Shown: positions 1 to 61,128 of the stretch, in pieces
How positions within the stretch are numbered: the stretch's first letter is position 1
Layout of the letters: the number at the start of each line of letters is the position of its first letter
Source of the DNA: a virus
Taxonomy: Duplodnaviria; Caudoviricetes
Strand: one strand, 5' to 3'
DNA length: 61,128 nt
Virus record (IMG/VR): IMGVR_UViG_3300030451_002095
Coordinates: 1-61,128 of that record
Notes under the pieces: generated by a model
Database searches by the model: none
What the model was told of the DNA's origin: nothing
The model's input: only the letters and a program-made list of their open reading frames with translations
Made by a program: the position numbers and the translations under genes

Positions 1-53
1 ACAATATCATATAGTGAAGACGTCAAAGGATGGCCTTCTTTTTATTCTTTTTT
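1..53. repeat. 53-bp terminal overlap identical to 61076-61128 (circular assembly)
   Basis: acaatatcatatagtgaagacgtcaaaggatggccttctttttattctttttt occurs at both ends; the reading frame continues across the join. Confidence 0.97.
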
Positions 54-807
54 ACCTGATTGGATGATAGGTATGAACGGTTATTTTTATTCGTGGAACG
101 GAGGAAATTTATATCGACACAATACAAATCCTTTAAGAAATAATTACTACGGAGTACAGTATAATTCTACTATTACTTCGGTTTTTAATGAAGAGCCATT
201 AACAATTAAGCTTTTTAAAACCATGTCGTATGAAAGTAATGACAGGTGGGAATGTACAGCTTTGTTTTCAGATTTAAGTACAGGGTCTATGTTACAAACT
301 TTTTTCGAACAAAAGGAGGGAGAGTGGTTTACATTTTTAAGAGAAAATACAGGAGAGTTAGATTTTAGAGACAGGTCAACTAATGGTATTGGTCGATGTA
401 CTAATGTAACAGGTCCTGTAGCAGCAATAGTAATTGAGTTTGGAACGTTGCAAGATATAGGTAGTATTTTAAGTATTGGAGATGCTGTATATTTTGTTAC
501 CCCTTCAGTACCTCCAGCTGTATCTGGACCACCTACTTTTGGAGGAACTGTAACTAATATTGTAAGACAAAGCACTACAAATGTTGTTACAGGGGTCGTA
601 ACTCCTCCTTCTATTACTATTGATACGGTTGCTCCAGTAGCCGGAGCAGTGCCTCCTGCTGGAGATTATATTTCTTTTGTAAAAGACGCTGTTGCAGAGT
701 CACACGGAGCCCGTGGTTATTTTTTAAATTTTACACTAACTAACAACAATACAAATGCTGTGGAGTTATTTTCTGTAGGTAGTAGCGTAATGAAATCGTT
801 TCCATAG
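1..807 (+). CDS. Tail/nozzle-associated structural protein; true start ATG at 61052 across the circular join (about 276 aa)
   Basis: ATG at 61052 gives MPTPYEPATISYSEDVKGWPSFYSFLPDW in frame with ORF 64..807; the GWPSFYSF...YRHN segment resembles C-terminal parts of Bacteroidota podophage tail stabilisation proteins; lies in the tail module. Confidence 0.7.
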   Translation, partial: TISYSEDVKGWPSFYSFLPDWMIGMNGYFYSWNGGNLYRHNTNPLRNNYYGVQYNSTITSVFNEEPLTIKLFKTMSYESNDRWECTALFSDLSTGSMLQTFFEQKEGEWFTFLRENTGELDFRDRSTNGIGRCTNVTGPVAAIVIEFGTLQDIGSILSIGDAVYFVTPSVPPAVSGPPTFGGTVTNIVRQSTTNVVTGVVTPPSITIDTVAPVAGAVPPAGDYISFVKDAVAESHGARGYFLNFTLTNNNTNAVELFSVGSSVMKSFP

Positions 808-814
808 ATTTTAT

Positions 815-822
815 TATCTTTG
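815..822 (+). promoter_or_regulatory. Bacteroidota sigma-70 -7 element TATCTTTG
   Basis: Matches TAnnTTTG just upstream of ATG 828. Confidence 0.6.
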
Positions 823-827
823 CATAA

Positions 828-1238
828 ATGAAATTAACTATAATACCACTAAAAGAAACGGATTATGACAATATTTTATGTCAATGGTGGAAAGATTGGC
901 GGTGGACGCCTCCTTCAAAGGATTTTTTACCCGAGAACGGAATGGGTGGTTTTATTGTGTATGACGGAGATATTCCAATATGTGCCGGGTTTATGTATGT
1001 AACTAACTCAAAAGCAGCGTGGTGCGATTGGATTATATCTAATTTAAAATATAAAGATAGACAAAAAAGAAAAGAAGCTTTAGAATTATTGGTAAAAACA
1101 ATAAGTGATAAAGCGGAGGGGTTGGGAAAAAAATATGTATATGCTTTAATTAAAAACAAACCTTTAATTAATGTGTATAAAAAAATAGGTTATGTGGAGG
1201 GTAGCACCTACACTCATGAAATGATTAAAACAATATAA
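828..1238 (+). CDS. GNAT-fold acetyltransferase-like protein
   Basis: ICAGFMY...WIISN...LINVYKKIGY pattern; sits just before the ejection genes, as in many podoviruses. Confidence 0.6.
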   Translation: MKLTIIPLKETDYDNILCQWWKDWRWTPPSKDFLPENGMGGFIVYDGDIPICAGFMYVTNSKAAWCDWIISNLKYKDRQKRKEALELLVKTISDKAEGLGKKYVYALIKNKPLINVYKKIGYVEGSTYTHEMIKTI

Positions 1239-1239
1239 T

Positions 1240-1989
1240 ATGGCAGTAGCAACAGCAGCGGTAGTAGGAATAGCCGCATCAGGTTATCAGGCATATCAAG
1301 GTTTTTCAGAAGCAGCTAAACAAAAACAATTAGCCGCGGACGCAGATAAAGCTGCGGCAAAAGCCATGAAAGAAGCAAAACAAAAAGCCGAAACAGATTA
1401 TTATGAAGGGTTGAATGTTCCTTTAGACGCTTATGAGGCTGAATTTGAAAATCAGTTAGCAGGACAAAAGCAATCAGTAGAAGCCTTACAAGAAGGAGAC
1501 GCCAGAGCCTTAGCTTCAGGTGTAGGCCGAATAGGAGCTCAACAAACTGCGGCAGGAGAACAAACTCGTATTGCTATGGGTGAAGAAATATCTGATCTTA
1601 ATAAAATGAAAGCCGACTCTAAAGACGCTATAAATCAACAACTTATAGAGATGGATGTTGCTTATGCCAAAGAGCAGAATCAAAGAAAAAGAGATGCTGA
1701 GGCAGCGAGAGCAGCAGGTATACAATCTGGTGTACAGGGAGTTACCGGGGTGATTCAAGGCGTAGGATCTTTAGCTCCGTTATACGGGCAAAGTAGAGCT
1801 GATAGAAGAGGGTCAAAAATCGCTGAACAATATTCGGCTCAAAAACCAGCGGGCATGTCAGATAGAGAGTGGCAAGCTAAAATGGGAGACATGGACTTTA
1901 ACCGAAAAGATTACCAGAGACTTAAATCTGGAGACCCTAATAAAGCTACTTGGAATCAGGAAACTAATCAATTTGACTTTACACCTTAA
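1240..1989 (+). CDS. Internal virion/DNA ejection protein (small)
   Basis: Ala/Gly-rich hydrophobic N-terminus and helical A/Q/E-rich body; first of three genes of increasing size. Confidence 0.6.
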   Translation: MAVATAAVVGIAASGYQAYQGFSEAAKQKQLAADADKAAAKAMKEAKQKAETDYYEGLNVPLDAYEAEFENQLAGQKQSVEALQEGDARALASGVGRIGAQQTAAGEQTRIAMGEEISDLNKMKADSKDAINQQLIEMDVAYAKEQNQRKRDAEAARAAGIQSGVQGVTGVIQGVGSLAPLYGQSRADRRGSKIAEQYSAQKPAGMSDREWQAKMGDMDFNRKDYQRLKSGDPNKATWNQETNQFDFTP

Positions 1990-1991
1990 TT

Positions 1992-3842
1992 ATGGCAAAC
2001 CAATTCGCAAAAAAAAATATAGACTTTGATGTTTATGAAAGGCAAGACCCTGCTTCAACGGTTGATTGGGGGAAAGCGGCAAAAGATATTGCCGACAGTT
2101 TTCAAGGTGTTGTAGATGAAAGAGAAAAAAGAAAAGGAGAAATTGAAAAAGCTTATCAAGACCAGCAGAAAGCTTTAAATGATATAGGGGAGTATGATAA
2201 CCCCACCATACAACAATTTGTAATGAATGGAGGTCAAGATGCTGCGAATAAAAACTTAGATTTTTATAACCTTATGAAAAGAGGTTTAGTAAAACCTGAA
2301 GATTACGAAATGTTTAAGCACAATCAAAAAACAGGTTTTGATTTGATGAAAAAAAACGCAGCTAATTTTGATAAAAAATTTCAAGAATACACCCAAAGAG
2401 TACAAGACGGAACGGGTGCTCCAGGTGAAGAGTGGATAGGAAAGCAATTAGAAGGATTTGCTAAGTTAAACAATATGCAATTAGAATCAGACCCTGAAAC
2501 AGGAAATATGGTGATGTTAAAGATAGACCCTGAAACAGGAGAGCCTATACCCGGTTCAAGTATGAGTGTTCAGCACATGACTTTAATGATGGAGCAAAAA
2601 ATTGATAACTTTGATGTTGGAGAGGCAACCACGGGTATTAAAAACGAACTTGGAAAAATTATTACAGCAGATTTTGAGCTTCGAGGAATTACAGGAACAG
2701 TAACTACAGAAGAGCGAAGCAGGGCGGAAACAGAGTTTTTTGCTACTGAAGATGGACAAAAGTTTTTAAATCTTAAAGCTCAACAAATGATTTCTAATCC
2801 TTACAATCAGCAATCTATGATGATGAACGCTGGTTTAACCACAGAAGATGGTACCGCATTTCAAATAGGTAGTCAAGAAGAGTATGATAAGTGGAATGAG
2901 GAAAATCCAGACAATGAAAGTAATAATCCGTACTTAGTTATGGAGTTTGGAGAAGATAATGTTTACAGACCTAAGTTTAACGAGGCTCAAAATAAAATAG
3001 CTGAAGACTACGCTAAAGACCAAATTACCAGCGCATTAGATGTGAAAGAAAGTGTGAGTGCTCAGAAGATTCAAAAGACTCAGCAGTATGCTCCTGAGTA
3101 TGTATACAAAAGAGGAGATGAAAAGAAAGATATGTTGGCTATAGGTAAAAACGTTAACCTCTTAACCTCGGGAGACCCAAGACAAAGGAAAGCTGCTGCT
3201 GAAGCAATTGGAGCTGAAACCGGAGCTGATATTCAAGTAGTAGTAGATGATAACGGAGTAACTACAGAGTTTATTATAACAAAACCAGGTGAAACCGCTA
3301 AACGTATTAGCGCTTTTGCCGAAGACGAAAACGGGCAGCCGGATCCAAACCAACCTTTAACTGTAGATGAATTGAATAGATCGATTTATGAGCACGCGGT
3401 TGATGGTTCTAACTACGACCAGTGGTTAGATGCTGGAGGAGTAGTTGGAAAAGATGTAGGAACAGGAGGTGTAGATGTAAAACAAGCAGGACAGCGTATA
3501 GATTACACTCCAATGGCTGTTGCTGATGTAAAAGAATTTTTAGGTATGGGAGATTCGTTGCTTGGTCAATTTAGAACCAGTGCAATTATAGATAAATTTG
3601 ACCAGATGTTAACTAACGAAGCTTTCTGGCCAGAATCAATGAAGGGTATTGACAAGTCGGTAAAAGAAGAGGATGGTAATATTGTCTTTACTATTGGAAA
3701 CGAAACAATTAGTTTCCCTAACAAAAACGCGACTACCACTCAAGAAATTGTAGACGGGGTACAAAACTTAATGAAACAAGTTGTAAACGATATTAATCAA
3801 GGTGGGGGCGGTGACAAGACTGGCGGAAAATATAATAAATAA
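1992..3842 (+). CDS. Putative internal virion/ejection protein
   Basis: 616-aa ORF between the small and giant ejection-type genes. Confidence 0.55.
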   Translation: MANQFAKKNIDFDVYERQDPASTVDWGKAAKDIADSFQGVVDEREKRKGEIEKAYQDQQKALNDIGEYDNPTIQQFVMNGGQDAANKNLDFYNLMKRGLVKPEDYEMFKHNQKTGFDLMKKNAANFDKKFQEYTQRVQDGTGAPGEEWIGKQLEGFAKLNNMQLESDPETGNMVMLKIDPETGEPIPGSSMSVQHMTLMMEQKIDNFDVGEATTGIKNELGKIITADFELRGITGTVTTEERSRAETEFFATEDGQKFLNLKAQQMISNPYNQQSMMMNAGLTTEDGTAFQIGSQEEYDKWNEENPDNESNNPYLVMEFGEDNVYRPKFNEAQNKIAEDYAKDQITSALDVKESVSAQKIQKTQQYAPEYVYKRGDEKKDMLAIGKNVNLLTSGDPRQRKAAAEAIGAETGADIQVVVDDNGVTTEFIITKPGETAKRISAFAEDENGQPDPNQPLTVDELNRSIYEHAVDGSNYDQWLDAGGVVGKDVGTGGVDVKQAGQRIDYTPMAVADVKEFLGMGDSLLGQFRTSAIIDKFDQMLTNEAFWPESMKGIDKSVKEEDGNIVFTIGNETISFPNKNATTTQEIVDGVQNLMKQVVNDINQGGGGDKTGGKYNK

Positions 3843-3844
3843 TA

Positions 3845-6800
3845 ATGAACGAAGAAGCGATTAAAGATGGTTATAATTACTTTGTGCAAACAGGGTATAA
3901 TGGAACTATAGACGACTATAAAGCACTGTTACAGCAAAACAATGAAGCTTTTAACGATACTTATAAATACTTTGTTAACACAGGGTACAATGGAACCGTA
4001 GAAGACTTTCAAACTTTAGTAGGTGTTACGGAGGTAAATGTCACTGACACTGAAAAAAAAAATTCAAAATCTTCACAGGAAGTGGAGGAAATGTTGGTTT
4101 CAGGTATACCACAAGTTCAGGACATCGATGGTACTTTGGAGTCTTCAGAGTCAAAGATAAATCAAGATAATACCGCACAGCCCGAAGTTAATCAAAACGA
4201 ACAAGACGTAAACCAGGATAACACCGCTCAACCAGAAGTCAATGTAGACGAGCAAGAGGTTGACCAATCACAAGGAACTCAACAAAAAGTAGATCAAGAA
4301 ATATTAGATAGATTTGCGGCCATACAGCAGTTAGAGCAGGATTGGTGGATAAAAAGAGCTAAAGGAAATAAAGAACAAGCGGCATTAGATTTTTCTACAA
4401 CAAGAAAGGGGGATCTTACTGAAGCGGAGTTAAATGAGTATATGAGTTTAGGAGGTGTGAACGCTGTTCCTATTGAAGACGATAATAATCAAGCAACAGA
4501 AATAATACAACCTCAACAAATTGTACAAAGGTCTGAAAAGTTTGGGGGAGGAAAAGCATTATTAAACACAATTAAAAATATATTTAAAGGACAAGACTCT
4601 TCTGGAGATAGAGCTTATAATAGAGAGTATTTTGCAGAAACAGCGGACGGAGAAAGAGTTGATCCGGAATTAAAAAAATATATTGAAAGTGACGATCAGT
4701 TTACTCAGTCCCTGCAACATGTTTCTCCAAGGGCTATAGCGGATCCAGAGTCTTCCACAATACCTTTAATGGAATATCATTTTACACAACACGGGTATCA
4801 TTTTGAAGCCGCTGATGCGGCCGGAGATGGAATGAACGCGTATGGGTACCGAAAAGAAGGCGATAAGTGGTTTAAAGTAAAACACTATGTTAACCTGGAT
4901 AGATTGTGGTCAAAAGCATCAACCGCCAAGGCTCTTAGAGATTTTTTAGAAGAAAACAGAGAAGACACACGAGAGTATGTAGAGCTAACTAAAGGAGACT
5001 TAGAAAAACAAACCGTGTTTCATGATCAAGACCAGGTGGATAGAACGGTTAAAAAAATGACCGAAAGAGAAGACGCTCTTCGAGATGATATAAAGTCTTA
5101 TTTAAAACAGGTAAGAGATTACAACACTATCAAAGACCTTCCTGAAGATGAAGTAATTTATATAGAAGATATAAACGGAAAACAAATGGCCACTACTCCC
5201 GCAGCCCTACTGCAAGAGTTAAAATTCCAACGACAAAAATTAGTAAGAGAGCGTGAGAATTTAATTAATATTGGAAGTGAGTTAGACAGGGATATAGGTT
5301 TATGGTATATGCTTAGAGGTCAACAAGGAAGTAGGTCTGGAAGTTTTTTACAGAACATGGTATCTGGGGGAGCCTCTGATATTGGGGCGTTTGGAATGGA
5401 TTTTGTAATAGACACGGGAACTGAAATTGCTGGTTTATTTGATGAAGACTTAGATACGGACGCTGTTAAAAAACAAATTAAATTTGGTCAAGATGGTGAA
5501 AGACCAAATATGTCTCCTTTTTCTCAATACGCTAACAGAACAACTCAACGAATGGAGTCTGAAAAAGGTATAGTGGGAGGAGCTGAAGCAGCTTTTGACC
5601 AGGCTCTTGGTATGGAAAATAGAGAGCGTATTAGACAGAAAATGGAGCGTGAAAATATATTTGTAGAAGACAATCCTTTTTCAAATGAAGATTTAGAAGG
5701 AGGAAAAAAAGGCTGGTGGGAATGGGTAGGTAACCTTGGTTTTTATGGTGCTGCAAGAAGTATTCCGGCTATGGTGGGCCCTGGAAAAATTAGACTTTTA
5801 AATATGGGGGGTCAAGCTTACACTTATCTTAATAAAGAGATGGCGGGTAATGAATTTTTTGATGATATATCTGAAGGAGAAAAGAAGCTTTTCGCTATAC
5901 CTTTAGCTGTGGTAATAGGGGTTTTGGAAAATGTAGGTTTTAGAAACATGAAGCAAATGAATAGTATTAGTTCTAAAGTCTTAATGAATGTGTTAGGGAA
6001 GAGCGGTAAGGATGTGACAGGACGAAATTTTAAACAACTGGTTAAAGCTGAGGTTAACAGTATGATAGCTCAAGGATTAATTAGAGTAGGAAATGCGGGT
6101 GTTGCTGAATTTGAAACAGGATTTATGCAGGAACTTGCAGATATAACATTTAAAAGTATTTATAATACTGTTAGAGATAGCGATGCTTTTCAAACTCCTA
6201 AAAGTACGGAAGAGTTTTTTGGTCAACTATTAGTTGGAGCTACCTCGGAAATGATTGGTGGTTTTGTAATAGGAACCCCGGGAGCTATAGTGTATGCCGC
6301 AAAAGATGGGGACTTTACTCAAGTAAGCGATGATACTTTTAAAGTTTTTGAAGAGGTTCATAATCAAAAGCCCGTTAGAGATTCTTTTGTAGCTAAAATA
6401 AAGCAGAAAATATTAGACGGGAGTATGACCAAAGAAGAAGGAGATAGACAAATTGCTATCTACGATCAAGTGGTGGGGGTTATGAATCAAATTCCTACAG
6501 ACCTCCCGATGAGCTCTAAGAAAAAACTTTTAGGAAACCTATTAAGACAACAAGAGTTAAATGATTATATCGATAAGTATAATAAACAATTAACTAAAAA
6601 ACAACAAAGCGAATTAAACTTTTTAAAAGATCAGGTAGATGTTATTATTAAAGAGGGTGATAAAATAAATGAGATAGTTAAAAAAACCAAAAAAGAAACA
6701 GGTGAAGAAACTCAAGATGTGGAGGTAACTGATCAGGAAGCGAGGGAGTCTTTAGAGCAAGACAATGAATTAAATGCTCAGCTGGAAAAAAGAGGTATGC

Positions 6801-9800
6801 CTAATTCAGGACAAAAACTTATTACCCAAGAAACTATAAATGAAAGAAAAGAAAAGTTAAGACAAGAAAAATTAAATAACCAAAAAAATAAAAAAGATGC
6901 CATTCAAGAGTCAAGCACAACGCAGGTGGATGTACAAACACAAACCACAGATAGCGGCCAAATGGGAACGCAAGACGTCACGGGGGAAACTACCACAGAG
7001 GGTCAAGTCGAAAGTGAAACAGATACTGGGACGCAGAAAGAGACGGAAGTAGGGGATCCATCTATTGAGCAAGAGGTGGGCGATTTAACTGCTGCTATGG
7101 GGGGTCCAATAGATAATCAAACTGAAGGAAGTCCAGAAACAACAACTCAAACAACCACTTCGTCTGTAGAGGTAGATAGTGAAACTAATAATGTTACTAT
7201 GCAAAAAAGTGACGGTACAAGCGTTTCTTTACCTGGTGTAAGTGTAAGTGATAATGTAACCGTTACTGAAACCGCAGGGGACCCTACTGTTGTAAGGATA
7301 CAAAAAACATTATTAGACCAAGCTAAGAAAGCGGGTAAGGCTATTAAAAAATTATTACCTAATGTAAATATAGTAATACACGCTACAGAAGAGGCATATA
7401 ATCAAGCTGTAAGTCAAGATAGTAAAGGGACAAAAGGAACTTTTGCTCCAGCTACTAATACTATACATATAAACGCTCCTAAAGCGTCAAGAACAACAAT
7501 ACCTCATGAAATATTTCACGCTATTTTATTTAATAAATTAGGGATAGATAAAAATATTCAAGAGGTTACTGATAGAATGTTGAAGGCGGTTATTAAAGCG
7601 GTTAAAGATCCAAAGATTAAAAAAGACTTACAAGACTTTGCTGACGGTTACGCTATTGAAGACCAAAGTGAAGAGCAGGTTGCGGAGTTATTTGCTTTAT
7701 TAGCGGCTAATTATGCTAAATTAAATAAACCTTCTAAAAATATTATCAAACGATGGTTACAGGCTATCGCTAACAAACTCGGAATACCAGCATCTATAAC
7801 TACTGATTTTACCAAAACAGAACAAGACATTGTAGACTTCTTTAATATATTAGCCGGTAAGGTACAAACAGGAGAGGAAATACAAGAGTCTGATATTGAA
7901 GTAATAACAAAAAAACCTAAAAAGAAAACTAAAAAGTCAGAAAAGAAGCCTAAAAAAGAAATGACTAAAGAGGAGGAGGCTAAAATAGCGGACGAGCTTT
8001 ATGTAGAGAGTAAGATTAAAGAAGAGGAACAAAAAGAAAAAGAAAAACGAAAGGCTTATGAAGAAAGGGAAGCTGAATTGGAGCAGATAATGAGAGACGA
8101 AACAGGGCTTCAAGATCCAACTATTGGTTATGTAATGGAGCAGATACACTCTTATTTTTCAGGTATAACTAAACAGGATTTTGATAAATTTGGAGACCCT
8201 AATTTAAGAAAGGGAAATCCAGCCTTAAACTTTTTATTAAGAAGAAACGCTTCACCTTTAGATACTCAAAGTATAGAGTTAAGCGAGATAGCTGGTATAG
8301 AAATTACCGAGCAGGATTTTATTGACTACATGGTAGATAGAAGTAACAACCCAGGAAAATATGTTAAGTCAAAGGAAAAGAATCAAAAGGATATAAAAAA
8401 CAAAAAAGCAGGTTTAGATAAATTAATTCGTATGTATAACATGAACCCTAAAGGGTTTATTGGTACAAATATTTATTCTTTACAAGACTTAGAAAACTGG
8501 GCAGCATCTTTAGGTTTTGGTATTGGTAGAGCAAGAGTTAGAGATAAGAGCGCTTACGATTATGGAAGGTTAACAGGTTATTACTTAACTAAAAACGGAA
8601 GGTTTTTTAACCCACGATCAAAGGAAAAAAATCAAAAAAACATAGACGAGAAGAATCAAAAAGTATTTAATAAAGAGGATAATCCTATTGATATTATTAA
8701 TGATGCCCGTAATCAAAACTTTACAGACCCAGCTATTTATGATTACTTAACTCGAGTTAGAAAGTTCCCTAAAAGAGAAATTAAAGAGTTAATGAAAGTG
8801 TATGACGAAACACTTCAAACTGTACCTCCTTCTGTAGGAGCAGTTAAAGGTGGTATGTTAAATGGTTTAAAATTATATAACAGAGTATTTAAGAAATATA
8901 TTCAACTTCAAAAGGCTAACGTTAAGAATAAATCTAAAAAAAGTCAGCAAGAAATAATGGACTTAACAATGGATTATTTAAAATCTCAACCTGAGTTTAA
9001 GGCGTTAAAAGACAAAGGCTCTGATATTCTTTCTACAAAACAAAGAGTTATAGAGATAGATATGGTTAAAGCTTTAGCTGGACCAACCAGTCCTGATTTA
9101 GCTCAATCAATAAAAAAATCAATATTAATTCTTAATTCTAAAAAATTAGGAGTAAGAGAAATAAAAGAAATCCAAAGAGAACTGAGAAACTTTTTAAGAA
9201 AAGTTTTACCTAAAGATCTTTATACCAAAAAGAATGTAACTGATTTATTGAAAGAAATAAATGAAGCTACTCCAGATAATATAGAAAATATTAAAAATAA
9301 AATAGTAGAGTTTGCTGCTGAGAAAAACAATATTAGACTTGCTGAAGAGGTAGAGAAATTATTAAACCCTAAAGATAGAGTAAAAATTAATAATATATTA
9401 AAGGGTGTTGGTATAGATGACGCTACTCGTAAAAGATTAGATGGTATTAGAAGATTGCTTAATCCTAAATCAAAAGATGGAAATCTTAAAACTGATATAG
9501 GGGTAAGAGATTACTTAGCTAAATTAGAAGAAAGATATAATGAAATTAATAAAAAAGCTAAGAAGACAGATCAGGATTTTAAAGATATGACCGACCTTCA
9601 AATGGCAATGAATTTAATAAACGCTCAAGAGCTAATGAGCGATAAAGATATAGCCAAGGTAGCCACATTAAGCCAGTTAAAAGATGAGTTAACTCAAATT
9701 ATATTAACAGGAAGAACTAAATTTAAAGAAGAGTTAAGGGCTTCTCATTTAGAGTATGTAAGGCAGTTTAAAGAAGTGTGGCAAGACATTACTGGTAAAA

Positions 9801-12286
9801 AAGACTTTTTTGAAAAAGAAGCTAAAAGACAGCTTAAGGAAGAAGGATTTGATAATCCTACGCAAGAACAGTTAGATGATAAAATTGCAGATGTTATTGA
9901 GCAGGTTCGTAAAAAACTTCCAGAAGAAAAGAATTTAGCTGAGTCTAAGAAAAAACAAAACGTATTTAAAAGAGGGTTAAACCTTTATAAGGATATTTTT
10001 AAGACGCTTGGAAACTTAATGAACAAGCACTCAGATTTATTTTTATTAATGGATAAAATATCTAAATTACCAGCAAGATTGTTTGAGGGGGTTACACAAA
10101 CTGAAATAACTCAAAGGGTAGATGATGCTACTCGAGAATATAAGCAAGGGATGTTAGTTTTTGATGCTCTTCTTATTGATAAATATAAAGAGCTGTTCGG
10201 GAAAAAATACAAAAAAATAGTAGGCTCTTTTACAAATAAAATTGCTAATGTTTCTTATAGAGACAGAAGTAGAATTGATAAGGCGCAGGCAGAGTATGAT
10301 GCTAACCCTACTAAAGAAAATCAAAAAAAGCTTGAAGATGAAATAGGAAGATTAGGAATAGACTTAAGTCCTAACCAAATGTATTACTTGTATAATCAAT
10401 ATAAAGACCCTTTAAATCATCCTGGTTTTGAGGCTCAGTTTGGAGAAAACTATCAAGATGTAATGAAAGATATAGAGGCCAGGTTAGAGAAAGATTATGC
10501 TCAATTGAAAAAATTTGCAGATTGGCAAGTAGACGTTTTGTTTCCTTTAATGTATCAAAAATATAATAAAGCATACAAGGACTTGTACAGAATTGACATG
10601 CCATATAATGTGAATTATGCAGGTATGGTGTATAGAGAAGGTATTGAGCCAGAAGGGGTGGACTTACTATCTGGAAAACCTCAGTATCATAATGTGGTTT
10701 CAGCGAACTCTACTAAGTTAAGAGTAAATAGTAAGAAAGCTATTAAACCTGTGGACGGTACAGACGCTTTATATACCTATGCTCGAGACATGGAATATTT
10801 CAGTGCGTATGGTAGGGTGGTTAATGATATGCAAAAGTTATTTAGTAATGAAATAATAAAACAAACTATTGATAATATTTACGCTGGAAATGTTAACGAG
10901 ATGATTTCGGTTGCTATTGAAAAATTAGCCAACAAAGGAAACTTTAAAGACAATCTTCAGTTTGACACAGCGGTAAATATAATGCAAGACTTGTTTATAC
11001 TTTCTCGTTTAGGTATTAACCCTGTAGTTACTTTAAAACAGTTAACGTCTTTTGTTACTTATGCTAATGATATTGGTTTTGTTAATTGGATGAAGAACGC
11101 GGCAGCCTCTCGTTTGCTTAGTGGAAAATCTGTAACAGAGGTATGGAAAGAGATAGCTGCCAACTCAGTGTACCTACAGGATAGGGACGCTAAAAGCATT
11201 ACTAAGGCTTTAGAGATGTATACGGATAAAAAGTTAAACGAGGGAGATCCTATCCGTAATGTGACAGGATTACGAGCGGACCAAAGACAAACCTTGATGG
11301 ATATTTTAATGTATACTACAAGGATTGGGGATAGAGGAGCTATTTACTTAGGAGGGGTTCCTAACTATGTGTATTATAAAAATCAAGCCTTAAAAGCAGG
11401 AAAGACCGAACAAGAAGCTATAGATATAGCGATTAAAAAGTTTGAAAGAGATACTAAACGAACTCAGCAGTCTACCGATCTACAAGATAGAGATTATTAT
11501 CAAACTCGTAATTTCTATATGAGAGCTATTAATATGTTCTTAACAACTCCTAAGCAATATTTAAGAAAAGAAGTTTATGCTATGAGAAACTTCTATCGTC
11601 TTATGGCCTCAGGAGGTAAAGAAGGAAAGGGTACTAAGTTTCAAAACTTTAGAACATTTGTTACTTACCATGTTGTAATGCCTATGTTCTTCCAGTATGT
11701 AGCTAACGGTTTCCCTGGATTATTAGCTGACTGGGATGAAGAAGATAAAAGCGATTTAATGAGAGCTGCCGCTTTAGGAAACGTAAACGCTTTAGTTATA
11801 TGGGGAGAGATAGCTGTAAACACAGCTAATATAGTTCAAGGAAAACCAGAGTCTTTTATTGGGTTTAAAAACCTTCCTTTACTACAGCAATTTGAAATAT
11901 TCTTTAAGAACCTATACAGATATAGAACGTATAAAACTCCAGAGAAAAAAGAAGAGGCTGGATTTAAGGCTCTAAGAAGTTTAGGAGAATTTACAGGCCT
12001 GCCTATAAATAATATTAATAAAATATTCCAAAACCTAAAAGCTTTAGAGAAAGGAGAGGAAGACCCAGGCAAAGTGTTAATGAGATTGTTTAACTATAGT
12101 GAGTATCAAATTAAAAGTGAAGCTGAAAGATCTCAAAAAAGAAAGAAAGAAAGAAAGAAAAGCACTAAAAACGGAAACCCAATGATGCAAGAGAACCCAA
12201 TGATGCAAGAGAATCCGATGATGAAAGAAAATCCAATGATGAAAGGAAATCCTATGAAGAGAGAAAACCCTATGATGAAAAAATAA
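3845..12286 (+). CDS. Giant (2813 aa) ejection/polyvalent protein with a zincin-like HExxH motif
   Basis: TIHINAP...TIPHEIFHAIL (HEIFH at 7505-7519) followed by EEQVAELF; helical C-terminal region; position at the end of the virion module. Confidence 0.7.
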   Translation: MNEEAIKDGYNYFVQTGYNGTIDDYKALLQQNNEAFNDTYKYFVNTGYNGTVEDFQTLVGVTEVNVTDTEKKNSKSSQEVEEMLVSGIPQVQDIDGTLESSESKINQDNTAQPEVNQNEQDVNQDNTAQPEVNVDEQEVDQSQGTQQKVDQEILDRFAAIQQLEQDWWIKRAKGNKEQAALDFSTTRKGDLTEAELNEYMSLGGVNAVPIEDDNNQATEIIQPQQIVQRSEKFGGGKALLNTIKNIFKGQDSSGDRAYNREYFAETADGERVDPELKKYIESDDQFTQSLQHVSPRAIADPESSTIPLMEYHFTQHGYHFEAADAAGDGMNAYGYRKEGDKWFKVKHYVNLDRLWSKASTAKALRDFLEENREDTREYVELTKGDLEKQTVFHDQDQVDRTVKKMTEREDALRDDIKSYLKQVRDYNTIKDLPEDEVIYIEDINGKQMATTPAALLQELKFQRQKLVRERENLINIGSELDRDIGLWYMLRGQQGSRSGSFLQNMVSGGASDIGAFGMDFVIDTGTEIAGLFDEDLDTDAVKKQIKFGQDGERPNMSPFSQYANRTTQRMESEKGIVGGAEAAFDQALGMENRERIRQKMERENIFVEDNPFSNEDLEGGKKGWWEWVGNLGFYGAARSIPAMVGPGKIRLLNMGGQAYTYLNKEMAGNEFFDDISEGEKKLFAIPLAVVIGVLENVGFRNMKQMNSISSKVLMNVLGKSGKDVTGRNFKQLVKAEVNSMIAQGLIRVGNAGVAEFETGFMQELADITFKSIYNTVRDSDAFQTPKSTEEFFGQLLVGATSEMIGGFVIGTPGAIVYAAKDGDFTQVSDDTFKVFEEVHNQKPVRDSFVAKIKQKILDGSMTKEEGDRQIAIYDQVVGVMNQIPTDLPMSSKKKLLGNLLRQQELNDYIDKYNKQLTKKQQSELNFLKDQVDVIIKEGDKINEIVKKTKKETGEETQDVEVTDQEARESLEQDNELNAQLEKRGMPNSGQKLITQETINERKEKLRQEKLNNQKNKKDAIQESSTTQVDVQTQTTDSGQMGTQDVTGETTTEGQVESETDTGTQKETEVGDPSIEQEVGDLTAAMGGPIDNQTEGSPETTTQTTTSSVEVDSETNNVTMQKSDGTSVSLPGVSVSDNVTVTETAGDPTVVRIQKTLLDQAKKAGKAIKKLLPNVNIVIHATEEAYNQAVSQDSKGTKGTFAPATNTIHINAPKASRTTIPHEIFHAILFNKLGIDKNIQEVTDRMLKAVIKAVKDPKIKKDLQDFADGYAIEDQSEEQVAELFALLAANYAKLNKPSKNIIKRWLQAIANKLGIPASITTDFTKTEQDIVDFFNILAGKVQTGEEIQESDIEVITKKPKKKTKKSEKKPKKEMTKEEEAKIADELYVESKIKEEEQKEKEKRKAYEEREAELEQIMRDETGLQDPTIGYVMEQIHSYFSGITKQDFDKFGDPNLRKGNPALNFLLRRNASPLDTQSIELSEIAGIEITEQDFIDYMVDRSNNPGKYVKSKEKNQKDIKNKKAGLDKLIRMYNMNPKGFIGTNIYSLQDLENWAASLGFGIGRARVRDKSAYDYGRLTGYYLTKNGRFFNPRSKEKNQKNIDEKNQKVFNKEDNPIDIINDARNQNFTDPAIYDYLTRVRKFPKREIKELMKVYDETLQTVPPSVGAVKGGMLNGLKLYNRVFKKYIQLQKANVKNKSKKSQQEIMDLTMDYLKSQPEFKALKDKGSDILSTKQRVIEIDMVKALAGPTSPDLAQSIKKSILILNSKKLGVREIKEIQRELRNFLRKVLPKDLYTKKNVTDLLKEINEATPDNIENIKNKIVEFAAEKNNIRLAEEVEKLLNPKDRVKINNILKGVGIDDATRKRLDGIRRLLNPKSKDGNLKTDIGVRDYLAKLEERYNEINKKAKKTDQDFKDMTDLQMAMNLINAQELMSDKDIAKVATLSQLKDELTQIILTGRTKFKEELRASHLEYVRQFKEVWQDITGKKDFFEKEAKRQLKEEGFDNPTQEQLDDKIADVIEQVRKKLPEEKNLAESKKKQNVFKRGLNLYKDIFKTLGNLMNKHSDLFLLMDKISKLPARLFEGVTQTEITQRVDDATREYKQGMLVFDALLIDKYKELFGKKYKKIVGSFTNKIANVSYRDRSRIDKAQAEYDANPTKENQKKLEDEIGRLGIDLSPNQMYYLYNQYKDPLNHPGFEAQFGENYQDVMKDIEARLEKDYAQLKKFADWQVDVLFPLMYQKYNKAYKDLYRIDMPYNVNYAGMVYREGIEPEGVDLLSGKPQYHNVVSANSTKLRVNSKKAIKPVDGTDALYTYARDMEYFSAYGRVVNDMQKLFSNEIIKQTIDNIYAGNVNEMISVAIEKLANKGNFKDNLQFDTAVNIMQDLFILSRLGINPVVTLKQLTSFVTYANDIGFVNWMKNAAASRLLSGKSVTEVWKEIAANSVYLQDRDAKSITKALEMYTDKKLNEGDPIRNVTGLRADQRQTLMDILMYTTRIGDRGAIYLGGVPNYVYYKNQALKAGKTEQEAIDIAIKKFERDTKRTQQSTDLQDRDYYQTRNFYMRAINMFLTTPKQYLRKEVYAMRNFYRLMASGGKEGKGTKFQNFRTFVTYHVVMPMFFQYVANGFPGLLADWDEEDKSDLMRAAALGNVNALVIWGEIAVNTANIVQGKPESFIGFKNLPLLQQFEIFFKNLYRYRTYKTPEKKEEAGFKALRSLGEFTGLPINNINKIFQNLKALEKGEEDPGKVLMRLFNYSEYQIKSEAERSQKRKKERKKSTKNGNPMMQENPMMQENPMMKENPMMKGNPMKRENPMMKK
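12173..12283 (+). repeat. Six in-frame 18-bp repeats encoding (G/E)NPM(M/K)x at the C-terminus of the giant protein
   Basis: GNPMMQ ENPMMQ ENPMMK ENPMMK GNPMKR ENPMMK. Confidence 0.9.
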
Positions 12287-12290
12287 ATAT

Positions 12291-12524
12291 ATGAGAGATT
12301 TTAACGAAGACCTTTGTATGAGGCATAGTTATAATTTACTATTAGGAAAAAAAACTTTAGACGAATTACTACAGGAAACAGCTCGCCTTTATGTAATGTT
12401 TAATCCGCAACGAGAATATGTTCCTATGGAAGATGATGTTTATGATGTTCTTATAGATTACTTTACGCACACTGAGGAATACGAAAAGTGCGCAGAATTA
12501 CTTAAAGCTAAGAAAAAACTTTAA
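12291..12524 (+). CDS. Small hypothetical protein with UvrB/UvrC-like (UVR) motif
   Basis: C-terminal YFTHTEEYEKCAELLK. Confidence 0.5.
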   Translation: MRDFNEDLCMRHSYNLLLGKKTLDELLQETARLYVMFNPQREYVPMEDDVYDVLIDYFTHTEEYEKCAELLKAKKKL

Positions 12525-12904
12525 ATTTCGCTTTCAAATTTTATGTGGTCTTTATAATCCCTATTCCTGTTGTACTGGTCTACTAAAAAATTCTTACTAT
12601 AATTTTCCCTTTCAGCCTCCAGTTTGTAATAAAGAAAAGCTTGAAACCCGTTTACATGAGAGTCAGTAGGAAAGAAGTATTTCCATCCTTTTGACACCCC
12701 TTTGTTTATGTAATAGCAAAAAGCCACCCCTATTTTCCCTGTGTTTTTTCTAAAATTAATTACTGCGGTATGGTCTGATGTAGGAATAACTTCTTTAACT
12801 GAGAAAGTTTCTTGGTTTTTATTTCCCTCTCTGTTGGGTTTTGAAAAGCGTTTTGCTATCTCTTTACTAAACTTATTTAACTCTTTAGCTATTTCTTTTT
12901 TCAT
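12521..12904 (-). CDS. Hypothetical phage protein (start probably MKKEIAK)
   Basis: ORF 12521..12931 with a more plausible internal ATG at 12904; last gene of the minus arm. Confidence 0.6.
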   Translation of the reverse strand: MKKEIAKELNKFSKEIAKRFSKPNREGNKNQETFSVKEVIPTSDHTAVINFRKNTGKIGVAFCYYINKGVSKGWKYFFPTDSHVNGFQAFLYYKLEAERENYSKNFLVDQYNRNRDYKDHIKFESEI

Positions 12905-13247
12905 TTTGTTGTCTTCTTTTGGCGGTAGCAATTCGGTGGCAATTAGAGCATCTCACTTCACATTTATCCATCTCTTCCATGATAGCCTCTCTACTGTATG
13001 AGGTTCGAGACATATCTGAAATGTTCATTATTTTTTCCCCTACCACATGATCGAAGTCTAATACTAACGGATTATCTTCTCCACAATCTACACAACAACT
13101 TCGACTTTTAACCCACCTTACAAAGTTTTTATTTTTCTTTTTTTGACTCTTATTTCTGGCTCGAGTCCGAGCCTTTATTTTTTCTTTATTAGCCTCGTAA
13201 TGACGTTTACTGGCTGCCGCTTGATCCTTCTTACTTTTGTACGCCAT
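12885..13247 (-). CDS. HNH endonuclease
   Basis: CVDCGE...LDFDHV...CEVRCSNCHR zinc-binding HNH pattern. Confidence 0.85.
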   Translation of the reverse strand: MAYKSKKDQAAASKRHYEANKEKIKARTRARNKSQKKKNKNFVRWVKSRSCCVDCGEDNPLVLDFDHVVGEKIMNISDMSRTSYSREAIMEEMDKCEVRCSNCHRIATAKRRQQNEKRNS

Positions 13248-13291
13248 TTTTAGTTCGGGATGGCCAGATAACTACTATGTCTGGATCGGTA

Positions 13292-13483
13292 TTAAACTTC
13301 ATCGGATAAGGATTGATTAATATCTACTAACTCTTTTATGAGGGATTGGATTTTCTTTTTTGCCTCCTCATGATCTCTATCCATTAAATCTTCGTAAAGC
13401 TCAGTGCCGAAGTCGTGAATCCTGTCACAGATATATGTAATGTGTGTTATAGATTTGTTGTCTTCAGGCGCTATACGAGGCAT
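13292..13483 (-). CDS. Hypothetical protein
   Basis: 63-aa ORF collinear with the operon. Confidence 0.6.
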   Translation of the reverse strand: MPRIAPEDNKSITHITYICDRIHDFGTELYEDLMDRDHEEAKKKIQSLIKELVDINQSLSDEV

Positions 13484-13503
13484 TAGTTCGTCATAAAATA
13501 AAG

Positions 13504-13932
13504 TTATTTCCCGTTTGTAACTATGTTCTTTAACTCTTTTAACTGTTCTTGAACATTATTTAATGACAAATTTAACATTTTATTTTGTTCATGCAACAAT
13601 TTCAGCTCTTTTTTTAATTGCAAAGGTTTTATGTCGTCATACTCTCCCATTTCTCCCTCCCACAAAGTAAGTATAGCTTGATAATCTCTTTCTAATTCTA
13701 CATCCCATTTTCTCATAAACGGAAACTCTTTTACTGCGTGCAATATAGTTGCATGATTTTTTCTGAAAGCCATTCCTATACTATTATAAGACATCAAACA
13801 CTTTTCTCTCATTAAAGTGTAGGCCATTGCTCGGGCTTTTATGTAAGTGTAGGTTCTGGTTTTTGATTCAATATCAATTTCGTAGTGAGAGTTTATTATG
13901 TTTTTGATTGCTCTTACTTTTTCCTGTAACAT
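13504..13932 (-). CDS. DnaA C-terminal (domain IV)-like HTH protein with coiled-coil tail
   Basis: KTRT...ARAMAYTLMRE...SYNSIGMAFRKNHATILHAVK resembles the DnaA domain IV RDHTTVLH signature. Confidence 0.75.
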   Translation of the reverse strand: MLQEKVRAIKNIINSHYEIDIESKTRTYTYIKARAMAYTLMREKCLMSYNSIGMAFRKNHATILHAVKEFPFMRKWDVELERDYQAILTLWEGEMGEYDDIKPLQLKKELKLLHEQNKMLNLSLNNVQEQLKELKNIVTNGK

Positions 13933-14251
13933 TTAATTTTTTATTTAAGTTAAGTAAATCTAAGTATTCGTCCATTGAAACTAATTGTATGTCTGATAAA
14001 ACAATAACATCTTCTTGTTCTTTAATTTTTAAAACCTCTAAAGCGAAGGTTACTGGATCTCCATCGTCATCTATAACCACCCCTCCTATTACCGTAGAAG
14101 TAAGATTGCTTGTAGGTATATTGTCTACGTTTTTTTCTATAAACTTAGCTATCTTAATACCGGTTCGGATATCCAGTTGTTGAAGGGTTTCTACAAACTC
14201 TTCCGCAATATCATACCCCGCCTCCTTTATAAACCTCGGTTTTACATCCAT
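13874..14251 (-). CDS. Hypothetical protein
   Basis: 125-aa ORF overlapping both neighbours in the operon. Confidence 0.6.
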   Translation of the reverse strand: MDVKPRFIKEAGYDIAEEFVETLQQLDIRTGIKIAKFIEKNVDNIPTSNLTSTVIGGVVIDDDGDPVTFALEVLKIKEQEDVIVLSDIQLVSMDEYLDLLNLNKKLNVTGKSKSNQKHNKLSLRN

Positions 14252-14459
14252 GTTTGTTTAACTCTTTTAATCTATATTCTTGTAATTTAGTTAGTTTCCC
14301 ATTTGGTTTTTTAACTTCTGAAAACAAAACTGGGCAGTCTGGAGGGATGGCAAGGAGGTCGGGTATACCATTCTTATTAGTCTTGATTAGCTTAAGAACG
14401 TAGTATCCGTCCGCCTCCAATTGCTTAATCCTTTTGCTTTGTATTTGTTGTTCGGTCAT
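14211..14459 (-). CDS. VRR-NUC domain nuclease
   Basis: GIPDLL...FSEVKKPNGKLTKLQEYRLKEL. Confidence 0.85.
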   Translation of the reverse strand: MTEQQIQSKRIKQLEADGYYVLKLIKTNKNGIPDLLAIPPDCPVLFSEVKKPNGKLTKLQEYRLKELNKHGCKTEVYKGGGV

Positions 14460-14634
14460 ATTTATAGTCTAAATAAAATCCTATAGCTACTATTACATTC
14501 ATTCCTATTGATGATAATATTTCTACAACATCATGAAAATTATGAATCGATAAATGAATATGTCCAACTACCCAAAAAGGTATTGCTAAATTCTGGCTGA
14601 TCCAAATTAGCGTGAAAATAATAAACCTTTTCAT
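14425..14634 (-). CDS. Small membrane protein
   Basis: Two hydrophobic segments. Confidence 0.55.
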   Translation of the reverse strand: MKRFIIFTLIWISQNLAIPFWVVGHIHLSIHNFHDVVEILSSIGMNVIVAIGFYLDYKYDRTTNTKQKD

Positions 14635-14636
14635 TA

Positions 14637-15869
14637 TTACAAAGTTAACAAATCTCGCTTAAAATGTGTAAGCGTATAATCTTTCTTCTTAACCACGGCT
14701 TTATAGATGTCTTTTTCAATACCTCCTTTACTGAAAACCCAGTACACTTCGTTCTTTAATCTATCTTTAGTTGTCATCCGGTCTCTCGATTGCCAATAAG
14801 AGGTTGCGCTGAAATCAATATTATAATAAACCAAACAGTCGGCTTGACGTAAAGATATTCCCTCTCTACCGCTAACTATCTGTAACGCAATGTTTTTTGA
14901 AGTGGTATTAAAGCAATCCAACTCTGTACATATATCGTCTCCAAATACTTTTTTTAAGGCGTTTAGTTCTTCTTTAAACTTATAGAATATCCCTATCTTT
15001 TTAGATTTAAAATAATTTTTTATAAAGGTAGCTTTACTTAAATCTAACACCATTGAATTGCCGCTCTCAAATTTAATTGTTCCGCTACATAATTGATGTA
15101 CTTTAGTCATTAGTTTTACTGCGGTATCAGCTAATATTACTTCAGACTCACCCTCTACTACCAGGTCTTTTTGAAGGGTTTTTATTAATTTTTTAGTAGA
15201 TCCCTGTATATCTACTTCTAAAATATGTTCATTAGTTTGAACTTTAAATCCAGCTTCTTTTTGGCTAAAGTTTATAGTATAGGGAGACATTTTATCTAAA
15301 ATCTCTTTACTTCCTTTTGAGTAGTCATTAATATACATACCTCCTATTTTTTTTCTAACAACCTTTACAAATCTTTGAGCAAAAGAATAGAAGTTTTTAA
15401 ATTCTACAAAAGGATTATTAGGAATAAAATTAACTTGATGATACATTTGACAATACGACTCAGGTGTAGGTGTTCCACTTAATAGTATTACATAAGGGTT
15501 GGATCTAAAAATTAAACGCGAAACTTTTTTAGAACGACCACTTGGTTTTGGAAAGGCTCCCATTCCATGAGCCTCGTCACAAACTACCACATCCCATCCG
15601 GTTTGTTTGATTTTATGTAGCGATTCATAATTAATAACCTGTAATTCAAAGTTAGGGTTTAATAACTGATAATCGTTTTCTATACTGGATATCGCTTTCT
15701 TTTTGGTAATAAACAAAACTTTTTTAACGTGTAGGTTTTGACATATTCCTAAGCTGGTTAAGGTTTTTCCAGTTCTTACTTCCATTGCTAAATATAAAAA
15801 CCGGTGTTGTTTTAGTATTCCTACTCCGTTAGATATAATGTTTTTTTGATAATCTCTAAACTCTATCAT
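14637..15869 (-). CDS. SF2 (SNF2-like) DNA helicase
   Basis: RDYQ Q-motif, RTGKT Walker A, DEAH, SGTP, GREGISL, QSRDR. Confidence 0.9.
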   Translation of the reverse strand: MIEFRDYQKNIISNGVGILKQHRFLYLAMEVRTGKTLTSLGICQNLHVKKVLFITKKKAISSIENDYQLLNPNFELQVINYESLHKIKQTGWDVVVCDEAHGMGAFPKPSGRSKKVSRLIFRSNPYVILLSGTPTPESYCQMYHQVNFIPNNPFVEFKNFYSFAQRFVKVVRKKIGGMYINDYSKGSKEILDKMSPYTINFSQKEAGFKVQTNEHILEVDIQGSTKKLIKTLQKDLVVEGESEVILADTAVKLMTKVHQLCSGTIKFESGNSMVLDLSKATFIKNYFKSKKIGIFYKFKEELNALKKVFGDDICTELDCFNTTSKNIALQIVSGREGISLRQADCLVYYNIDFSATSYWQSRDRMTTKDRLKNEVYWVFSKGGIEKDIYKAVVKKKDYTLTHFKRDLLTL

Positions 15870-18277
15870 ATATCTAAATTTGATTGAGTATCATAATGAG
15901 ATTTATTAACAAACTCTATCCATCTACCCACTCCATCTCTTCCTTCTATTGCTCTACAATCATACTTAAATTCAGCATAAGATTGCAACCATTTATTAAA
16001 CCTATTTCTACTCACAGTCATTTTTGATTTAGGAGCAAAGTCAGGATTCTCTTCAATAAAATCTAAATACAAATCGTTTTTATAAATCTTTTTACTTCTA
16101 ATAAGTTTGTCGGTTTTTTGCCCACCTATCGCTCCGCACCACTCGGCAAACTCATGACACGTTTCTGCTGAAAATTTACGAGTCTTAAGATTAACAAAGT
16201 CGCTTTTTAATAATCCCTTATCTAAATATAACTGTAAACATTTAATCATGTAATTATCAAACTGGCACCAGTCATTATCATCCCACTCTCCAAACATTAA
16301 TTTTCCAAACTCTACTAATGGGGTAAATTCTTTAGTGTAATACTGAGTTAATTCTAACTCCCATTTTCTTCTTTCAAAAGAACTTCCGGATCCTTTGATT
16401 GCATAATTAGTTGTGATTGCGATTTTAGGAGATTTACTAAATGGAATTTTAATAGCGTCTTTGTTTTTCTTTTCAAGAGTAAGCCCTTCTGTTACCACAC
16501 TAAACAACCTCTCAAAATCAAAATGTTTTTTAACATCATCAAAGCAAAGTATTTGAGTGTCGGCTGAAACTAATTGATAAGCAAAAGATCTTTCAAAGTT
16601 AAATGATTTTCCATCTATTACTACTAACTTTTTCATGTGTCCCAGTCCGGTCATAAACAACCCTTTTCCAGTACCCCCTTCAGGGTTGTCAGAAATTAAT
16701 TCATCATTAAGTATAGTGGCAGGACAATAAGATAGGTTCTTCCATCCGTGTAATAAAAATCCAATTGTAGACTCCATTGAACTCATTCTTTTATCGGTAC
16801 CTCCTGCAATATTCCCCACAAAAGTTTTATAATCACAATCAGTAATTTCACATATATCAAAAACTCTATCAATAACATGGTCTTTCCATACATACCCTCC
16901 TAAATCTAAATAATCAATTGGAGTTATATCGTCTTTTGTAACTTTAACCGCACAATTATTATAATACAAGTAGGCAGTGTCTTTATTATCCGCAATAAAA
17001 TAAACATTAATAGAGGACAATAAAGTCAAAAATTCTTCTCTAAAATATTTAACTTTTTCTGCAAAGTAATTATATACACTTATATCTTCAACATCTAATA
17101 AATAATTTAAGACAAAATCTTTTATCTCTTTTTCTGATGTATGATCTATTAAATTATTAGTAACCTTTACAAAGACATAATTTTTACTCCCCTCTGGGTT
17201 AAATTTATAAAACCCATTCTCCTCTAAAAATTTCTTAAAAGATATATGAACTATACTAATAACTCCTTTATCTGATTTACTCCAAAATTTTTGTTGAGAT
17301 TGTTCCTCCTCTAACCTTTCTACTACAGCGTTTACAACCGAATCATCCACATCTGTTTCATCTTCTAATTCTTGTTTTATTTTGGTCTTTGTTACACCTC
17401 TTCTTAACTGTTGTTTTACCCTGTTTACTTTATCCTCATCCTCATAATATTTTGTTCCAAAGTTTTGAGTTTGAGCGTAAGCAGAGTTTATTGTTCTTTT
17501 AACCTCAGACATTGGAAACCCTTGATGAGCAAAGTCGTTCATAATGTACTCTGCTAATGTTTTGGTTACTCCAAAATCATTAAAGGCTGAAGCCAGTATA
17601 AAAACATTATTATTTCTTTCTCCACTTTTTAATCCGTACTTTCTTTCCCACCACTTCATTAGGATTTCTACAATTTTATTTTCATCCGTAATAGGAATAG
17701 TTTGAACCCCTTTGTGTTTTATAACTTCTTGATACTCTTGTTCTGTTATTTGATTAAATACACTTGATTGCTCGTTAGTATATATTAATGGATCATAAGA
17801 TTCATAACAAACCCTTGAAACATTTTTACAAGTCTTATCAAAATAAGGAGAGTCATAATGTTTTTCCAATGAGTTAAAAAAGTTTTTATGATTCTCAACT
17901 TCATTAGGTATTTTTACTAAAACTTTTAATCCCAGTCCGCTTGGAGAAATAAATACCGCGTAAGTATATCTATCTTTTGTTATTCTTTCTTTTTCTTCCA
18001 AAAGAAGTTTATCCGACTCATACCCATCAAAATCTAAACAGATCAAACCACTGTGCTCTATCAAAGACGCATCGTTTCTTTTTGTAAATTTACCACTAAA
18101 ACATATCGCTGGTAATGTCTGCTTTAATTGATTTCTTTTTTCTTTATCTTTTTCTAATCGTATTGCTCGTACTATCTCTTGTGACGCTCCCTCTCGTATT
18201 CTTTCTACTATTATACCTACATCTCTATAAAAAGGTTGAGAAGTATCTTTAATATCCTTAAAAATTGTTATTTCCAT
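15866..18277 (-). CDS. Primase-helicase (BT4734/VirE-N-like AEP domain, PriCT, P-loop helicase)
   Basis: HSGLICLDFD, FISPSGLGLK, DKTCKNVSRVCYESYDP, GERNN, GGTGKG Walker A, FDD Walker B, ITTN. Confidence 0.88.
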   Translation of the reverse strand: MEITIFKDIKDTSQPFYRDVGIIVERIREGASQEIVRAIRLEKDKEKRNQLKQTLPAICFSGKFTKRNDASLIEHSGLICLDFDGYESDKLLLEEKERITKDRYTYAVFISPSGLGLKVLVKIPNEVENHKNFFNSLEKHYDSPYFDKTCKNVSRVCYESYDPLIYTNEQSSVFNQITEQEYQEVIKHKGVQTIPITDENKIVEILMKWWERKYGLKSGERNNNVFILASAFNDFGVTKTLAEYIMNDFAHQGFPMSEVKRTINSAYAQTQNFGTKYYEDEDKVNRVKQQLRRGVTKTKIKQELEDETDVDDSVVNAVVERLEEEQSQQKFWSKSDKGVISIVHISFKKFLEENGFYKFNPEGSKNYVFVKVTNNLIDHTSEKEIKDFVLNYLLDVEDISVYNYFAEKVKYFREEFLTLLSSINVYFIADNKDTAYLYYNNCAVKVTKDDITPIDYLDLGGYVWKDHVIDRVFDICEITDCDYKTFVGNIAGGTDKRMSSMESTIGFLLHGWKNLSYCPATILNDELISDNPEGGTGKGLFMTGLGHMKKLVVIDGKSFNFERSFAYQLVSADTQILCFDDVKKHFDFERLFSVVTEGLTLEKKNKDAIKIPFSKSPKIAITTNYAIKGSGSSFERRKWELELTQYYTKEFTPLVEFGKLMFGEWDDNDWCQFDNYMIKCLQLYLDKGLLKSDFVNLKTRKFSAETCHEFAEWCGAIGGQKTDKLIRSKKIYKNDLYLDFIEENPDFAPKSKMTVSRNRFNKWLQSYAEFKYDCRAIEGRDGVGRWIEFVNKSHYDTQSNLDI

Positions 18278-18281
18278 TTGT

Positions 18282-18465
18282 TATGTTGATTTTATGTCGA
18301 TTTTATGTCGACTTATTTTTATTTAACTTATTCATTTACAGTTATTTATATTTTTTTATGTTGATATGTCAATAATAAATAAAAAATAAATAAAAAATAT
18401 AATTATAAATAAATAAAAAATATAATTAGTAGTTATTTTTCTATTAAAATCGACATATCGACATA
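18282..18465. promoter_or_regulatory. Origin-like locus A: TATGTYGA repeats, IHF-like site, AT-rich core, inverted TCGACATA pair
   Basis: Repeats at 18282, 18293, 18304, 18357, 18365; AT-rich 18371-18449; inverted copies at 18450 and 18458; directly upstream of the primase gene. Confidence 0.6.
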
Positions 18466-18567
18466 GTTGAGACAAAAGAATAGGGGGATACCTGCTCTTA
18501 CTAATGGTCAGTCTAAAACCCCCTATCTTTGTGGAGGGGAGATGTAATCGCACACAAAGTATAACCG

Positions 18568-18575
18568 CAAAGTTA
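18568..18575 (-). promoter_or_regulatory. Bacteroidota -7 element TAACTTTG for the replication operon
   Basis: caaagtta on the + strand, intergenic. Confidence 0.5.
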
Positions 18576-18603
18576 TTAAATAAATTACTAACCCCTCCTT
18601 TTT

Positions 18604-18861
18604 TTAGAATGGTAAATCCTCCTCAACTGGAGCGTTTTCCTTTTTAGCCTCAGGCTTAAAAGTATCAATCGCTACATAATGAGTTTTACCATAATCATCA
18701 GCTCCATCTTTTTTAGCTGATACATTTACTTTAATGTATTTTTTACCATTATACTCGAACATGTGTTCTTGAGGTAAGTCTGATAAACAAATACTACAGG
18801 AAATCATATTCCCGTCAAACTTGGAAGTACCACTTCCGACATAGATTTTTTCTTCTGCCAT
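18604..18861 (-). CDS. Putative single-stranded DNA-binding protein
   Basis: Short beta-rich protein with acidic EEDLPF tail, next to the SSAP and exonuclease. Confidence 0.65.
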   Translation of the reverse strand: MAEEKIYVGSGTSKFDGNMISCSICLSDLPQEHMFEYNGKKYIKVNVSAKKDGADDYGKTHYVAIDTFKPEAKKENAPVEEDLPF

Positions 18862-18863
18862 AA

Positions 18864-19034
18864 TTAATTAGATTTATAAATGATTTGCTCCAACTTATTC
18901 ATTGTAGCCTCCATGACTTGATCACGTTCGGCTTGTGAAGTAAGGTTGGTTGGAACTTTCAACCACACTTCATTATTATTTTTATTATAAAGTCTCTTTA
19001 ATAATATATGTTTCAATATCTTCTGTAGATTCAT
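18864..19034 (-). CDS. Unannotated 56-aa protein overlapping the exonuclease 3' end
   Basis: Manual translation MNLQKILKHILLKRLYNKNNNEVWLKVPTNLTSQAERDQVMEATMNKLEQIIYKSN; fills the gap up to the SSB start. Confidence 0.55.
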   Translation of the reverse strand: MNLQKILKHILLKRLYNKNNNEVWLKVPTNLTSQAERDQVMEATMNKLEQIIYKSN

Positions 19035-19722
19035 CACTAAAAAATTTATTATACACTTCTATTGCTTTTTCTACTTTCTCCTTACCATAACTTAAAAAAG
19101 TTTCAGAAGGATGATAGATTCCTAATTCAAAAGTCAACTTGTCTACCACATAAAATACCAGTGGTTTATTAAAAAATTGCTGGTATAAATATGCTTGACT
19201 ATCATAATTATATTTTCTGGCACTATACTTAAAGTCTTTAATATTAGATGTAGTTTTAAGATCTATAAGCATATCTTTACCCACTATATCTGCTTTTCCC
19301 TTCCATTTTTTTCCCAACACTTCGTGTATAGCAGGAACCTCAAATTCATTATCATCATCATAAATAGACTCGTAAAATTCTAAGTTATTTTTCATTGTAG
19401 ATATCGCCTTGTCAATTTCCTCTTTTTCTTTAGTCAACATCATTAACGGTCTTTTGTAATGCAATAATTCTTCCTTATATTTTTTAGTGTTTCTACTGGA
19501 AGCGTCTATTGTCCAGTATTCTACACTATCTATTTTTTCAGGTTCTAACATAGCGGTATGAAAATACCTTCCTATTAACATAGCTTTTGTCATAGGTTTT
19601 TCTTTACCGAAATTTTTAGGATCATTTAATAAAGTTATTATATCCGAGTTAGATAAGAATTGTTTACCAAATTTTCCGTAATAATGCTGATCCTCCCTAA
19701 GTAGTTGTAAGTCTTTGTCCAT
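18985..19722 (-). CDS. PD-(D/E)XK exonuclease (RecE/ExoVIII-like, DUF3799-like)
   Basis: LSNSDI, GRYFHTAMLEP, KGKADIV, IDLKTT, YDSQAYLY. Confidence 0.85.
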   Translation of the reverse strand: MDKDLQLLREDQHYYGKFGKQFLSNSDIITLLNDPKNFGKEKPMTKAMLIGRYFHTAMLEPEKIDSVEYWTIDASSRNTKKYKEELLHYKRPLMMLTKEKEEIDKAISTMKNNLEFYESIYDDDNEFEVPAIHEVLGKKWKGKADIVGKDMLIDLKTTSNIKDFKYSARKYNYDSQAYLYQQFFNKPLVFYVVDKLTFELGIYHPSETFLSYGKEKVEKAIEVYNKFFSDESTEDIETYIIKETL

Positions 19723-19723
19723 G

Positions 19724-20056
19724 TTATAAGTTGTCGAATTTTATTTTACCCTCCTCTTCAGCTTTCTTTTCCTCCTCTTTAATTTTCTCTTGAATTTCCT
19801 TACCTAACTCCATATACCAAACCCCAAAATATTCCATTGTATCTTTGTCAGTAGTTGCAGTAGTAAAAATAGGTTGTTCCTTGTATTTAACATTTATAAG
19901 TAGTTGATTTTTATCTTTATTTTCTCCTATATTTTCAATATAATCTACCCATAAAGTAAATCCTTCTTTAGAAGAAATAGAGTTTCCACTCCACTCCTCC
20001 CAAGTAAGTTTTTCTAATTTATTATCTATTAGTTCTGATATGCTTTTTATTTCCAT
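19724..20056 (-). CDS. Hypothetical protein
   Basis: 110-aa ORF tightly packed in the operon. Confidence 0.6.
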   Translation of the reverse strand: MEIKSISELIDNKLEKLTWEEWSGNSISSKEGFTLWVDYIENIGENKDKNQLLINVKYKEQPIFTTATTDKDTMEYFGVWYMELGKEIQEKIKEEEKKAEEEGKIKFDNL

Positions 20057-20057
20057 A

Positions 20058-20669
20058 CTATTTTATTTGTTTAGATAATTCTTTTTTTACCACCGACTTA
20101 ATATTGTATTTAGTCTCTAAATTTTTAACTATTTTAGGTAATCCTAATTCTTTATTAGAAGCGATATACTTTAATACCTTACTCCAGTTTTCATCTCCTA
20201 TATCTAAAGTTATTTTAGTATTAGTTTTTGGTGTAGGAGTTTTACTAACTGCTTGTGAAACTGGTTTAGTCGATACGATAGTGTCTTCTCCTATCCATAA
20301 ACTTAAACCTAATCCGTGCATTGCAATAGCTTTAGCGGTAGATCTTTGTATGGCTGTATTTACATCCATTGAAGTAATTTTTTCCATAGTTATAGAGTTG
20401 TTTCTATAATCCATAACGGGCAGATAATCAATATGCTCCATTCCATTAATTGTTATACCTACTTTTACATAAGCAGTTTTACCATCAGTAAAAAAATTAA
20501 GTCCAGTCTCTTGACATTCATAAACTTTTCTTTGAGCATCTGGGTATTGTGTTTTAATCATACTCCATGCAGTTGCCCATGATAAGTAATCAAACTTACC
20601 TTTCTTATCAGTTTTACCCTTTATAGATATGGATGATAAATCCTTAAAGATGTTTTTCTTTTTTTCCAT
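20058..20669 (-). CDS. Sak/Rad52-like single-strand annealing protein (DUF1071-like)
   Basis: YLSWATAW, YLPVMDYRN, DVNTAIQRSTAKAIAMHGLGLSLWIGED. Confidence 0.88.
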   Translation of the reverse strand: MEKKKNIFKDLSSISIKGKTDKKGKFDYLSWATAWSMIKTQYPDAQRKVYECQETGLNFFTDGKTAYVKVGITINGMEHIDYLPVMDYRNNSITMEKITSMDVNTAIQRSTAKAIAMHGLGLSLWIGEDTIVSTKPVSQAVSKTPTPKTNTKITLDIGDENWSKVLKYIASNKELGLPKIVKNLETKYNIKSVVKKELSKQIK

Positions 20670-21054
20670 TTGTTATTCTATTTAATTGTTTAATTCTATT
20701 TGAGTATTTAACCAACAAAGACTCTCTCCTTGTTTTTAATTTTTTTATATGTTTATCGTTTTTTCTTGTGTTTACTTCATCTCTTATTTTATTTTCTATT
20801 AAGTTTAGTTTTCTTTTGTAGTTCATCATAGATAACCTAACACCACCTTCAACCCATCCATATTTATAAAATAAATCGTACTCCTCTGTATTACACTCTT
20901 GAAAAAAATCCCCACTTCTACTGCAATTTAATATTTCAATTTTAGAGGGGAACTTTTGTATTTTTACCCCATTGTTTATTGCGCTATTTATTGTGGGTTT
21001 TAATGAATGTATATCTTCTCTTGATTGAATAAAAATATCATCCAAATTATACAT
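20644..21054 (-). CDS. Hypothetical protein
   Basis: 136-aa ORF in the operon. Confidence 0.6.
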   Translation of the reverse strand: MYNLDDIFIQSREDIHSLKPTINSAINNGVKIQKFPSKIEILNCSRSGDFFQECNTEEYDLFYKYGWVEGGVRLSMMNYKRKLNLIENKIRDEVNTRKNDKHIKKLKTRRESLLVKYSNRIKQLNRITNGKKEKHL

Positions 21055-21340
21055 TTTGAATTTGTTTTACCACTTGTTCAAAATCTTGATCGTTATCAAT
21101 AAGTTCTTTAGCTTTTTTATATCCATGAATAATAGTGGAGTGAGCAACCTCATGTCCATTTTCTTTCATAAATCTTTGTATGTAAGATATACGGATAGGG
21201 CGCTCCATACACAAGTAGTATAACATTTGTCGGGCATCTACTATCTCTCTCTTTTTTGTTTTAGAAAACATTTGATCTAAAGTCAAATGAAATCTTTTAG
21301 CTATACTGGTAGCATAGTCATCAAAAATATGTTTTTTCAT
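21047..21340 (-). CDS. Second DnaA domain IV-like HTH protein
   Basis: SKTKKREIVDARQMLYYLC...VAHSTIIHGYKK. Confidence 0.75.
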   Translation of the reverse strand: MKKHIFDDYATSIAKRFHLTLDQMFSKTKKREIVDARQMLYYLCMERPIRISYIQRFMKENGHEVAHSTIIHGYKKAKELIDNDQDFEQVVKQIQNV

Positions 21341-21369
21341 ATTATATTTAATTTAATTCAATTAGCCGG

Positions 21370-21401
21370 CTAAGATAATTCTTTTTCAATACTTAACCAA
21401 A
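21370..21401 (-). promoter_or_regulatory. Candidate promoter (TTTG, 20-nt spacer, TATCTTAG)
   Basis: One-mismatch -7 element and a correctly spaced -33 element upstream of ATG 21340. Confidence 0.45.
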
Positions 21402-21418
21402 TTTTGTTTAACTTTTTT

Positions 21419-21724
21419 TTATTTCTTTTCTTTTTTACATTGTACTCTATACAATATAAGGTATCCAATTAAGTCCAGTAAAGTATCTTCTGTTTTATCA
21501 TTTATACCAACTTGTTTAATCCTACTTAATTTATCATCTATTCTTGCCAGTATTCCTTCTTTAGCTGATAATTTAGAAAATATTTTTGGAGGATCGTTTG
21601 CGGTATCTCCGTACGCTTTATTTTTTTCTAACAACAGATACACCACTTCTCTACCTACTTCTTTAATGAGTTCGGATGTGTCTTTATTTACTGGACTTTT
21701 CGAATTTTTTGTTAAATCTTTCAT
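21419..21724 (-). CDS. DUF1599/Nmad1-like protein (all-alpha NTP pyrophosphatase-like fold)
   Basis: KNKAYGD...GILARIDDKLSRI...EDTLLDLIGYLIL. Confidence 0.75.
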   Translation of the reverse strand: MKDLTKNSKSPVNKDTSELIKEVGREVVYLLLEKNKAYGDTANDPPKIFSKLSAKEGILARIDDKLSRIKQVGINDKTEDTLLDLIGYLILYRVQCKKEKK

Positions 21725-21872
21725 GTTTTGCTCTTTTAGTGTTATTATATAATTCTGTTAGTTTTTTATCAAAAACTTTTTTCATTTCTTCTTCATCTAA
21801 AATGATATACCCGTTTTCATCTTCAAAATAATAAACGGGTATTGACAATGTGTGTTTATTTAATTTTTCCAT
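21684..21872 (-). CDS. Hypothetical early protein
   Basis: ORF in the operon. Confidence 0.55.
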   Translation of the reverse strand: MEKLNKHTLSIPVYYFEDENGYIILDEEEMKKVFDKKLTELYNNTKRAKHERFNKKFEKSSK

Positions 21873-22218
21873 AATTTTTATCTTTTTGATTTGATTTGTG
21901 TCTGTGTTTAATCCACCTTATACTCATGTGATCTCTCATTTTATCTACCATAGGATTTTTTCTTACCCACTTTTCATACTCTTTATATGTTCCTTCTTTT
22001 GTTATCTCAACCTTGCCACTATATTTGAAATAGTCATCAAACTCTATTGTGTTTTGTTTATACAAATCTCGTAAAAAATTTCTTTGTTTAACTTCGGCTA
22101 TAAAATTTTTAACTAAATCTTTATCGGTTAATTGTTGTAAAAAACGAATGTAATCCCTATCTCTGTCTTTAGTAGGTTTTAATTTTTCTTTTAGTATTTC
22201 TTTATTTATTTCTTTCAT
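21856..22218 (-). CDS. Hypothetical early protein
   Basis: ORF in the operon. Confidence 0.6.
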   Translation of the reverse strand: MKEINKEILKEKLKPTKDRDRDYIRFLQQLTDKDLVKNFIAEVKQRNFLRDLYKQNTIEFDDYFKYSGKVEITKEGTYKEYEKWVRKNPMVDKMRDHMSIRWIKHRHKSNQKDKNYGKIK

Positions 22219-22332
22219 ATATATTTTTTTGGTTATTAAAAAAATAAGGTAAAAGGTGGGTATCGCAAATGATTTCTCTCTTATTAAGTGTATAGTAGGT
22301 AATTACTCTACAACCCTTACACGCCTTATATA

Positions 22333-22554
22333 TTACTCATCTCTCATATCTTCTAAATAGTTCTCTCTTTGTATAGCTTCATATTCGTAGTCCTCTATCT
22401 CCTCACAATACTCATTACATTCACTACATAATAATTTATCCTCATCAAACATTTCACTATATATTTCCTCATATTCTGCCCCACAACAACTACTTACCAT
22501 ACCACATCCCCCATCATCAATGGGATTACTTAATTTCCAGTTATCATAATTCAT
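22333..22554 (-). CDS. Small Cys-rich (zinc-ribbon-like) acidic early protein
   Basis: VSSCCGAE...CSECNEYC. Confidence 0.65.
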   Translation of the reverse strand: MNYDNWKLSNPIDDGGCGMVSSCCGAEYEEIYSEMFDEDKLLCSECNEYCEEIEDYEYEAIQRENYLEDMRDE

Positions 22555-22781
22555 ATCAGTTCTATATTTTGAGGATCTATATATTCAGGGTGTTCATTCT
22601 CATCCTCTACATCAAAATACCATATAGGTATATCTCCAGTGTTGTCTAACATTCCTTGTAGAGTAATAATTACTTTCCCCTCTTGTATTTCTTCAGCTAT
22701 ATATTTTCCCCAGTAAAGATAATCATCTTTATCTTGGAACATATAATCTATAAATTTACCTCTCTCTAATTTGTATTTCAT
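22551..22781 (-). CDS. Hypothetical early protein
   Basis: ORF with ATGA overlap to the next gene. Confidence 0.6.
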   Translation of the reverse strand: MKYKLERGKFIDYMFQDKDDYLYWGKYIAEEIQEGKVIITLQGMLDNTGDIPIWYFDVEDENEHPEYIDPQNIELI

Positions 22782-22786
22782 TTTAT

Positions 22787-23509
22787 TTAATTTTCAGTTT
22801 TATCAATATATTCTTTAGCTTCCTCTAATGTTTTTCCACAATACTCTTGTCCCCACTCTAAATAATATCCAACCCCACTCTCATAATTTGGATGATCATC
22901 CAGTAATTTTACTAAATTATAATCTTTATAATCTATCGGTTCTTCCCAGTTAGGATAATCATAATTAAAACAATGTATGTTTTCTCCATCTTCAAAATCG
23001 TATTCTCCTCCCCACTCTTGTTCCTCTTGAAAACGATATTGTATATTAGGAAAATCTTTTAATAACATATCTAAAACATTTTCTCCAATAGGGCTCCACG
23101 CACTTTCAAACTTCAACTCTCCATATTCCTCCCTTTTTCTGTGTGGATGTTGTGTTATTTCTATTTCTAAATCACAATCTCCCCACTTTGTCCCCCAGTT
23201 ATTATTACTCCAATCATACCAATTATTTGTTCCATACTTTGTAATTAGATTATCGTTTATCTCTTGTGTAATTGAACGATCTAAAAAGTGTTCTCCTTTT
23301 AATTCTTTCTCTTTATTTTTAATTTGTATCTCATCATATTCTTTTTGAGAAACAATACTTACTGGACTTCTTGTCTCGGTAATTTCTTGTGGTCGTGGTA
23401 TGTAATAATTACATATTGAACCTACTTTTTCTATCTTTTTTAATATCTCTTTCTGTTTTTTTGTAAGTGGAGTAGATATTGTTATCCCACTATAAACCCA
23501 GTTCGGCAT
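22787..23509 (-). CDS. YubB/DUF1281-like (ferredoxin-like fold) protein
   Basis: MPNW start, WYDWSNNNWGTKW, FESAWSP. Confidence 0.8.
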   Translation of the reverse strand: MPNWVYSGITISTPLTKKQKEILKKIEKVGSICNYYIPRPQEITETRSPVSIVSQKEYDEIQIKNKEKELKGEHFLDRSITQEINDNLITKYGTNNWYDWSNNNWGTKWGDCDLEIEITQHPHRKREEYGELKFESAWSPIGENVLDMLLKDFPNIQYRFQEEQEWGGEYDFEDGENIHCFNYDYPNWEEPIDYKDYNLVKLLDDHPNYESGVGYYLEWGQEYCGKTLEEAKEYIDKTEN

Positions 23510-23536
23510 TTTTATTTAATTTTAATTGGTTAATAA

Positions 23537-23791
23537 TTATATTACTGGTATTGTTTGTAGTTCTGAAATTGTAGTTTGTATTGAACCCCCATCATTCCCC
23601 TCATCATCCATCATAGGTATTAACCAATGTCTATTGTCTAAACAAATTGCTATCGGTTTTTTATACCACATGTTCTCTTCCATTTCATCATCTCCAATAT
23701 ATTCTACTTTTGTTATTGTTTTACCGACTAAATGTTTTGATATTAAGTCAGTCCAGTATTTTTCTACTTCTTGTTTACTATAATTTTTCAT
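23537..23791 (-). CDS. Hypothetical early protein
   Basis: LVGKTITKVEY...DDEGNDGG. Confidence 0.65.
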   Translation of the reverse strand: MKNYSKQEVEKYWTDLISKHLVGKTITKVEYIGDDEMEENMWYKKPIAICLDNRHWLIPMMDDEGNDGGSIQTTISELQTIPVI

Positions 23792-23806
23792 TTTATTTAA
23801 TTTTAG

Positions 23807-23905
23807 TTATATATATTGTCTTATTAGTTTAATTTTTTCTGTATCTGTCAATTCTTCATTATCCAATATATTTATTAGATAACATTCAAATTCTTCTGTA
23901 TTCAT
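23807..23905 (-). CDS. Unannotated 32-aa early ORF
   Basis: Manual translation MNTEEFECYLINILDNEELTDTEKIKLIRQYI; AT-rich leader; fills the gap. Confidence 0.45.
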   Translation of the reverse strand: MNTEEFECYLINILDNEELTDTEKIKLIRQYI

Positions 23906-23919
23906 ATCTATATTTAATT

Positions 23920-24108
23920 TTAATTGTTTTTATATAATTCATAAGTATCGTTTAACACATCCATCATATCTGTTTTATGTTTACTTTCTATCAATGTTTT
24001 AATTAACCACTCTAATTCTCCGTAAGGATCACAACAATCTTCTCTAAACCATTTTACATAATTATCTATTTTATCATCAATGTCTATTTCTTTAATTTCT
24101 TTTTTCAT
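23920..24108 (-). CDS. Hypothetical early protein
   Basis: ORF in the operon. Confidence 0.55.
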   Translation of the reverse strand: MKKEIKEIDIDDKIDNYVKWFREDCCDPYGELEWLIKTLIESKHKTDMMDVLNDTYELYKNN

Positions 24109-24110
24109 AT

Positions 24111-24542
24111 CTATTTAATTTTAGTTATTATACTACTTAAAGTTTCTTTGTGTAGTTCACTAATACATTCATCATTGTCTTCTAAATCTTCTGTTAATAT
24201 ATCTACAAGAAAATCCTTTTCATAATTAGTGAGTTCTTTATTTTGATTGTCTCTATATTTAATTTTTTCTATTTGTATTGTCCCACTATTTATCATTTCC
24301 CAAACTTCTTCCCAGTTCCCCTCATCCATCTCCCACTCAATATCATCCCTTTTGTATTTTGTCCCAAAATTACTAAATGATTGAGGATGGGTAGATATTT
24401 TATAATCTCCATCAATTTTTTTTACACTCCATCTGTATTTGTTATCACACATTACAGACACTACATCAATTTTTATTTCTCTTGGGTTTCCCTCTACTTT
24501 TAATACTGGAGGATCTAACCTTAATTTATGATATAAACTCAT
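24111..24542 (-). CDS. Hypothetical early protein
   Basis: 143-aa ORF with no alanine. Confidence 0.65.
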   Translation of the reverse strand: MSLYHKLRLDPPVLKVEGNPREIKIDVVSVMCDNKYRWSVKKIDGDYKISTHPQSFSNFGTKYKRDDIEWEMDEGNWEEVWEMINSGTIQIEKIKYRDNQNKELTNYEKDFLVDILTEDLEDNDECISELHKETLSSIITKIK

Positions 24543-24544
24543 TT

Positions 24545-24643
24545 TATTTTATTTTTAGTTAATTTATTTATTGTCTTATGGATATATTTCATCCATTCTG
24601 TATAACTCTTATTGGTATTGGTACCAACTTTTTTTACTCTCAT
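24545..24643 (-). CDS. Unannotated 32-aa early ORF
   Basis: Manual translation MRVKKVGTNTNKSYTEWMKYIHKTINKLTKNK; fills the gap. Confidence 0.45.
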
Positions 24644-24656
24644 AGGTTTTAATTTT

Positions 24657-25076
24657 TTATTCATCACAAAACTTTTTGAACTCCTCAACATTTCCGTTAA
24701 ATACTTCTTTGTTGTTAAAGTTATATACTTTTACTTTTATTCCATGACTACTACTTCCCTCTATAATATATTCAAAGTCCTCCCATTCTCTTTTTGTGTT
24801 TGGGTTTTGAACATATATATTACCTATTCCATCCTTAAATTCTGAAATAAGTTCAGCTCCTAAACAACCCATTCCGTTATTTACTTTTTCTTTCATATCA
24901 TCTATTCTAAATCCGTTTGTAATTCTTCTGTTTTCTAAAAAGTCGGATAGTTCTTTTCCGTGTCCACTTGGATAACCATCATATTGTCTGTACATACAAA
25001 CAATGTTTTCTTTTTTAATTCTGTTGTCTTCTCCTTTGTAGGTTTCTATAACCTTTGTTAATGATCTTGTTCCCAT
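24657..25076 (-). CDS. Conserved phage hypothetical protein (MGTRS...YRQYDGYP type)
   Basis: MGTRS N-terminus and MYRQYDGYPSGHG motif. Confidence 0.7.
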   Translation of the reverse strand: MGTRSLTKVIETYKGEDNRIKKENIVCMYRQYDGYPSGHGKELSDFLENRRITNGFRIDDMKEKVNNGMGCLGAELISEFKDGIGNIYVQNPNTKREWEDFEYIIEGSSSHGIKVKVYNFNNKEVFNGNVEEFKKFCDE

Positions 25077-25103
25077 TTTATTTGATTTTAATTGATTACT
25101 ATT

Positions 25104-25379
25104 TTAACTATATAATACTTCATGTCCCTCTCCATCTTCACAACCCAGTAATATGTATATATATTCTGTGTCTAAAAATTCTTGTATTGTCGGTTCATAC
25201 CCCCAGTCGTTTTGAATATCAAACTTATATCTTTCATATAGTTCTGTTACTTCATCCATATCGTTGAAATATACTTCTTGTGTATTTTCATCTTTGTTCA
25301 AATATCCAATACTTAACATAGGTTCTAAATATGTTCCGATCGGTTTTGTAAATTCGTTTAATTTAATTTCTGTTTTCAT
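25104..25379 (-). CDS. Hypothetical early protein
   Basis: ORF in the operon. Confidence 0.6.
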   Translation of the reverse strand: MKTEIKLNEFTKPIGTYLEPMLSIGYLNKDENTQEVYFNDMDEVTELYERYKFDIQNDWGYEPTIQEFLDTEYIYILLGCEDGEGHEVLYS

Positions 25380-25552
25380 TTTATTATTTTTTTTGTGTTA
25401 TCTATTCCATTAAAATTGTTTACTACTATTTTACATACATTAGTAATTATTTCTTGTTCTTTATTACCTACTTCTTCATCTATACCATCAAGGTAAGTAA
25501 GTAAATCTTGTTGTATCTGTTCTTTAAGTTCGTTTAATTCTTTTGTGTTCAT
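25376..25552 (-). CDS. Hypothetical early protein (start re-called at MNTKEL)
   Basis: The longer call (to 25606) runs through a promoter; ATG 25552 has the usual A-rich leader. Confidence 0.55.
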   Translation of the reverse strand: MNTKELNELKEQIQQDLLTYLDGIDEEVGNKEQEIITNVCKIVVNNFNGIDNTKKIIK

Positions 25553-25574
25553 TTTATTTAATTTTAATTTTTTA

Positions 25575-25606
25575 CAAATGTATAATAAAATTTTAATACA
25601 AGTCAA
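25575..25606 (-). promoter_or_regulatory. Early promoter (TTG, 21-nt spacer, TACATTTG)
   Basis: caaatgta at 25575-25582 and caa at 25604-25606 on the + strand. Confidence 0.55.
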
Positions 25607-25625
25607 GTTTTTGTTTAATTATTTT

Positions 25626-25862
25626 TTATATTGTGTATATTACTTCAAGTAATTTGTAAAGAATATATCCAAAAATTAGTAAAAATACACTCATTCCTAC
25701 TCCAAAAATTACACACTCTTGTATAAATTTTGGTAAATTTTTCTTAAACATTTCCCAGTCCTTTTGATCTTTTTTAGTCCAATCTAATTCATTTACAATT
25801 TTATCTGACTTTTCTTTGTCTGACAATTTATTCCATTTATTTAATTTATCTACTCGTGTCAT
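25626..25862 (-). CDS. Small membrane-anchored early protein
   Basis: C-terminal hydrophobic helix VIFGVGMSVFLLIFGYILY. Confidence 0.6.
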   Translation of the reverse strand: MTRVDKLNKWNKLSDKEKSDKIVNELDWTKKDQKDWEMFKKNLPKFIQECVIFGVGMSVFLLIFGYILYKLLEVIYTI

Positions 25863-25863
25863 T

Positions 25864-26316
25864 TTATTTAATTTTAATTGTATAATGTTCTCCCATTGGG
25901 CTGTCGTGGTGGGAAATTTTTACTTTATATTCTTTTTCTTTTACTTTTTCTATTTTGTAAGTCAAATCACAATTAGGAATAATCTTGTAAAATATATCCT
26001 CTCCTCTTTCAAGTGTAAATTCTTTATATCCAGTTCGGTTTCTCCATCCCATATTTCTTCCCTCAACATGAACCTCACAATCTACATAATCCATAAACTC
26101 CTCATTCAAATCGTATAAAAATTGTTCTGAATGTGTTTCGTACAAATACTCATCATTCATAAAATGATCCTCGATTTCTTCATCAGTTATACTCTCTACT
26201 TCTCTATCTTCATCCCATAATATACTCACAAGAAATTCTTGTTTGTTTTCTTTGAAAAAGTCAATTTCACTCTGTAAAAATTCACTTTCATCATATTGTG
26301 TTTTCCAGTTTTCCAT
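25864..26316 (-). CDS. Hypothetical acidic early protein
   Basis: 150-aa ORF with GRNMGWRNRTG and SHHDSPMGE motifs. Confidence 0.65.
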   Translation of the reverse strand: MENWKTQYDESEFLQSEIDFFKENKQEFLVSILWDEDREVESITDEEIEDHFMNDEYLYETHSEQFLYDLNEEFMDYVDCEVHVEGRNMGWRNRTGYKEFTLERGEDIFYKIIPNCDLTYKIEKVKEKEYKVKISHHDSPMGEHYTIKIK

Positions 26317-26320
26317 AATT

Positions 26321-26593
26321 TTATTTATTTAAGTTAGTCAATTTATATTCTTTTGTCTCAATCTTTTTTTCGGTTTCTTGTTTACTTTCTCCTAAAAATA
26401 TATTTCTATATTTTCCCGTAGTTGTTGAATAGTCCCAGTAATACTCATCTAAATACATTTTTCCGTTTTTATTCATACATATTATACTATCATAACTTTG
26501 AAATATGATTACTCCTTTTGTTTCAATGATAAACTGGTTTTTAACCTCTTTACCACTATGTCCGATTATGTTTCTTACTTTTGGTATTTTCAT
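26321..26593 (-). CDS. Conserved phage early hypothetical protein
   Basis: NQFII...FQSYDSII...WDYSTTTGKYRNIFL motif. Confidence 0.7.
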   Translation of the reverse strand: MKIPKVRNIIGHSGKEVKNQFIIETKGVIIFQSYDSIICMNKNGKMYLDEYYWDYSTTTGKYRNIFLGESKQETEKKIETKEYKLTNLNK

Positions 26594-26605
26594 TTTATTT
26601 AATTT

Positions 26606-26884
26606 TTAATTGTTAATATAATCTTCTAATTCTTCAACCTCATATCCTATTAAATATGTTCTTTTATCCTCTACTAAGTCGTGTATCATTTCTTTTCTTC
26701 CTACATTTTCTAATTCTTCTATCTTATAATCTAAACAAAACCACCCTATATAATCGGTTTGTAAATCTTTATTGTTTAGATTGTTTAGTTCTTTTTCGTA
26801 TTTTTCAAGACATGTTTCTCTTAAAATTTTATGATAATCTTCATTATCTAAATAATACTTTATTCGTTCTAATTTTATATACAT
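26606..26884 (-). CDS. Hypothetical early protein
   Basis: ORF in the operon. Confidence 0.6.
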   Translation of the reverse strand: MYIKLERIKYYLDNEDYHKILRETCLEKYEKELNNLNNKDLQTDYIGWFCLDYKIEELENVGRKEMIHDLVEDKRTYLIGYEVEELEDYINN

Positions 26885-26887
26885 AAT

Positions 26888-27082
26888 TTATTTATTTTTT
26901 TGATTTATAATTCTTTGTCTTTCGATATATAAACTATCTAATTGATAGTTGTGTTCGTTCCATAAATCATCAACCTTTTTATCTATTTTTATTAGTTGTG
27001 TTTGTTGTTGTGTTGTTAGGTTTCCAACCCCACAGGATGTAAGGAATATACTCCCCACGATCAAAAATTTTATTTTTTTCAT
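26888..27082 (-). CDS. Small putative lipoprotein
   Basis: MKKIKFLIVGSIFLTS-C signal peptide II pattern. Confidence 0.65.
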   Translation of the reverse strand: MKKIKFLIVGSIFLTSCGVGNLTTQQQTQLIKIDKKVDDLWNEHNYQLDSLYIERQRIINQKNK

Positions 27083-27086
27083 TTTA

Positions 27087-27263
27087 TTAGTTTTTTAAGT
27101 AGTTTAATAATTCAGTTAAGTTCAAATAATAAGTAGTCCATCCATCTACAAAACAATTTACTTCCCATTCGTTTGTATTTAATCTTATTATTTCTTTTGT
27201 TGAAAGTCCTCTTTTGATTTCGAGGTGTTCTCCCATATTCATTGATAAAAGTTTTTGTCTCAT
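27087..27263 (-). CDS. Unannotated 58-aa early protein
   Basis: Manual translation MRQKLLSMNMGEHLEIKRGLSTKEIIRLNTNEWEVNCFVDGWTTYYLNLTELLNYLKN; fills the gap exactly. Confidence 0.6.
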   Translation of the reverse strand: MRQKLLSMNMGEHLEIKRGLSTKEIIRLNTNEWEVNCFVDGWTTYYLNLTELLNYLKN

Positions 27264-27264
27264 T

Positions 27265-27624
27265 TTAGAAAGGTTTTATTTCGTTATAGAATTCTTTTAT
27301 TTGTTCCTTACTCATTTCAATATCATAACTATCTGTTAATTCTCTGTTCCATACTGATAACCAAATTGTGTTGGTCTGTTCGTTTACCCATGTGTCCAAG
27401 TTGTATTGTTCGTTAATATAGTCGGATGTTCGTTCTAATTGTGTAGGGTTTAACTCTTTGTTTTCTTTTTCCAGTATTTTCAGAACCTCGATACAGTGTT
27501 CGATTTTCTCCTCATCATCCCACAACATTAAAGATTTTTGATACTGGATGTTTGATAGTGTTGTTTCCAGTCGTTGTCTAACTGATTTGATATCACAATC
27601 AATCAATAAATTTTCTTTTTCCAT
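27265..27624 (-). CDS. Hypothetical early protein
   Basis: 119-aa ORF in the operon. Confidence 0.6.
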   Translation of the reverse strand: MEKENLLIDCDIKSVRQRLETTLSNIQYQKSLMLWDDEEKIEHCIEVLKILEKENKELNPTQLERTSDYINEQYNLDTWVNEQTNTIWLSVWNRELTDSYDIEMSKEQIKEFYNEIKPF

Positions 27625-27628
27625 AATT

Positions 27629-27790
27629 TTATTTATTTAAGTTTTGGTATAAAAATTTTATATAGTTTTTTTCAAATGTCTCTAAATTTTGGTATTGTTC
27701 CTTAAAGTACATGTGTTTGATATTTACTGGTATTTGGTTTTTATTTAACCATATTAACCAATCTTCAAAATGATAAATTTTTGTTTCCAT
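27629..27790 (-). CDS. Unannotated 53-aa early protein downstream of hammerhead HH-B
   Basis: Manual translation METKIYHFEDWLIWLNKNQIPVNIKHMYFKEQYQNLETFEKNYIKFLYQNLNK. Confidence 0.6.
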   Translation of the reverse strand: METKIYHFEDWLIWLNKNQIPVNIKHMYFKEQYQNLETFEKNYIKFLYQNLNK

Positions 27791-27816
27791 AAATTTTTTA
27801 ATTTATATTAGTATTT

Positions 27817-27911
27817 GTTATTGACTGGGGGAAGTTTACCTGTGTACCTCTTTCGTGTACCTTATTCGTTATCCCCCAGTTTCGGACAATATCAGTCCTC
27901 ATCAGAATAAC
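27817..27911 (-). ncRNA. Type I hammerhead ribozyme (HH-B)
   Basis: Minus strand reads GUUAUU-CUGAUGA-GGAC(UGAUAUU)GUCC-GAAA-CUGGGGGA(39-nt loop)UCCCCCAG-UC-AAUAAC; all core nucleotides, three stems and a GUC triplet; predicted cut between 27823 and 27822. Confidence 0.93.
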
Positions 27912-28084
27912 TATTTAATAACCTCGACAAACTCCATACTCTTAAACTCCTCTTTTAACTTTTCGTTTATCTCTTTTACTAACTCAATTTCACATCTTTC
28001 ATAAAATTTGATTAGTCCCTTATTTTTAGGGTTGTTTTCCTGTCTCAATTCTTTTAGAATTTTTTTACATTGTAATAAAGTCAT
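27911..28084 (-). CDS. Unannotated 57-aa protein between the two hammerheads
   Basis: Manual translation MTLLQCKKILKELRQENNPKNKGLIKFYERCEIELVKEINEKLKEEFKSMEFVEVIK; leader TTAAAAAGTTATG shared with 28520 and 28775; its TAG stop overlaps stem I of HH-B. Confidence 0.7.
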   Translation of the reverse strand: MTLLQCKKILKELRQENNPKNKGLIKFYERCEIELVKEINEKLKEEFKSMEFVEVIK

Positions 28085-28109
28085 AACTTTTTAATTTTTA
28101 TTAGTGTTT

Positions 28110-28212
28110 GTTATTGACTACAAAGAGAAGTATTGAGATGAAATGTTCTTAAGGGTATTATTGAGAACCTCTCTTTGTAGTTTCGGACATTTTTAGTCCT
28201 CATCAGAATAAC
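28110..28212 (-). ncRNA. Type I hammerhead ribozyme (HH-A)
   Basis: Minus strand reads GUUAUU-CUGAUGA-GGAC(UAAAAAU)GUCC-GAAA-CUACAAAGAGA(loop)UCUCUUUGUAG-UC-AAUAAC; predicted cut between 28116 and 28115. Confidence 0.93.
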
Positions 28213-28214
28213 TT

Positions 28215-28520
28215 TTATTCTCTATCAAATGGAATGTCTAACTCATTACATAGATCCAAACCGAACCAGTAGACAAGATGATTTACTAATTTTTCGTTAT
28301 CTTCAAAAGTCGTTTGTATTTCTCCAAACTCTTTATATTCTCTTATATTACAAATCATAACTCCCTCTCTTTCTCCTATGTTGTGAAGTTTTAACCACTG
28401 GGTGGCGTTGTGGTAACCGATTATATAATAATCTTCATTGAACATTGTAAAATGATTTTGGTCATCTGTATTAAAATTGTTGATGTGTTCGAGTAGTTCT
28501 TTTCTAACTGATTTTTTCAT
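28215..28520 (-). CDS. Hypothetical early protein
   Basis: FNEDYYIIGY...EKLVNHLVYWFG; stop lies 2 nt before HH-A. Confidence 0.65.
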   Translation of the reverse strand: MKKSVRKELLEHINNFNTDDQNHFTMFNEDYYIIGYHNATQWLKLHNIGEREGVMICNIREYKEFGEIQTTFEDNEKLVNHLVYWFGLDLCNELDIPFDRE

Positions 28521-28806
28521 AACTTTTTAATTTTAGTATTATTATTCGTTTTATCTGTTCTCGTATTCTTCAAAATCTAATCCGATACACTCACAAAGAA
28601 ACTCCTCTTCGAACCAAAATAAATCGTTTATTTCTGTTTCTGTTGGTGTTCTGTCGTGGTATAAATCCTCTAAATGAAACTCAATCTCTTTTAATTCGTT
28701 GTAGGTGAATTCGTGTTGTTTTCCTCCACTCCAAAAATTGAAGTTTGTCAAATCTAAATTTTTTGTGTAGTTCATAACTTTTTAATTTTAGTATTATTAT
28801 TCGTTT
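28516..28806 (-). repeat. Identical 36-bp leader/start repeat at 28516-28551 and 28771-28806
   Basis: ttcataactttttaattttagtattattattcgttt occurs twice, spanning the leaders and starts of the first two early genes. Confidence 0.9.
28551..28775 (-). CDS. First early gene, conserved-looking acidic hypothetical protein
   Basis: FNFWSGG...TETEINDLFWFE. Confidence 0.65.
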   Translation of the reverse strand: MNYTKNLDLTNFNFWSGGKQHEFTYNELKEIEFHLEDLYHDRTPTETEINDLFWFEEEFLCECIGLDFEEYENR

Positions 28807-28816
28807 AATTATTGTA

Positions 28817-28849
28817 CAAATATAGTATAAAACTATTTAATAAAACAAA
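28817..28849 (-). promoter_or_regulatory. Main early promoter (TTTG, 21-nt spacer, TATATTTG)
   Basis: Matches the Bacteroidota -33/-7 consensus; faces the early operon. Confidence 0.75.
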
Positions 28850-28890
28850 CTTTTTTTAACTTTTTTTTGTCCCAGTATGAAAATAATTTT

Positions 28891-28915
28891 TAAGTTATTG
28901 ATTTACAACAACTTA
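28891..28915. promoter_or_regulatory. Imperfect palindrome containing an IHF-consensus site
   Basis: TAAGTTATTGATTTACAACAACTTA; reverse strand AATCAATAACTTA matches WATCAANNNNTTR. Confidence 0.5.
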
Positions 28916-28929
28916 CAGAGAAAAAAAAA

Positions 28930-29210
28930 TTGTGTTTTTTTGGTGTTTTGTTTGTGTTTTGGGGGTTTCGTTGGGGTGTTATCCTCTTTCTTTCTTTGTC
29001 TAAATACTTTTATTTAGTCAATAATTGGAACGAGGGAAGGACAAACAGAGGACAAAAGGAACGGACAGAGGACAGAACAAGGACACAAGGACAGACAGAC
29101 AGAGAGACAAACAACCAACCAACCAGACAACCAGAACCCCCACCAAAAAACCCAAAAAAATCGGACTGGAAATTTTGAAAACAACACCCCACCCCCCAAA
29201 AAACAAAACG
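28930..29210. other. Non-coding strand-switch region with extreme base asymmetry; candidate genome end or packaging locus
   Basis: No A in 28930-28980; no T in 29027-29160; six GGACA repeats; central hairpin at 29000-29017. Confidence 0.55.
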
Positions 29211-29281
29211 ATTTCCGAACACGACATGTCGGTGTATGACTATATATAACCCTTAACCCCTAAACATCTAAAAAAATTTTA

Positions 29282-29289
29282 TATCTTTG
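29282..29289 (+). promoter_or_regulatory. -7 element TATCTTTG
   Basis: Upstream of ATG 29305. Confidence 0.6.
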
Positions 29290-29304
29290 TAAAAAAATAA
29301 AAAC

Positions 29305-29586
29305 ATGAATTGTGGTTGCGGAAATAATCCTTGTAAAACCTACGGATCAAAAAAAACAAACGATATGAAATTTAAAATGAACAACCCTTTTGGGAAAGAC
29401 GATTATGTTGACGGGTTATATGTTGACGGTGGTAGATTAGTAAATGATAGAAGAGACGGAGAGACGGGTATAGCAAGAATGTCTCGTATAAAAAGAGCAA
29501 TTAAAAACGATAGAAAGATAAATAGAATAGCTGAGGGTATTCAATTAGCTGAAGATAAAAAGAACTGGAACGAACTTATGTTCTAA
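29305..29586 (+). CDS. Hypothetical protein, first gene of the plus arm
   Basis: ORF with its own promoter and terminator. Confidence 0.65.
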   Translation: MNCGCGNNPCKTYGSKKTNDMKFKMNNPFGKDDYVDGLYVDGGRLVNDRRDGETGIARMSRIKRAIKNDRKINRIAEGIQLAEDKKNWNELMF

Positions 29587-29614
29587 AGACTTCCCATTTG
29601 TTCTGTTGTGAAAA

Positions 29615-29647
29615 GGAGGTAAGACATTCTGTCTGCCTCTTTTTTTT
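29615..29647 (+). terminator. Rho-independent terminator
   Basis: gaggtaagaca-ttc-tgtctgcctc hairpin plus T run. Confidence 0.7.
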
Positions 29648-29664
29648 ATATATATGTTTAATAC

Positions 29665-29845
29665 CGACACAAGATTCCACTTTGTAAAAAAAAACGACAC
29701 AAGCTAACTTATTGATTTTCAATATTATATTTTTATTTATGTCGATATGTCGATTTCAAGTCTAAAATATATAAAAATATATATACACTAAAAAGAGATA
29801 ATATATATATATAATTACAAAAAATTTTTTCGACATACCGTCACA
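29665..29845. promoter_or_regulatory. Origin-like locus B with the same architecture as locus A
   Basis: CGACACAAG x2, IHF-consensus site at 29705, TATGTCGA x2 at 29738 and 29746, AT-rich core, TCGACATA at 29830. Confidence 0.55.
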
Positions 29846-29865
29846 ATTGTATTTATTATTTTTTA

Positions 29866-29873
29866 TATCTTTG
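29866..29873 (+). promoter_or_regulatory. -7 element TATCTTTG for groEL
   Basis: Upstream of ATG 29906. Confidence 0.6.
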
Positions 29874-29905
29874 CTTCAAATTAATTTTAATTAAATCACA
29901 ACATA

Positions 29906-31492
29906 ATGAAAGAACAAGGATACATTCCAAAAGACCTCTCTTTTGATAATGAGGCAAGAGAAAAATTAATATCGGGAATCTCTAAAATATCTAACGCAGT
30001 TAAATCAACTCTCGGCCCTCAAGGGCAAACTGTATTGATAGAATCAACAGAACACACTCAAGGATTAACTGTAACTAAAGACGGAGTAACTGTAGCTAAA
30101 TCAATATTCCTTATTGACCCAATAGAGAACCTTGCGGTTAGGATGATGAAACAAGCTTCAGAGAAAACAGCTAACACAGCTGGAGACGGTACAACTACTG
30201 CGATTGTTTTAACTGAGGCTTTGGTTAAGGCTGGGGAGAAATATATAGAGGCAGGGATGAGTACTATTAATGTAGTTAGGAAAATAAGGGAGATTGGTGA
30301 GGAGATAATTAAGAAAATAAAAAAAGAATCTATAGAGGTTACCGAGCAAATGCTTGCGGACATAGCAACCATATCTGCTAACAACGATAAGGAGATTGGT
30401 GATATTATAGCAAAGTCTTATAAAGAAGTAGGTCGTGATGGTATAGTAACGGTTGAGAGATCTCAAACTGACGAAACTTATGCGGAGGTTACTAATGGTA
30501 TAAAGGTGGATAGAGGATGGACATCTCCACTTTTTATTAATGATCAAAGAAAAGATGAGTGTATATATGATAATGTAAAGATTCTTATATGTGATGCTGA
30601 GATTAATAATATATTACAAATTGAGAATGTTCTTAAACCAATTATTAATGCAGGAGAGAAGTTATTAATTATTGGAGACTGTTCTCAAAATGTTATTAAT
30701 ACTATGGCTGCCAATGTTCAGCGTAACGGATTAAAGTTTTGTAATATAAAACCACCTTCATTTGGATACAAGACTCATGAGTTGATGCAGGATATTGCAT
30801 TTGCTGTAGGAGCTAAATACTTTTCAGAAAAGACTGGAGATGATTTATCTCTAATTAGACCAGAAGATTTAGGTCATGCAGATAAAATAATAGCAGGTAA
30901 AGATTCAACTATTATTATTAAGGACGGTGATATTGGTGAAGAGACTATAAAAAGAGTAGAAGAACTTAGAGAACAACAACAAAGATTAACAGCTAAACAT
31001 GAGAAAGACTTTATTAATGAAAGAATAGCAAGTTTAGTTGGAGGGATAGGATGTATATATGTAGGGGCCACTTCTGATATAGAGCAAAAAGAAAAATTTG
31101 ACCGAGTCGATGACTCGGTATGCGCGGTGCGCAGTGCCTTACAAGAAGGCATTGTTCCTGGGGGAGGATTACTTCTACATACTATAGCTCAAAAATATAA
31201 AGGTGATGATATAGCTAATAAAATAATGAAAGAAACTTTAGAAGCTCCATTAACTCAAATATTAAAAAACGCTGGATTATGTAAAGATGACATATATCAT
31301 AAGGCTGATAATTTACAAAAGAATGTAGGGTATAATGTTGTTACCAGAGAGTACGGAAATATGTTTGACATGGGGGTAGTTGATCCGGCCAGAGTTACTA
31401 TACAAGCATTAAGTAATGCTATTAGTGTAGCTACAACTATACTTACTACTAACGCTATAGTTACTCACGCAAGAATACATACTGATTCGTGA
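29906..31492 (+). CDS. groEL: Phage-encoded chaperonin GroEL
   Basis: AVKSTLGP, TKDGVTVAK, AGDGTTTA, ATISAN, GIVPGGG, GVVDPARV; lacks the GGM tail. Confidence 0.95.
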   Translation: MKEQGYIPKDLSFDNEAREKLISGISKISNAVKSTLGPQGQTVLIESTEHTQGLTVTKDGVTVAKSIFLIDPIENLAVRMMKQASEKTANTAGDGTTTAIVLTEALVKAGEKYIEAGMSTINVVRKIREIGEEIIKKIKKESIEVTEQMLADIATISANNDKEIGDIIAKSYKEVGRDGIVTVERSQTDETYAEVTNGIKVDRGWTSPLFINDQRKDECIYDNVKILICDAEINNILQIENVLKPIINAGEKLLIIGDCSQNVINTMAANVQRNGLKFCNIKPPSFGYKTHELMQDIAFAVGAKYFSEKTGDDLSLIRPEDLGHADKIIAGKDSTIIIKDGDIGEETIKRVEELREQQQRLTAKHEKDFINERIASLVGGIGCIYVGATSDIEQKEKFDRVDDSVCAVRSALQEGIVPGGGLLLHTIAQKYKGDDIANKIMKETLEAPLTQILKNAGLCKDDIYHKADNLQKNVGYNVVTREYGNMFDMGVVDPARVTIQALSNAISVATTILTTNAIVTHARIHTDS

Positions 31493-31803
31493 CAAAAAAA
31501 TATTATAAAAAGCAGTGGGTTATTGTTTATCTTAATATTAATGATGTAAAAGGGGATTACGATGACTTTTCTTTTTCAGATTTAATAAAAAAAGATAGAT
31601 CATACGACTGGACGAGACTACTGTATGATATAGATAAAGAAGGATTAAAAGAGTTAATTGAGGTGGAGAAAAAAGATTCACATTATAGAGTAACACAAGG
31701 AAACCATAGGTTAAAGGTTTTACAATATTTATATCCACCTAATAATACATTAAGATTTAAATTAAAAAGACATGAGACCAATTGGCAAGTACATTGTAAT
31801 TAA
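31489..31803 (+). CDS. ParB/Srx-like domain protein
   Basis: YRVTQGNHRLKVL resembles the ParB/Srx GxxR motif; overlaps the groEL stop and groES start. Confidence 0.5.
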   Translation: MTKKYYKKQWVIVYLNINDVKGDYDDFSFSDLIKKDRSYDWTRLLYDIDKEGLKELIEVEKKDSHYRVTQGNHRLKVLQYLYPPNNTLRFKLKRHETNWQVHCN

Positions 31804-32029
31804 AACAATTAAAGAAGAATTAAAAACAGAATCAGGATTATTACTATCTAATGAAGATGCAAGCAGCTTTAGATATAAAAAAGGAAAGGTAGTAAAGCCA
31901 GGAACCGATGTTTCAGTAATCAATACAGACGATGTTATATATTATGATGGAGCGTCAGGTCACCAGATGTTAATAGAAGACAACCCTTACACGATTATCA
32001 CTGAGCGCGATGTCGTTGTTGTCTTATAA
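31772..32029 (+). CDS. groES: Co-chaperonin GroES
   Basis: MRPIGKYIVI...KTESGLLL...GKVVKPG...IITERDVVVVL. Confidence 0.9.
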   Translation: MRPIGKYIVIKTIKEELKTESGLLLSNEDASSFRYKKGKVVKPGTDVSVINTDDVIYYDGASGHQMLIEDNPYTIITERDVVVVL

Positions 32030-32468
32030 ACTTATTCATCTCTATAATCATATTACGATAAACTTTATCCATATAAGAAGCATCGTGTCTAAATAAAGGA
32101 TTATATTCCGGACTTTCTCCTATTTCTTCTCCATTTAACTTCTTATATATAGTGTTAACCATACGTTTACCTTTGTAAGATAACTCATAAAGAGTTGTTT
32201 CTTTACCCTTTCTTTTTCTCCATACATGTATATATCCTTGATTTAGAAGTTTATAGAACCGAGGCTCGTCCCAAGACATACACTGTTCAAACTCTTTAAA
32301 TTTAGTTTTGTTAAAGATATGTTCGCTATAAAGGAAAAATAGCATATCTATATCTGGAGTTCCGACTTTGTATTTGGCTTTAGCCCAATACCTTATCACC
32401 CTCCAATATTTCATATAGTCGTGCGAGGGCTGAACTCTATCGTAGTTTTTTCTTACTGTATTTGACAT
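31998..32468 (-). CDS. Putative winged-helix DNA-binding protein
   Basis: FYKLLNQGYIHVWRK...LYELSYKGK resembles a MarR-like wing; has its own promoter; the only minus gene in the plus arm. Confidence 0.55.
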   Translation of the reverse strand: MSNTVRKNYDRVQPSHDYMKYWRVIRYWAKAKYKVGTPDIDMLFFLYSEHIFNKTKFKEFEQCMSWDEPRFYKLLNQGYIHVWRKRKGKETTLYELSYKGKRMVNTIYKKLNGEEIGESPEYNPLFRHDASYMDKVYRNMIIEMNKFIRQQRHRAQ

Positions 32469-32481
32469 TAAATTAAATTTG

Positions 32482-32503
32482 TATCTTTGCGGTTACAAAG
32501 TTA
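32482..32503. promoter_or_regulatory. Face-to-face divergent promoter pair
   Basis: TATCTTTG on + at 32482-32489 and TAACTTTG on - at 32496-32503. Confidence 0.6.
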
Positions 32504-32535
32504 TTAAAAATATAAAACTATAAAACTATAAAACT

Positions 32536-32745
32536 ATGGCGAATCCATTTAAAAAGAAAGAAAAGACAAAAAATTACAAAAAGAAGCTCGCAACAATAAA
32601 GAAAAAGAAAGCAATAAAAAAAACTAAAACAGCGGCTACAAATCTTGGTAAACATATACATAACAATCTTGCGCAAAGAGATTTAACAAAACCTTTAAGC
32701 GAAACTCCACCTTTATATATGGGTAGACCATCTTATTCTTCTTAA
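32536..32745 (+). CDS. Small Lys-rich protein
   Basis: ORF with A-rich leader. Confidence 0.6.
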   Translation: MANPFKKKEKTKNYKKKLATIKKKKAIKKTKTAATNLGKHIHNNLAQRDLTKPLSETPPLYMGRPSYSS

Positions 32746-32747
32746 TT

Positions 32748-33101
32748 ATGCCAACAGTTACAGTAAACGGAAAGAAAAAAACATTCCCCTATAATGCAGT
32801 AGGTAAAGCTCAGGCGGATGCTTACGCAAGATTACATGGGGGTAAAAAGAAAAACAATCCCGGACCTAAAAGCGAGGTAAAGTCTTCTAAAAATAAAAGT
32901 AAATTAGATAAAGACATAGAAGAAAACAAGAACAAGAAAAAAGACACAAAGTTTGCTGATCAAATATATAGAAAATCAAAAGTAGACAAGAGTCTTGAAA
33001 AAGAAGGGTACCATACAGCTAAAGGTATTAGGGGAACAAAAAAATCAAAGTATCATGAAACAGGCATGGGTAATATGTCTGGAACATCAATGTTTAGTTA
33101 A
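32748..33101 (+). CDS. Basic protein; N-terminus paralogous to 37260..37415
   Basis: FPYNAVGKAQAD motif. Confidence 0.7.
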   Translation: MPTVTVNGKKKTFPYNAVGKAQADAYARLHGGKKKNNPGPKSEVKSSKNKSKLDKDIEENKNKKKDTKFADQIYRKSKVDKSLEKEGYHTAKGIRGTKKSKYHETGMGNMSGTSMFS

Positions 33102-33113
33102 AAATATAAAACT

Positions 33114-33746
33114 ATGCCAGATCCTAAAAAGAAATATAGAAAACCATTTGGTGGGCCTACAGTAAAAAAGAAAACCACTATTAAGTCTCCAGCTACTCTT
33201 AAAAAAGAAAAAAAGGAAAGAGAGAAAAAAGCTATTGACGCTAAAAGAGCAGCGCAAGAGAAAAAAGCTGAAACAAAAAATAAAGAAAGATTAGAGAAAA
33301 TAGAAAAGAAAAGGTTGTTGAAGAAGTATGATATAGAGGGGAAGACGGCAAAGAAAAATAAAAAAGCTAAAGAAAAAGAAAAGAAAAGAACAGAAAACAA
33401 GCAAGCGAAGTTTGATAAGATAAACGCGAAGATTACTGCCTTACAAGAAAATAAAGAGCTAACTAAAGAAGTTAGGGATAAAAAAATAAAATCTTTAAAA
33501 GACAGAAAAGATAAGATTCGTAAAAAAGCATTAGACCGAAACATTAAGGCTGATAAAAAGCTTATTAAGAGAGAGGGAGACGCGGTAACTAAAAAAACAA
33601 AAAATGAAGAGAGGTCTCGAAAAAGAGTAAAAAGGTCTAAAACTAAAATGGACCGACAAAAAAGAAGAGCTCTTAAGAGGTCCAATCGTAAAAAAAGAAT
33701 GCAAGCGGTAACGGGTATTAAGCGTTGGGACAAAACTTGGAACTAA
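33114..33746 (+). CDS. Extremely Lys/Arg-rich protein (210 aa)
   Basis: Composition; collinear with the operon. Confidence 0.65.
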   Translation: MPDPKKKYRKPFGGPTVKKKTTIKSPATLKKEKKEREKKAIDAKRAAQEKKAETKNKERLEKIEKKRLLKKYDIEGKTAKKNKKAKEKEKKRTENKQAKFDKINAKITALQENKELTKEVRDKKIKSLKDRKDKIRKKALDRNIKADKKLIKREGDAVTKKTKNEERSRKRVKRSKTKMDRQKRRALKRSNRKKRMQAVTGIKRWDKTWN

Positions 33747-33760
33747 ATAAAAAAAATAAC

Positions 33761-33768
33761 TATCTTTG
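33761..33768 (+). promoter_or_regulatory. -7 element TATCTTTG
   Basis: Intergenic, upstream of ATG 33792. Confidence 0.6.
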
Positions 33769-33791
33769 TAAAATATTAAAAAATAAAAATT

Positions 33792-34001
33792 ATGAAACAT
33801 CAAGGTTACAATTCAAGATTAGATGAGTCTTTAGGAAACAAGCATAAAGGCAAGCACAAACAATCAATGAAAGACAGAAGAGATGAGTCTAAAGCAATGT
33901 CTAAAAAAATATATGGACACGCTTACGGAGGAGATCACAACATGTCTTATGAGTGCATCAACAATGTGAAGAAAAAAATTGGAGCTGCAATTAGAAAATA
34001 A
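33792..34001 (+). CDS. Small basic protein
   Basis: QGYNSRLDESLG...QSMKDRRDESKAM. Confidence 0.65.
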   Translation: MKHQGYNSRLDESLGNKHKGKHKQSMKDRRDESKAMSKKIYGHAYGGDHNMSYECINNVKKKIGAAIRK

Positions 34002-34003
34002 TT

Positions 34004-34213
34004 ATGGCAAAAAAAGGAAGAACTAAAAAGGGTGCTTTCCCTGAAATTAAAAAATCTAACGAGGGCAAATTTACTAAATGGGCCAAGAGTAATGGATTTA
34101 AAGATGCGTGTAGCGCGGCTAATGCTGTTATGAAGAAGACTGATAAGTATTCTGAAAGTGTAGTCAAAATGGCTAACTACGCAAAAAATTTCGGGTGTAG
34201 TACAAAAAAATAA
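34004..34213 (+). CDS. Small basic protein
   Basis: EIKKSNEGKFTKWAK...KMANYAKNF. Confidence 0.65.
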   Translation: MAKKGRTKKGAFPEIKKSNEGKFTKWAKSNGFKDACSAANAVMKKTDKYSESVVKMANYAKNFGCSTKK

Positions 34214-34219
34214 AAAATT

Positions 34220-34360
34220 ATGGGCAAATTATTAATTTGGTTAGGAGAGTCAATCTCTAACTTATGGTGTAAATTTCAATGCAATTGGAACTGGATGATT
34301 TCTAAAATAACGTTTAGCGTAGAAACTTGTCCTAACAAACTGTGTACTTGTAAAAAATAA
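34220..34360 (+). CDS. Unannotated 46-aa Cys/Trp-rich protein
   Basis: Manual translation MGKLLIWLGESISNLWCKFQCNWNWMISKITFSVETCPNKLCTCKK. Confidence 0.6.
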   Translation: MGKLLIWLGESISNLWCKFQCNWNWMISKITFSVETCPNKLCTCKK

Positions 34361-34363
34361 ATT

Positions 34364-34555
34364 ATGCGTAGAACTAAAACAAAGGATTTACCGAATATTC
34401 AAAGGTCGCGAGGGTTTGGGGATACGGTTGAAAAATTTACTAAAATGACTGGAATCAAAAAAGTTGTAGATACAGTGGCTAAAAAAACAGGTAAAGACTG
34501 CGGTTGCGGAAAAAGAAAAGACGCTTTAAATAGAATGTTTCCTTACGATAAATAA
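34364..34555 (+). CDS. Small basic protein with a CGC motif
   Basis: SRGFGDTVEKFTKMTGIK...DCGCGKRKDALNRMFPY. Confidence 0.7.
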   Translation: MRRTKTKDLPNIQRSRGFGDTVEKFTKMTGIKKVVDTVAKKTGKDCGCGKRKDALNRMFPYDK

Positions 34556-34567
34556 AAATAAAAAGAA

Positions 34568-35110
34568 ATGGCATATCAAAAATTACAAGCAAGAGAAGCG
34601 TTAGCGGTTATTCCTGATGCAAACGTACCAATTCCAGATCCAAACACAGCTATTAACTTAATTGATGCTGGGACAACAGCAACAGATGGAGTAACAGCTT
34701 TTGAGGTGGTCGCAAATGCGGGTTCTGTTTTAACAGGAGCTGGAACTAAGTTTACCGAAATGAATATTCCTATAGGAGCTATAGTGTACAACTCTACATC
34801 ATCCGAAGCTTACTTTGTAGTAAGTGTTGATTCTGATACGCAAATTACGGTAAATAAAGCGGTAACAGGAACAGCTACTGACACCATAACAATCTATACT
34901 AAAGCGACTGTCGGCTGTACTTTATATATAGGAACAGCAGGAGATGTAACAGTTCAGATGGCAGAAATTAATGGAAATACTGTTGCGGCAGCTGCACCAG
35001 CTAATGCAGAAGTTACTTATAAAAATGTTGGAAACGCAGGCTTATTACCGATTCAAGTAAGAAGAGTGGATGACACTACTACTGCTTCTGATATTGTAGC
35101 AATGTGGTAA
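34568..35110 (+). CDS. Virion structural protein with an inserted beta domain
   Basis: LYIGTAGDVTV...LPIQVRRV...TTASDIVAMW; A/T/V/G-rich. Confidence 0.6.
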   Translation: MAYQKLQAREALAVIPDANVPIPDPNTAINLIDAGTTATDGVTAFEVVANAGSVLTGAGTKFTEMNIPIGAIVYNSTSSEAYFVVSVDSDTQITVNKAVTGTATDTITIYTKATVGCTLYIGTAGDVTVQMAEINGNTVAAAAPANAEVTYKNVGNAGLLPIQVRRVDDTTTASDIVAMW

Positions 35111-35111
35111 T

Positions 35112-35873
35112 ATGGGACTTGGTTTAGGAAACGCTAATGCTAACAACTTTGTTAAGATTCCTCCAGGGTCAGCACCACCGCCTCCACCGTTCAGCAATCT
35201 TTATTCAGTACATTTTAACGGAGTAGATCAAAGTCTTCAAAACACAACTATAGCCCCTCTTTTAGGAACGGGCGGTACGGGAGATTGGAGCGTTTCATTT
35301 TGGGTAAAAGCAGACACTATGAGCGGAATAGGCAATCAAAGGTTATGGTCGTTTGGAGCAGGAGGAACACAGCAAACACAGTTGTACATAAATAATAGTG
35401 GAAACCTACAGTTTGCAGGACCTTGGTCGGACGGGTTTAGTTGGGGAATAGCGGCTGGAACTTGGGCTCATGTTGTATACAGGGTAAGTAGAGCTTCGGC
35501 AAGTTTAAATGTAGGGTATGTTTTAAATGGCAGTACATTTAACAATAAAAACCAAACCATAACACTAACGTTTGATACTACCGGAGCTACCTATGTAGGT
35601 AGAAACTCAGGGAGTTATGGATTTGAAGGAAATATAGATGAACTTGCAGTATGGAATAAATATTTGTCAAACGCTGATTGTTTGGAAATATACAACGGAG
35701 GAAGTGGAGTGGATTTAACCACCTTAACACCTGCGGCTAATTTACAGCACTGGTGGAGAATGGGAGACCCTACAGGAACAGCTTCTTACCCTACTATTAC
35801 AGATGCCGCTGGGTCTATAAATTTAACAATGGACAATCAGGCAAGTTCTGATATTGAAACAGATGTTCCATAA
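35112..35873 (+). CDS. LamG/concanavalin A-like domain virion protein
   Basis: FNGVDQ, WSVSFWVK, WAHVV, FEGNIDELAVWNKYLS, HWWRMGD. Confidence 0.85.
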   Translation: MGLGLGNANANNFVKIPPGSAPPPPPFSNLYSVHFNGVDQSLQNTTIAPLLGTGGTGDWSVSFWVKADTMSGIGNQRLWSFGAGGTQQTQLYINNSGNLQFAGPWSDGFSWGIAAGTWAHVVYRVSRASASLNVGYVLNGSTFNNKNQTITLTFDTTGATYVGRNSGSYGFEGNIDELAVWNKYLSNADCLEIYNGGSGVDLTTLTPAANLQHWWRMGDPTGTASYPTITDAAGSINLTMDNQASSDIETDVP

Positions 35874-36100
35874 TGTTATTTTCCACATTAGACATATCAC
35901 TTTTAAATGATGTAAACTATAATGAGGTTACAGAAGATTCAGCTTTAACAGTTAGAAAAAATAATAATCAAACACTTTTTATTATAGGATTTCCAGCAAA
36001 TAAAATACCTTCAATAGCAGAAAAAGAAGATCATTACACTAATCAAGAGATGCTTGATATTATTGCTGACCCTGCAAACGGTTGGGTAGAAGAAGAATAA
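35873..36100 (+). CDS. Hypothetical protein coupled to the LamG gene
   Basis: TAATG overlap. Confidence 0.6.
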   Translation: MLFSTLDISLLNDVNYNEVTEDSALTVRKNNNQTLFIIGFPANKIPSIAEKEDHYTNQEMLDIIADPANGWVEEE

Positions 36101-36111
36101 AATATTTATAT

Positions 36112-36119
36112 TATCTTTG
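36112..36119 (+). promoter_or_regulatory. -7 element TATCTTTG for the lysis cassette
   Basis: Intergenic. Confidence 0.6.
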
Positions 36120-36197
36120 CATTTATGAATTGGTATCAAACAACAACATATACAGGTGAGGTAAAGTATGTACAGTCATCAACTTAACCTTTAAAAA

Positions 36198-36353
36198 ATG
36201 AAAACTGAAATGAAAGACACAGTAGAAGTAGTGGCTGCCAATGGGGGAGCTTTAGGTTTAACATTAATGCAGGCTAACGAAATACTTCAATTTGTTTCTC
36301 TGTCGCTTGCTATCGCATTTACAATATATAAGTTTATAAAAAAAACAAAGTAG
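36198..36353 (+). CDS. Unannotated 51-aa holin-like membrane protein
   Basis: MKTEMKDTVEVVAANGGALGLTLMQANEILQFVSLSLAIAFTIYKFIKKTK; hydrophobic helices and basic tail; 2 nt before the endolysin. Confidence 0.65.
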   Translation: MKTEMKDTVEVVAANGGALGLTLMQANEILQFVSLSLAIAFTIYKFIKKTK

Positions 36354-36355
36354 TC

Positions 36356-36721
36356 ATGAAATATTTTACCTATAAAGAATTTGATTCGCCAGATGAGCCA
36401 GGTTCTGGTAAAAATATGAGGCATGATTTTTTAGAGCTTTTAGACTTTGCGAGAGAAGAATCGGGAACACCTTTTAAAATTACCTCTGGATTTCGTACAG
36501 AGGCCTACAATAAAGATTTATTAAAGAGAGGATATAAGGCTTCTAAAAATAGCTCACATCTAAAAGGGTGCGCTGCGGATATTGCCTGCACAAGTTCATC
36601 TAAAAGAAGTTTAATAGTTAGAGCTTTAATTAATGTCGGGTTTACAAGATTGGGGATTGCAAAATCCTTCATACATGTGGACAACGATTCGAGTAAGCCT
36701 GACGCAATATGGTTATATTGA
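36356..36721 (+). CDS. Endolysin, peptidase M15 family
   Basis: ITSGFRT...N...SSHLKGCAADI...FIHVD. Confidence 0.88.
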   Translation: MKYFTYKEFDSPDEPGSGKNMRHDFLELLDFAREESGTPFKITSGFRTEAYNKDLLKRGYKASKNSSHLKGCAADIACTSSSKRSLIVRALINVGFTRLGIAKSFIHVDNDSSKPDAIWLY

Positions 36722-36722
36722 T

Positions 36723-36881
36723 ATGGCAAAAAAAGGAAGGGTTAAGAGTAAGGGAAATAAAATTTGTAAAGCAGGTAAGGACTGGGCTATGAGAACTTAT
36801 GGTAAATGGTCAGCTTATGCTGCGATGGGAGCTTCTAAATACTGTAAAGATCCTAATTACGCTAAAAACAAAAAGAAATGA
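36723..36881 (+). CDS. Small basic protein (start re-called at ATG 36723)
   Basis: MAKKGRVKSKGNKICKAGKDWAMRTYGKWSAYAAMGASKYCKDPNY. Confidence 0.6.
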   Translation: MAKKGRVKSKGNKICKAGKDWAMRTYGKWSAYAAMGASKYCKDPNYAKNKKK

Positions 36882-37009
36882 CTGAAATAAAAAAAATGAA
36901 AGAAGTTGTAAAGCAACTTAAAAACGCTTCAAAAATGCACGCACAACAAGCTGCTAAAATTGAAAAGATGATTAAATCAATGAAGCCTAAAACTAAAAAG
37001 AAAAAGTAA
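36878..37009 (+). CDS. Unannotated 43-aa basic protein
   Basis: MTEIKKMKEVVKQLKNASKMHAQQAAKIEKMIKSMKPKTKKKK; ATGA and TAATG overlaps on either side. Confidence 0.6.
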   Translation: MTEIKKMKEVVKQLKNASKMHAQQAAKIEKMIKSMKPKTKKKK

Positions 37010-37248
37010 TGGCTGGGGCTTTAAAAAAATGGAGAGATGAGAAATGGGTTCGTATAGGAACTGACGGATCTATATTGGGTGCTTGTGGAACAAGTAAGGC
37101 CAAAAAAAACCCAGCAAGATGTCTGCCATTATCTAAAGCTAAATCATTAAGTAAAGCGGAAAGAGCCGCGACAGCTAAAAAGAAAAAAAGATCAGGTGGT
37201 AGAAAACAATTTGTAATGAATACTAAAAAAGCAAAAGTAAAAACTTAA
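37009..37248 (+). CDS. Small basic protein (DUF5872-like)
   Basis: LKKWRDEKWV...CG...RCLPLSKAKSLS..ERAAT. Confidence 0.6.
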   Translation: MAGALKKWRDEKWVRIGTDGSILGACGTSKAKKNPARCLPLSKAKSLSKAERAATAKKKKRSGGRKQFVMNTKKAKVKT

Positions 37249-37259
37249 AACACATAATT

Positions 37260-37415
37260 ATGCCAACTGTTAAAACAAAAGGAAAAAAGAGGGTGTTCCC
37301 TTACAACGCAGTAGGGAAGGCTCAAGCAGACTCTTATGCTAAAATGCACAAGGGTAAAAAGAAAAATAATCCAGGATATGGAATGGAAAGAAAAACTAAA
37401 TCTTCAGGATACTAA
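37260..37415 (+). CDS. Unannotated 51-aa basic protein, paralog of 32748..33101
   Basis: MPTVKTKGKKRVFPYNAVGKAQADSYAKMHKGKKKNNPGYGMERKTKSSGY. Confidence 0.75.
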   Translation: MPTVKTKGKKRVFPYNAVGKAQADSYAKMHKGKKKNNPGYGMERKTKSSGY

Positions 37416-37708
37416 TGGCTGTCAGTAAAAAAAATATGAAATGCAATGTGGTTCGTCCAAGCACAAGACCTGGTAAGAAAAAAATGGTTAAAGCTTGTGA
37501 AGGGGGAAAAGAAAAGATTATTCACTTTGGAGCTAAAGGATATGGTCATAATTATTCTGCCGCTGCCAGAAAATCTTTTAAAGCAAGACATAAATGCGGT
37601 ACAGCTAAATCAAAACTAACAGCGCGATACTGGTCGTGTAAAAAACTATGGGCAGGAAAAGGAGGTTCTACAAAGTCAAGCCCTAAAAATAGAAGAGGAA
37701 AATACTAA
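37415..37708 (+). CDS. Small basic protein (DUF6321-like)
   Basis: KIIHFGAKG...ARKSFKARHKC...LTARYWSC. Confidence 0.65.
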   Translation: MAVSKKNMKCNVVRPSTRPGKKKMVKACEGGKEKIIHFGAKGYGHNYSAAARKSFKARHKCGTAKSKLTARYWSCKKLWAGKGGSTKSSPKNRRGKY

Positions 37709-37917
37709 TGGAAGATATTTTAAAGTTAATAGACGGATACGGTTTGCCATTAATATTATTATTAGGCGCTTTATATGCTTTATATAAATTTTTTGTTTTT
37801 AGTATATATGAAGTAAAAGGACAGTTTTCAAAATATCATGAAAAAAACGCAGCAGACATGGAGGAGGTTAAAAAGAAAATAGATATTATATTAGAATACA
37901 TAAGAAAAAAATCATGA
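37708..37917 (+). CDS. Small membrane protein, possible holin or antiholin
   Basis: YGLPLILLLGALYALYKFFVF helix plus coiled-coil tail. Confidence 0.55.
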   Translation: MEDILKLIDGYGLPLILLLGALYALYKFFVFSIYEVKGQFSKYHEKNAADMEEVKKKIDIILEYIRKKS

Positions 37918-38306
37918 GTATATTAAATAAAATATTAGGAAAGGGCGCTTTAGATATTGCCGGAAAGGCTGCTGAAATTGCAGATAAATTTATTCAAACA
38001 AAAGAAGAAAAAGCTGCTTTCGAAATGGAAATGGAAAAAGTTGTAATTGAAGCCGAAGCTGAGATTCAAAAAAACGTAACAGAAAGATGGAAGCATGATA
38101 TGACCAGTGATTCTTGGTTAAGTAAAAATGTTAGACCAATGGTATTGATATTTTTAGTAGTATGTACTGTGTTAATGATATTTATTGACGGAGGGTCTAT
38201 TAATTTTGTAGTTGAAGAAAAGTGGACTTCTTTGTTGGAAATAGTTTTAATAACTGTGATTGGAGCTTACTTTGGAGGAAGGTCATTTGAAAAAATAAAA
38301 AAGTAA
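37914..38306 (+). CDS. Holin, GTA 3TM-holin-like
   Basis: RWKHDMTSDSWLSKNVRP, hydrophobic helices, GAYFGGRSFEK. Confidence 0.75.
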   Translation: MSILNKILGKGALDIAGKAAEIADKFIQTKEEKAAFEMEMEKVVIEAEAEIQKNVTERWKHDMTSDSWLSKNVRPMVLIFLVVCTVLMIFIDGGSINFVVEEKWTSLLEIVLITVIGAYFGGRSFEKIKK

Positions 38307-38440
38307 TGGCTAAATCACCAGCATTTATATTTCGCGGAAATAAACAGAAAAAAAGACCAGGAGTTCACTCTAAATCAAAGAGTAGTAATTTAAAATCCAG
38401 CAAGAACTATCTTAAAAAATATAGAGGTCAAGGAAAATAA
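38306..38440 (+). CDS. Unannotated 44-aa basic peptide ending KKYRGQGK
   Basis: MAKSPAFIFRGNKQKKRPGVHSKSKSSNLKSSKNYLKKYRGQGK; TAATG overlap. Confidence 0.7.
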   Translation: MAKSPAFIFRGNKQKKRPGVHSKSKSSNLKSSKNYLKKYRGQGK

Positions 38441-38461
38441 AATACATTCCATAACTTTTAT

Positions 38462-38469
38462 TATCTTTG
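38462..38469 (+). promoter_or_regulatory. -7 element TATCTTTG
   Basis: Intergenic, upstream of ATG 38503. Confidence 0.6.
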
Positions 38470-38502
38470 TAAAAAATTAATTATAATCTAAATTTATTAA
38501 AA

Positions 38503-38748
38503 ATGAAAAAAATTGAAACAAAAGAACTGGAAGCTTTACAAAGCTTAAACGCAGAGTTTAACAAGCTTAAAATGCAATTAGGAGATTTAGCCTTACAAAA
38601 GCATGGAGCGTGTTTAAGAGTAGAAGAGTTAAAATCAGAGTTTGCTTTGTTAGAAAAAGACCTGATGACAAAATACGGTAAGGATGCGGTAATTAACCTG
38701 GAGACAGGAGAGATAAAAGAAAAAGAAAAAGAACAAGAAAAAAAGTAA
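38503..38748 (+). CDS. Small coiled-coil protein
   Basis: KYGKDAVINLETGEI C-terminal motif. Confidence 0.65.
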   Translation: MKKIETKELEALQSLNAEFNKLKMQLGDLALQKHGACLRVEELKSEFALLEKDLMTKYGKDAVINLETGEIKEKEKEQEKK

Positions 38749-39342
38749 ATGGCAAAAATTGAGAATAAAGTCGCGTATCCTTCAGTTAAACCACAGTCTA
38801 ACGACTATGTGGTTCTAACAGATGTTAGTGATAATAATGCAACTAAAACTTGTTTGGTTGGCGACTTATATTCTTTTTATGGATGGAGAACTTTCGATAG
38901 AACCTTAACCGCTGCCGAAGTTATATCAGCAGAAACACAACCTATTATTTTAATGGCTAATCAAGGGCCAGGCACAATGATTGTACCTGCTTTTATGGAT
39001 GCAGTGTTTAGTGTAATCAGCAACTCTTCCGTTCCACCAGTAGCTTTTAATTGTACCGGAAATGGCAAGATAGCATCTGCAAATAATACTCCTACTCAAG
39101 TTATTTGTTATGGTCTGGACGAGCAGAATATAAATCAAACTGTATTTGGTACAGGTCAAAACAAGATTTTTGGTGGAAGCGATATACTCCCTTCAGGAGG
39201 TAACACTTACGGTGTCGACATGGGAGGGTTAATAAACAGTAGCCTTGTATTTACGTTTGCAGCCGGTGAAGGACCAACGCTTGGCAACGGATCGCTAAGA
39301 ATTACTTTTAGATATAGAATATTAACAGGTTTTAATTTATAG
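38749..39342 (+). CDS. Short tail-fibre-like virion protein
   Basis: N-terminal MAKIENxxAYP...TDVSxNN.T.T domain shared with the next gene. Confidence 0.6.
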   Translation: MAKIENKVAYPSVKPQSNDYVVLTDVSDNNATKTCLVGDLYSFYGWRTFDRTLTAAEVISAETQPIILMANQGPGTMIVPAFMDAVFSVISNSSVPPVAFNCTGNGKIASANNTPTQVICYGLDEQNINQTVFGTGQNKIFGGSDILPSGGNTYGVDMGGLINSSLVFTFAAGEGPTLGNGSLRITFRYRILTGFNL

Positions 39343-39344
39343 AC

Positions 39345-41399
39345 ATGGCGAAAATTGAAAACACTCAAGCTTATCCTACGGTTGTCCCTGCAATGGACGA
39401 CCTTTTAATTGCTACTGACGTTAGTAACAATAACGAAACTGTTACATTTTTAGTTAGTTCATTAATAGGGGGCGCGGGTGTTCTTCAGGGATTACAGTCT
39501 GTTTTAGATACGGGAAATACAGCTACACAAAATATTAACCTAACAGGAGATATTACAGTAGTCGGAACAGTTTATCCTACTACTATTACTGCTCAAGCAA
39601 CAACCGGTTTAGCCGGCCAAATCTTATCATCTACAGGAACAGGTATTGAGTGGATTAATTCTCCTGCTACATCATGTTGTAGTTGGAACGATAGTTTAAC
39701 TATAGGTAATACTGCCACTACGAACGCGATTGTAGACGGTGTCAATATGACTTTTCAAAACGCAGGAGCAGGGTTATATGTTAACAGTCCTGCTATAGTA
39801 AGTATTAGCGGTGTTACTAATTTTAATAATACCGTTGTTGACATGAACAACAGTGATGTGATTTTCGGTGTTACAGGGCAAATAGAAGACAGCACAGGAT
39901 CTACTGGAACTGCCGGACAATGGTTAACTTCACAGGGTCCAGCGGGTGGAGTTGCGTGGTCGAGCTCACTACCTCCAGCTTCTTGCTGCGGGTTACAAAG
40001 TACTATTGCTTCAGGAAACACATCTACGGGACAAAATGTAACTTTAACAGGTACAGGACTATGGACTTTCGACACTAATGTTTCTATAACTTCAGCGGGT
40101 ACTAATACCTGGTCAGGCAATAACGTTTTTAGTGCCGCTGGAAATCTTAGCACTACAGCTGGTATTGCGTTAACAGGAAGTTTATATGATGGAGCCTCTA
40201 CAGGAACAGCTGGACAGGTTCTAACATCTACAGCTACTGGAGTATCTTGGGCAGCACCAAGTGCTGGTACTCAAGATTTACAATCAGTATTAGATAATGG
40301 AAACACAGCAGGAGGAGCAAATGCTAATATAACAATATCTGGATTTATAAAACCGGGACAAATTACAGATACATCAGGAGCTACTGGTGCGGCCGGACAG
40401 GTGCTTACCTCAACAGGAACAGGGTTGGCTTGGGTTACTGAGACTTGTTGTAATTTACAAGACACTTTAACTGCTGGTAATAGCGCTACTACAAGTATTG
40501 TTTTATCGGGGCCAGGTATTAGTCTTACAGCGCCTACGATAATCCCAGGATATATACAAGACTTTTCAGGAACCACGGGGGCTCCGGGAGAAGTTTTAAC
40601 AGTAAACGGAGCGGGTACAGGAATAGAGTGGGCAGCGCCAACAGGAGCGGTTACAAGTGTTTCGGCCGGACCATCAGCAGCTTCTACAGGAACACCATTA
40701 ACTATAACTCCTACAACAGGAGCGGTGGTTGTTACTTCTAATACTTATATAGGAGGAACTAATGTTGGTCACGTACCAAGCGGAGGGACAGCTTCTACTT
40801 TTTTACGAGGAGATGGAACATGGCAAACGCCTTCTGGATCTGCCACAGCACCAGAACAAACATTAATGGTTCCTTTTTATAATACTAAATGGAGCCCTGT
40901 AGCAAACACCTTTTACACTTTTCATGGCATGACTGAGGGTTCTACTGTAGGCATAATAGGGGTAAATTCTTTAGGTACCGTTGCTCCTTCAGGAGGAGGA
41001 TTCCTTATGAGCCCCGAAGACTTAATGGCGGGGCAGGTATTTGGAAATCCGCCAGGCGGAACATGTACTCTTTATAGTGAGTTTTGGAGTATTTGCTCTG
41101 TAAGATTTGAGTTCGTGACTACTGTAAATACAATTTTTAACTTCCAACTTTGGAACGCACCATTATGCCCGGCAGACCCAGAAATAGGAACATTAACACA
41201 GTTAGCGATATGTGAGTTTGGGGAAGCTGATACCACTCAGTTTAACTGTTGCGATGCAACCGTTGCAGCATCTCCTGGTAATAGGATAGGACATGGTCAG
41301 TCTATATTTGTGACACTGAATAATGGAGCGGGCACGGGTGCTGCTAATGTGAACTTTCAAGGTAGAATGTATATAAATTTACAAAAGGTTTTACCATAA
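39345..41399 (+). CDS. Tail fibre protein
   Basis: Five LQSVLxxGNxA(T) and G(Q/E)xLTSTGTGxxW repeats; Gly/Thr-rich; FLRGDGTW motif. Confidence 0.8.
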   Translation: MAKIENTQAYPTVVPAMDDLLIATDVSNNNETVTFLVSSLIGGAGVLQGLQSVLDTGNTATQNINLTGDITVVGTVYPTTITAQATTGLAGQILSSTGTGIEWINSPATSCCSWNDSLTIGNTATTNAIVDGVNMTFQNAGAGLYVNSPAIVSISGVTNFNNTVVDMNNSDVIFGVTGQIEDSTGSTGTAGQWLTSQGPAGGVAWSSSLPPASCCGLQSTIASGNTSTGQNVTLTGTGLWTFDTNVSITSAGTNTWSGNNVFSAAGNLSTTAGIALTGSLYDGASTGTAGQVLTSTATGVSWAAPSAGTQDLQSVLDNGNTAGGANANITISGFIKPGQITDTSGATGAAGQVLTSTGTGLAWVTETCCNLQDTLTAGNSATTSIVLSGPGISLTAPTIIPGYIQDFSGTTGAPGEVLTVNGAGTGIEWAAPTGAVTSVSAGPSAASTGTPLTITPTTGAVVVTSNTYIGGTNVGHVPSGGTASTFLRGDGTWQTPSGSATAPEQTLMVPFYNTKWSPVANTFYTFHGMTEGSTVGIIGVNSLGTVAPSGGGFLMSPEDLMAGQVFGNPPGGTCTLYSEFWSICSVRFEFVTTVNTIFNFQLWNAPLCPADPEIGTLTQLAICEFGEADTTQFNCCDATVAASPGNRIGHGQSIFVTLNNGAGTGAANVNFQGRMYINLQKVLP

Positions 41400-41421
41400 A
41401 TTACAATTAAATAAAAATGAA

Positions 41422-41640
41422 ATGGACATTCGAAAAATATCAATTGGCGCAGACTACAAGTCTGGAGCCATGCACTATATTGTAGGACAAGACGTTTTAG
41501 GGGGTAGTCACACTATTCATTTGATTCAGGCTACAGAAGGGTCTTACAAAATTTGGATTCAAAAAGAAAATGAGGTTTATATGTGGAAAGAATTTTTAGC
41601 CACCCTGCCTATATCATTAGAATATAATATAAACTTTTAA
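41422..41640 (+). CDS. Conserved hypothetical protein
   Basis: IRKISIGADYK..AMHYIVGQ...WKEF...PISLEYN. Confidence 0.7.
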   Translation: MDIRKISIGADYKSGAMHYIVGQDVLGGSHTIHLIQATEGSYKIWIQKENEVYMWKEFLATLPISLEYNINF

Positions 41641-42203
41641 TGAGGTCTCCTTATAATTTTATAGTAACTCCTATTAACAATAGGAGATATGACAACACTA
41701 AAAATATTGATGGATTAGAATTTATAACCAGTACTTCTCAGGAGGATCATAAAACTTCTAATCGATTCGCTAAAGTAGTAGCTCTTCCTATAAATTATAA
41801 AGGAGAAATAAAAACCGGAGACACATTGCTTGTTCATCATAATGTCTTTAAGTTTTATTATGATATGTACGGAAGAGAAAAAAGTGGAAGAAGCTTTTTA
41901 AAAGATAATTTATTTTTAATAGATCCAGAACAATTTTTTTTATACAAACAAAACGGAAAGTGGAACGCTCACAGTAAGTATTGTTTTGTAAAACCTATTG
42001 AATTAGAAAAATCGTATATATACAAAGGCGGTAATGAGGAGCCTTTAATAGGGATAGTTCGTTATATAAATAAAGAGCTAAAAGAATTAGGAGTTAAAGA
42101 GGGGGATAAAATTTCTTTTACCCCAGACAGTGAATACGAGTTTAATGTGGAGGGAGAAAAATTATACAGAATGTTTACTAATAATATAACTATGGTATTA
42201 TGA
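41640..42203 (+). CDS. Tandem GroES-like fold protein
   Basis: Two halves with GroES-like patterns: AKVVALP...IKTGDTLLVHHN and GIVRY...GVKEGDKISF...EFNVEGEKLYRM. Confidence 0.5.
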   Translation: MRSPYNFIVTPINNRRYDNTKNIDGLEFITSTSQEDHKTSNRFAKVVALPINYKGEIKTGDTLLVHHNVFKFYYDMYGREKSGRSFLKDNLFLIDPEQFFLYKQNGKWNAHSKYCFVKPIELEKSYIYKGGNEEPLIGIVRYINKELKELGVKEGDKISFTPDSEYEFNVEGEKLYRMFTNNITMVL

Positions 42204-42772
42204 TACATATTATAGATAATTTTGTGGACAAAGATTTATTTAAAATAGCGACAGACTATTTAAACAAAGGAGAGTTTTTAAAGCACACTGTTGGAGAAAA
42301 AAATTTTTATACACAAAGTTCTCCAGATGCTTTTACTAATTATATGATAGGTAAACTGGGAGTAATAGAGGGTCGTCCCGTAGAGAATATTTTAAGTTTT
42401 TTTAGAACCTCAACTCCTAATAAAGACACAGATTGGAGAATACATTCTGATTTAAAAATTAAAGGTCAACAACCTGATAGAGCCGCAGTTCTTTATATGT
42501 CCCCGCGTGAGCTGGAAGAGCTTCACGGAACTGCTTTTTGGGAGCATGTTATTTACGGAGCCTCATTACCTGATTCTGTAGATAATGAAGAATACGATCG
42601 AATGATTAAAATAGACGCAAACGAGTTGGATAAATGGAGATTAGTTTCTGTGGCGGGCTATGAACAGAATAGATTAATATCTTATCCTGCAAACTACTTT
42701 CATAGTAAATACCCAAATAAATCTTGGAAGGAAGGTAGAAATGTTTTTGTAATATTTTATAAATATAAATAA
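42200..42772 (+). CDS. 2OG-Fe(II) oxygenase-like protein
   Basis: HSD, AAVLYMS, GTAFWEH, NRLISYPANYFHS and a distal R: HxD...H...R pattern. Confidence 0.75.
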   Translation: MIHIIDNFVDKDLFKIATDYLNKGEFLKHTVGEKNFYTQSSPDAFTNYMIGKLGVIEGRPVENILSFFRTSTPNKDTDWRIHSDLKIKGQQPDRAAVLYMSPRELEELHGTAFWEHVIYGASLPDSVDNEEYDRMIKIDANELDKWRLVSVAGYEQNRLISYPANYFHSKYPNKSWKEGRNVFVIFYKYK

Positions 42773-43051
42773 ATGGAAAGTAAAGAAATTAAACTACAAA
42801 TAATAGAGGCTGGTAAAAAAGCAGTAAAACAACTAATTAAAGTTGCAAAAGAAGATATTATAAAATATGATAAGGATGATGAGTTGGCAGCGGACAGATT
42901 AAAAAATGCTGCTGCTACAAAAAAATTAGCAATATTTGATGCTTTTGAAATATTAAACAGAATAGAAAGCGAAAGAGCTTTATTAAATGGAGAGGTTGCG
43001 GATAAAAAAACTAATACATTAAAAGGATTTGCAGAATCAAGGTCAAAATAA
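42773..43051 (+). CDS. Putative terminase small subunit
   Basis: Helical 92-aa protein directly before and overlapping terL. Confidence 0.5.
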   Translation: MESKEIKLQIIEAGKKAVKQLIKVAKEDIIKYDKDDELAADRLKNAAATKKLAIFDAFEILNRIESERALLNGEVADKKTNTLKGFAESRSK

Positions 43052-45275
43052 GTTATACACAGAGCTAAAGGGAATTATACCTAAAGCGGTTTTGTCTAAT
43101 AAAAACAGAGCAAAAAGTTGGTTGTATGGTTATAATGAAAAATACGATATAGTTATTATTTCTAAAACAGGGGAGATAGAAAATGTTATAGATATTAATG
43201 GATTAAAAATAGCTCTTCCTAAACCTCCTAAAAATATTTACACCAGATCAAAAGAAAAAAAAGAACAATATTGGGAACCTTCTCTTTTGCCGAAAGAGTT
43301 AAGTAAAATTAAATCTATATTTCAATGGCACGAAACTCCTAATAATTTTAAATCACAATGGGTTGATTATATTGAAAAAGAGTTTGATTATAGAGAGCAA
43401 GGATTCTGGTTTATGAATAATGGAAAACCTACATACATTACCGGAACCCATTATATGTATTTACAGTGGACTAAAATAGATGTTGGACATCCTGATTTTC
43501 GAGAGGCTAATAGAATATTTTATATTTTTTGGGAAGCGTGTAAGGCGGATAAAAGAAGTTTTGGAATGTGTTATTTGAAAATCAGAAGGTCAGGTTTTTC
43601 TTTTATGAGTTCTTGCGAAGGAGTTAATCAAGCTACTATTACTAAAGACGCTCGTATAGGCATATTATCTAAAACAGGTTCTGATGCTAAAAAAATGTTT
43701 ACAGACAAAGTTGTCCCTATATCTAACAACTATCCTTTCTTTTTTAAACCTATACAAGATGGTATGGATAAACCTAAAACAGAATTAGCGTATAGAGTTC
43801 CAGCTTCTAAGATTACTAAAAAAAATATGCACAAGCTTTCTGATGAAGAGCTGGAAGGTTTAGACACTACTATAGATTGGAAAAATACAGGAGACAATAG
43901 TTATGATGGAGAAAAATTACAATTACTATTACATGATGAAAGTGGTAAATGGGAGAAGCCTGATAACATATTAAACAACTGGAGGGTAACTAAGACTTGC
44001 TTGCGATTGGGTAGTAAAATTATAGGCAAGTGTATGATGGGATCAACTTCTAACGCTTTAGACAAAGGGGGTGGTAATTTTAAAAAATTATATGAAGACT
44101 CTTTGCCTTCTGAAAGAAATGCTAACGGACAGACTAAAAGCGGTTTATATTGTTTATTTATTCCTATGGAATGGAACTTTGAAGGATATATTGATAAGTA
44201 TGGTATGCCTGTTTTAGACAACCCTGTTAAACCTATAGAAGGTATAGATGGAGAGTTTATTAGTGTAGGCGCTATAAATTATTGGGAAAACGAAGTGTCC
44301 TCTTTAAAGCAAGACCCAGATGCTTTAAATGAATTTTATAGACAGTTTCCTCGTACTGAGTCTCACGCTTTTAGGGATGAAAGTAAACAAGCTTTGTTTA
44401 ATTTAACTAAAATTTATCAGCAGATAGATTACAACGATTCTCTTATTATGGATCATCATTTAACGAGAGGTTCTTTTTCGTGGGAAAACGGAATTAAAGA
44501 TTCTAAAGTAATCTGGAACCCTAATAGAAACGGAAGGTTTTTGGTAAGCTGGACTCCGCCTAAACATTTACAAAACAATATTGTTACCGAAAGAGGAATG
44601 AAAAAACCTGGCAACGAACATATAGGTTCTTTTGGTTGTGACTCTTACGATATATCGGGAGTTGTAGTAGGAAAAGGATCTAATGGAGCGCTGCATGGTA
44701 TGACAAAATTTAACATGGAAGAAGCTCCGAGTAATGAGTTTTTTTTAGAATATATAGCCAGACCTCAGACTGCTGAAATATTTTTTGAAGAAGTTTTAAT
44801 GGCTTGTGTGTTTTATGGGATGCCTATATTGTGTGAAAATAATAAACCCAGACTTTTATATCATTTTAAAAATAGAGGATACAGAGGTTTTTCTTTGAAC
44901 AGACCAGATAAAACTTATAATAAATTATCTAAAACCGAAAGAGAGTTAGGGGGCATTCCTAATACTTCGGAAGACGTAAAACAATCCCACGCTTCCGCAA
45001 TAGAATCATACATAGAAAAACATGTGGGTATTGATTTTAATGGAGACTATAGAGACTCTGGAGACATGGGGACAATGTATTTTCAGAGAACCTTAGAGGA
45101 TTGGGCTAAGTTTGATATAAATAACAGGACTAAATTTGATGCTGCTATTAGTTCTGGACTCGCTGTTATGGCCAATCAAAAACACTTATATACACCATCT
45201 AAACAAAAATCAAAAATAAGTATTAACTTTGCAAGATATAACAATACCAGTACATTAAGCCGAATAATCCGATGA
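43029..45275 (+). CDS. terL: Terminase large subunit
   Basis: KIRRSGFS Walker A variant, LLLHDESGKW Walker B, GSTSN, RQFPRT, GCDSYD nuclease motif. Confidence 0.9.
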   Translation: MQNQGQNKLYTELKGIIPKAVLSNKNRAKSWLYGYNEKYDIVIISKTGEIENVIDINGLKIALPKPPKNIYTRSKEKKEQYWEPSLLPKELSKIKSIFQWHETPNNFKSQWVDYIEKEFDYREQGFWFMNNGKPTYITGTHYMYLQWTKIDVGHPDFREANRIFYIFWEACKADKRSFGMCYLKIRRSGFSFMSSCEGVNQATITKDARIGILSKTGSDAKKMFTDKVVPISNNYPFFFKPIQDGMDKPKTELAYRVPASKITKKNMHKLSDEELEGLDTTIDWKNTGDNSYDGEKLQLLLHDESGKWEKPDNILNNWRVTKTCLRLGSKIIGKCMMGSTSNALDKGGGNFKKLYEDSLPSERNANGQTKSGLYCLFIPMEWNFEGYIDKYGMPVLDNPVKPIEGIDGEFISVGAINYWENEVSSLKQDPDALNEFYRQFPRTESHAFRDESKQALFNLTKIYQQIDYNDSLIMDHHLTRGSFSWENGIKDSKVIWNPNRNGRFLVSWTPPKHLQNNIVTERGMKKPGNEHIGSFGCDSYDISGVVVGKGSNGALHGMTKFNMEEAPSNEFFLEYIARPQTAEIFFEEVLMACVFYGMPILCENNKPRLLYHFKNRGYRGFSLNRPDKTYNKLSKTERELGGIPNTSEDVKQSHASAIESYIEKHVGIDFNGDYRDSGDMGTMYFQRTLEDWAKFDINNRTKFDAAISSGLAVMANQKHLYTPSKQKSKISINFARYNNTSTLSRIIR

Positions 45276-47707
45276 GAGACGTAAAAATAGACATAAATAA
45301 AGCTGCATTTCCAGACCAGTTTGTTTCTGATAAAGAAAAGAAAACTGACCAGTTTGGTTTGCAAGTAGGACAAGCAATACAATATGAATGGTTTAGAAAA
45401 GATGGATACAATTGTAGATTTTATAATCAGTGGGCAGAATTTCACAGATTAAGACTGTATGCTCGAGGCGAGCAATCTATAGCTAAATATAAAGACGAGC
45501 TGTCTGTAGACGGTGATTTATCTTATCTTAATTTAGACTGGACTCCAGTTCCTATTATTCCAAAGTTTGTAGACATTGTAGTAAACGGAATGTCGGATAG
45601 ACTTTTCGATGTTAAATGCGTAGCAATGGATGCTATGTCAGCAGAAAAAAGAAATTCTTTTCAAAGAGATGTAGAAAAAAATGTTCAAGCTAAAGATTTG
45701 TTTTTACAAATAGAAAAAGACTTTCAGGTTCCTATGTTCACTCAAGGACCAAAAAATTTACCTGAGACAGACACGGAAATGGAGTTGTATATGCAGCTGA
45801 ATTATAAACCAGGTATAGAAATAGCTAACGAAATTGCTATCAACACTATGCTTAAAGAAAATCATTACGAGGATATTCGAAAAAGAGTTGATAGAGATAT
45901 AACAACTTTAGGTATTGGTATATGTAAGCATAGTTTTCAACAAGGAGACGGTATAAGAGTGGAGTATGTGGATCCGGCTAACGTAGTATACAGTTATACA
46001 GAGGACCCGTACTTTAATGATGTGTTTTATTGGGGTGAATTAAAAACAGTTCCAATTGGAGAACTTGTAAAAATAGACCCTGATATAACTAACGAGGAAA
46101 TGGAAGAAATTTCTAAATACAGTCAAGCTTGGTACGATTATTATAATGTTGCGGCTATGTATGAAAACAGTATGTTTTCAAGAGACACTTGCACTTTATT
46201 GTATTTTAATTACAAAACCACTAATAGTTTTGTTTATAAGAAAAAGCAATTAGCTGAAGGAACATTTAAAACTGTACAAAAAGACGATCAATTTAATCCT
46301 CCTCAAGAAATGATGGATGAAGGAAAGTTTGAAAGAGTAGAGAAAAAAATAGATGTGTGGTACGAAGGGGTAATGGTTATGGGAACCAACATTCTTTTAA
46401 AATGGGATATGATGGAAAATATGGTAAGGCCTAATTCCGCTAATCAATATGCTTGGCCGAACTATGTAGCCTGTGCTCCGAAAATTTACAAAGGAACTTA
46501 CGAGTCTTTAGTTAGAAGAATGATTCCTTTTGCAGATTTAATTCAAATGACTCATTTAAAAATACAACAAGTAGTTTCAAAGGTAGTTCCAGATGGAGTG
46601 TTTATAGATGCAGACGGGTTAAGTGAAGTAGATTTAGGAACGGGAGCCGCTTATAATCCAGAAGACGCATTACGTTTATATTTCCAAACAGGTAGTGTAG
46701 TAGGACGTAGTTATACCCAAGATGGAGAATTTAATAATGCTCGACAACCAATAAGCCAGCTTAACTCTAACAGTGGTAATGGTAAAATGCAAATGCTTAT
46801 AGGTAATTATAATCATTATTTAAATATGTTACGACAAGTAACAGGATTAAACGAAGCTCGAGATGCTTCTACTCCTGATCCAAATTCTTTGGTCGGAGTG
46901 CAAAAGCTGGCCGCATTAAATTCTAATGTTGCGACTCGACATATTTTAAAGGCAAGTTTATTTATTACTCAGCGTTTAGCAGAGTGTTTATCTATTAGAA
47001 CAGCTGATGTATTAGAGTATGCAGACTTTAAAGATGAGTTCGCTATGCAAATTGGAAAATATAATTTAGGAATTTTAGAAGAAATTAAAAATTTATATTT
47101 ATATGACTTTGGTATATTTATAGAAATGGCTCCAGACGAAGAACAGAAACAACAATTAGAAGCTAATATACAAATGGCTTTACAGCAAGGAGGAATTGAT
47201 TTAGAAGACGCTATTGATATTAGAACTATTAATAATTTAAAATTAGCCAACCAACTATTAAAGGTAAAAAGAAAGCAGTCTGCCGCAGAAAAACAACAAC
47301 AAGAGCAGCAGAAACAAGCTATGCAAGGACAACAGCAGCAACAACTACAACAACAGGCTGCTCAGTCTAAAATGCAACAAATTCAACAAGAACTTCAAGC
47401 TAAAATTCAAATTAAGCAAGCGGAAATTGCATTTGAAATTGAAAAGCAAAAAAATGAAGCTGATCTAAAACGTAGACTAATGGATGTTGAATTTAACTAC
47501 AACATGCAGTTACGAGGAATGGAACAGTCTCAAATAGACATGAGAGAAGAAAAAAAGGAAAAAGCTAAAGCCGATAGAATAAGCATGGGTAACACTCAGC
47601 AATCTAAAATGATTGAGCAGAGAAAAAGAAACTTACCTCCTTTTAATTTTGAGTCTAATGAAGACAGTTTAGATGGGTTTGATTTAGCGGAATTTGAACC
47701 AAGATAA
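45272..47707 (+). CDS. Portal protein
   Basis: Follows terL; PIIPKFVDIVVNG, EYVDPAN, TGLNEARD and a Q-rich coiled-coil C-terminus. Confidence 0.85.
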   Translation: MRDVKIDINKAAFPDQFVSDKEKKTDQFGLQVGQAIQYEWFRKDGYNCRFYNQWAEFHRLRLYARGEQSIAKYKDELSVDGDLSYLNLDWTPVPIIPKFVDIVVNGMSDRLFDVKCVAMDAMSAEKRNSFQRDVEKNVQAKDLFLQIEKDFQVPMFTQGPKNLPETDTEMELYMQLNYKPGIEIANEIAINTMLKENHYEDIRKRVDRDITTLGIGICKHSFQQGDGIRVEYVDPANVVYSYTEDPYFNDVFYWGELKTVPIGELVKIDPDITNEEMEEISKYSQAWYDYYNVAAMYENSMFSRDTCTLLYFNYKTTNSFVYKKKQLAEGTFKTVQKDDQFNPPQEMMDEGKFERVEKKIDVWYEGVMVMGTNILLKWDMMENMVRPNSANQYAWPNYVACAPKIYKGTYESLVRRMIPFADLIQMTHLKIQQVVSKVVPDGVFIDADGLSEVDLGTGAAYNPEDALRLYFQTGSVVGRSYTQDGEFNNARQPISQLNSNSGNGKMQMLIGNYNHYLNMLRQVTGLNEARDASTPDPNSLVGVQKLAALNSNVATRHILKASLFITQRLAECLSIRTADVLEYADFKDEFAMQIGKYNLGILEEIKNLYLYDFGIFIEMAPDEEQKQQLEANIQMALQQGGIDLEDAIDIRTINNLKLANQLLKVKRKQSAAEKQQQEQQKQAMQGQQQQQLQQQAAQSKMQQIQQELQAKIQIKQAEIAFEIEKQKNEADLKRRLMDVEFNYNMQLRGMEQSQIDMREEKKEKAKADRISMGNTQQSKMIEQRKRNLPPFNFESNEDSLDGFDLAEFEPR

Positions 47708-47736
47708 CTTGCTTAAAAATATAATAAAATTAGTAT

Positions 47737-47744
47737 TAACTTTG
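47737..47744 (+). promoter_or_regulatory. -7 element TAACTTTG
   Basis: Intergenic, upstream of the scaffold gene. Confidence 0.6.
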
Positions 47745-47765
47745 TAAAAATTTAAATTAAATAAA

Positions 47766-48926
47766 ATGGAAGAAAATAAATTTACAGTAAAAGATGTTTC
47801 TGGAGTTGAAAAATCTAAAGCTGAAGTAGAAGAAACTCTACTTAAAGAACATGAAGAAAAATTTGAAACTTCAGAAAGTGACACTAACGTGGAGCGAGTG
47901 GATGCAAGCACTGAAAGTGCCGCTCCCAACACGGAACAAAAAGAAGTACAACCGGAAGGAGAAACACAAGAAAAAACTACCGCATCAGAGTTAAATGATG
48001 CAGACGTTCTTTCATATATTAAAAATAGATACGATAAAGATATCGACTCTGTAGATCAGTTGTTTGAAGAGCAAAAGTCAAACGAAGATTTACCAGAAGA
48101 TGTTGCAGCGTATTTTAAATACAAAAAGGAAACTGGTCGTGGAATTAAAGATTTTGTCGAGTTACAAAAAGATTATAATGAAATGGACGGAGACCAAGTG
48201 CTAACTGCTTATTATGCTACAACTGAAGAAGGTTTAGATAGTGAGGATATTAGAGATATTATGGATGAAAAGTTTTCGTTTGACGAAGAACTGGATGATC
48301 CAAAAGATATTAAGAAAAAGAAGTTAGCTAAAAAAAGAGAACTTGTTAAAGCTAAAAAGTTTTTAATTGAACAACAAGACAAGTATAAAGCTCCTCTTGA
48401 GTCAAGCGGGAGTGGATTGTCAGGAGTTAGTCAAGAAGAACTGGATAGTTATAAAAGTTATGTAGAGGAGTCGAAGACTACTGAAGAGGCTCGTAAAAAA
48501 AGGTATGACTACTTTTTAAATAAAACCAATGAGGTTTTTAACGATGAGTTCAAAGGTTTTGAGTTCAATATCGGAGAAAAGAGTTTTACGTTTAAGCCTG
48601 GTGATAAAGACGAGTTGAGAAGTAAGCAATCTGATGTCAATAATTTTGTAAATAAATACATGGACACTGACAGTGGATTAATGAAAGACGCTCAAGGTTA
48701 TCACAGAGCTATGGCAGTAGCTATGAATTTAGACAAGTTTGCTGAATTTTTTTACAATCAAGGAATGACCGCAGCTGTAGATGATGTTTCTAAAAAATCA
48801 AAAAACATTAATATGGACATGCGTAAAACTCCCCAAACATTCAGTAAAGACGGTTTAAAAATTAGAGCTATTGGAGACAAGAGTAGTGGACGAGGACTTA
48901 AAATTAAAAGTATAAAAAGAGTATAA
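47766..48926 (+). CDS. Capsid scaffolding-like protein
   Basis: Acidic, helical; between portal and capsid genes. Confidence 0.65.
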   Translation: MEENKFTVKDVSGVEKSKAEVEETLLKEHEEKFETSESDTNVERVDASTESAAPNTEQKEVQPEGETQEKTTASELNDADVLSYIKNRYDKDIDSVDQLFEEQKSNEDLPEDVAAYFKYKKETGRGIKDFVELQKDYNEMDGDQVLTAYYATTEEGLDSEDIRDIMDEKFSFDEELDDPKDIKKKKLAKKRELVKAKKFLIEQQDKYKAPLESSGSGLSGVSQEELDSYKSYVEESKTTEEARKKRYDYFLNKTNEVFNDEFKGFEFNIGEKSFTFKPGDKDELRSKQSDVNNFVNKYMDTDSGLMKDAQGYHRAMAVAMNLDKFAEFFYNQGMTAAVDDVSKKSKNINMDMRKTPQTFSKDGLKIRAIGDKSSGRGLKIKSIKRV

Positions 48927-48944
48927 ACTAAAAAAATTTAAAAA

Positions 48945-50390
48945 ATGTCAGTATTAGGAACACCGGGCTTTGACTTGCAGCCAAGTGCACAGCAAGTAGC
49001 CTTAGCATCAAACTACCTAACTAACTTTGACTTTTTGAATCAGTATCTTCCTGATACTTATGAAAAAGAGTTTGAGCGTTATGGTAACAGAACAGTAGCG
49101 TCATTCTTAAGAATGGTAGGCGCTGAAATGCCTTCAAATTCAGACCTTATCAAATGGGCTGAGCAAGGAAGGTTACACACTAAATATACAGCATGTACGT
49201 CTGCGGCAATAGCAGGATCTAACACTGCTGTTTGGACTATTCCAACAGCTCAAGTTAATCCAGCTTCTCCACCAGCTTCATCTGCACCAGCAAATGGTTT
49301 TGCAGCAATCAGAGTAGGTCAAACTGTAATGATTTCTGACGAAACTGCGGGTTCAACTTTAAGTAACAAAGCAATTGTAACAGCGGTTTCTGGAGCAGGA
49401 GCGCCATTTACAATTACTGTAGCTTATTACGAGGCAGCTGGTCAAGCAATGGCTAACGCTACAAATAGTAGTATATTTATTTACGGGTCGGAGTTTGCTA
49501 AAGGACAAGCAGGTATGCAGGGTTCTTTAGAGTCTCAAGACTTTATATTCGAAAACTCTCCAATCATCATTAAAGACACTTACGAAGTAAGCGGTTCTGA
49601 TATGGCTCAAATTGGTTGGATTGAAGTTACAACTGAAAACGGAGCTTCAGGGTACTTATGGTACTTAAAGTCTGAGCACGAAACAAGACTTCGTTTTGAG
49701 GACTATTTAGAAACTGCAATGGTTGAGGCAGTTCCAGCAGAGGCTGGTTCTGGTGCAGCTGCTGCTGTAGCTCCAGTAGGAAACAAAGGTTCTGAAGGAG
49801 TTTTCTATGTAGTAAACACAAGAGGAAATGTATGGAGTGGTGGTAACCCAGTTGCTCTTGCAGGTTTTGATTCAGTAATCCAAAGATTAGATAAGCAAGG
49901 ATCTATTGAAGAAAATGTTCTTTTTGTAAACAGAGACTTCTCGTTTGATATTGACGATATGTTGGCTGCTCAAAACTCTTATGGAGCGGGTGGTACTTCG
50001 TATGGTTTATTTGATAATGATGAAGAAATGGCTCTAAACTTAGGATTCACAGGATTCCGTAGAGGTTATGACTTCTATAAGCAAGACTGGAAATACTTAA
50101 ACGATCCTACTATGAGAGGTGGTTTAACTGGTGGTGCAATCAATGGACTTATGGTTCCAGCTGGTTCTACTACAGTTTATGACCAAATCTTAGGTAAGAA
50201 CGCTAAGCGTCCATTCTTACATGTTAGATATAGAGCTTCTGAAACTGAAGATAGACGTTACAAAACTTGGATCACTGGTTCTGCTGGTGGAGCAAGAACG
50301 TCTGATATAGACAAAATGCAAGTTAACTTCTTATCTGAAAGAGCTGTATGTACTTTAGGTGCAAACAACTTCTTCTTATTTAGAGATTAA
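48945..50390 (+). CDS. Major capsid protein
   Basis: Position; KWAEQGRLH, PIIIKDTYEVSGSD, FLSERAVCTLGANNF; strong terminator follows. Confidence 0.85.
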   Translation: MSVLGTPGFDLQPSAQQVALASNYLTNFDFLNQYLPDTYEKEFERYGNRTVASFLRMVGAEMPSNSDLIKWAEQGRLHTKYTACTSAAIAGSNTAVWTIPTAQVNPASPPASSAPANGFAAIRVGQTVMISDETAGSTLSNKAIVTAVSGAGAPFTITVAYYEAAGQAMANATNSSIFIYGSEFAKGQAGMQGSLESQDFIFENSPIIIKDTYEVSGSDMAQIGWIEVTTENGASGYLWYLKSEHETRLRFEDYLETAMVEAVPAEAGSGAAAAVAPVGNKGSEGVFYVVNTRGNVWSGGNPVALAGFDSVIQRLDKQGSIEENVLFVNRDFSFDIDDMLAAQNSYGAGGTSYGLFDNDEEMALNLGFTGFRRGYDFYKQDWKYLNDPTMRGGLTGGAINGLMVPAGSTTVYDQILGKNAKRPFLHVRYRASETEDRRYKTWITGSAGGARTSDIDKMQVNFLSERAVCTLGANNFFLFRD

Positions 50391-50406
50391 TAAGCGCAAT
50401 TAATTT

Positions 50407-50437
50407 AGGGGAGGGCTAAACTCCTCCCCTTTTTTTT
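50407..50437 (+). terminator. Rho-independent terminator
   Basis: aggggagg...cctcccct plus T run. Confidence 0.85.
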
Positions 50438-50460
50438 AACTTTAATTAAATTATAATAAA

Positions 50461-51261
50461 ATGAAAAAGAGAAAAAAAGGAACACCTGTTGCTAAACAGT
50501 ATAGATTAAAATCAGACGCAGCGCCATTGGCTTTTATGTTAGCGTCTCACCACAACAAAAGAACCCCATTACTTTATTTTGACGAAGAGTTAGGAGCTAA
50601 CCGAGCTTTACGTTATGCAAGAAACCAAAAAAGTCCGTTTGAAGACGAGCAAGATGGTAACGCTATTTTAGAACCTATTGTTTTTGAAGATGGATTTTTA
50701 AATGTTGAAAGAGGAAATCAAGTTTTACAAGAATTTTTATATTATCATCCACAAAACGGGCAAACTTTTGAGGAGGTAAATAATGAGGTGGATGCTACTG
50801 AAGAGTTAGAAATCGAAGAATTAATTTTAGATGCTCAGATTTTAGCAAAAGATTTAGATATTTCTACATTAGAAAGTTTATCCAGAGTTTTATTTGGAGC
50901 TGGATCGGACAGAAAAAGTACAGCTGAACTTCGTAGAGACATGTTGGTGTTTTCACGAAACAATCCTGCCGAGTTTATTGATATGCTTAACGACCCTTCA
51001 CTTCAGGTTTATGATGACGTGGCTAAGTTTTTTGGAGCAAGTTTATTAGTAGTTAAAAATAAAAACAGAGATGTTTATTTTAACCTTTCGACAAATAAAA
51101 CAAAACTTTTAACGGTGCCTTTTGGAGAAGATCCAGAAGATATTATCGCTTCTTATATGCAAACCGATGAGGGTATTGAAACTTACAAACTCCTTAATCG
51201 TATTTTAAAGGGAGATGATAAACCGAAGACTAAAAAGAAAAACAAGTCTACGGAAGAGTAG
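50461..51261 (+). CDS. Conserved head-module protein
   Basis: RALRYARNQKSPFEDEQ...IVFEDGFL...FLYYHP; follows the capsid gene. Confidence 0.65.
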   Translation: MKKRKKGTPVAKQYRLKSDAAPLAFMLASHHNKRTPLLYFDEELGANRALRYARNQKSPFEDEQDGNAILEPIVFEDGFLNVERGNQVLQEFLYYHPQNGQTFEEVNNEVDATEELEIEELILDAQILAKDLDISTLESLSRVLFGAGSDRKSTAELRRDMLVFSRNNPAEFIDMLNDPSLQVYDDVAKFFGASLLVVKNKNRDVYFNLSTNKTKLLTVPFGEDPEDIIASYMQTDEGIETYKLLNRILKGDDKPKTKKKNKSTEE

Positions 51262-51266
51262 TAAAT

Positions 51267-51304
51267 AAAGCACCTATAACGGGTGCTTTTTTTTTGTATC
51301 TTTG
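51267..51304 (+). terminator. Terminator followed directly by promoter element TATCTTTG (51297-51304)
   Basis: aaagcacc...ggtgcttt plus T run. Confidence 0.8.
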
Positions 51305-51334
51305 CACTTTATTAACCCATTAAAATTATTAACT

Positions 51335-51634
51335 ATGGACAAATTTTTAGACACTCCTGTTACGGGAGAAACACCAATGTTAGTTAGCTGTTCTGATGTA
51401 ATTGCGGTACAAATCGGAGATACAGGAGGAGTAGCATCTAACCCAACAACATGTACTACTGTTTTTTACAATAGTGGTAACACGGTAACATTAACTCATG
51501 CTGCGGTATCTACTACTTTAGAAATGAGAGACTCAGTTCAAAACGCGATGGAGGAAGCTTTAAAAACTTCTTGGACGGATGTTGCATTTGCATACGTTCC
51601 TTCTAAAGCGGTATCAGCAATAGCTGTAGCCTAA
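51335..51634 (+). CDS. Small virion protein (start re-called at ATG 51335)
   Basis: The TTG at 51302 lies inside the promoter; MDKFLDTPV is more plausible. Confidence 0.6.
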   Translation: MDKFLDTPVTGETPMLVSCSDVIAVQIGDTGGVASNPTTCTTVFYNSGNTVTLTHAAVSTTLEMRDSVQNAMEEALKTSWTDVAFAYVPSKAVSAIAVA

Positions 51635-51639
51635 GTAAA

Positions 51640-52440
51640 ATGTATAGATATATTAATTTACCAGTACAAATGTACCCAAGCTCTACCGCAACAAATGCAG
51701 CTGCTGTAGACTCAGGTACAACCGATGCGGCTACTACAGGAAAACTTACACAGTCAGGCCAAAACTTTTTAACTACGGTTAATGTTGGAGATTATGCTGT
51801 TATTACTACAGGTATTGCAGGTTATCCAGTAAGAAGCTGGGCTTTAATAACTGCGGTAGATAGTGATACTGTTTTAAGTATTTCTGGACCAGGGGCTTCG
51901 GCTACAAGTGCAGAAGGTTTATCAGCAAGTGGTACTGCTTATGATATTATAGCGGCAGCTGATGCTTCTAAAGTTGTATTGTCAGGAGCAAAGTTTACAG
52001 AAAACGTTTCAGTAGGAGACACAGTGTGTTGTACGACTGCGGGAGCAATTAAAAACTTTACTGTAGCTAAAGTTGTAGATGACACTACTCTTATGTTAGC
52101 AGGAACGAATTTTGGAATCATTAATGGAGACACTTTTTTTATTTTAAGTGATAAAGGAGACCATGGAGCTACAAAAGTTCGTTTAGACAACGCGACTGAA
52201 ATTAGAGGAAACGCTGCTGATGGAGAGGTAACGATTCATTATAAAAGAGGAGCTACCAGTCAAAAATTAGCTATTGCTATGGGAGACAGCGTAACTGACG
52301 ATGCTTACTTTATTAAATTTAAAGAGGTAGCATTAGAAATTATGAAGTCTGATTGGAAGACTAATTCTGGCACAATGCCTTTAACAGTATCAAGCGGTAC
52401 TCAGGGTATTCAGTGGGCTGGAACATTTACTTTCTCATAA
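51640..52440 (+). CDS. Virion structural/decoration protein with two inserted beta domains
   Basis: NFLTTVNVGD...AVDSDTVL and KFTENVSVGD...VVDDTTL repeats. Confidence 0.6.
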   Translation: MYRYINLPVQMYPSSTATNAAAVDSGTTDAATTGKLTQSGQNFLTTVNVGDYAVITTGIAGYPVRSWALITAVDSDTVLSISGPGASATSAEGLSASGTAYDIIAAADASKVVLSGAKFTENVSVGDTVCCTTAGAIKNFTVAKVVDDTTLMLAGTNFGIINGDTFFILSDKGDHGATKVRLDNATEIRGNAADGEVTIHYKRGATSQKLAIAMGDSVTDDAYFIKFKEVALEIMKSDWKTNSGTMPLTVSSGTQGIQWAGTFTFS

Positions 52441-52460
52441 GCTTAACTATGTTTTAAAAG

Positions 52461-52506
52461 AGAGGTTTACAAAAAAATGTAAGCCTCTTTTTTTTTATTA
52501 TCTTTG
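52461..52506 (+). terminator. Terminator followed directly by promoter element TATCTTTG (52499-52506)
   Basis: agaggtttac...gtaagcctct plus T run. Confidence 0.8.
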
Positions 52507-52524
52507 TAAAAATCTTTATAAAGA

Positions 52525-53478
52525 ATGGCAGCATCTATAAATGAAGTTAGAAATACAGTATTAGCTATTGCTAATAAAAATAATTACGGATATATATCTC
52601 CTCAAGATTTTAATCTTTATGCTAAACAGGCGCAGTTAGATATGTTTGAAGATTATTTTTATGCGTACAATAGTTGGATTAATAAACAAAATTCCAGAAT
52701 GTCTGGAACAGGGTATGCAGATATAATAAAAGGACTGGAAGAAGTTATGGATACTTTTTCTGTACAGCTTTTTTTACCTCAGGTAAATCAAAATGTATTT
52801 TCTTTACCTAATGATTATTATTTAATAAATAAATTATATTATTATTCTGATCCTTTATTTACAGGTACAGCCACAGCGGTTGTAGCTAATCAATTAGTTG
52901 ATGCGGCAGCTGTAGGGTGGACTACTATTCCTGCTTCGGCCCCTACACCCCCTATAGGTAGTATCGTAGTAAACACCACTACTTTACAAGAAGCTTTTGT
53001 TACAGGAGTACTCAGTGGAACAGCAATAACTTTAAGTGCGGATATATTTGGAGTTATAGGGGAAGATTATGTTATTTATAATAATAGTAAAATAAAAGAA
53101 GTAGAAAGAGTTACTCAAAGTAAAATATTTTATTTAACCAACTCTATGTTAACGTCTCCAACTAAAAGCTTTCCAGCTTATGTCTTAGACGGTAATAATA
53201 TAACAGTGTACCCTACAAGTATAAGACAAAGGGCTGCTGTCAGAACACAATATATTCGTTACCCTTTAACACCGAGATGGACGTGGCAAAACTTACAATT
53301 AGGAGAGCCTCAGTTTGATCCTACTCAGGCTGATTTTCAAGAGTTTGAGTTGCCTGATTCAGATGAGCCTACATTAATTGCTAAAATATGTCAATATGTA
53401 GGTATTGAGATTAGAGAAGCAGAAGTATATAATTTTGGGAAACAAGAAGAGACTAACGAAATACAAGAAAGCAGTTAA
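52525..53478 (+). CDS. Tail ring/adaptor protein
   Basis: NKNNYGYISPQDFNLYAKQAQ, YIRYPLTPRW, FELP; position before the nozzle gene. Confidence 0.65.
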   Translation: MAASINEVRNTVLAIANKNNYGYISPQDFNLYAKQAQLDMFEDYFYAYNSWINKQNSRMSGTGYADIIKGLEEVMDTFSVQLFLPQVNQNVFSLPNDYYLINKLYYYSDPLFTGTATAVVANQLVDAAAVGWTTIPASAPTPPIGSIVVNTTTLQEAFVTGVLSGTAITLSADIFGVIGEDYVIYNNSKIKEVERVTQSKIFYLTNSMLTSPTKSFPAYVLDGNNITVYPTSIRQRAAVRTQYIRYPLTPRWTWQNLQLGEPQFDPTQADFQEFELPDSDEPTLIAKICQYVGIEIREAEVYNFGKQEETNEIQESS

Positions 53479-53480
53479 TT

Positions 53481-54413
53481 ATGGCATATATTACAGATTA
53501 CGTTTATTACGAAAATAATATTGGACCTCCTTTTAATAGTCCTTCGGACGCTAATTGGGGTTCGTATCAATATGTTTCTTTAGAGGATATAGTAAATAAT
53601 TTTATGTTAATGTATCAAGGTAACAATGAAATTATTAATAATGTAAACAGATATCAAGTATTGTTTCATGCAAAAAGAGGAATTCAAGAACTGAATTACG
53701 ATGCAATGAAAGAAATAAAAATATTAGAACTTACTATTTGTGATCAATTAAGATTTATCCTTCCTCCGGACTATGTGAACTGGGTAAGAATATCATGGGA
53801 AAAAGACGGTATGTTGTATCCTATGACTGAAAATATTCAAACTAATTGGAGTGGAGCTTATTTACAAGATCATGATTGTAGAATATTATTTGATATAGAT
53901 GGAAATGTATTAAAACCAGATAAGTCTTTTTGGGACAAACAAAGAATAGATGGTACTCAAAAAACTATGTACTTAGGAGAAGGTCAATATAATGGACAGC
54001 AAGGATGGTGTATAGATGGGTGCTGGTATTTTGATTATCAAATAGGAGACAGGTTTGGTTTAAATACCGAAACCGCAAATATAAACCCTACTTTTAGTAT
54101 AAATAAAAAAGGAGGGGTCATTAATTTTAATTCAGTTATGTCTGGCAAAATGGTAGTATTAGAATACGTGTCAGACGGTATGGAGAATGGTGATGACTCC
54201 AGCGTTAGTGTAAACAAATTATTTGAAGAATTTTTATACGCATATATTAAATTTGCTATTTTAAATGGTAGATACGGGGTTCAAGAATATGTAATTAATC
54301 GAGCACGGAAAGACAAGTCTTCTTTGCTTCGTAATGCAAAATTAAGATTAAGTAATATACACCCTGGACGACTCTTACAAAATTTAAGAGGCCAGGATAA
54401 ATGGTTAAAATAA
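53481..54413 (+). CDS. Second tail ring/tubular protein
   Basis: FHAKRGIQELNYD, LPPDYVNWVRIS, LEYVSDG. Confidence 0.65.
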   Translation: MAYITDYVYYENNIGPPFNSPSDANWGSYQYVSLEDIVNNFMLMYQGNNEIINNVNRYQVLFHAKRGIQELNYDAMKEIKILELTICDQLRFILPPDYVNWVRISWEKDGMLYPMTENIQTNWSGAYLQDHDCRILFDIDGNVLKPDKSFWDKQRIDGTQKTMYLGEGQYNGQQGWCIDGCWYFDYQIGDRFGLNTETANINPTFSINKKGGVINFNSVMSGKMVVLEYVSDGMENGDDSSVSVNKLFEEFLYAYIKFAILNGRYGVQEYVINRARKDKSSLLRNAKLRLSNIHPGRLLQNLRGQDKWLK

Positions 54414-54414
54414 T

Positions 54415-57400
54415 ATGGGGTCAAAACTAACATCAACTAATTTTGTAGCGGGTAAAATGAATAAGTCTATTGACGAAAGACTTGTTCCTCCTGGAGAATA
54501 TATAGACGCGTTAAATGTTCGTTTAGGGTCTACTGAAAACACAGAAATTGGAGCTGTAGAGAATTCGCGAGGTAATAGTATTTTAACAACTTTAGAATAT
54601 AACAACCAACCTTTAACTGGAGACGTTAGGTGTATCGGGGCTTATGAAGACGGAATAAATGAAACTATTTATTGGTTTGTTCATAACGAAAACAATCCTA
54701 ATTCTGTTGTAACGGGTGTTGTAGATTTAGTAGTTTCATACAATACTAACACAGGTTCTTTGGTTTATCATTGTATTAGCACTGAAGTTTTACAGTTTGA
54801 TTTTAAATATCTTATAACGGGTGTTAATAAAATAGACAATCTTTTATTTTGGACAGATGATTTAAACCCTCCTCGAGTTATAAATGTAACGTCTGATTAT
54901 GATTATCCTGTAGCTGGACTTGACAATGTATTTGAAGAAGAGGATGTAAGTGTTATTGTAAAGCCTCCTGGTTATGAGGATTTTGACACAACAGTAAATC
55001 AATATATGCCTTTAGGGTCTCCAGAAGTAGAGCTTTATCGTTTAGTTGGACAGGAAAATTATATGGAAACCAGGTTTTTATGTTTTGCGTATAGATATAG
55101 GTATGCAGACGGTCAATATAGCGCGATATCTTTATTTAGCACTCCTGCTTATCAGCCTAATCAGTTTAGATTTAGTATTCAAAATTACTTAAACTCTGGA
55201 ATGAGAAATCGTTTTAACGCTTGTAGAGTTACTTTTTCTACAGGATCAAAACGAGTAAAAGAAATTGACCTCTTATACAAACAGAGTACTTCTAATACTA
55301 TATATGTAATAAAAAGATTTAACAAACAAGATTTAGGAATACCTGATAATGACTACGAAACAGTTTCTTTTTCTAACAGTGAAATATATACTACTTTAGG
55401 TTCGGATGAGCTATTAAGATTATATGACAATGTGCCGCGAACAGCTAAAGCTCAAACCATACAAGGTAATCGTTTAATGTACGGAAATTATGTAGACGGT
55501 TATGATGTGACAATTACTCCGGGAGGAGCAGAAATAGATATAGATTACTTTACGTCTCCTAATTCAAAAGAGATTGCAGGAGAGGCTATTGGAGATGGAG
55601 GAACTACAAATCCTTTAACTAATAACTCTCCTTATACTTTCGGTCCTGGAACAGCTGGTCAAGACTCTGTTCTTATATGGGATTTAACCAATGCTAATCC
55701 TGTAGCTGGAGACATTGTGGCGGGAACCACTTTTAATTTTTCATTTTCTATAGAGCAAAATCAATTAATTTGTAATCCCGGAGGAACTCCTGATTGTGTG
55801 GCAGCCAGTACTTATGTACAGTCTTCCCCTTTTAACGTTTCAATGACATTTACATGTCCGGTAGATTATCCAGATGTAACCGCTATGTGTGCGAGTCCTG
55901 AATTTGCAGAAAGAATTGGTGGTAATGCTGCTCAAGGGTATACTGGAACAGGAGTGATACAAGAACTTTATCCGTGTAACAATTCAGATAATGGGGGAAC
56001 ATTAAGTGATAGATTTTATTCTAACGCAGTTAGCCCAATGACAGGGACAACTATGAGTTTAATAAGTGGAGGAATGGACGCGGCTCATCAGTGTACCACT
56101 CCTATTGCTGGGTGGCCTCTTACTTGTAGTACCACTGTGGTTTCTTCAGGGGTTACTGATGGAGCTGTTGCGGGTTTTTTAACCGACTCTACAGCTGACT
56201 TTATTACAGACGGTGTATCTAATGGGGACCAGGTTATGGATATGTCCACTGGTTTAACAGCTACCGTAGACACTTCGGTTAACCCTATTACAGCAACTTC
56301 TTTGCCCATCGTAGATAATACAGGTGGTTTAGCTACATTAGAAACTTCGGGGGTTACATTTCAAGTGGTAGCAGGTTCAGGAGCTGCTGCTCCGTGTGAT
56401 CCTTATGGTTTTGAATTTACGCCTGTAGCAGGAGGGTTTCAATTAAAACTTCCAGCTACTCAATATTGGGCTGATGACGGGGCTGGAGTTACTTCAGAAG
56501 CTTTTATTTATTATAACTTTATTGCTTATGGTTGTAGTGCAGGGTATTTAACTTCTCAAGACCAGGGTAGTTTGCACTCTAATAGAGATTACGAGACAGG
56601 TATTGTTTATATGGATGAATACGGAAGAGCTTCTACCGTATTAGTAAGTAACACTAATACCACTTACTTTGATCCGGCAACCTCTGTATTTAAAAATAGA
56701 ATAACAGTTAATCTTTCAAGTTTACCTCCATGGTGGGCTAAAAAATATAAGTTTGTAGTTAAACCAAGTGAGGGGACATATAATACTATATTTTCCAATA
56801 TTTTTTACAAACAAGATGGGACAGCTACAGCTTCTACAGGTGCTGCTACAGAAAACGACCCAAGTTTAGTATGGTTTAAATTAGAAGGAAATAATCAAAA
56901 CTTAGTAAAAGTAGGAGACGAATTAATAGTTAAAGTAGATACCGCGGGGGCAGTATTAACTGAAGAAAAATGTACTATATTAGCTATCGAGGCGTTTCCT
57001 TCTAAAGGAATAACAAGTAAATCCTTAAAAGGTTTGTACATGTGTTTAAAACCATCAGGATGGACTATTGAATCAACACAACAGAATTATTTTAGAGGTA
57101 CTAAAAAGAAAGACGCAAATGATACCGGGAATTGTGCTGATGGATGTATAAATAATTATGATCTTAATGATGACGGAAGTCCTGGAGTGCCTTATACTAT
57201 ACCAGCGGGTTCTACTATTAGAATACGAATAGATAATTGGCGTGGTGGTGGTGATGGAAACTGCGACTCTAAACGTCTTAAATATGATAAAACATTTATT
57301 TCTACCGCAGACTACCCTAACTTTCATGCTTGGTCAGTAGGAGATGATTTGCAAAGTCAAATGACTTGTAATCAAGCTCAAGAGTGTTATGAAATGAATA

Positions 57401-59601
57401 TTTCTTATGACCCAGCCTTATCTTCTTCAGGAGGTTGTACTTACAGTTGTTTTAATACTAAGTGTAGGTGTAGGGTAGCAAGTAATGGTGAAATGTTTTT
57501 TGTAAACACATGTGGTATACCAAGGTGTTGGGAATGGTTTGAAAGATATGACGGTCATTGCTCTACATTAATTGAGGTAACAAGAGGAGGTTCTTTATTA
57601 GTATGGGAAAGCGTTCCTCAAGATGCAGATCCTAATTTATTTTATGACGCTTCTGATTTATTAGATATAGAGCCTTTAGTACCAGGAGGTCAAGGATACC
57701 ACATGGCTAAAAGAAATTTTGTTAAATCCTTATTACCAGGAGATCCTTACTCGCTACCATCAGGAGAAATTGATCAAAGCCCCGTAACGGATTTAGTTAC
57801 TACTTTAGATTTTTATAACTGTTTTACATTTGGAAATGGGGTAGAAAGTTATAGAATTCAAGACAGTCCAGCAGGAAAAAGTTTTAATTTAGGAGAGAGG
57901 GTTTTAGCTGTTTCTAATCAAGACTTTAAAGAAGCGGATAGATTTGCAGGAATGACGTATAGTGGTGTTTTTAGCGGGCCGGCTAACTCTAACAATCTTA
58001 ATGAGTTTAATTTAGGATTAGCTAACTACAAAGATTGTGAAACTCGTTTTGGTCCTATCATGAAAATGCACTCGAGAGAAACGGATATTTTAGTTCTTCA
58101 AGAAGATAGGATAACTTATGTATTATCTGGTAAAAATGTTATTACAGATTCTACAGGAGGAGGAGCAATAGCTTCAGTGCCAGAAGTATTGGGAACACAA
58201 ATAGCAAGAATAGAAGAATATGGTATAAGTTTTAATCCAGAAAGTTTTGCCGCTTGGGGTTATGATATGTTTTTTACAGACACTAAAAGAGGAGCTGTAA
58301 TAAATTTAAGAGGAGCTTCTCAAGGGAGTGATCAATTACAAACTATTCAGGCTTACGGAATGAACTCTTGGTTTAGAGATAATTTTAATGCTAATTTAAC
58401 TACTCAAAAATTAGGAGGCTACGATCCATATATGAAAGAATTTGTGTTAGGTACTAACTTAAGACAAGTTCCGGTTCCGGTTCCTTTAGTTCCTTGCGGT
58501 CAGCAAATTCAACAAATGTCCTCGTCTTCGCCTGTAGTTTTTGAAGTGGATTTAGGATTGGTAATAGGCCAGGTAGATATTCCTTATAATATTTCAAGCG
58601 GAACTATTAATATTGATGTGGTCTGGAATGGAGTAACTTATAGTTCAGGAAACGTAAGTGCTAACGGTTCGTTTAATTTTAATAAAACCCTTAACACTCC
58701 TGATACAGCAGAAGTTACTATTACTCCAATAACACCTACCGCAAGCTATGATATAACAGTTGAATGTCCTCCTGAAGTTCCATTAACCGTTATTCAAGTG
58801 GTAGTTAACTCTCCAAACTATTCTGGTCAATTTATTACTACTAATTACAATTGGACAGACGGAACAACTATTAGTCCTTATACAGGTTTTTCTCCTGCTG
58901 AACTAATAACATTACAACCTTCAGAGTATCAGGCTCAAACAGGAGTTAGATCTATAGGAGTTTTTCCTTATTCGGGAGCGGATATAAAATTGAGAACCCA
59001 AAAAATACCACCTGATGATTTTGATTTTAACCCATTACATCATAGGTTTAGAATACTTTCTTCTCCTATTTTATATACTAATTCTCCAGCTGATATAGCA
59101 AGTCTATTAGCCAACGCTCCTGTAGTTTCAGGACCAATTACTGGTGGGCCAACTCAATATCAAGCAATAGAAGCTGGATTCTCTATGCCTTTAGCAAACC
59201 CATACCTATATTTAATTTGGGACTTAAGGTTAATTACAAATATGCAATTATGTTATTGTTCACCACCTCCAGCAGCAACCGTAGATGATGTGTGTTGTTC
59301 TTGTTCGGTAGGTTGTGGGCAAATTTATTTAGGACCTCAAACATTTAGTGAAGCGGCAGTGTGCGCTACTAATGTTCAAAGTGCTGGAGCTGTAGGTTTG
59401 GTTGGGTTCAATAGTAATGGAGCTAATCCAGAATTAGGAGCAATAGTATACGACAACACTTCATGCTTAGCAGGTAGTTCAGGAAACTATCAAGCGGCAG
59501 GATTTTATATAATGGATGTTAACAATCCAGGTACCAATAATCCAAAACAGTGGATACAAATTGGAGCTAACGGAGTGGTAATAAACACAGGAACATGTTA
59601 A
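54415..59601 (+). CDS. Tail nozzle/stabilisation protein (1728 aa)
   Basis: GKMNKSIDERLVPPGEYIDALNVR N-terminus, FAYRYRY, NRLMYGNY, FGNGVES, YGISFNPESF. Confidence 0.8.
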   Translation: MGSKLTSTNFVAGKMNKSIDERLVPPGEYIDALNVRLGSTENTEIGAVENSRGNSILTTLEYNNQPLTGDVRCIGAYEDGINETIYWFVHNENNPNSVVTGVVDLVVSYNTNTGSLVYHCISTEVLQFDFKYLITGVNKIDNLLFWTDDLNPPRVINVTSDYDYPVAGLDNVFEEEDVSVIVKPPGYEDFDTTVNQYMPLGSPEVELYRLVGQENYMETRFLCFAYRYRYADGQYSAISLFSTPAYQPNQFRFSIQNYLNSGMRNRFNACRVTFSTGSKRVKEIDLLYKQSTSNTIYVIKRFNKQDLGIPDNDYETVSFSNSEIYTTLGSDELLRLYDNVPRTAKAQTIQGNRLMYGNYVDGYDVTITPGGAEIDIDYFTSPNSKEIAGEAIGDGGTTNPLTNNSPYTFGPGTAGQDSVLIWDLTNANPVAGDIVAGTTFNFSFSIEQNQLICNPGGTPDCVAASTYVQSSPFNVSMTFTCPVDYPDVTAMCASPEFAERIGGNAAQGYTGTGVIQELYPCNNSDNGGTLSDRFYSNAVSPMTGTTMSLISGGMDAAHQCTTPIAGWPLTCSTTVVSSGVTDGAVAGFLTDSTADFITDGVSNGDQVMDMSTGLTATVDTSVNPITATSLPIVDNTGGLATLETSGVTFQVVAGSGAAAPCDPYGFEFTPVAGGFQLKLPATQYWADDGAGVTSEAFIYYNFIAYGCSAGYLTSQDQGSLHSNRDYETGIVYMDEYGRASTVLVSNTNTTYFDPATSVFKNRITVNLSSLPPWWAKKYKFVVKPSEGTYNTIFSNIFYKQDGTATASTGAATENDPSLVWFKLEGNNQNLVKVGDELIVKVDTAGAVLTEEKCTILAIEAFPSKGITSKSLKGLYMCLKPSGWTIESTQQNYFRGTKKKDANDTGNCADGCINNYDLNDDGSPGVPYTIPAGSTIRIRIDNWRGGGDGNCDSKRLKYDKTFISTADYPNFHAWSVGDDLQSQMTCNQAQECYEMNISYDPALSSSGGCTYSCFNTKCRCRVASNGEMFFVNTCGIPRCWEWFERYDGHCSTLIEVTRGGSLLVWESVPQDADPNLFYDASDLLDIEPLVPGGQGYHMAKRNFVKSLLPGDPYSLPSGEIDQSPVTDLVTTLDFYNCFTFGNGVESYRIQDSPAGKSFNLGERVLAVSNQDFKEADRFAGMTYSGVFSGPANSNNLNEFNLGLANYKDCETRFGPIMKMHSRETDILVLQEDRITYVLSGKNVITDSTGGGAIASVPEVLGTQIARIEEYGISFNPESFAAWGYDMFFTDTKRGAVINLRGASQGSDQLQTIQAYGMNSWFRDNFNANLTTQKLGGYDPYMKEFVLGTNLRQVPVPVPLVPCGQQIQQMSSSSPVVFEVDLGLVIGQVDIPYNISSGTINIDVVWNGVTYSSGNVSANGSFNFNKTLNTPDTAEVTITPITPTASYDITVECPPEVPLTVIQVVVNSPNYSGQFITTNYNWTDGTTISPYTGFSPAELITLQPSEYQAQTGVRSIGVFPYSGADIKLRTQKIPPDDFDFNPLHHRFRILSSPILYTNSPADIASLLANAPVVSGPITGGPTQYQAIEAGFSMPLANPYLYLIWDLRLITNMQLCYCSPPPAATVDDVCCSCSVGCGQIYLGPQTFSEAAVCATNVQSAGAVGLVGFNSNGANPELGAIVYDNTSCLAGSSGNYQAAGFYIMDVNNPGTNNPKQWIQIGANGVVINTGTC

Positions 59602-59627
59602 AAATTAAAAATTAAATATATTAAACT

Positions 59628-61040
59628 ATGTCACCAATTACTTGTATTACAGGAACATATTATTGGGCGGGAACATCATTTGCTACCGCTACTCAGATTT
59701 ACTCAGACGCTAATTTAACTACCGTTGCTAACGATGGGTGGTATTCGGTAGGGGGAATATATAGACAAATGGTAGGAGGGGTTTTAGGACCTCAAGTACC
59801 GTGCCCTTCATGTGTAGTTCCTTGTGGTACGAATTTATCTATCGGAGGTTTTAGCACGGGTTTATTTGCTATTTCTTTTGACATGGGTACAGCCCCAGGC
59901 GCTGCGGTTATAACTTTTAGTTCTGGTGTTAGAAATGATACTTTTAGACCTATACCTGATGGTTTAACTTGGAACTATAATGGAATGTCTGGATCAGAAG
60001 GAAGTTCGTTAGTTGGAGGGTATCAAAAAGGAGTAATAGGAGCACCAGATGGTCCTCCTGCAACATTTAGTGTTCCTTGTTTTAATACAAACCCAGGTAG
60101 CCCTCCTATTACTACAGCTACAGGTAGTAATGGTATTCAACCTAACGGAGCTCAATATTATGTATGGGACGCGGGTATTAGTAATTTTGTAGCGTCAGGA
60201 GCAGCGGCTATGGGGCCTTACACTGGTATTACTAATAATGTTAATGGTTCTTCAGGTGTATATCCTAATATAGAATCATTAGAAACAACATGTTTAGATT
60301 GGAATTGTACAAATATTAATACTAATGATTGTGGCGGCGGGGGTACAGCCTTAGATATTCCGCCATCTCCATTTGACCCTACTCAACCGATAGCTCCTAA
60401 TTTAGCAAGCGCTCTTGGTTCTCCTTGGCCTTTATCTAACGGAGAATACAGAGGGTGGACTACAGTTATTCCTTCTCCTCCTGGAGTTACAAATAGTATT
60501 GCTACTATTATGATAACAGCTCCTTGTATAAACACATGGTGGGGAATAAATGTACAGTGTCCTCGTCAATTGACAGCTATATCTGCGGGACCTCAAAACC
60601 CTTTAGGTACAGCTTTTGCAACAGTATGTGGGCAGACGATTAATAGTAGTATTTATCATGTTCCTGTGGATAATTCAGGGAATAGTAATCCCAACTCTGC
60701 TTATTATGACGCTACAACAGCTCCTAATGGTTTCCCTGATGAATATGACCCTGCTGACCCGGCTAAAATTGGTCAACCTAACGGAGTTTTAGGATTGCAT
60801 GATTGGGTTTTTTCAGACCCTAATGGCGAAACTCCTTTGCCTATAGGAATGTATAAAGTACAATTTGATCCAACAGGAGGGTCAACTCCATTAAACTATG
60901 TAATAGAGGTAGGGTTTTTAGAATATAGAGATGTAGATGGAGCAGGTCATGCGTTACCACCAGAAGGGTATCCAGGACCAACACAATCAACAGGAACAAG
61001 ACAACCAGGAATAGTAAGATCAATAACTCTTTGTCCATAA
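59628..61040 (+). CDS. Tail-associated Pro/Gly/Cys-rich structural protein
   Basis: 470-aa ORF between the nozzle gene and the wrap-around gene. Confidence 0.6.
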   Translation: MSPITCITGTYYWAGTSFATATQIYSDANLTTVANDGWYSVGGIYRQMVGGVLGPQVPCPSCVVPCGTNLSIGGFSTGLFAISFDMGTAPGAAVITFSSGVRNDTFRPIPDGLTWNYNGMSGSEGSSLVGGYQKGVIGAPDGPPATFSVPCFNTNPGSPPITTATGSNGIQPNGAQYYVWDAGISNFVASGAAAMGPYTGITNNVNGSSGVYPNIESLETTCLDWNCTNINTNDCGGGGTALDIPPSPFDPTQPIAPNLASALGSPWPLSNGEYRGWTTVIPSPPGVTNSIATIMITAPCINTWWGINVQCPRQLTAISAGPQNPLGTAFATVCGQTINSSIYHVPVDNSGNSNPNSAYYDATTAPNGFPDEYDPADPAKIGQPNGVLGLHDWVFSDPNGETPLPIGMYKVQFDPTGGSTPLNYVIEVGFLEYRDVDGAGHALPPEGYPGPTQSTGTRQPGIVRSITLCP

Positions 61041-61051
61041 AATAAATAATT

Positions 61052-61128
61052 ATGCCAACACCATACGAACCAGCAACAATATCATATAGTGAAGACGTCA
61101 AAGGATGGCCTTCTTTTTATTCTTTTTT
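61052..61128 (+). CDS. 5' end of the gene that continues at 1..807
   Basis: In frame across the terminal overlap. Confidence 0.85.
   Translation, partial: MPTPYEPATISYSEDVKGWPSFYSF

Follow-up and report, generated by a model that had tools for sequence, protein, structure and literature searches.

Regional loss of GpC and of short palindromes in the early arm of a marine podophage genome

The early arm of a marine podophage genome has lost almost every GpC dinucleotide. The window, that is, the whole stretch of 61,128 nt that was analysed, is the complete genome of this phage, which is related to the Flavobacterium 'elemo' and Cellulophaga phages and whose host, judging by these relatives, is probably a marine Bacteroidota-type bacterium. 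Between positions 23651 and 29317 only 3 GpC are present against approximately 99 expected from base composition (observed/expected (o/e) 0.03, versus 1.07 for the remainder of the genome). The reading favoured here, with a probability of about 0.6, is restriction avoidance confined to early-exposed DNA, similar to that of the first-step-transfer (FST) DNA of phage T5 but taken as far as a single dinucleotide.

Extent and edges of the GpC desert

Depletion of GpC is both regional and polar. The core of the desert (23651-29317; 5,667 nt comprising 1586 A, 959 C, 585 G, and 2537 T) spans 9% of the genome, and its three GpC lie at positions 24856, 25900, and 28405. All four of the window's longest stretches without GpC (2505, 1207, 1044, and 913 nt) fall within this core, and the fifth-longest measures 406 nt. 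Within the same interval GG and CC persist, and CpG occurs 72 times at an o/e of 0.73, versus 0.70 elsewhere. At the right edge, GpC is back at position 29318, which is codon 5 of the plus-arm open reading frame (ORF) starting at 29305. The left edge is gradual, with 4 GpC per kb at 23-24 kb, 8 at 22-23 kb, 14 at 21-22 kb, and approximately 30 per kb in the late arm; the 25 GpC of this gradient zone (21000-23650) occupy NGCN contexts without clear preference. A sequence-only reading of this DNA had reported the same three GpC, a GpC-free run of about 2.5 kb, the retention of CpG, GG, and CC, the return of GpC in the first plus-arm gene, and a gradual leftward recovery, and the counts given above bear out each of these points.

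AT-richness was rejected as the cause, as the early regions of relatives are equally AT-rich (GC content of 28-29%) and carry 73-122 GpC per 5.65 kb. An assembly artefact was likewise rejected: pieces of the region recovered in Logan contigs from X1 and X5, two runs that may be source samples, and from X7, which belongs to another study, show 0 differences.

The genome is organised as two divergent gene arms on either side of a 0.5-kb control region (28.8-29.3 kb; 28776-29304). The left half of this region is rich in T and G; the right half is rich in A and C and has GGACA-like low-complexity repeats. The region contains 9 CpG and 0 GpC, where 11.6-13.1 GpC would be expected, and the homologous stretch of 530 bp holds 14 GpC in each of two relatives (G005 and G004). 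By consensus match, a predicted Bacteroidetes-type promoter (TTG-N21-TAnnTTTG; 28817-28848, minus strand) lies just upstream of the first early ORF, and a predicted -7-type box (TAnnTTTG; 29282-29289, plus strand) precedes the first plus-arm ORF (29305-29586, plus strand; 93 aa) by 16 nt. The spacer of approximately 400 bp between these predicted promoters has 8 CpG and 0 GpC against 12-13 expected, which suggests that selection against GpC acts on DNA rather than on mRNA.

This spacer bears on an explanation at the RNA level, in which early mRNAs would dodge a GC-cutting endoribonuclease until an early protein blocks that RNase. MqsR-like toxins cut RNA at GCU, the desert coincides with one transcription arm, and strand cannot separate DNA- from RNA-level selection because GpC is its own reverse complement. 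However, the spacer is as GpC-free as the genes, every GCN context is lost and not just GCU or GCA, and the palindromes avoided in the same arm (see below) point to recognition of double-stranded DNA, leaving selection on RNA highly improbable. Two hammerheads that the sequence-only reading had placed in the region did not hold up; the whole window has no Rfam match at the gathering score, and a search of 21000-30000 with E up to 5 returned just TMV_UPD-PK1 and sR17, which are unrelated, chance-level matches.

Codon-level evidence and the loss of alanine

The early block consists of 21 small ORFs transcribed leftward (23537-28775, minus strand), the products of which are mostly acidic, many with a pI of 4-5. 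Together they contain 3 alanines in 1,656 residues (0.2%), versus 6.7% in other genes. The near-absence of alanine, with 2 residues remaining, had been noted from the sequence and stands, with the tally corrected from 18 ORFs and about 1,490 residues to 20 ORFs of at least 30 aa and 1,593 residues between 23807 and 28775.

Avoidance of GpC acts at the level of nucleic acid. When synonymous codons were resampled for the actual early proteins with the protein sequence held fixed (500 resamples, two codon tables), the expectation was 13.6-15.8 GpC for codon positions 2-3 and 21.2-22.1 for codon junctions, against 1 and 0 observed. Over both classes approximately 36 are expected and 1 is seen, and 0/500 resamples reach 1 or fewer with either codon table. 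Cysteine is encoded by TGT 30 times and by TGC 0 times in the desert (131:36 elsewhere), and 0 of 69 glycine codons are GGC. Amino-acid composition was therefore rejected as the cause, since GpC is lost at synonymous positions and junctions too, and these codon-shuffled controls, together with the GpC-free spacer, uphold the earlier claim that depletion concerns nucleic acid and not protein. The near-disappearance of alanine from the early proteins is proposed to be a cost of the removal of GpC.

Alignment of homologs shows how GpC was replaced. Sites that are alanine in non-desert homologs are I, L, M, G, E, K, or S in the desert proteins; NGC codons are replaced by NGT or TCN, and G|C junctions by A|C. 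These replacements bear on mutational decay, in which methylation and deamination of the GpC cytosine would yield GpT or ApC in the manner of vertebrate CpG decay. The plus strand of the region has an excess of GT (o/e 1.34 versus 0.86 elsewhere), as decay would have it, but none of AC (o/e 0.94), and at the alanine positions of homologs valine (GT) and threonine (AC) each occupy 0/49 aligned cells, the replacements requiring one or two changes of several kinds. Depletion is also regional with a sharp edge.

A further argument against decay comes from a 139-aa early protein (24657-25076, minus strand) that belongs to a large uncharacterised phage family. One alanine is left in it, A74, which carries the GpC at 24856; this residue is the family's single invariant alanine (49/49), and the alanine-majority family columns 44, 66, 73, and 78 are S, N, G, and S in this protein. 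Retention of only the family-invariant alanine is a signature of selection, and mutational decay is poorly supported and extremely unlikely. The predicted structure of the protein has a pLDDT of 95, and no PDB fold matches the model.

Palindromes, site-free zones and the early module

Avoidance of palindromes is confined to the early arm and co-located with the GpC desert. Among 186 six-mers with an expectation of at least 6 in the desert, only three are absent, and all three are palindromes: TTTAAA (0/15 observed/expected), ATTAAT (0/10), and AATATT (0/10). The tetramer ACGT (0/11) is also absent, and TGCA and GGCC are likewise missing from the early arm. In the rest of the genome the corresponding values are 81/98 for TTTAAA, 64/55 for ATTAAT, 69/55 for AATATT, and 57/100 for ACGT; outside the arm, TTTAAA, ATTAAT, AATATT, and TGCA are at or near expectation, and ACGT and GGCC are moderately depleted. 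This confinement matches the prediction of restriction pressure on early-exposed DNA. GpC and four palindromes are lost regionally and present elsewhere, the pattern of T5 FST and T7-type avoidance, and the words concerned are short palindromes, as in avoidance of restriction-modification (R-M) systems, non-palindromic words not being similarly lost.

Each avoided word has its own site-free zone containing the desert, and the zones are nested within an envelope at 12637-32163. They are free of AAGCTT (12637-30153; 17.5 kb), GGCC (13822-30014; 16.2 kb), TTTAAA (15396-29371, the word resuming within the first plus-arm ORF), ACGT (18924-32163), ATTAAT (20445-29880), TGCA (20922-30649; 9.7 kb), CCGG (21366-31385), and AATATT (21579-29721), and their right ends all fall at 29.3-32.2 kb. 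Some zones overrun 1-3 kb into the plus arm (ACGT, CCGG, and TGCA here; GTAC and TTTAAA in the relative G001); these overruns are not what a physical end at 29.3 kb would predict, although each alone is only weakly significant.

The desert is restricted to one early-module lineage. Beyond this phage (WIN), it was found in only three other records, all with a homologous early module; G006 is an intermediate, with 7 GpC in approximately 2.9 kb. The three full deserts have their homologous early module in common and therefore represent one evolutionary origin and not three. Between this phage and G002 the module is 88-100% identical at the amino acid level, compared with only 26-75% for structural genes. 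Relatives purge other palindromes in their own early arms, an outcome of the repeat in related genomes that the sequence-only reading had proposed. Of the 195 palindromes testable in the early 8 kb across 12 related genomes, 28 are depleted, versus 140 of 5,552 non-palindromic words, and the set of avoided words varies by lineage; examples are GTAC in G001 (0/18) and G007 (0/15), ATTAAT in G007 (0/13), and AATATT in G003 (0/14).

These observations could also be read, within the same restriction framework, without any single reader of GpC. The desert would then be the summed footprint of many GC-containing R-M specificities met by the early module as it moved between phage backbones, and the contrast between the identity of the module and that of the structural genes would fit such movement. 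Consistent with this proposal, GC-containing palindromes (TGCA, GGCC, AAGCTT) own larger free zones than the desert, the non-desert relatives G003, G005, and G004 have early-arm stretches of 2.2-2.6 kb without AGCT, and G006 is intermediate. Against it, only 35 of 167 GpC (~21%) in a minus-arm reference (12.5-21 kb) fall in AGCT, TGCA, GGCC, or CGCG, and yet NGCN contexts outside 4-bp palindromes are purged equally completely. CpG stays at the genome average and TCGA is kept at 8/9 in the desert; their retention beside the loss of all NGCN indicates a purge specific to GpC and not a general removal of G+C-containing sites. A summed footprint is considered rather unlikely.

Some words are missing from the genome as a whole. 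CTAG, ATGCAT, CATATG, and TACGTA have zero occurrences, CTAG against approximately 190 expected, and CTAG loss extends to all 11 marine genomes of the group. Joint genome-wide absence of CATATG and TACGTA is seen in 4/4 desert or semi-desert genomes (WIN, G001, G002, and G006) and in 0/7 other marine relatives, which we take as a link to the host. The freshwater relative MW202828 has no GATC.

Proposed restriction of early-exposed DNA

In the favoured explanation, the proximal leftward arm with its small acidic genes would be the first to be switched on and would be the DNA exposed in the cell before anti-restriction functions of the phage accumulate. Entry may be progressive and T7-like from an end near 29.3 kb, or may involve a T5-like first step. 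A recognition site would be costly only when located in the early arm, and selection on DNA would strip this arm of words recognised by host nucleases, GpC being the extreme case if hosts of this lineage carry a nuclease, or set of nucleases, that makes every GpC a liability. The words missing genome-wide would be those that the phage apparently cannot neutralise. The order of DNA entry, an early protein with a neutralising role, and what it is that reads GpC are the inferred parts of this explanation. What the sequence-only reading had proposed survives as a nucleic-acid-level, regional, and polar effect, now accompanied by palindrome avoidance in the early arm and stripped of its hammerheads.

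To our knowledge, no bacterial restriction system reads bare GpC and no R-M system recognises 2 bp; literature searches for the former found none. R.CviJI (RGCY) and M.CviPI (GpC) are the only enzymes known to us with GC-centred recognition sequences of 2-3 bp; they differ in belonging to viruses of Chlorella, a eukaryotic alga, and we know of no bacterial counterpart. Vertebrate ZAP and TLR9 sensing drives viral CpG depletion and is similar in that a defence against a bare dinucleotide forces viral recoding, synonymous sites included; it differs in the dinucleotide concerned, in the domain of life, and in the molecule read, and here 9% of the genome is affected at an o/e of 0.03. Genome-wide site avoidance by phages resembles the loss of CTAG and, in MW202828, of GATC, whereas the loss of GpC is regional and concerns 2 bp. 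Phage T7 enters by gradual, polar, transcription-coupled transfer, and its acidic Ocr protein (gene 0.3) disarms restriction after early DNA is exposed. Similarly, the first ORFs here are small and acidic (pI 4.2 and 4.9) and depletion fades away from the promoter end, but the early ORFs searched include no Ocr or ArdA homolog or other match to an anti-restriction family, and no RNA polymerase of the phage's own is recognisable among the proteins searched. The early ORFs searched have no match in Pfam, PHROGs function, or PADLOC, and Atlas and fold searches of early proteins gave no function.

A reader that is not a nuclease would be a GpC-selective DNA-binding small molecule, or host GpC methylation that blocks early transcription. 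Actinomycin-type compounds intercalate at GpC. In the available text of one report, DNA intercalators halt T5-like infection after first-step transfer, but none of the phages tested there responded to actinomycin D (PMC13250531). Such a reader gives no reason for normal GpC in later genes, which are also transcribed, and leaves avoidance of AT-only palindromes at the same place unexplained; it is judged extremely unlikely.

For T5, the available text of another report states that R-M systems are harmful only if their sites sit in the first-entering FST DNA, so that the FST is kept site-free (PMC10644984). The phage described here resembles T5 and BF23 in having a contiguous block of early genes that is free of sites frequent in the remainder of the genome. 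In T5, the missing sites are certain 6-bp sequences, and the DNA that lacks them is an 8% terminal repeat that has a defined injection stop; here, an entire dinucleotide is removed and an amino acid paid, the zones are nested and graded and do not end at a single stop, neither a long terminal repeat nor a stop signal was identified, and the phage is an unrelated 61-kb podophage with a probable marine Bacteroidota-type host.

The same comparison raises self-immunity, in which an early phage product would degrade host DNA at GpC sites while only the GpC-free arm is inside, the rest of the genome entering, or gaining protection, later. How T5 and BF23 spare their own DNA is called unknown in the available text of the T5 report (PMC10644984), and self-immunity, if true, would answer this puzzle of FST DNA surviving host DNA degradation. 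Six early ORFs, none with an assignable function, are exclusive to desert genomes and could supply such a product. However, the early ORFs searched showed no nuclease fold or family, and the subset of ORFs whose proteins were searched yielded no candidate for a methyltransferase or nuclease. Nor does self-immunity explain the lineage-specific avoidance of palindromes in the same arm or the genome-wide loss of CATATG and TACGTA common to desert genomes, and it is very unlikely.

With regard to genome ends, 8 of 51 related contigs end inside the spacer of the control region, but their end points are scattered over 28.86-29.19 kb, where the DNA is of low complexity and shows a depth spike. The 53-bp end repeat of the record is located elsewhere and looks like an assembly overlap.

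Genome layout and the GpC desert

The dinucleotide GpC occurs three times between positions 23651 and 29317 of the window (at 24856, 25900 and 28405), where about 99 occurrences are expected from base composition, a depletion stronger than the sequence-only reading had first described. The observed/expected ratio in this desert is 0.03, against 1.07 in the rest of the genome, and the genome's four longest GpC-free gaps all lie inside it. CpG persists as had been claimed (0.73 in the desert and 0.70 elsewhere), and GG and CC are also ordinary. The edges likewise follow the earlier description: GpC returns at 29318, in codon 5 of the first plus-arm ORF, and recovers gradually leftward, rising through 4, 8 and 14 per kb. 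AT-richness was rejected as the cause, since 73-122 GpC per 5.65 kb are present in the early regions of relatives, whose G+C content is 28-29%. Pieces of the desert recur with 0 differences in contigs of three sequencing runs, two of which are possible sources (X1, X5) and one of which belongs to another study (X7).

The window is an entire IMG/VR virus record of 61,128 nt. Its two ends overlap by 53 nt, and PHROGs families match its large terminase, portal and structural proteins. A tblastn search with the terminase returned 89 phage records (68 Flavobacterium 'elemo', 15 Cellulophaga and a few on other Flavobacteriia), the nearest being MW202828, a freshwater metagenomic podophage, at 74% identity. 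Because the assignment is drawn from terminase kinship, a marine member of Flavobacteriia is the presumed rather than the demonstrated host. Two gene arms diverge from a 529-nt non-coding stretch (28776-29304). The minus arm runs from 28775 down to 12521 and opens with about 21 small ORFs, followed by recombination and replication genes, which are limited to a Sak-type annealing protein, a PDDEXK exonuclease, a primase-helicase, an SNF2-type helicase, a VRR-NUC protein and two DnaA-C-like HTH proteins. Neither a DNA polymerase nor an RNA polymerase was recognized among the proteins searched, including 14637-18277 and 18985-20669 (both minus strand), and no tRNA was found in it. The plus arm, from the 29305 region round to 12.5 kb on the plus strand, begins with a 93-aa ORF and a GroEL homolog and continues with lysis and structural genes.

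Several ORFs outside the early arm merit mention in their own right. The GroEL homolog (29906-31492, plus strand) is full-length at 528 aa, lies directly after the divergent control region and is kept in relatives at 62-88% identity; an adjoining Cpn10 is annotated in MW202828, and the 104-aa ORF that follows GroEL in the window (31489-31803) has no Pfam match. A 2,813-aa ORF (3845-12286, plus strand) is 29-63% identical to relatives over parts only, and its counterpart in MW202828 has 3,859 aa. It has no match in Pfam, PHROGs, PADLOC or PDB sequences, and its candidacy as a virion RNA polymerase found no support there; the protein may instead belong to the ejected or internal proteins of the virion. 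The 211-aa ORF at 33098-33733 (minus strand) translates into L/F/S-rich sequence of low complexity, lacks homologs in all relatives and probably does not represent a gene; the opposite strand or the interval itself may hold something else.

Codon choice and alanine replacement in the early proteins

The 20 ORFs between 23807 and 28775 contain 2 alanines in 1,593 residues, in keeping with the near absence of alanine first noticed by eye. To separate protein from nucleic acid, proteins were held fixed and synonymous codons were redrawn from the usage of other genes (500 resamples, two codon tables). This procedure predicts about 14-16 GpC at codon positions 2-3 and about 21-22 where neighboring codons meet; the actual counts are 1 and 0, and 0 of 500 resamples were as low as observed with either table. 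Cysteine is encoded by TGT 30 times and by TGC never, GGC serves 0 of 69 glycines and AGC 1 of 62 serines. GpC avoidance thus acts on nucleic acid, not on protein, and this part of the earlier interpretation stands. The hammerheads that had been placed in the region do not: Rfam gives no match at the gathering score, and at E up to 5 only two unrelated chance-level matches, so that hammerheads and other RNA genes were rejected. No target narrower than GpC emerged from the contexts of the remaining sites, as the 25 GpC of the gradient zone (21000-23650) represent 13 different NGCN contexts, and no context is common to the 7 left in a related semi-desert (G006) and the 3 of the window's desert.

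Six families of early proteins are represented in desert and non-desert genomes alike, and aligning them shows how alanines are replaced in desert proteins. At the homologs' alanine positions the desert carries Ile, Leu, Met, Gly, Glu, Lys or Ser, and GC is kept in only 6 of 49 aligned alanine cells. NGC codons gave way to NGT or TCN, and G-C codon junctions mostly to A-C. Mutational decay of GpC would leave the transition products Val (GT) and Thr (AC), each of which is found in 0 of the 49 cells, and the alignments indicate that the desert is a product of selection, not mutation.

One family records where replacement ended. The 139-aa early protein (24657-25076, minus strand) belongs to a family of 1,433 database matches that has an invariant N-terminus (MGTRS) and no Pfam family. 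Its sole alanine, A74 (the GpC at 24856), is the only invariant alanine of the family (49/49 in a 50-sequence alignment), and the family's four alanine-majority columns read S, N, G and S in the window; among the best 120 homologs, 7 have one alanine and 113 have 2-15. Since only the invariant alanine was kept, the purge stopped only where function forbids. The other two remaining desert GpC are not invariant among desert genomes. The AlphaFold model of the protein (pLDDT 95, pTM 0.90) found no closer PDB match by Foldseek than E 0.1, with TM at most 0.29, and a sequence profile search of the PDB with the family reached a best E of 0.15; as modeled, the protein may represent a new fold in phage early regions.

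The first two early ORFs (28551-28775 and 28215-28520) are small and acidic (pI 4.2 and 4.9), six early ORFs are confined to desert genomes, and searches of the early ORFs in Pfam, PHROGs and PADLOC returned no function. A 150-aa early protein has nothing in Atlas. At the edge of the gradient zone, a 240-aa acidic protein (22787-23509, minus strand) has a weak match to DUF1281_C (ferredoxin-like, Api92-like) and is grouped by Atlas with viral DUF1281-like proteins; both of its retained alanines are conserved in all four aligned homologs. The early arm is worth searching for new anti-restriction proteins, and it supplies naturally alanine-free forms of proteins that have 2-15 alanines in their homologs.

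Nested word-free zones and the history of the module

Other words are missing from the same DNA. Among the 186 six-mers expected at least 6 times in the desert, 3 are absent and all are palindromes: TTTAAA (15 expected), ATTAAT (10) and AATATT (10). ACGT is also absent (0/11). Observed/expected counts in the rest of the genome are 81/98, 64/55, 69/55 and 57/100, respectively. Type II restriction enzymes read short palindromes. Each avoided word has one long free zone, and the zones are nested around the desert: AAGCTT (12637-30153), GGCC (13822-30014), TTTAAA (15396-29371), ACGT (18924-32163), ATTAAT (20445-29880), TGCA (20922-30649), CCGG (21366-31385) and AATATT (21579-29721), with the GpC-poor zone (23649-29318) innermost. 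The left edges are distributed across 11 kb, and the right edges all fall within 29.3-32.2 kb. CTAG (about 190 expected), ATGCAT (0/12), CATATG (0/11) and TACGTA (0/9) are at zero throughout the window. The purging of some words everywhere and of others in the early arm only is expected if the phage disarms some host systems, and not others, after early expression.

Searches anchored on GroEL, the annealing protein and the 139-aa family gave 51, 80 and 80 loci, respectively, and ten related records were fetched, of which 7 are rated 99-100% complete (G003 71%, G004 75%; G007 minus 613 nt). GpC-free stretches of at least 1 kb occur, among 274 loci (3.5 Mb, redundant), only in the window, in G001 and a second contig nearly identical to it, and in G002, so that the desert is found in related genomes as well. 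G006, a more distant relative whose GroEL is 68% identical and whose contig is broken inside the early region, is a semi-desert with 7 GpC in about 2.9 kb and may show the purge at an intermediate stage. Homology unites the desert modules (75-88% nucleotide identity). Terminase kinship does not follow them, as G003 (90%) and G005 (89%) lack a desert and G002 (84%) has one, and early proteins of the window and G002 are 88-100% identical, against only 26-75% for structural proteins. Homologous modules on discordant backbones therefore indicate that the three full deserts have one origin and that the module moved between backbones. No convincing gene outside the early arm was exclusive to desert genomes in a matrix of presence and identity.

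Early palindrome avoidance extends beyond the deserts. Over the early 8 kb of 12 genomes, 28 of 195 testable palindromes were depleted versus 140 of 5,552 non-palindromic words, and the corresponding late-arm counts, over 24 kb, were 47 of 344 versus 535 of 14,028, with words that differ from the early ones; all records were taken as circular for these counts, an assumption that does not strictly hold for G003 and G004, both incomplete. Early-arm examples are GTAC in G001 (0/18), GTAC (0/15) and ATTAAT (0/13) in G007, and AATATT in G003 (0/14). The avoidance thus appears general in the group, with a lineage-specific word list. CTAG is at 0 in all 11 marine genomes (the window and G001-G010), where 127-198 are expected; the freshwater MW202828 has 153 CTAG, 0 GATC and locally 0 CCGG. 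CATATG and TACGTA are both absent in 4/4 desert or semi-desert genomes and in 0/7 other marine relatives. This distribution suggests that desert phages meet a common host defense repertoire, although the count is weakened because the genomes are related.

Proposed early exposure and the candidate reader of GpC

Since a phage dies of a cut at any position, avoidance in a single region implies that the rest of the genome is not at risk, and that exposure is limited in time. Site-free first-entering DNA is textbook for T5 and T7, and T7 enters gradually, coupled to transcription, with Ocr as its first product. [quoted passage not shown] The window shares with T5 a site-free block of early genes; its zones are graded and nested rather than single-stop-like, and would fit gradual entry from about 29.3 kb better than a single stop, although some free zones overrun 1-3 kb into the plus arm, which counts against an end at 29.3 kb. 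The genome would thus enter from an end near 29.3 kb with the early arm exposed first, and early genes, once expressed, would disarm some host systems. The nested zones may then be a record, readable in the sequence by itself, of the DNA that is exposed early, and if so would predict the virion end, the mode of genome entry and the host systems that the phage can and cannot neutralize. The phenomenon is known in kind and new in degree: the avoided sites of T5 and T7 are 5-8 bp long, whereas here a 2-bp word was removed from 9% of the genome at the cost of an amino acid, alanine being stripped from about 20 proteins with only irreplaceable residues left.

Because GpC reads the same on both strands, strand is no guide to whether selection acts on DNA or on RNA. 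The spacer between the arms is more informative. A Bacteroidetes-type promoter (TTG-N21-TAnnTTTG; 28848-28817, minus strand) is predicted directly upstream of the first early ORF, and a -7-type box (29282, plus strand) directly upstream of the first plus-arm ORF. The approximately 400 nt between them are comparatively rich in G+C (36.6%) and hold 0 GpC, against 12-13 expected, and 8 CpG; the homologous 530 nt of two desert-less relatives hold 14 GpC each. This makes a good case for avoidance at the DNA rather than the mRNA level, one that is not final because both promoters are consensus matches only, and it counts against an RNase cutting at GC.

The desert could also be the summed footprint of many host restriction-modification systems with no single GpC reader. 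This fits the separate free zones of TGCA, GGCC and AAGCTT in the window and of AGCT in relatives. However, only 35 of 167 GpC in the reference part of the minus arm fall in AGCT, TGCA, GGCC or CGCG, and other contexts are purged as fully; CpG is not below the genome norm and TCGA stands at 8/9, which disfavors a footprint of GC sites. Because the other contexts are gone too, and CpG and TCGA are kept, an agent that makes GpC as such a liability is favored over the many-systems footprint.

To our knowledge, no bacterial system reads bare GpC. The desert points to a host activity of GpC-level specificity, not described in bacteria, and at about one chance in three overall we propose that some marine Bacteroidota-type hosts read bare GpC on incoming DNA through a non-self sensor or nuclease of two-base specificity, comparable in prokaryotes to the CpG sensing of vertebrates. 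This defense would act in the first minutes of infection until switched off by an early phage protein, and the GpC-free, almost alanine-free early module that moves between backbones would be the answer to it. The searched literature held no bacterial GpC-reading system and, supplementary files aside, no account of phages that avoid words at the GpC level or carry alanine-free early proteins; a GpC match in PMC12322248 proved to be an author's initials. Self-immunity to a phage nuclease is attractive, as T5's version of that problem is described as unsolved in PMC10644984, but nothing here supports it. A GpC-selective small molecule is a further rival: PMC13250531 reports that DNA intercalators block T5-like phages after first-step transfer, but that actinomycin D was inactive. 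No phage methyltransferase that would protect the late arm was found among the proteins searched, of which the Pfam part took in a minority of the structural proteins and only some of the small ORFs.

The spacer has features of its own. Between 28850 and 29250 its left half is T/G-rich and its right half A/C-rich, with GGACA/GACA-like repeats and imperfect inverted symmetry. Depth spikes at 29016-29349, to about 1,068x in X7 and 102x in run X9, and the spike is interpreted as foreign k-mers falling on the low-complexity repeats. Logan contigs from four of the 24 runs listed showed neither starts nor ends of molecules. Eight of 51 related contigs end inside the spacer at scattered positions, and these ends were for that reason not accepted as virion termini. 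The spacer could serve as an origin, form a terminal region or be nothing more than low-complexity sequence at which assemblies break.

Follow-up and report, generated by a model that had tools for sequence, protein, structure and literature searches.

Two predicted type I hammerhead ribozymes at successive gene junctions of a phage genome belong to a uniform subfamily

Introduction

Why would a phage place two sequences with the features of self-cleaving hammerhead ribozymes at successive junctions between small genes of one transcription unit? This question is posed by the window, by which we mean the whole stretch of DNA analysed, a complete phage record of 61,128 bp with direct terminal repeats. 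A first-pass annotation had proposed that two minus-strand elements in this genome are tandem hammerheads that punctuate an early transcript.

In a 2011 survey (Perreault et al., 2011, PMC3088659), hammerheads of phages and prophages are described as clusters on one strand that flank single genes or short, varied gene blocks, and a role in cutting long phage transcripts into gene-length mRNAs is proposed. The same text reports that three phage-cluster hammerheads cleaved in vitro and one in vivo, that in a halovirus an early polycistronic transcript contains a hammerhead 13 nucleotides ahead of a start codon, and that nearly all natural hammerheads fit the core consensus (PMC3088659). A 2019 review states that additional work is needed on the purpose of such genome-encoded ribozymes (PMC6765202).

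The two elements examined here turn out to be members of a phage family that offers an unusually clean case of this problem, with a uniform architecture, a fixed position between stop and start codons, a copy number from 0 to 9, and presence or absence at the same gene junction.

Results

Two complete hammerhead motifs occupy successive gene junctions

The two elements, termed HH1 and HH2, each carry a complete hammerhead core (CUGAUGA and GAAA) and a GUC cleavage triplet, and both have the type I topology in which stem I is open and loops close stems II and III (Table 1). In the standard numbering, the core comprises C3 U4 G5 A6 N7 G8 A9 and G12 A13 A14, and each of the three helices abuts it with a pair (N1.1-N2.1, G10.1-C11.1 and A15.1-U16.1). 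The first-pass annotation had placed the elements at 28212-28110 and 27911-27817 of the minus strand, and its positions and stems are right to the base. Our reading of that strand also yields the same predicted new 5′ ends (28115 and 27822), and the stem sequences agree with its observation that stems I and II are the same in both copies and that stem III differs but is paired. HH1 is intergenic and starts 2 nucleotides past the stop codon at 28217-28215, and the first G of HH2 is the last base of the stop codon at 27913-27911 (a 1-nucleotide overlap). Thus the proposed starts within 2 nucleotides of the upstream stop hold, as do the proposed cuts about 31-32 nucleotides before the next ATG. 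DNA contigs from four runs that map to 27600-28900 show no differences in the ribozyme parts they cover.

Table 1. Features of the two hammerhead motifs and of the adjoining genes, in window positions.
Feature	Positions	Strand	Description
Promoter match, Bacteroidota type	28817..28849	(-)	TTTG, 21 nt, TATATTTG; head of leftward block
Gene 1	28551..28775	(-)	74 aa; phrog_5149, no assigned function
Gene 2	28215..28520	(-)	101 aa; phrog_10208, no assigned function; stop 2 nt before HH1
HH1, type I hammerhead	28110..28212	(-)	sequence reading, fold, covariance models
HH1 stem I	28212-28207 with 28115-28110	(-)	GUUAUU with AAUAAC
HH1 core	28206-28200; 28184-28181	(-)	CUGAUGA; GAAA
HH1 stem II hairpin	28199-28185	(-)	GGAC-UAAAAAU-GUCC
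HH1 stem III	28180-28117	(-)	14 pairs including G-U; 35-nt loop
HH1 C17 and predicted cut	28116; 28116/28115	(-)	
HH1-derived leader of gene 3	28085..28115	(-)	31 nt, A-rich, G-poor; predicted 5′-OH at 28115
Gene 3	27911..28084	(-)	57 aa; no family; flanked by both ribozymes; protein conserved in relative L026
HH2, type I hammerhead	27817..27911	(-)	sequence reading, fold, covariance models
HH2 stem I	27911-27906 with 27822-27817	(-)	GUUAUU with AAUAAC
HH2 core	27905-27899; 27883-27880	(-)	CUGAUGA; GAAA
HH2 stem II hairpin	27898-27884	(-)	GGAC-UGAUAUU-GUCC
HH2 stem III	27879-27824	(-)	8 pairs; 39-nt loop
HH2 C17 and predicted cut	27823; 27823/27822	(-)	
HH2-derived leader of gene 4	27791..27822	(-)	32 nt, A-rich; predicted 5′-OH at 27822
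Gene 4	27629..27790	(-)	53 aa; no family; downstream of HH2

A loose core pattern (CTGATGA-N6-30-GAAA) matches the window twice when 0.97 matches are expected, and two or more matches occur in 26 of 100 shuffles. Because the core pattern alone does not exceed chance, the case rests on the whole structure and on its relatives. The minimum-energy structure of each isolated element is the three-way junction, with a folding z-score of -3.8 for HH1 (none of 200 dinucleotide shuffles folds as well) and -3.0 for HH2 (one of 200 does). Covariance model R1, built from the alignment described below, scores HH1 at 63.5 bits and HH2 at 64.4 bits, and finds exactly these two copies in the whole 61,128-bp genome. 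A leave-out model (R2) was also built from 24 relatives, without the window copies or their closest orthologue (L026). With filters off, R2 recovers HH1 at 44.2 bits (E = 6.7e-9) and HH2 at 39.3 bits (E = 1.3e-7), and its next-best match in the 61 kb scores 13.8 bits.

All three stems covary among phage relatives

An exact scan of IMG/VR with the pattern CTGATGAGGAC-N4-12-GTCCGAAA yielded 29 loci, 23 of which have the same type I architecture; five others sit in unrelated G+C-rich sequence, and one match ran off the end of its locus and was later found complete. The 23 folding matches have an open stem I of 6-7 pairs and a stem III of 5-11 pairs, mostly with a loop of 3-6 nucleotides, followed by UC or UA and then an A-rich leader. 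Alignment A1 comprises 19 relatives and the two window copies (n = 21 distinct sequences after removal of four duplicates), with rows chosen by a script that demanded at least 3 pairs in stems I and III and with stem II fixed by the search pattern. Model R1, built from A1, then detected 41 copies at E < 1e-6 in 23 sources, all viral contigs. These copies, 39 of them distinct, were fitted to R1 as alignment A2. In many of the R1 copies stem II has another sequence (GGAU/AUCC, GUCC/GGAC, GUGU/ACAC, GAGU/ACUC, GGCU/AGCC or GUCU/AGAC).

All 16 modelled pairs are formed in 100% of cells in both alignments, although both lean towards the structure through the row selection of A1 and the model fitting of A2. 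For A1, 336 of 336 cells pair, whereas shuffles give 71.9% and slid partners 20-40%, and 11 of the 16 pairs change on both sides (covariation score 0.696 versus 0.150 in shuffles). For A2, 14 of the 16 pairs change on both sides, with stem II covarying as well, and the score rises to 0.848 versus 0.186 in shuffles. Covariation scores with partners slid reach at most 0.116. The covariation first noticed between the two window copies therefore extends to all three stems across 39 distinct relatives.

Across the 41 copies the catalytic core changes at position 7 alone, where 37 have U, 2 have C, 1 has A and 1 has G; we take this to be the free position of the hammerhead core. Position H17 is C or A in all complete model-aligned rows and never G, a restriction that the search design itself imposed on the pattern-scan loci. 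With the core intact apart from position 7 and with stems I to III covarying, the hammerhead identity proposed earlier is well supported by sequence, and HH1 and HH2 can be considered confirmed as real hammerhead motifs for which self-cleavage is predicted.

The family appears to be one of phages. A search of 185,579 representative bacterial and archaeal genomes for the form with a GGAC/GUCC stem II returned 27 pattern matches, the best of which scores no more than 28.3 bits with R1, and in this form we see no clear family member outside phages. First-look searches with R1, which prove little, gave no match in Cellulophaga phages phi38:1 and phi13:2, Maribacter phage Panino, Tenacibaculum phage Gundel_1 or the uncultured record MW202828.1. 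A covariance search did find one copy in Flavobacterium phage vB_FspP_elemoA_7-9A (MT497017.1, 17286-17351, minus strand, 43.4 bits), with a predicted 5′-OH end at 17295, 28 nucleotides ahead of the ATG (17267) of the next gene.

The family escapes current Rfam models

The first-pass annotation had suggested a search with Infernal against the Rfam hammerhead models. Rfam 15 gives no match in the window at gathering thresholds, and in the loci of 10 relatives (79,580 bases) it likewise detects no hammerhead, reporting a single Pistol ribozyme. Since the loci of these relatives, which mostly bear tetraloops, fail too, the long stem III loops of the window copies are not the sole cause of the miss. 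A permissive search of 27700-28350 returns only two hammerhead families, RAGATH-1-hammerhead (RF03152; 18 bits, E = 2.6) and HH9 (RF02275; 13.1 bits), both on HH1 and both with stem III mis-set. Among the relatives, the best permissive RF03152 scores are 33.5 and 27.3 bits, compared with a gathering score of 56.3.

Like the present RNAs, RF03152, the best-scoring Rfam family for the relatives and for HH1, is of type I; its open stem I is short, its stem II begins with GAG-ACU, and CGAAAC follows stem II. It differs in that its consensus has a 5′ hairpin, absent here, and a one-pair stem II in place of the 4 pairs of this family; in the RF03152 alignments the 5′ hairpin is mispaired or carries inserts of 16-26 nucleotides. 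By sequence, then, the family escapes current Rfam models although the features that define the hammerhead class are present. Of practical note, beyond the Rfam models missing the family, the GenBank record MT497017.1 annotates an opposite-strand CDS ('hypothetical protein') over the elemoA ribozyme.

A short stem I, conserved flanking adenosines and variable stem III inserts

Stem I has 6 pairs in nearly all 39 distinct copies, and a seventh is possible in a few. An unpaired A immediately 5′ of stem I is present in all 39 copies, an A immediately 3′ of it in 36, and loop II is mostly of the form U-NNN-U. A short stem I with a conserved unpaired A opposite a small loop II is compatible with the tertiary contact between stem I and loop II that gives hammerheads their speed at cellular Mg2+; inspection by eye found no pairing of loop II with the flanks. 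Taken alone, the stem I duplex in the window copies has an energy of only -1.8 kcal/mol, a weakness that favours product release over religation. In a 200-nucleotide context, the minimum-energy fold retains stems II and III and loses stem I, and for HH1 an upstream AGAAUAA can instead pair with UUAUUCU, competing for the 5′ strand of stem I. Folding in the cell would therefore depend on junction or tertiary energy that lies outside the model used by the program.

The most variable part of the structure is the end of stem III, where most relatives carry a loop of 3-6 nucleotides. Long inserts (26-56 nucleotides) are present in the two window copies, in L026 and in five copies of one relative (G001), whose inserts span this whole range and are unrelated to each other. 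One G001 copy equals its twin plus a 47-nucleotide loop insert, which, judged by sequence, looks like a tolerated insertion at a neutral site. Stem III loops as long as those of the window copies (35-39 nucleotides) might slow folding.

The motifs lie behind genes 2 and 3 of a probable early operon

The minus-strand block at ~12.5-28.8 kb encodes a primase/helicase, a helicase, an exonuclease, a Sak-like annealing protein and many small ORFs. Plus-strand blocks encode a GroEL-like chaperonin, terminase, portal and virion proteins, one of which has a crAss 'muzzle' domain. An ORF of 2813 amino acids matches nothing in Pfam, PHROG or PDB. Terminases of Flavobacterium phages in the genus Elemovirus share 45.8% identity with that of the window, those of Cellulophaga and Maribacter phages 37-43%, and that of a Tenacibaculum phage 32.5%. 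DNA of the window phage occurs in marine metagenomes. The carrier is best read as a phage of ~61 kb that infects marine Flavobacteriia.

The sequence at 28817-28849, which heads the leftward block, matches TTTG-N21-TAnnTTTG, which we take to be the Bacteroidota promoter form. Both promoter elements are invariant in three relatives (L011, L023 and L026), though the spacer differs in L023; the pattern itself is not enriched in the window (7 matches versus 4.5 expected), and a scan for sigma-70 promoters stays at shuffle level (21 sites versus 18.7). The ribozymes lie downstream of this conserved promoter on the same strand, in keeping with the orientation first proposed for them. HH1 and HH2 come after genes 2 and 3, respectively, of this block. 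We regard the leftward operon as probably transcribed early, a term that derives solely from gene order and position. Both elements sit between genuine genes.

A leader motif recurs 5′ of each of the first four genes, and the 9-mer AACGAATAA, common to the HH2 insert and two of the leaders, occurs 4 times when 1.04 occurrences are expected. The junction of genes 1 and 2 has the same leader (30 nucleotides) and no ribozyme. One contig has a joint in the repeated leader (28770 back to 28516), probably an effect of assembly.

Placement is conserved and the module comes and goes at individual junctions

Counting next ORFs of at least 30 codons, the predicted cut lies 18-39 nucleotides (median 24) 5′ of the ATG in 38 of the 39 distinct copies. 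In the 39th, for which the script had taken an ATG inside stem I, the distance to the real start is 25 nucleotides. The upstream stop codon lies between -10 and +3 nucleotides from stem I in 29 of 37 copies. Complete relatives of ~60 kb carry 1, 1, 2, 4 and 9 copies, all on one strand within a few kilobases and spaced ~0.3-1.7 kb apart. Across close relatives the number ranges from 0 to 9, with a ribozyme present or absent at the same gene junction. Pfam assigns no family to 30 of 32 genes downstream of the ribozymes, which encode diverse small proteins, so there is no common cargo.

The synteny check suggested by the first-pass annotation finds the same module in the same place in related phages. 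The promoter region and gene 2 of the window are shared with L011, L023/L027 and L026. At the junction occupied by HH1, L023 carries a ribozyme whose stem III has 6 pairs and ends in a GAAA loop, and in L026 genes 2 and 3 are split by a plain 33-nucleotide leader. L026 does retain an orthologue of HH2 (3905-4008) with the same long insert, and L011 has one copy, with the stem I of the window and a tetraloop. These comparisons indicate that the module is gained or lost junction by junction, and that the loop, which tolerates insertion, acquired its long inserts recently.

Discussion

Our preferred explanation, to which we assign a probability of about 0.8, is that HH1 and HH2 are active type I hammerheads whose predicted cleavage constitutively divides the promoter-proximal transcript into separate mRNAs. 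Each three-way junction would fold as RNA polymerase passes, and the RNA would be cut 3′ of C17, between 28116 and 28115 and between 27823 and 27822. The upstream message would keep the ribozyme body at its 3′ end, where it would form a structured cap with a 2′,3′-cyclic phosphate. The weak, A/U-rich 6-bp stem I would then melt and free a downstream message with a 5′-OH, led by 31-32 unstructured, A-rich nucleotides. The products would be an mRNA for genes 1 and 2, a 293-nucleotide RNA carrying gene 3, and an mRNA from gene 4 onward. Because the stability and translation of separate mRNAs would be independent of upstream sequence, each ribozyme could serve as a natural insulator at a cassette boundary. 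The likely gains from such a cut are uncoupled stability on both sides, a constant leader context and the insulation of shuffled gene cassettes. What the sequences establish is the motif, its covariation across the family, its constant placement between stop and start codons and the conserved promoter; we infer cleavage itself, its timing and its effects on translation and on decay, which the first-pass annotation proposed the 5′-OH ends would resist.

The same arrangement could be read from the other end of the cut. The main benefit might fall to the upstream message, which would be ended without a terminator and protected from 3′ exonucleases by the cyclic-phosphate structure, with the 5′-OH leader as a by-product. 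The topology suits this idea in that the whole ribozyme remains on the upstream fragment after a type I cut; so do the frequent abutment or overlap of ribozyme and upstream stop in the 29 copies noted above and the result that no terminator-like sites were found between 30000 and 26500. However, the distance from cut to ATG is kept as tightly as the distance to the stop, and the effects at the two ends are compatible and inseparable by sequence. We therefore consider a benefit chiefly at the 3′ end rather unlikely. A further possibility places the benefit in translation, with the cut freeing an unstructured A-rich 5′-OH end that is needed or strongly preferred for initiation at internal cistrons in phages of Bacteroidia. 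One study describes Bacteroidia ribosomes as ignoring Shine-Dalgarno sequences, with leader structure tuning initiation (PMC6847099). If this reading were true, a bacterial virus would have its own parallel to the ribozyme-dependent translation recently described for eukaryotic RNA viruses (PMC13725137), and the variable stem III inserts could tune the release of each message. Leaders of the same type stand without a ribozyme at the gene 1/2 junction of the window and the gene 2/3 junction of L026, which means that the ribozyme is not required for translation as such and counts against ribozyme-dependent initiation, an explanation we judge improbable.

Three other explanations give the motifs a different fate or none. 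They could be inactive or barely active relics, or RNA structures such as pause sites or protein-binding sites that stay uncut in the cell, as might be argued from the short and weak stem I, the unproven tertiary contact, the Rfam scores below threshold and the dispensability of the ribozyme at a given junction, as seen where genes 2 and 3 of L026 adjoin without one. Yet the catalytic core is kept in 41 of 41 copies with position 7 alone varying, G never stands at H17, which is C or A (a restriction that the pattern scans imposed), and the unpaired A at the far end of stem I is invariant. A mere hairpin would not keep its core and flanking A in this way, and the relic reading, hard to square with such conservation, seems to us quite improbable.

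Conditional switching is a slightly poorer prospect still, and very unlikely. Here the long stem III loops of 35 and 39 nucleotides would be sensor or binding modules, an idea that draws on the contrast between the long inserts and the usual short loop, on a 4-bp insert hairpin that stays paired between HH2 and L026 despite a double change (GUAC/GUAC versus GUAA/UUAC, two sequences compared by eye), and on the regulated cleavage of phage hammerheads raised in PMC3088659. The inserts of different copies nevertheless have no common sequence and match no Rfam aptamer family, L023 has a plain tetraloop in the ribozyme that corresponds to HH1 by position, and one G001 copy differs from its twin by its loop insert alone. 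Least credible, and in our estimate highly improbable, is the excision of the segment 28115-27823 (gene 3 with HH2, 293 nucleotides) followed by its circularisation through the reverse reaction or a host RtcB-type ligase, the route taken by retrozymes and viroid-like RNAs. Because the stem I strands of HH1 and HH2 are identical, reverse closure is conceivable, and with stem II also shared the excised RNA could rebuild a full hammerhead from its own ends; its length falls within the viroid-like size range, and circularisation is named for phage clusters in PMC3088659. Against it, L026 keeps gene 3 and HH2 without HH1, relatives have anywhere from 1 to 9 copies at variable spacing, neighbouring stem I strands in several of them (e.g. 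L029 and L023, read by eye) cannot cross-pair, and a scan of 39 window proteins revealed no RNA ligase. With the pair not conserved, with stem I so weak, and with circular or spliced products reported as undetected in PMC3088659, a circular RNA is unlikely. A retrozyme or viroid-like unit was rejected on the same ground that the ribozyme pair is not conserved.

The constitutive cutting of the promoter-proximal transcript remains the reading we favour, in agreement with the first-pass annotation and with the proposal made for phage clusters in PMC3088659, and a cultured system suited to it exists. The elemoA phage has a host in culture, Flavobacterium sp. BAL314, and this phage-host pair would permit a direct functional test of phage hammerheads.

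The general phenomenon has been known since 2011, and the window pair belongs to a uniform subfamily that the Rfam 15 models miss. The literature searched holds no description of this subfamily, although Dataset S1 of PMC3088659 may already list members; it links no hammerheads with Cellulophaga and, among the matches listed, none with crAss-like phages. In the clusters of that survey, several same-strand copies likewise flank diverse genes. The examples tested there come mainly from prophages of Clostridium, Azorhizobium and Agrobacterium (PMC3088659), whereas the carriers here are virulent-type ~60-kb phages of marine Flavobacteriia, and the present subfamily is distinguished by a uniform open stem I of 6 bp, a stem II of 4 bp, an A on both far flanks and a cut-to-ATG distance of 18-39 nucleotides. 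A further report, on RNA viruses, links the expression of a downstream ORF to cleavage by a type I hammerhead in the UTR (PMC13725137). There too, the short UTR between ORFs is taken up by the ribozyme, and the cut falls just a few nucleotides ahead of the next ORF, but those are eukaryotic RNA viruses with cap-independent translation (PMC13725137), and the carrier here is a DNA phage.

Two further systems, one natural and one engineered, provide the nearest functional parallels for cutting at a gene boundary. The polycistronic early RNA of phage T7 is cut by RNase III at intergenic hairpins, which yields stable monocistronic mRNAs with a 5′ phosphate and a 3′ OH; there a host protein makes the cut, whereas the transcript considered here is predicted to cut itself, leaving a 5′ OH and a 2′,3′-cyclic phosphate. 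Synthetic insulators such as RiboJ place a self-cleaving ribozyme before a leader and thereby free downstream expression from the influence of upstream sequence. RiboJ was engineered for this role, and the phage hammerheads described here may fill it naturally.

Hammerheads and a second ribozyme class in related phages

A Pistol ribozyme (RF02679) was found in one relative (L028:1231-1294, plus strand), where its score of 67.2 bits exceeds the family's gathering threshold of 34.5. The hammerhead of the same locus (L028:2093-2156) resides on the same strand ~800 nucleotides downstream, and therefore two self-cleaving ribozyme classes are present in one phage operon. Another relative, represented by a complete genome (G001; loci L032 and L033), carries nine hammerheads on one strand within ~5 kb, a cluster that runs across both termini of the linear record. 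A pair among the nine differs solely by a 47-nucleotide insert in the stem III loop.

In the first of the two window hammerheads (HH1), stem III (window 28117-28180, minus strand) has a loop that contains two copies of CUCAAUA, both of which are similar to this ribozyme's genuine cleavage site together with its stem I strand (GUCAAUAAC). The inner copy was the first alignment of HH1 given both by Rfam and by the leave-out model, the latter built from 24 relatives without the window's copies. These repeats may be the trace of a local duplication.

Flavobacterium phage vB_FspP_elemoA_7-9A is a cultured Elemovirus relative whose GenBank entry annotates a 'hypothetical protein' CDS (elemo79Aphanotate_43; L064:976-1083; MT497017.1 17275-17382, plus strand) that covers the hammerhead at 17286-17351 on the opposite strand. 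This CDS is probably a false gene call.

Other features of the window

The leaders located 3′ of HH1 and of the second hammerhead, HH2, are related to the 30-nucleotide leader of genes 1 and 2, the first two genes of the leftward block. A single metagenome contig (n = 1; run X7) joins position 28770 back to 28516 across this leader repeat. The region spanning 28930-29240 might serve as an origin or regulatory region.

Selected features of the window
Feature	Position	Strand	Details
30-nt leader, nearly identical, before genes 1 and 2	28521-28550 and 28776-28805	-	AACGAATAATAATACTAAAATTAAAAAGTT
G/T-rich stretch	~28930-29000		within 1.1-kb divergent intergenic region
Long A/C/G tract, almost without T	~29020-29200		repeated GGACA/GACAGA units; next after G/T-rich stretch
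GroEL-like chaperonin, phage-encoded	29906-31492	+	phrog_5725, E 5e-134
Virion protein, crAss 'muzzle'-like	54415-59601		PF25731, E 1.2e-8

The same phage encodes both the 'muzzle'-like protein and a 2813-amino-acid ORF (3845-12286, plus strand), and the latter yielded no sequence match in Pfam, PHROG or PDB. A TAnnTTTG promoter-like element is present at ~29866, upstream of the chaperonin gene; in the Elemovirus relative, cpn10 is annotated beside terminase.
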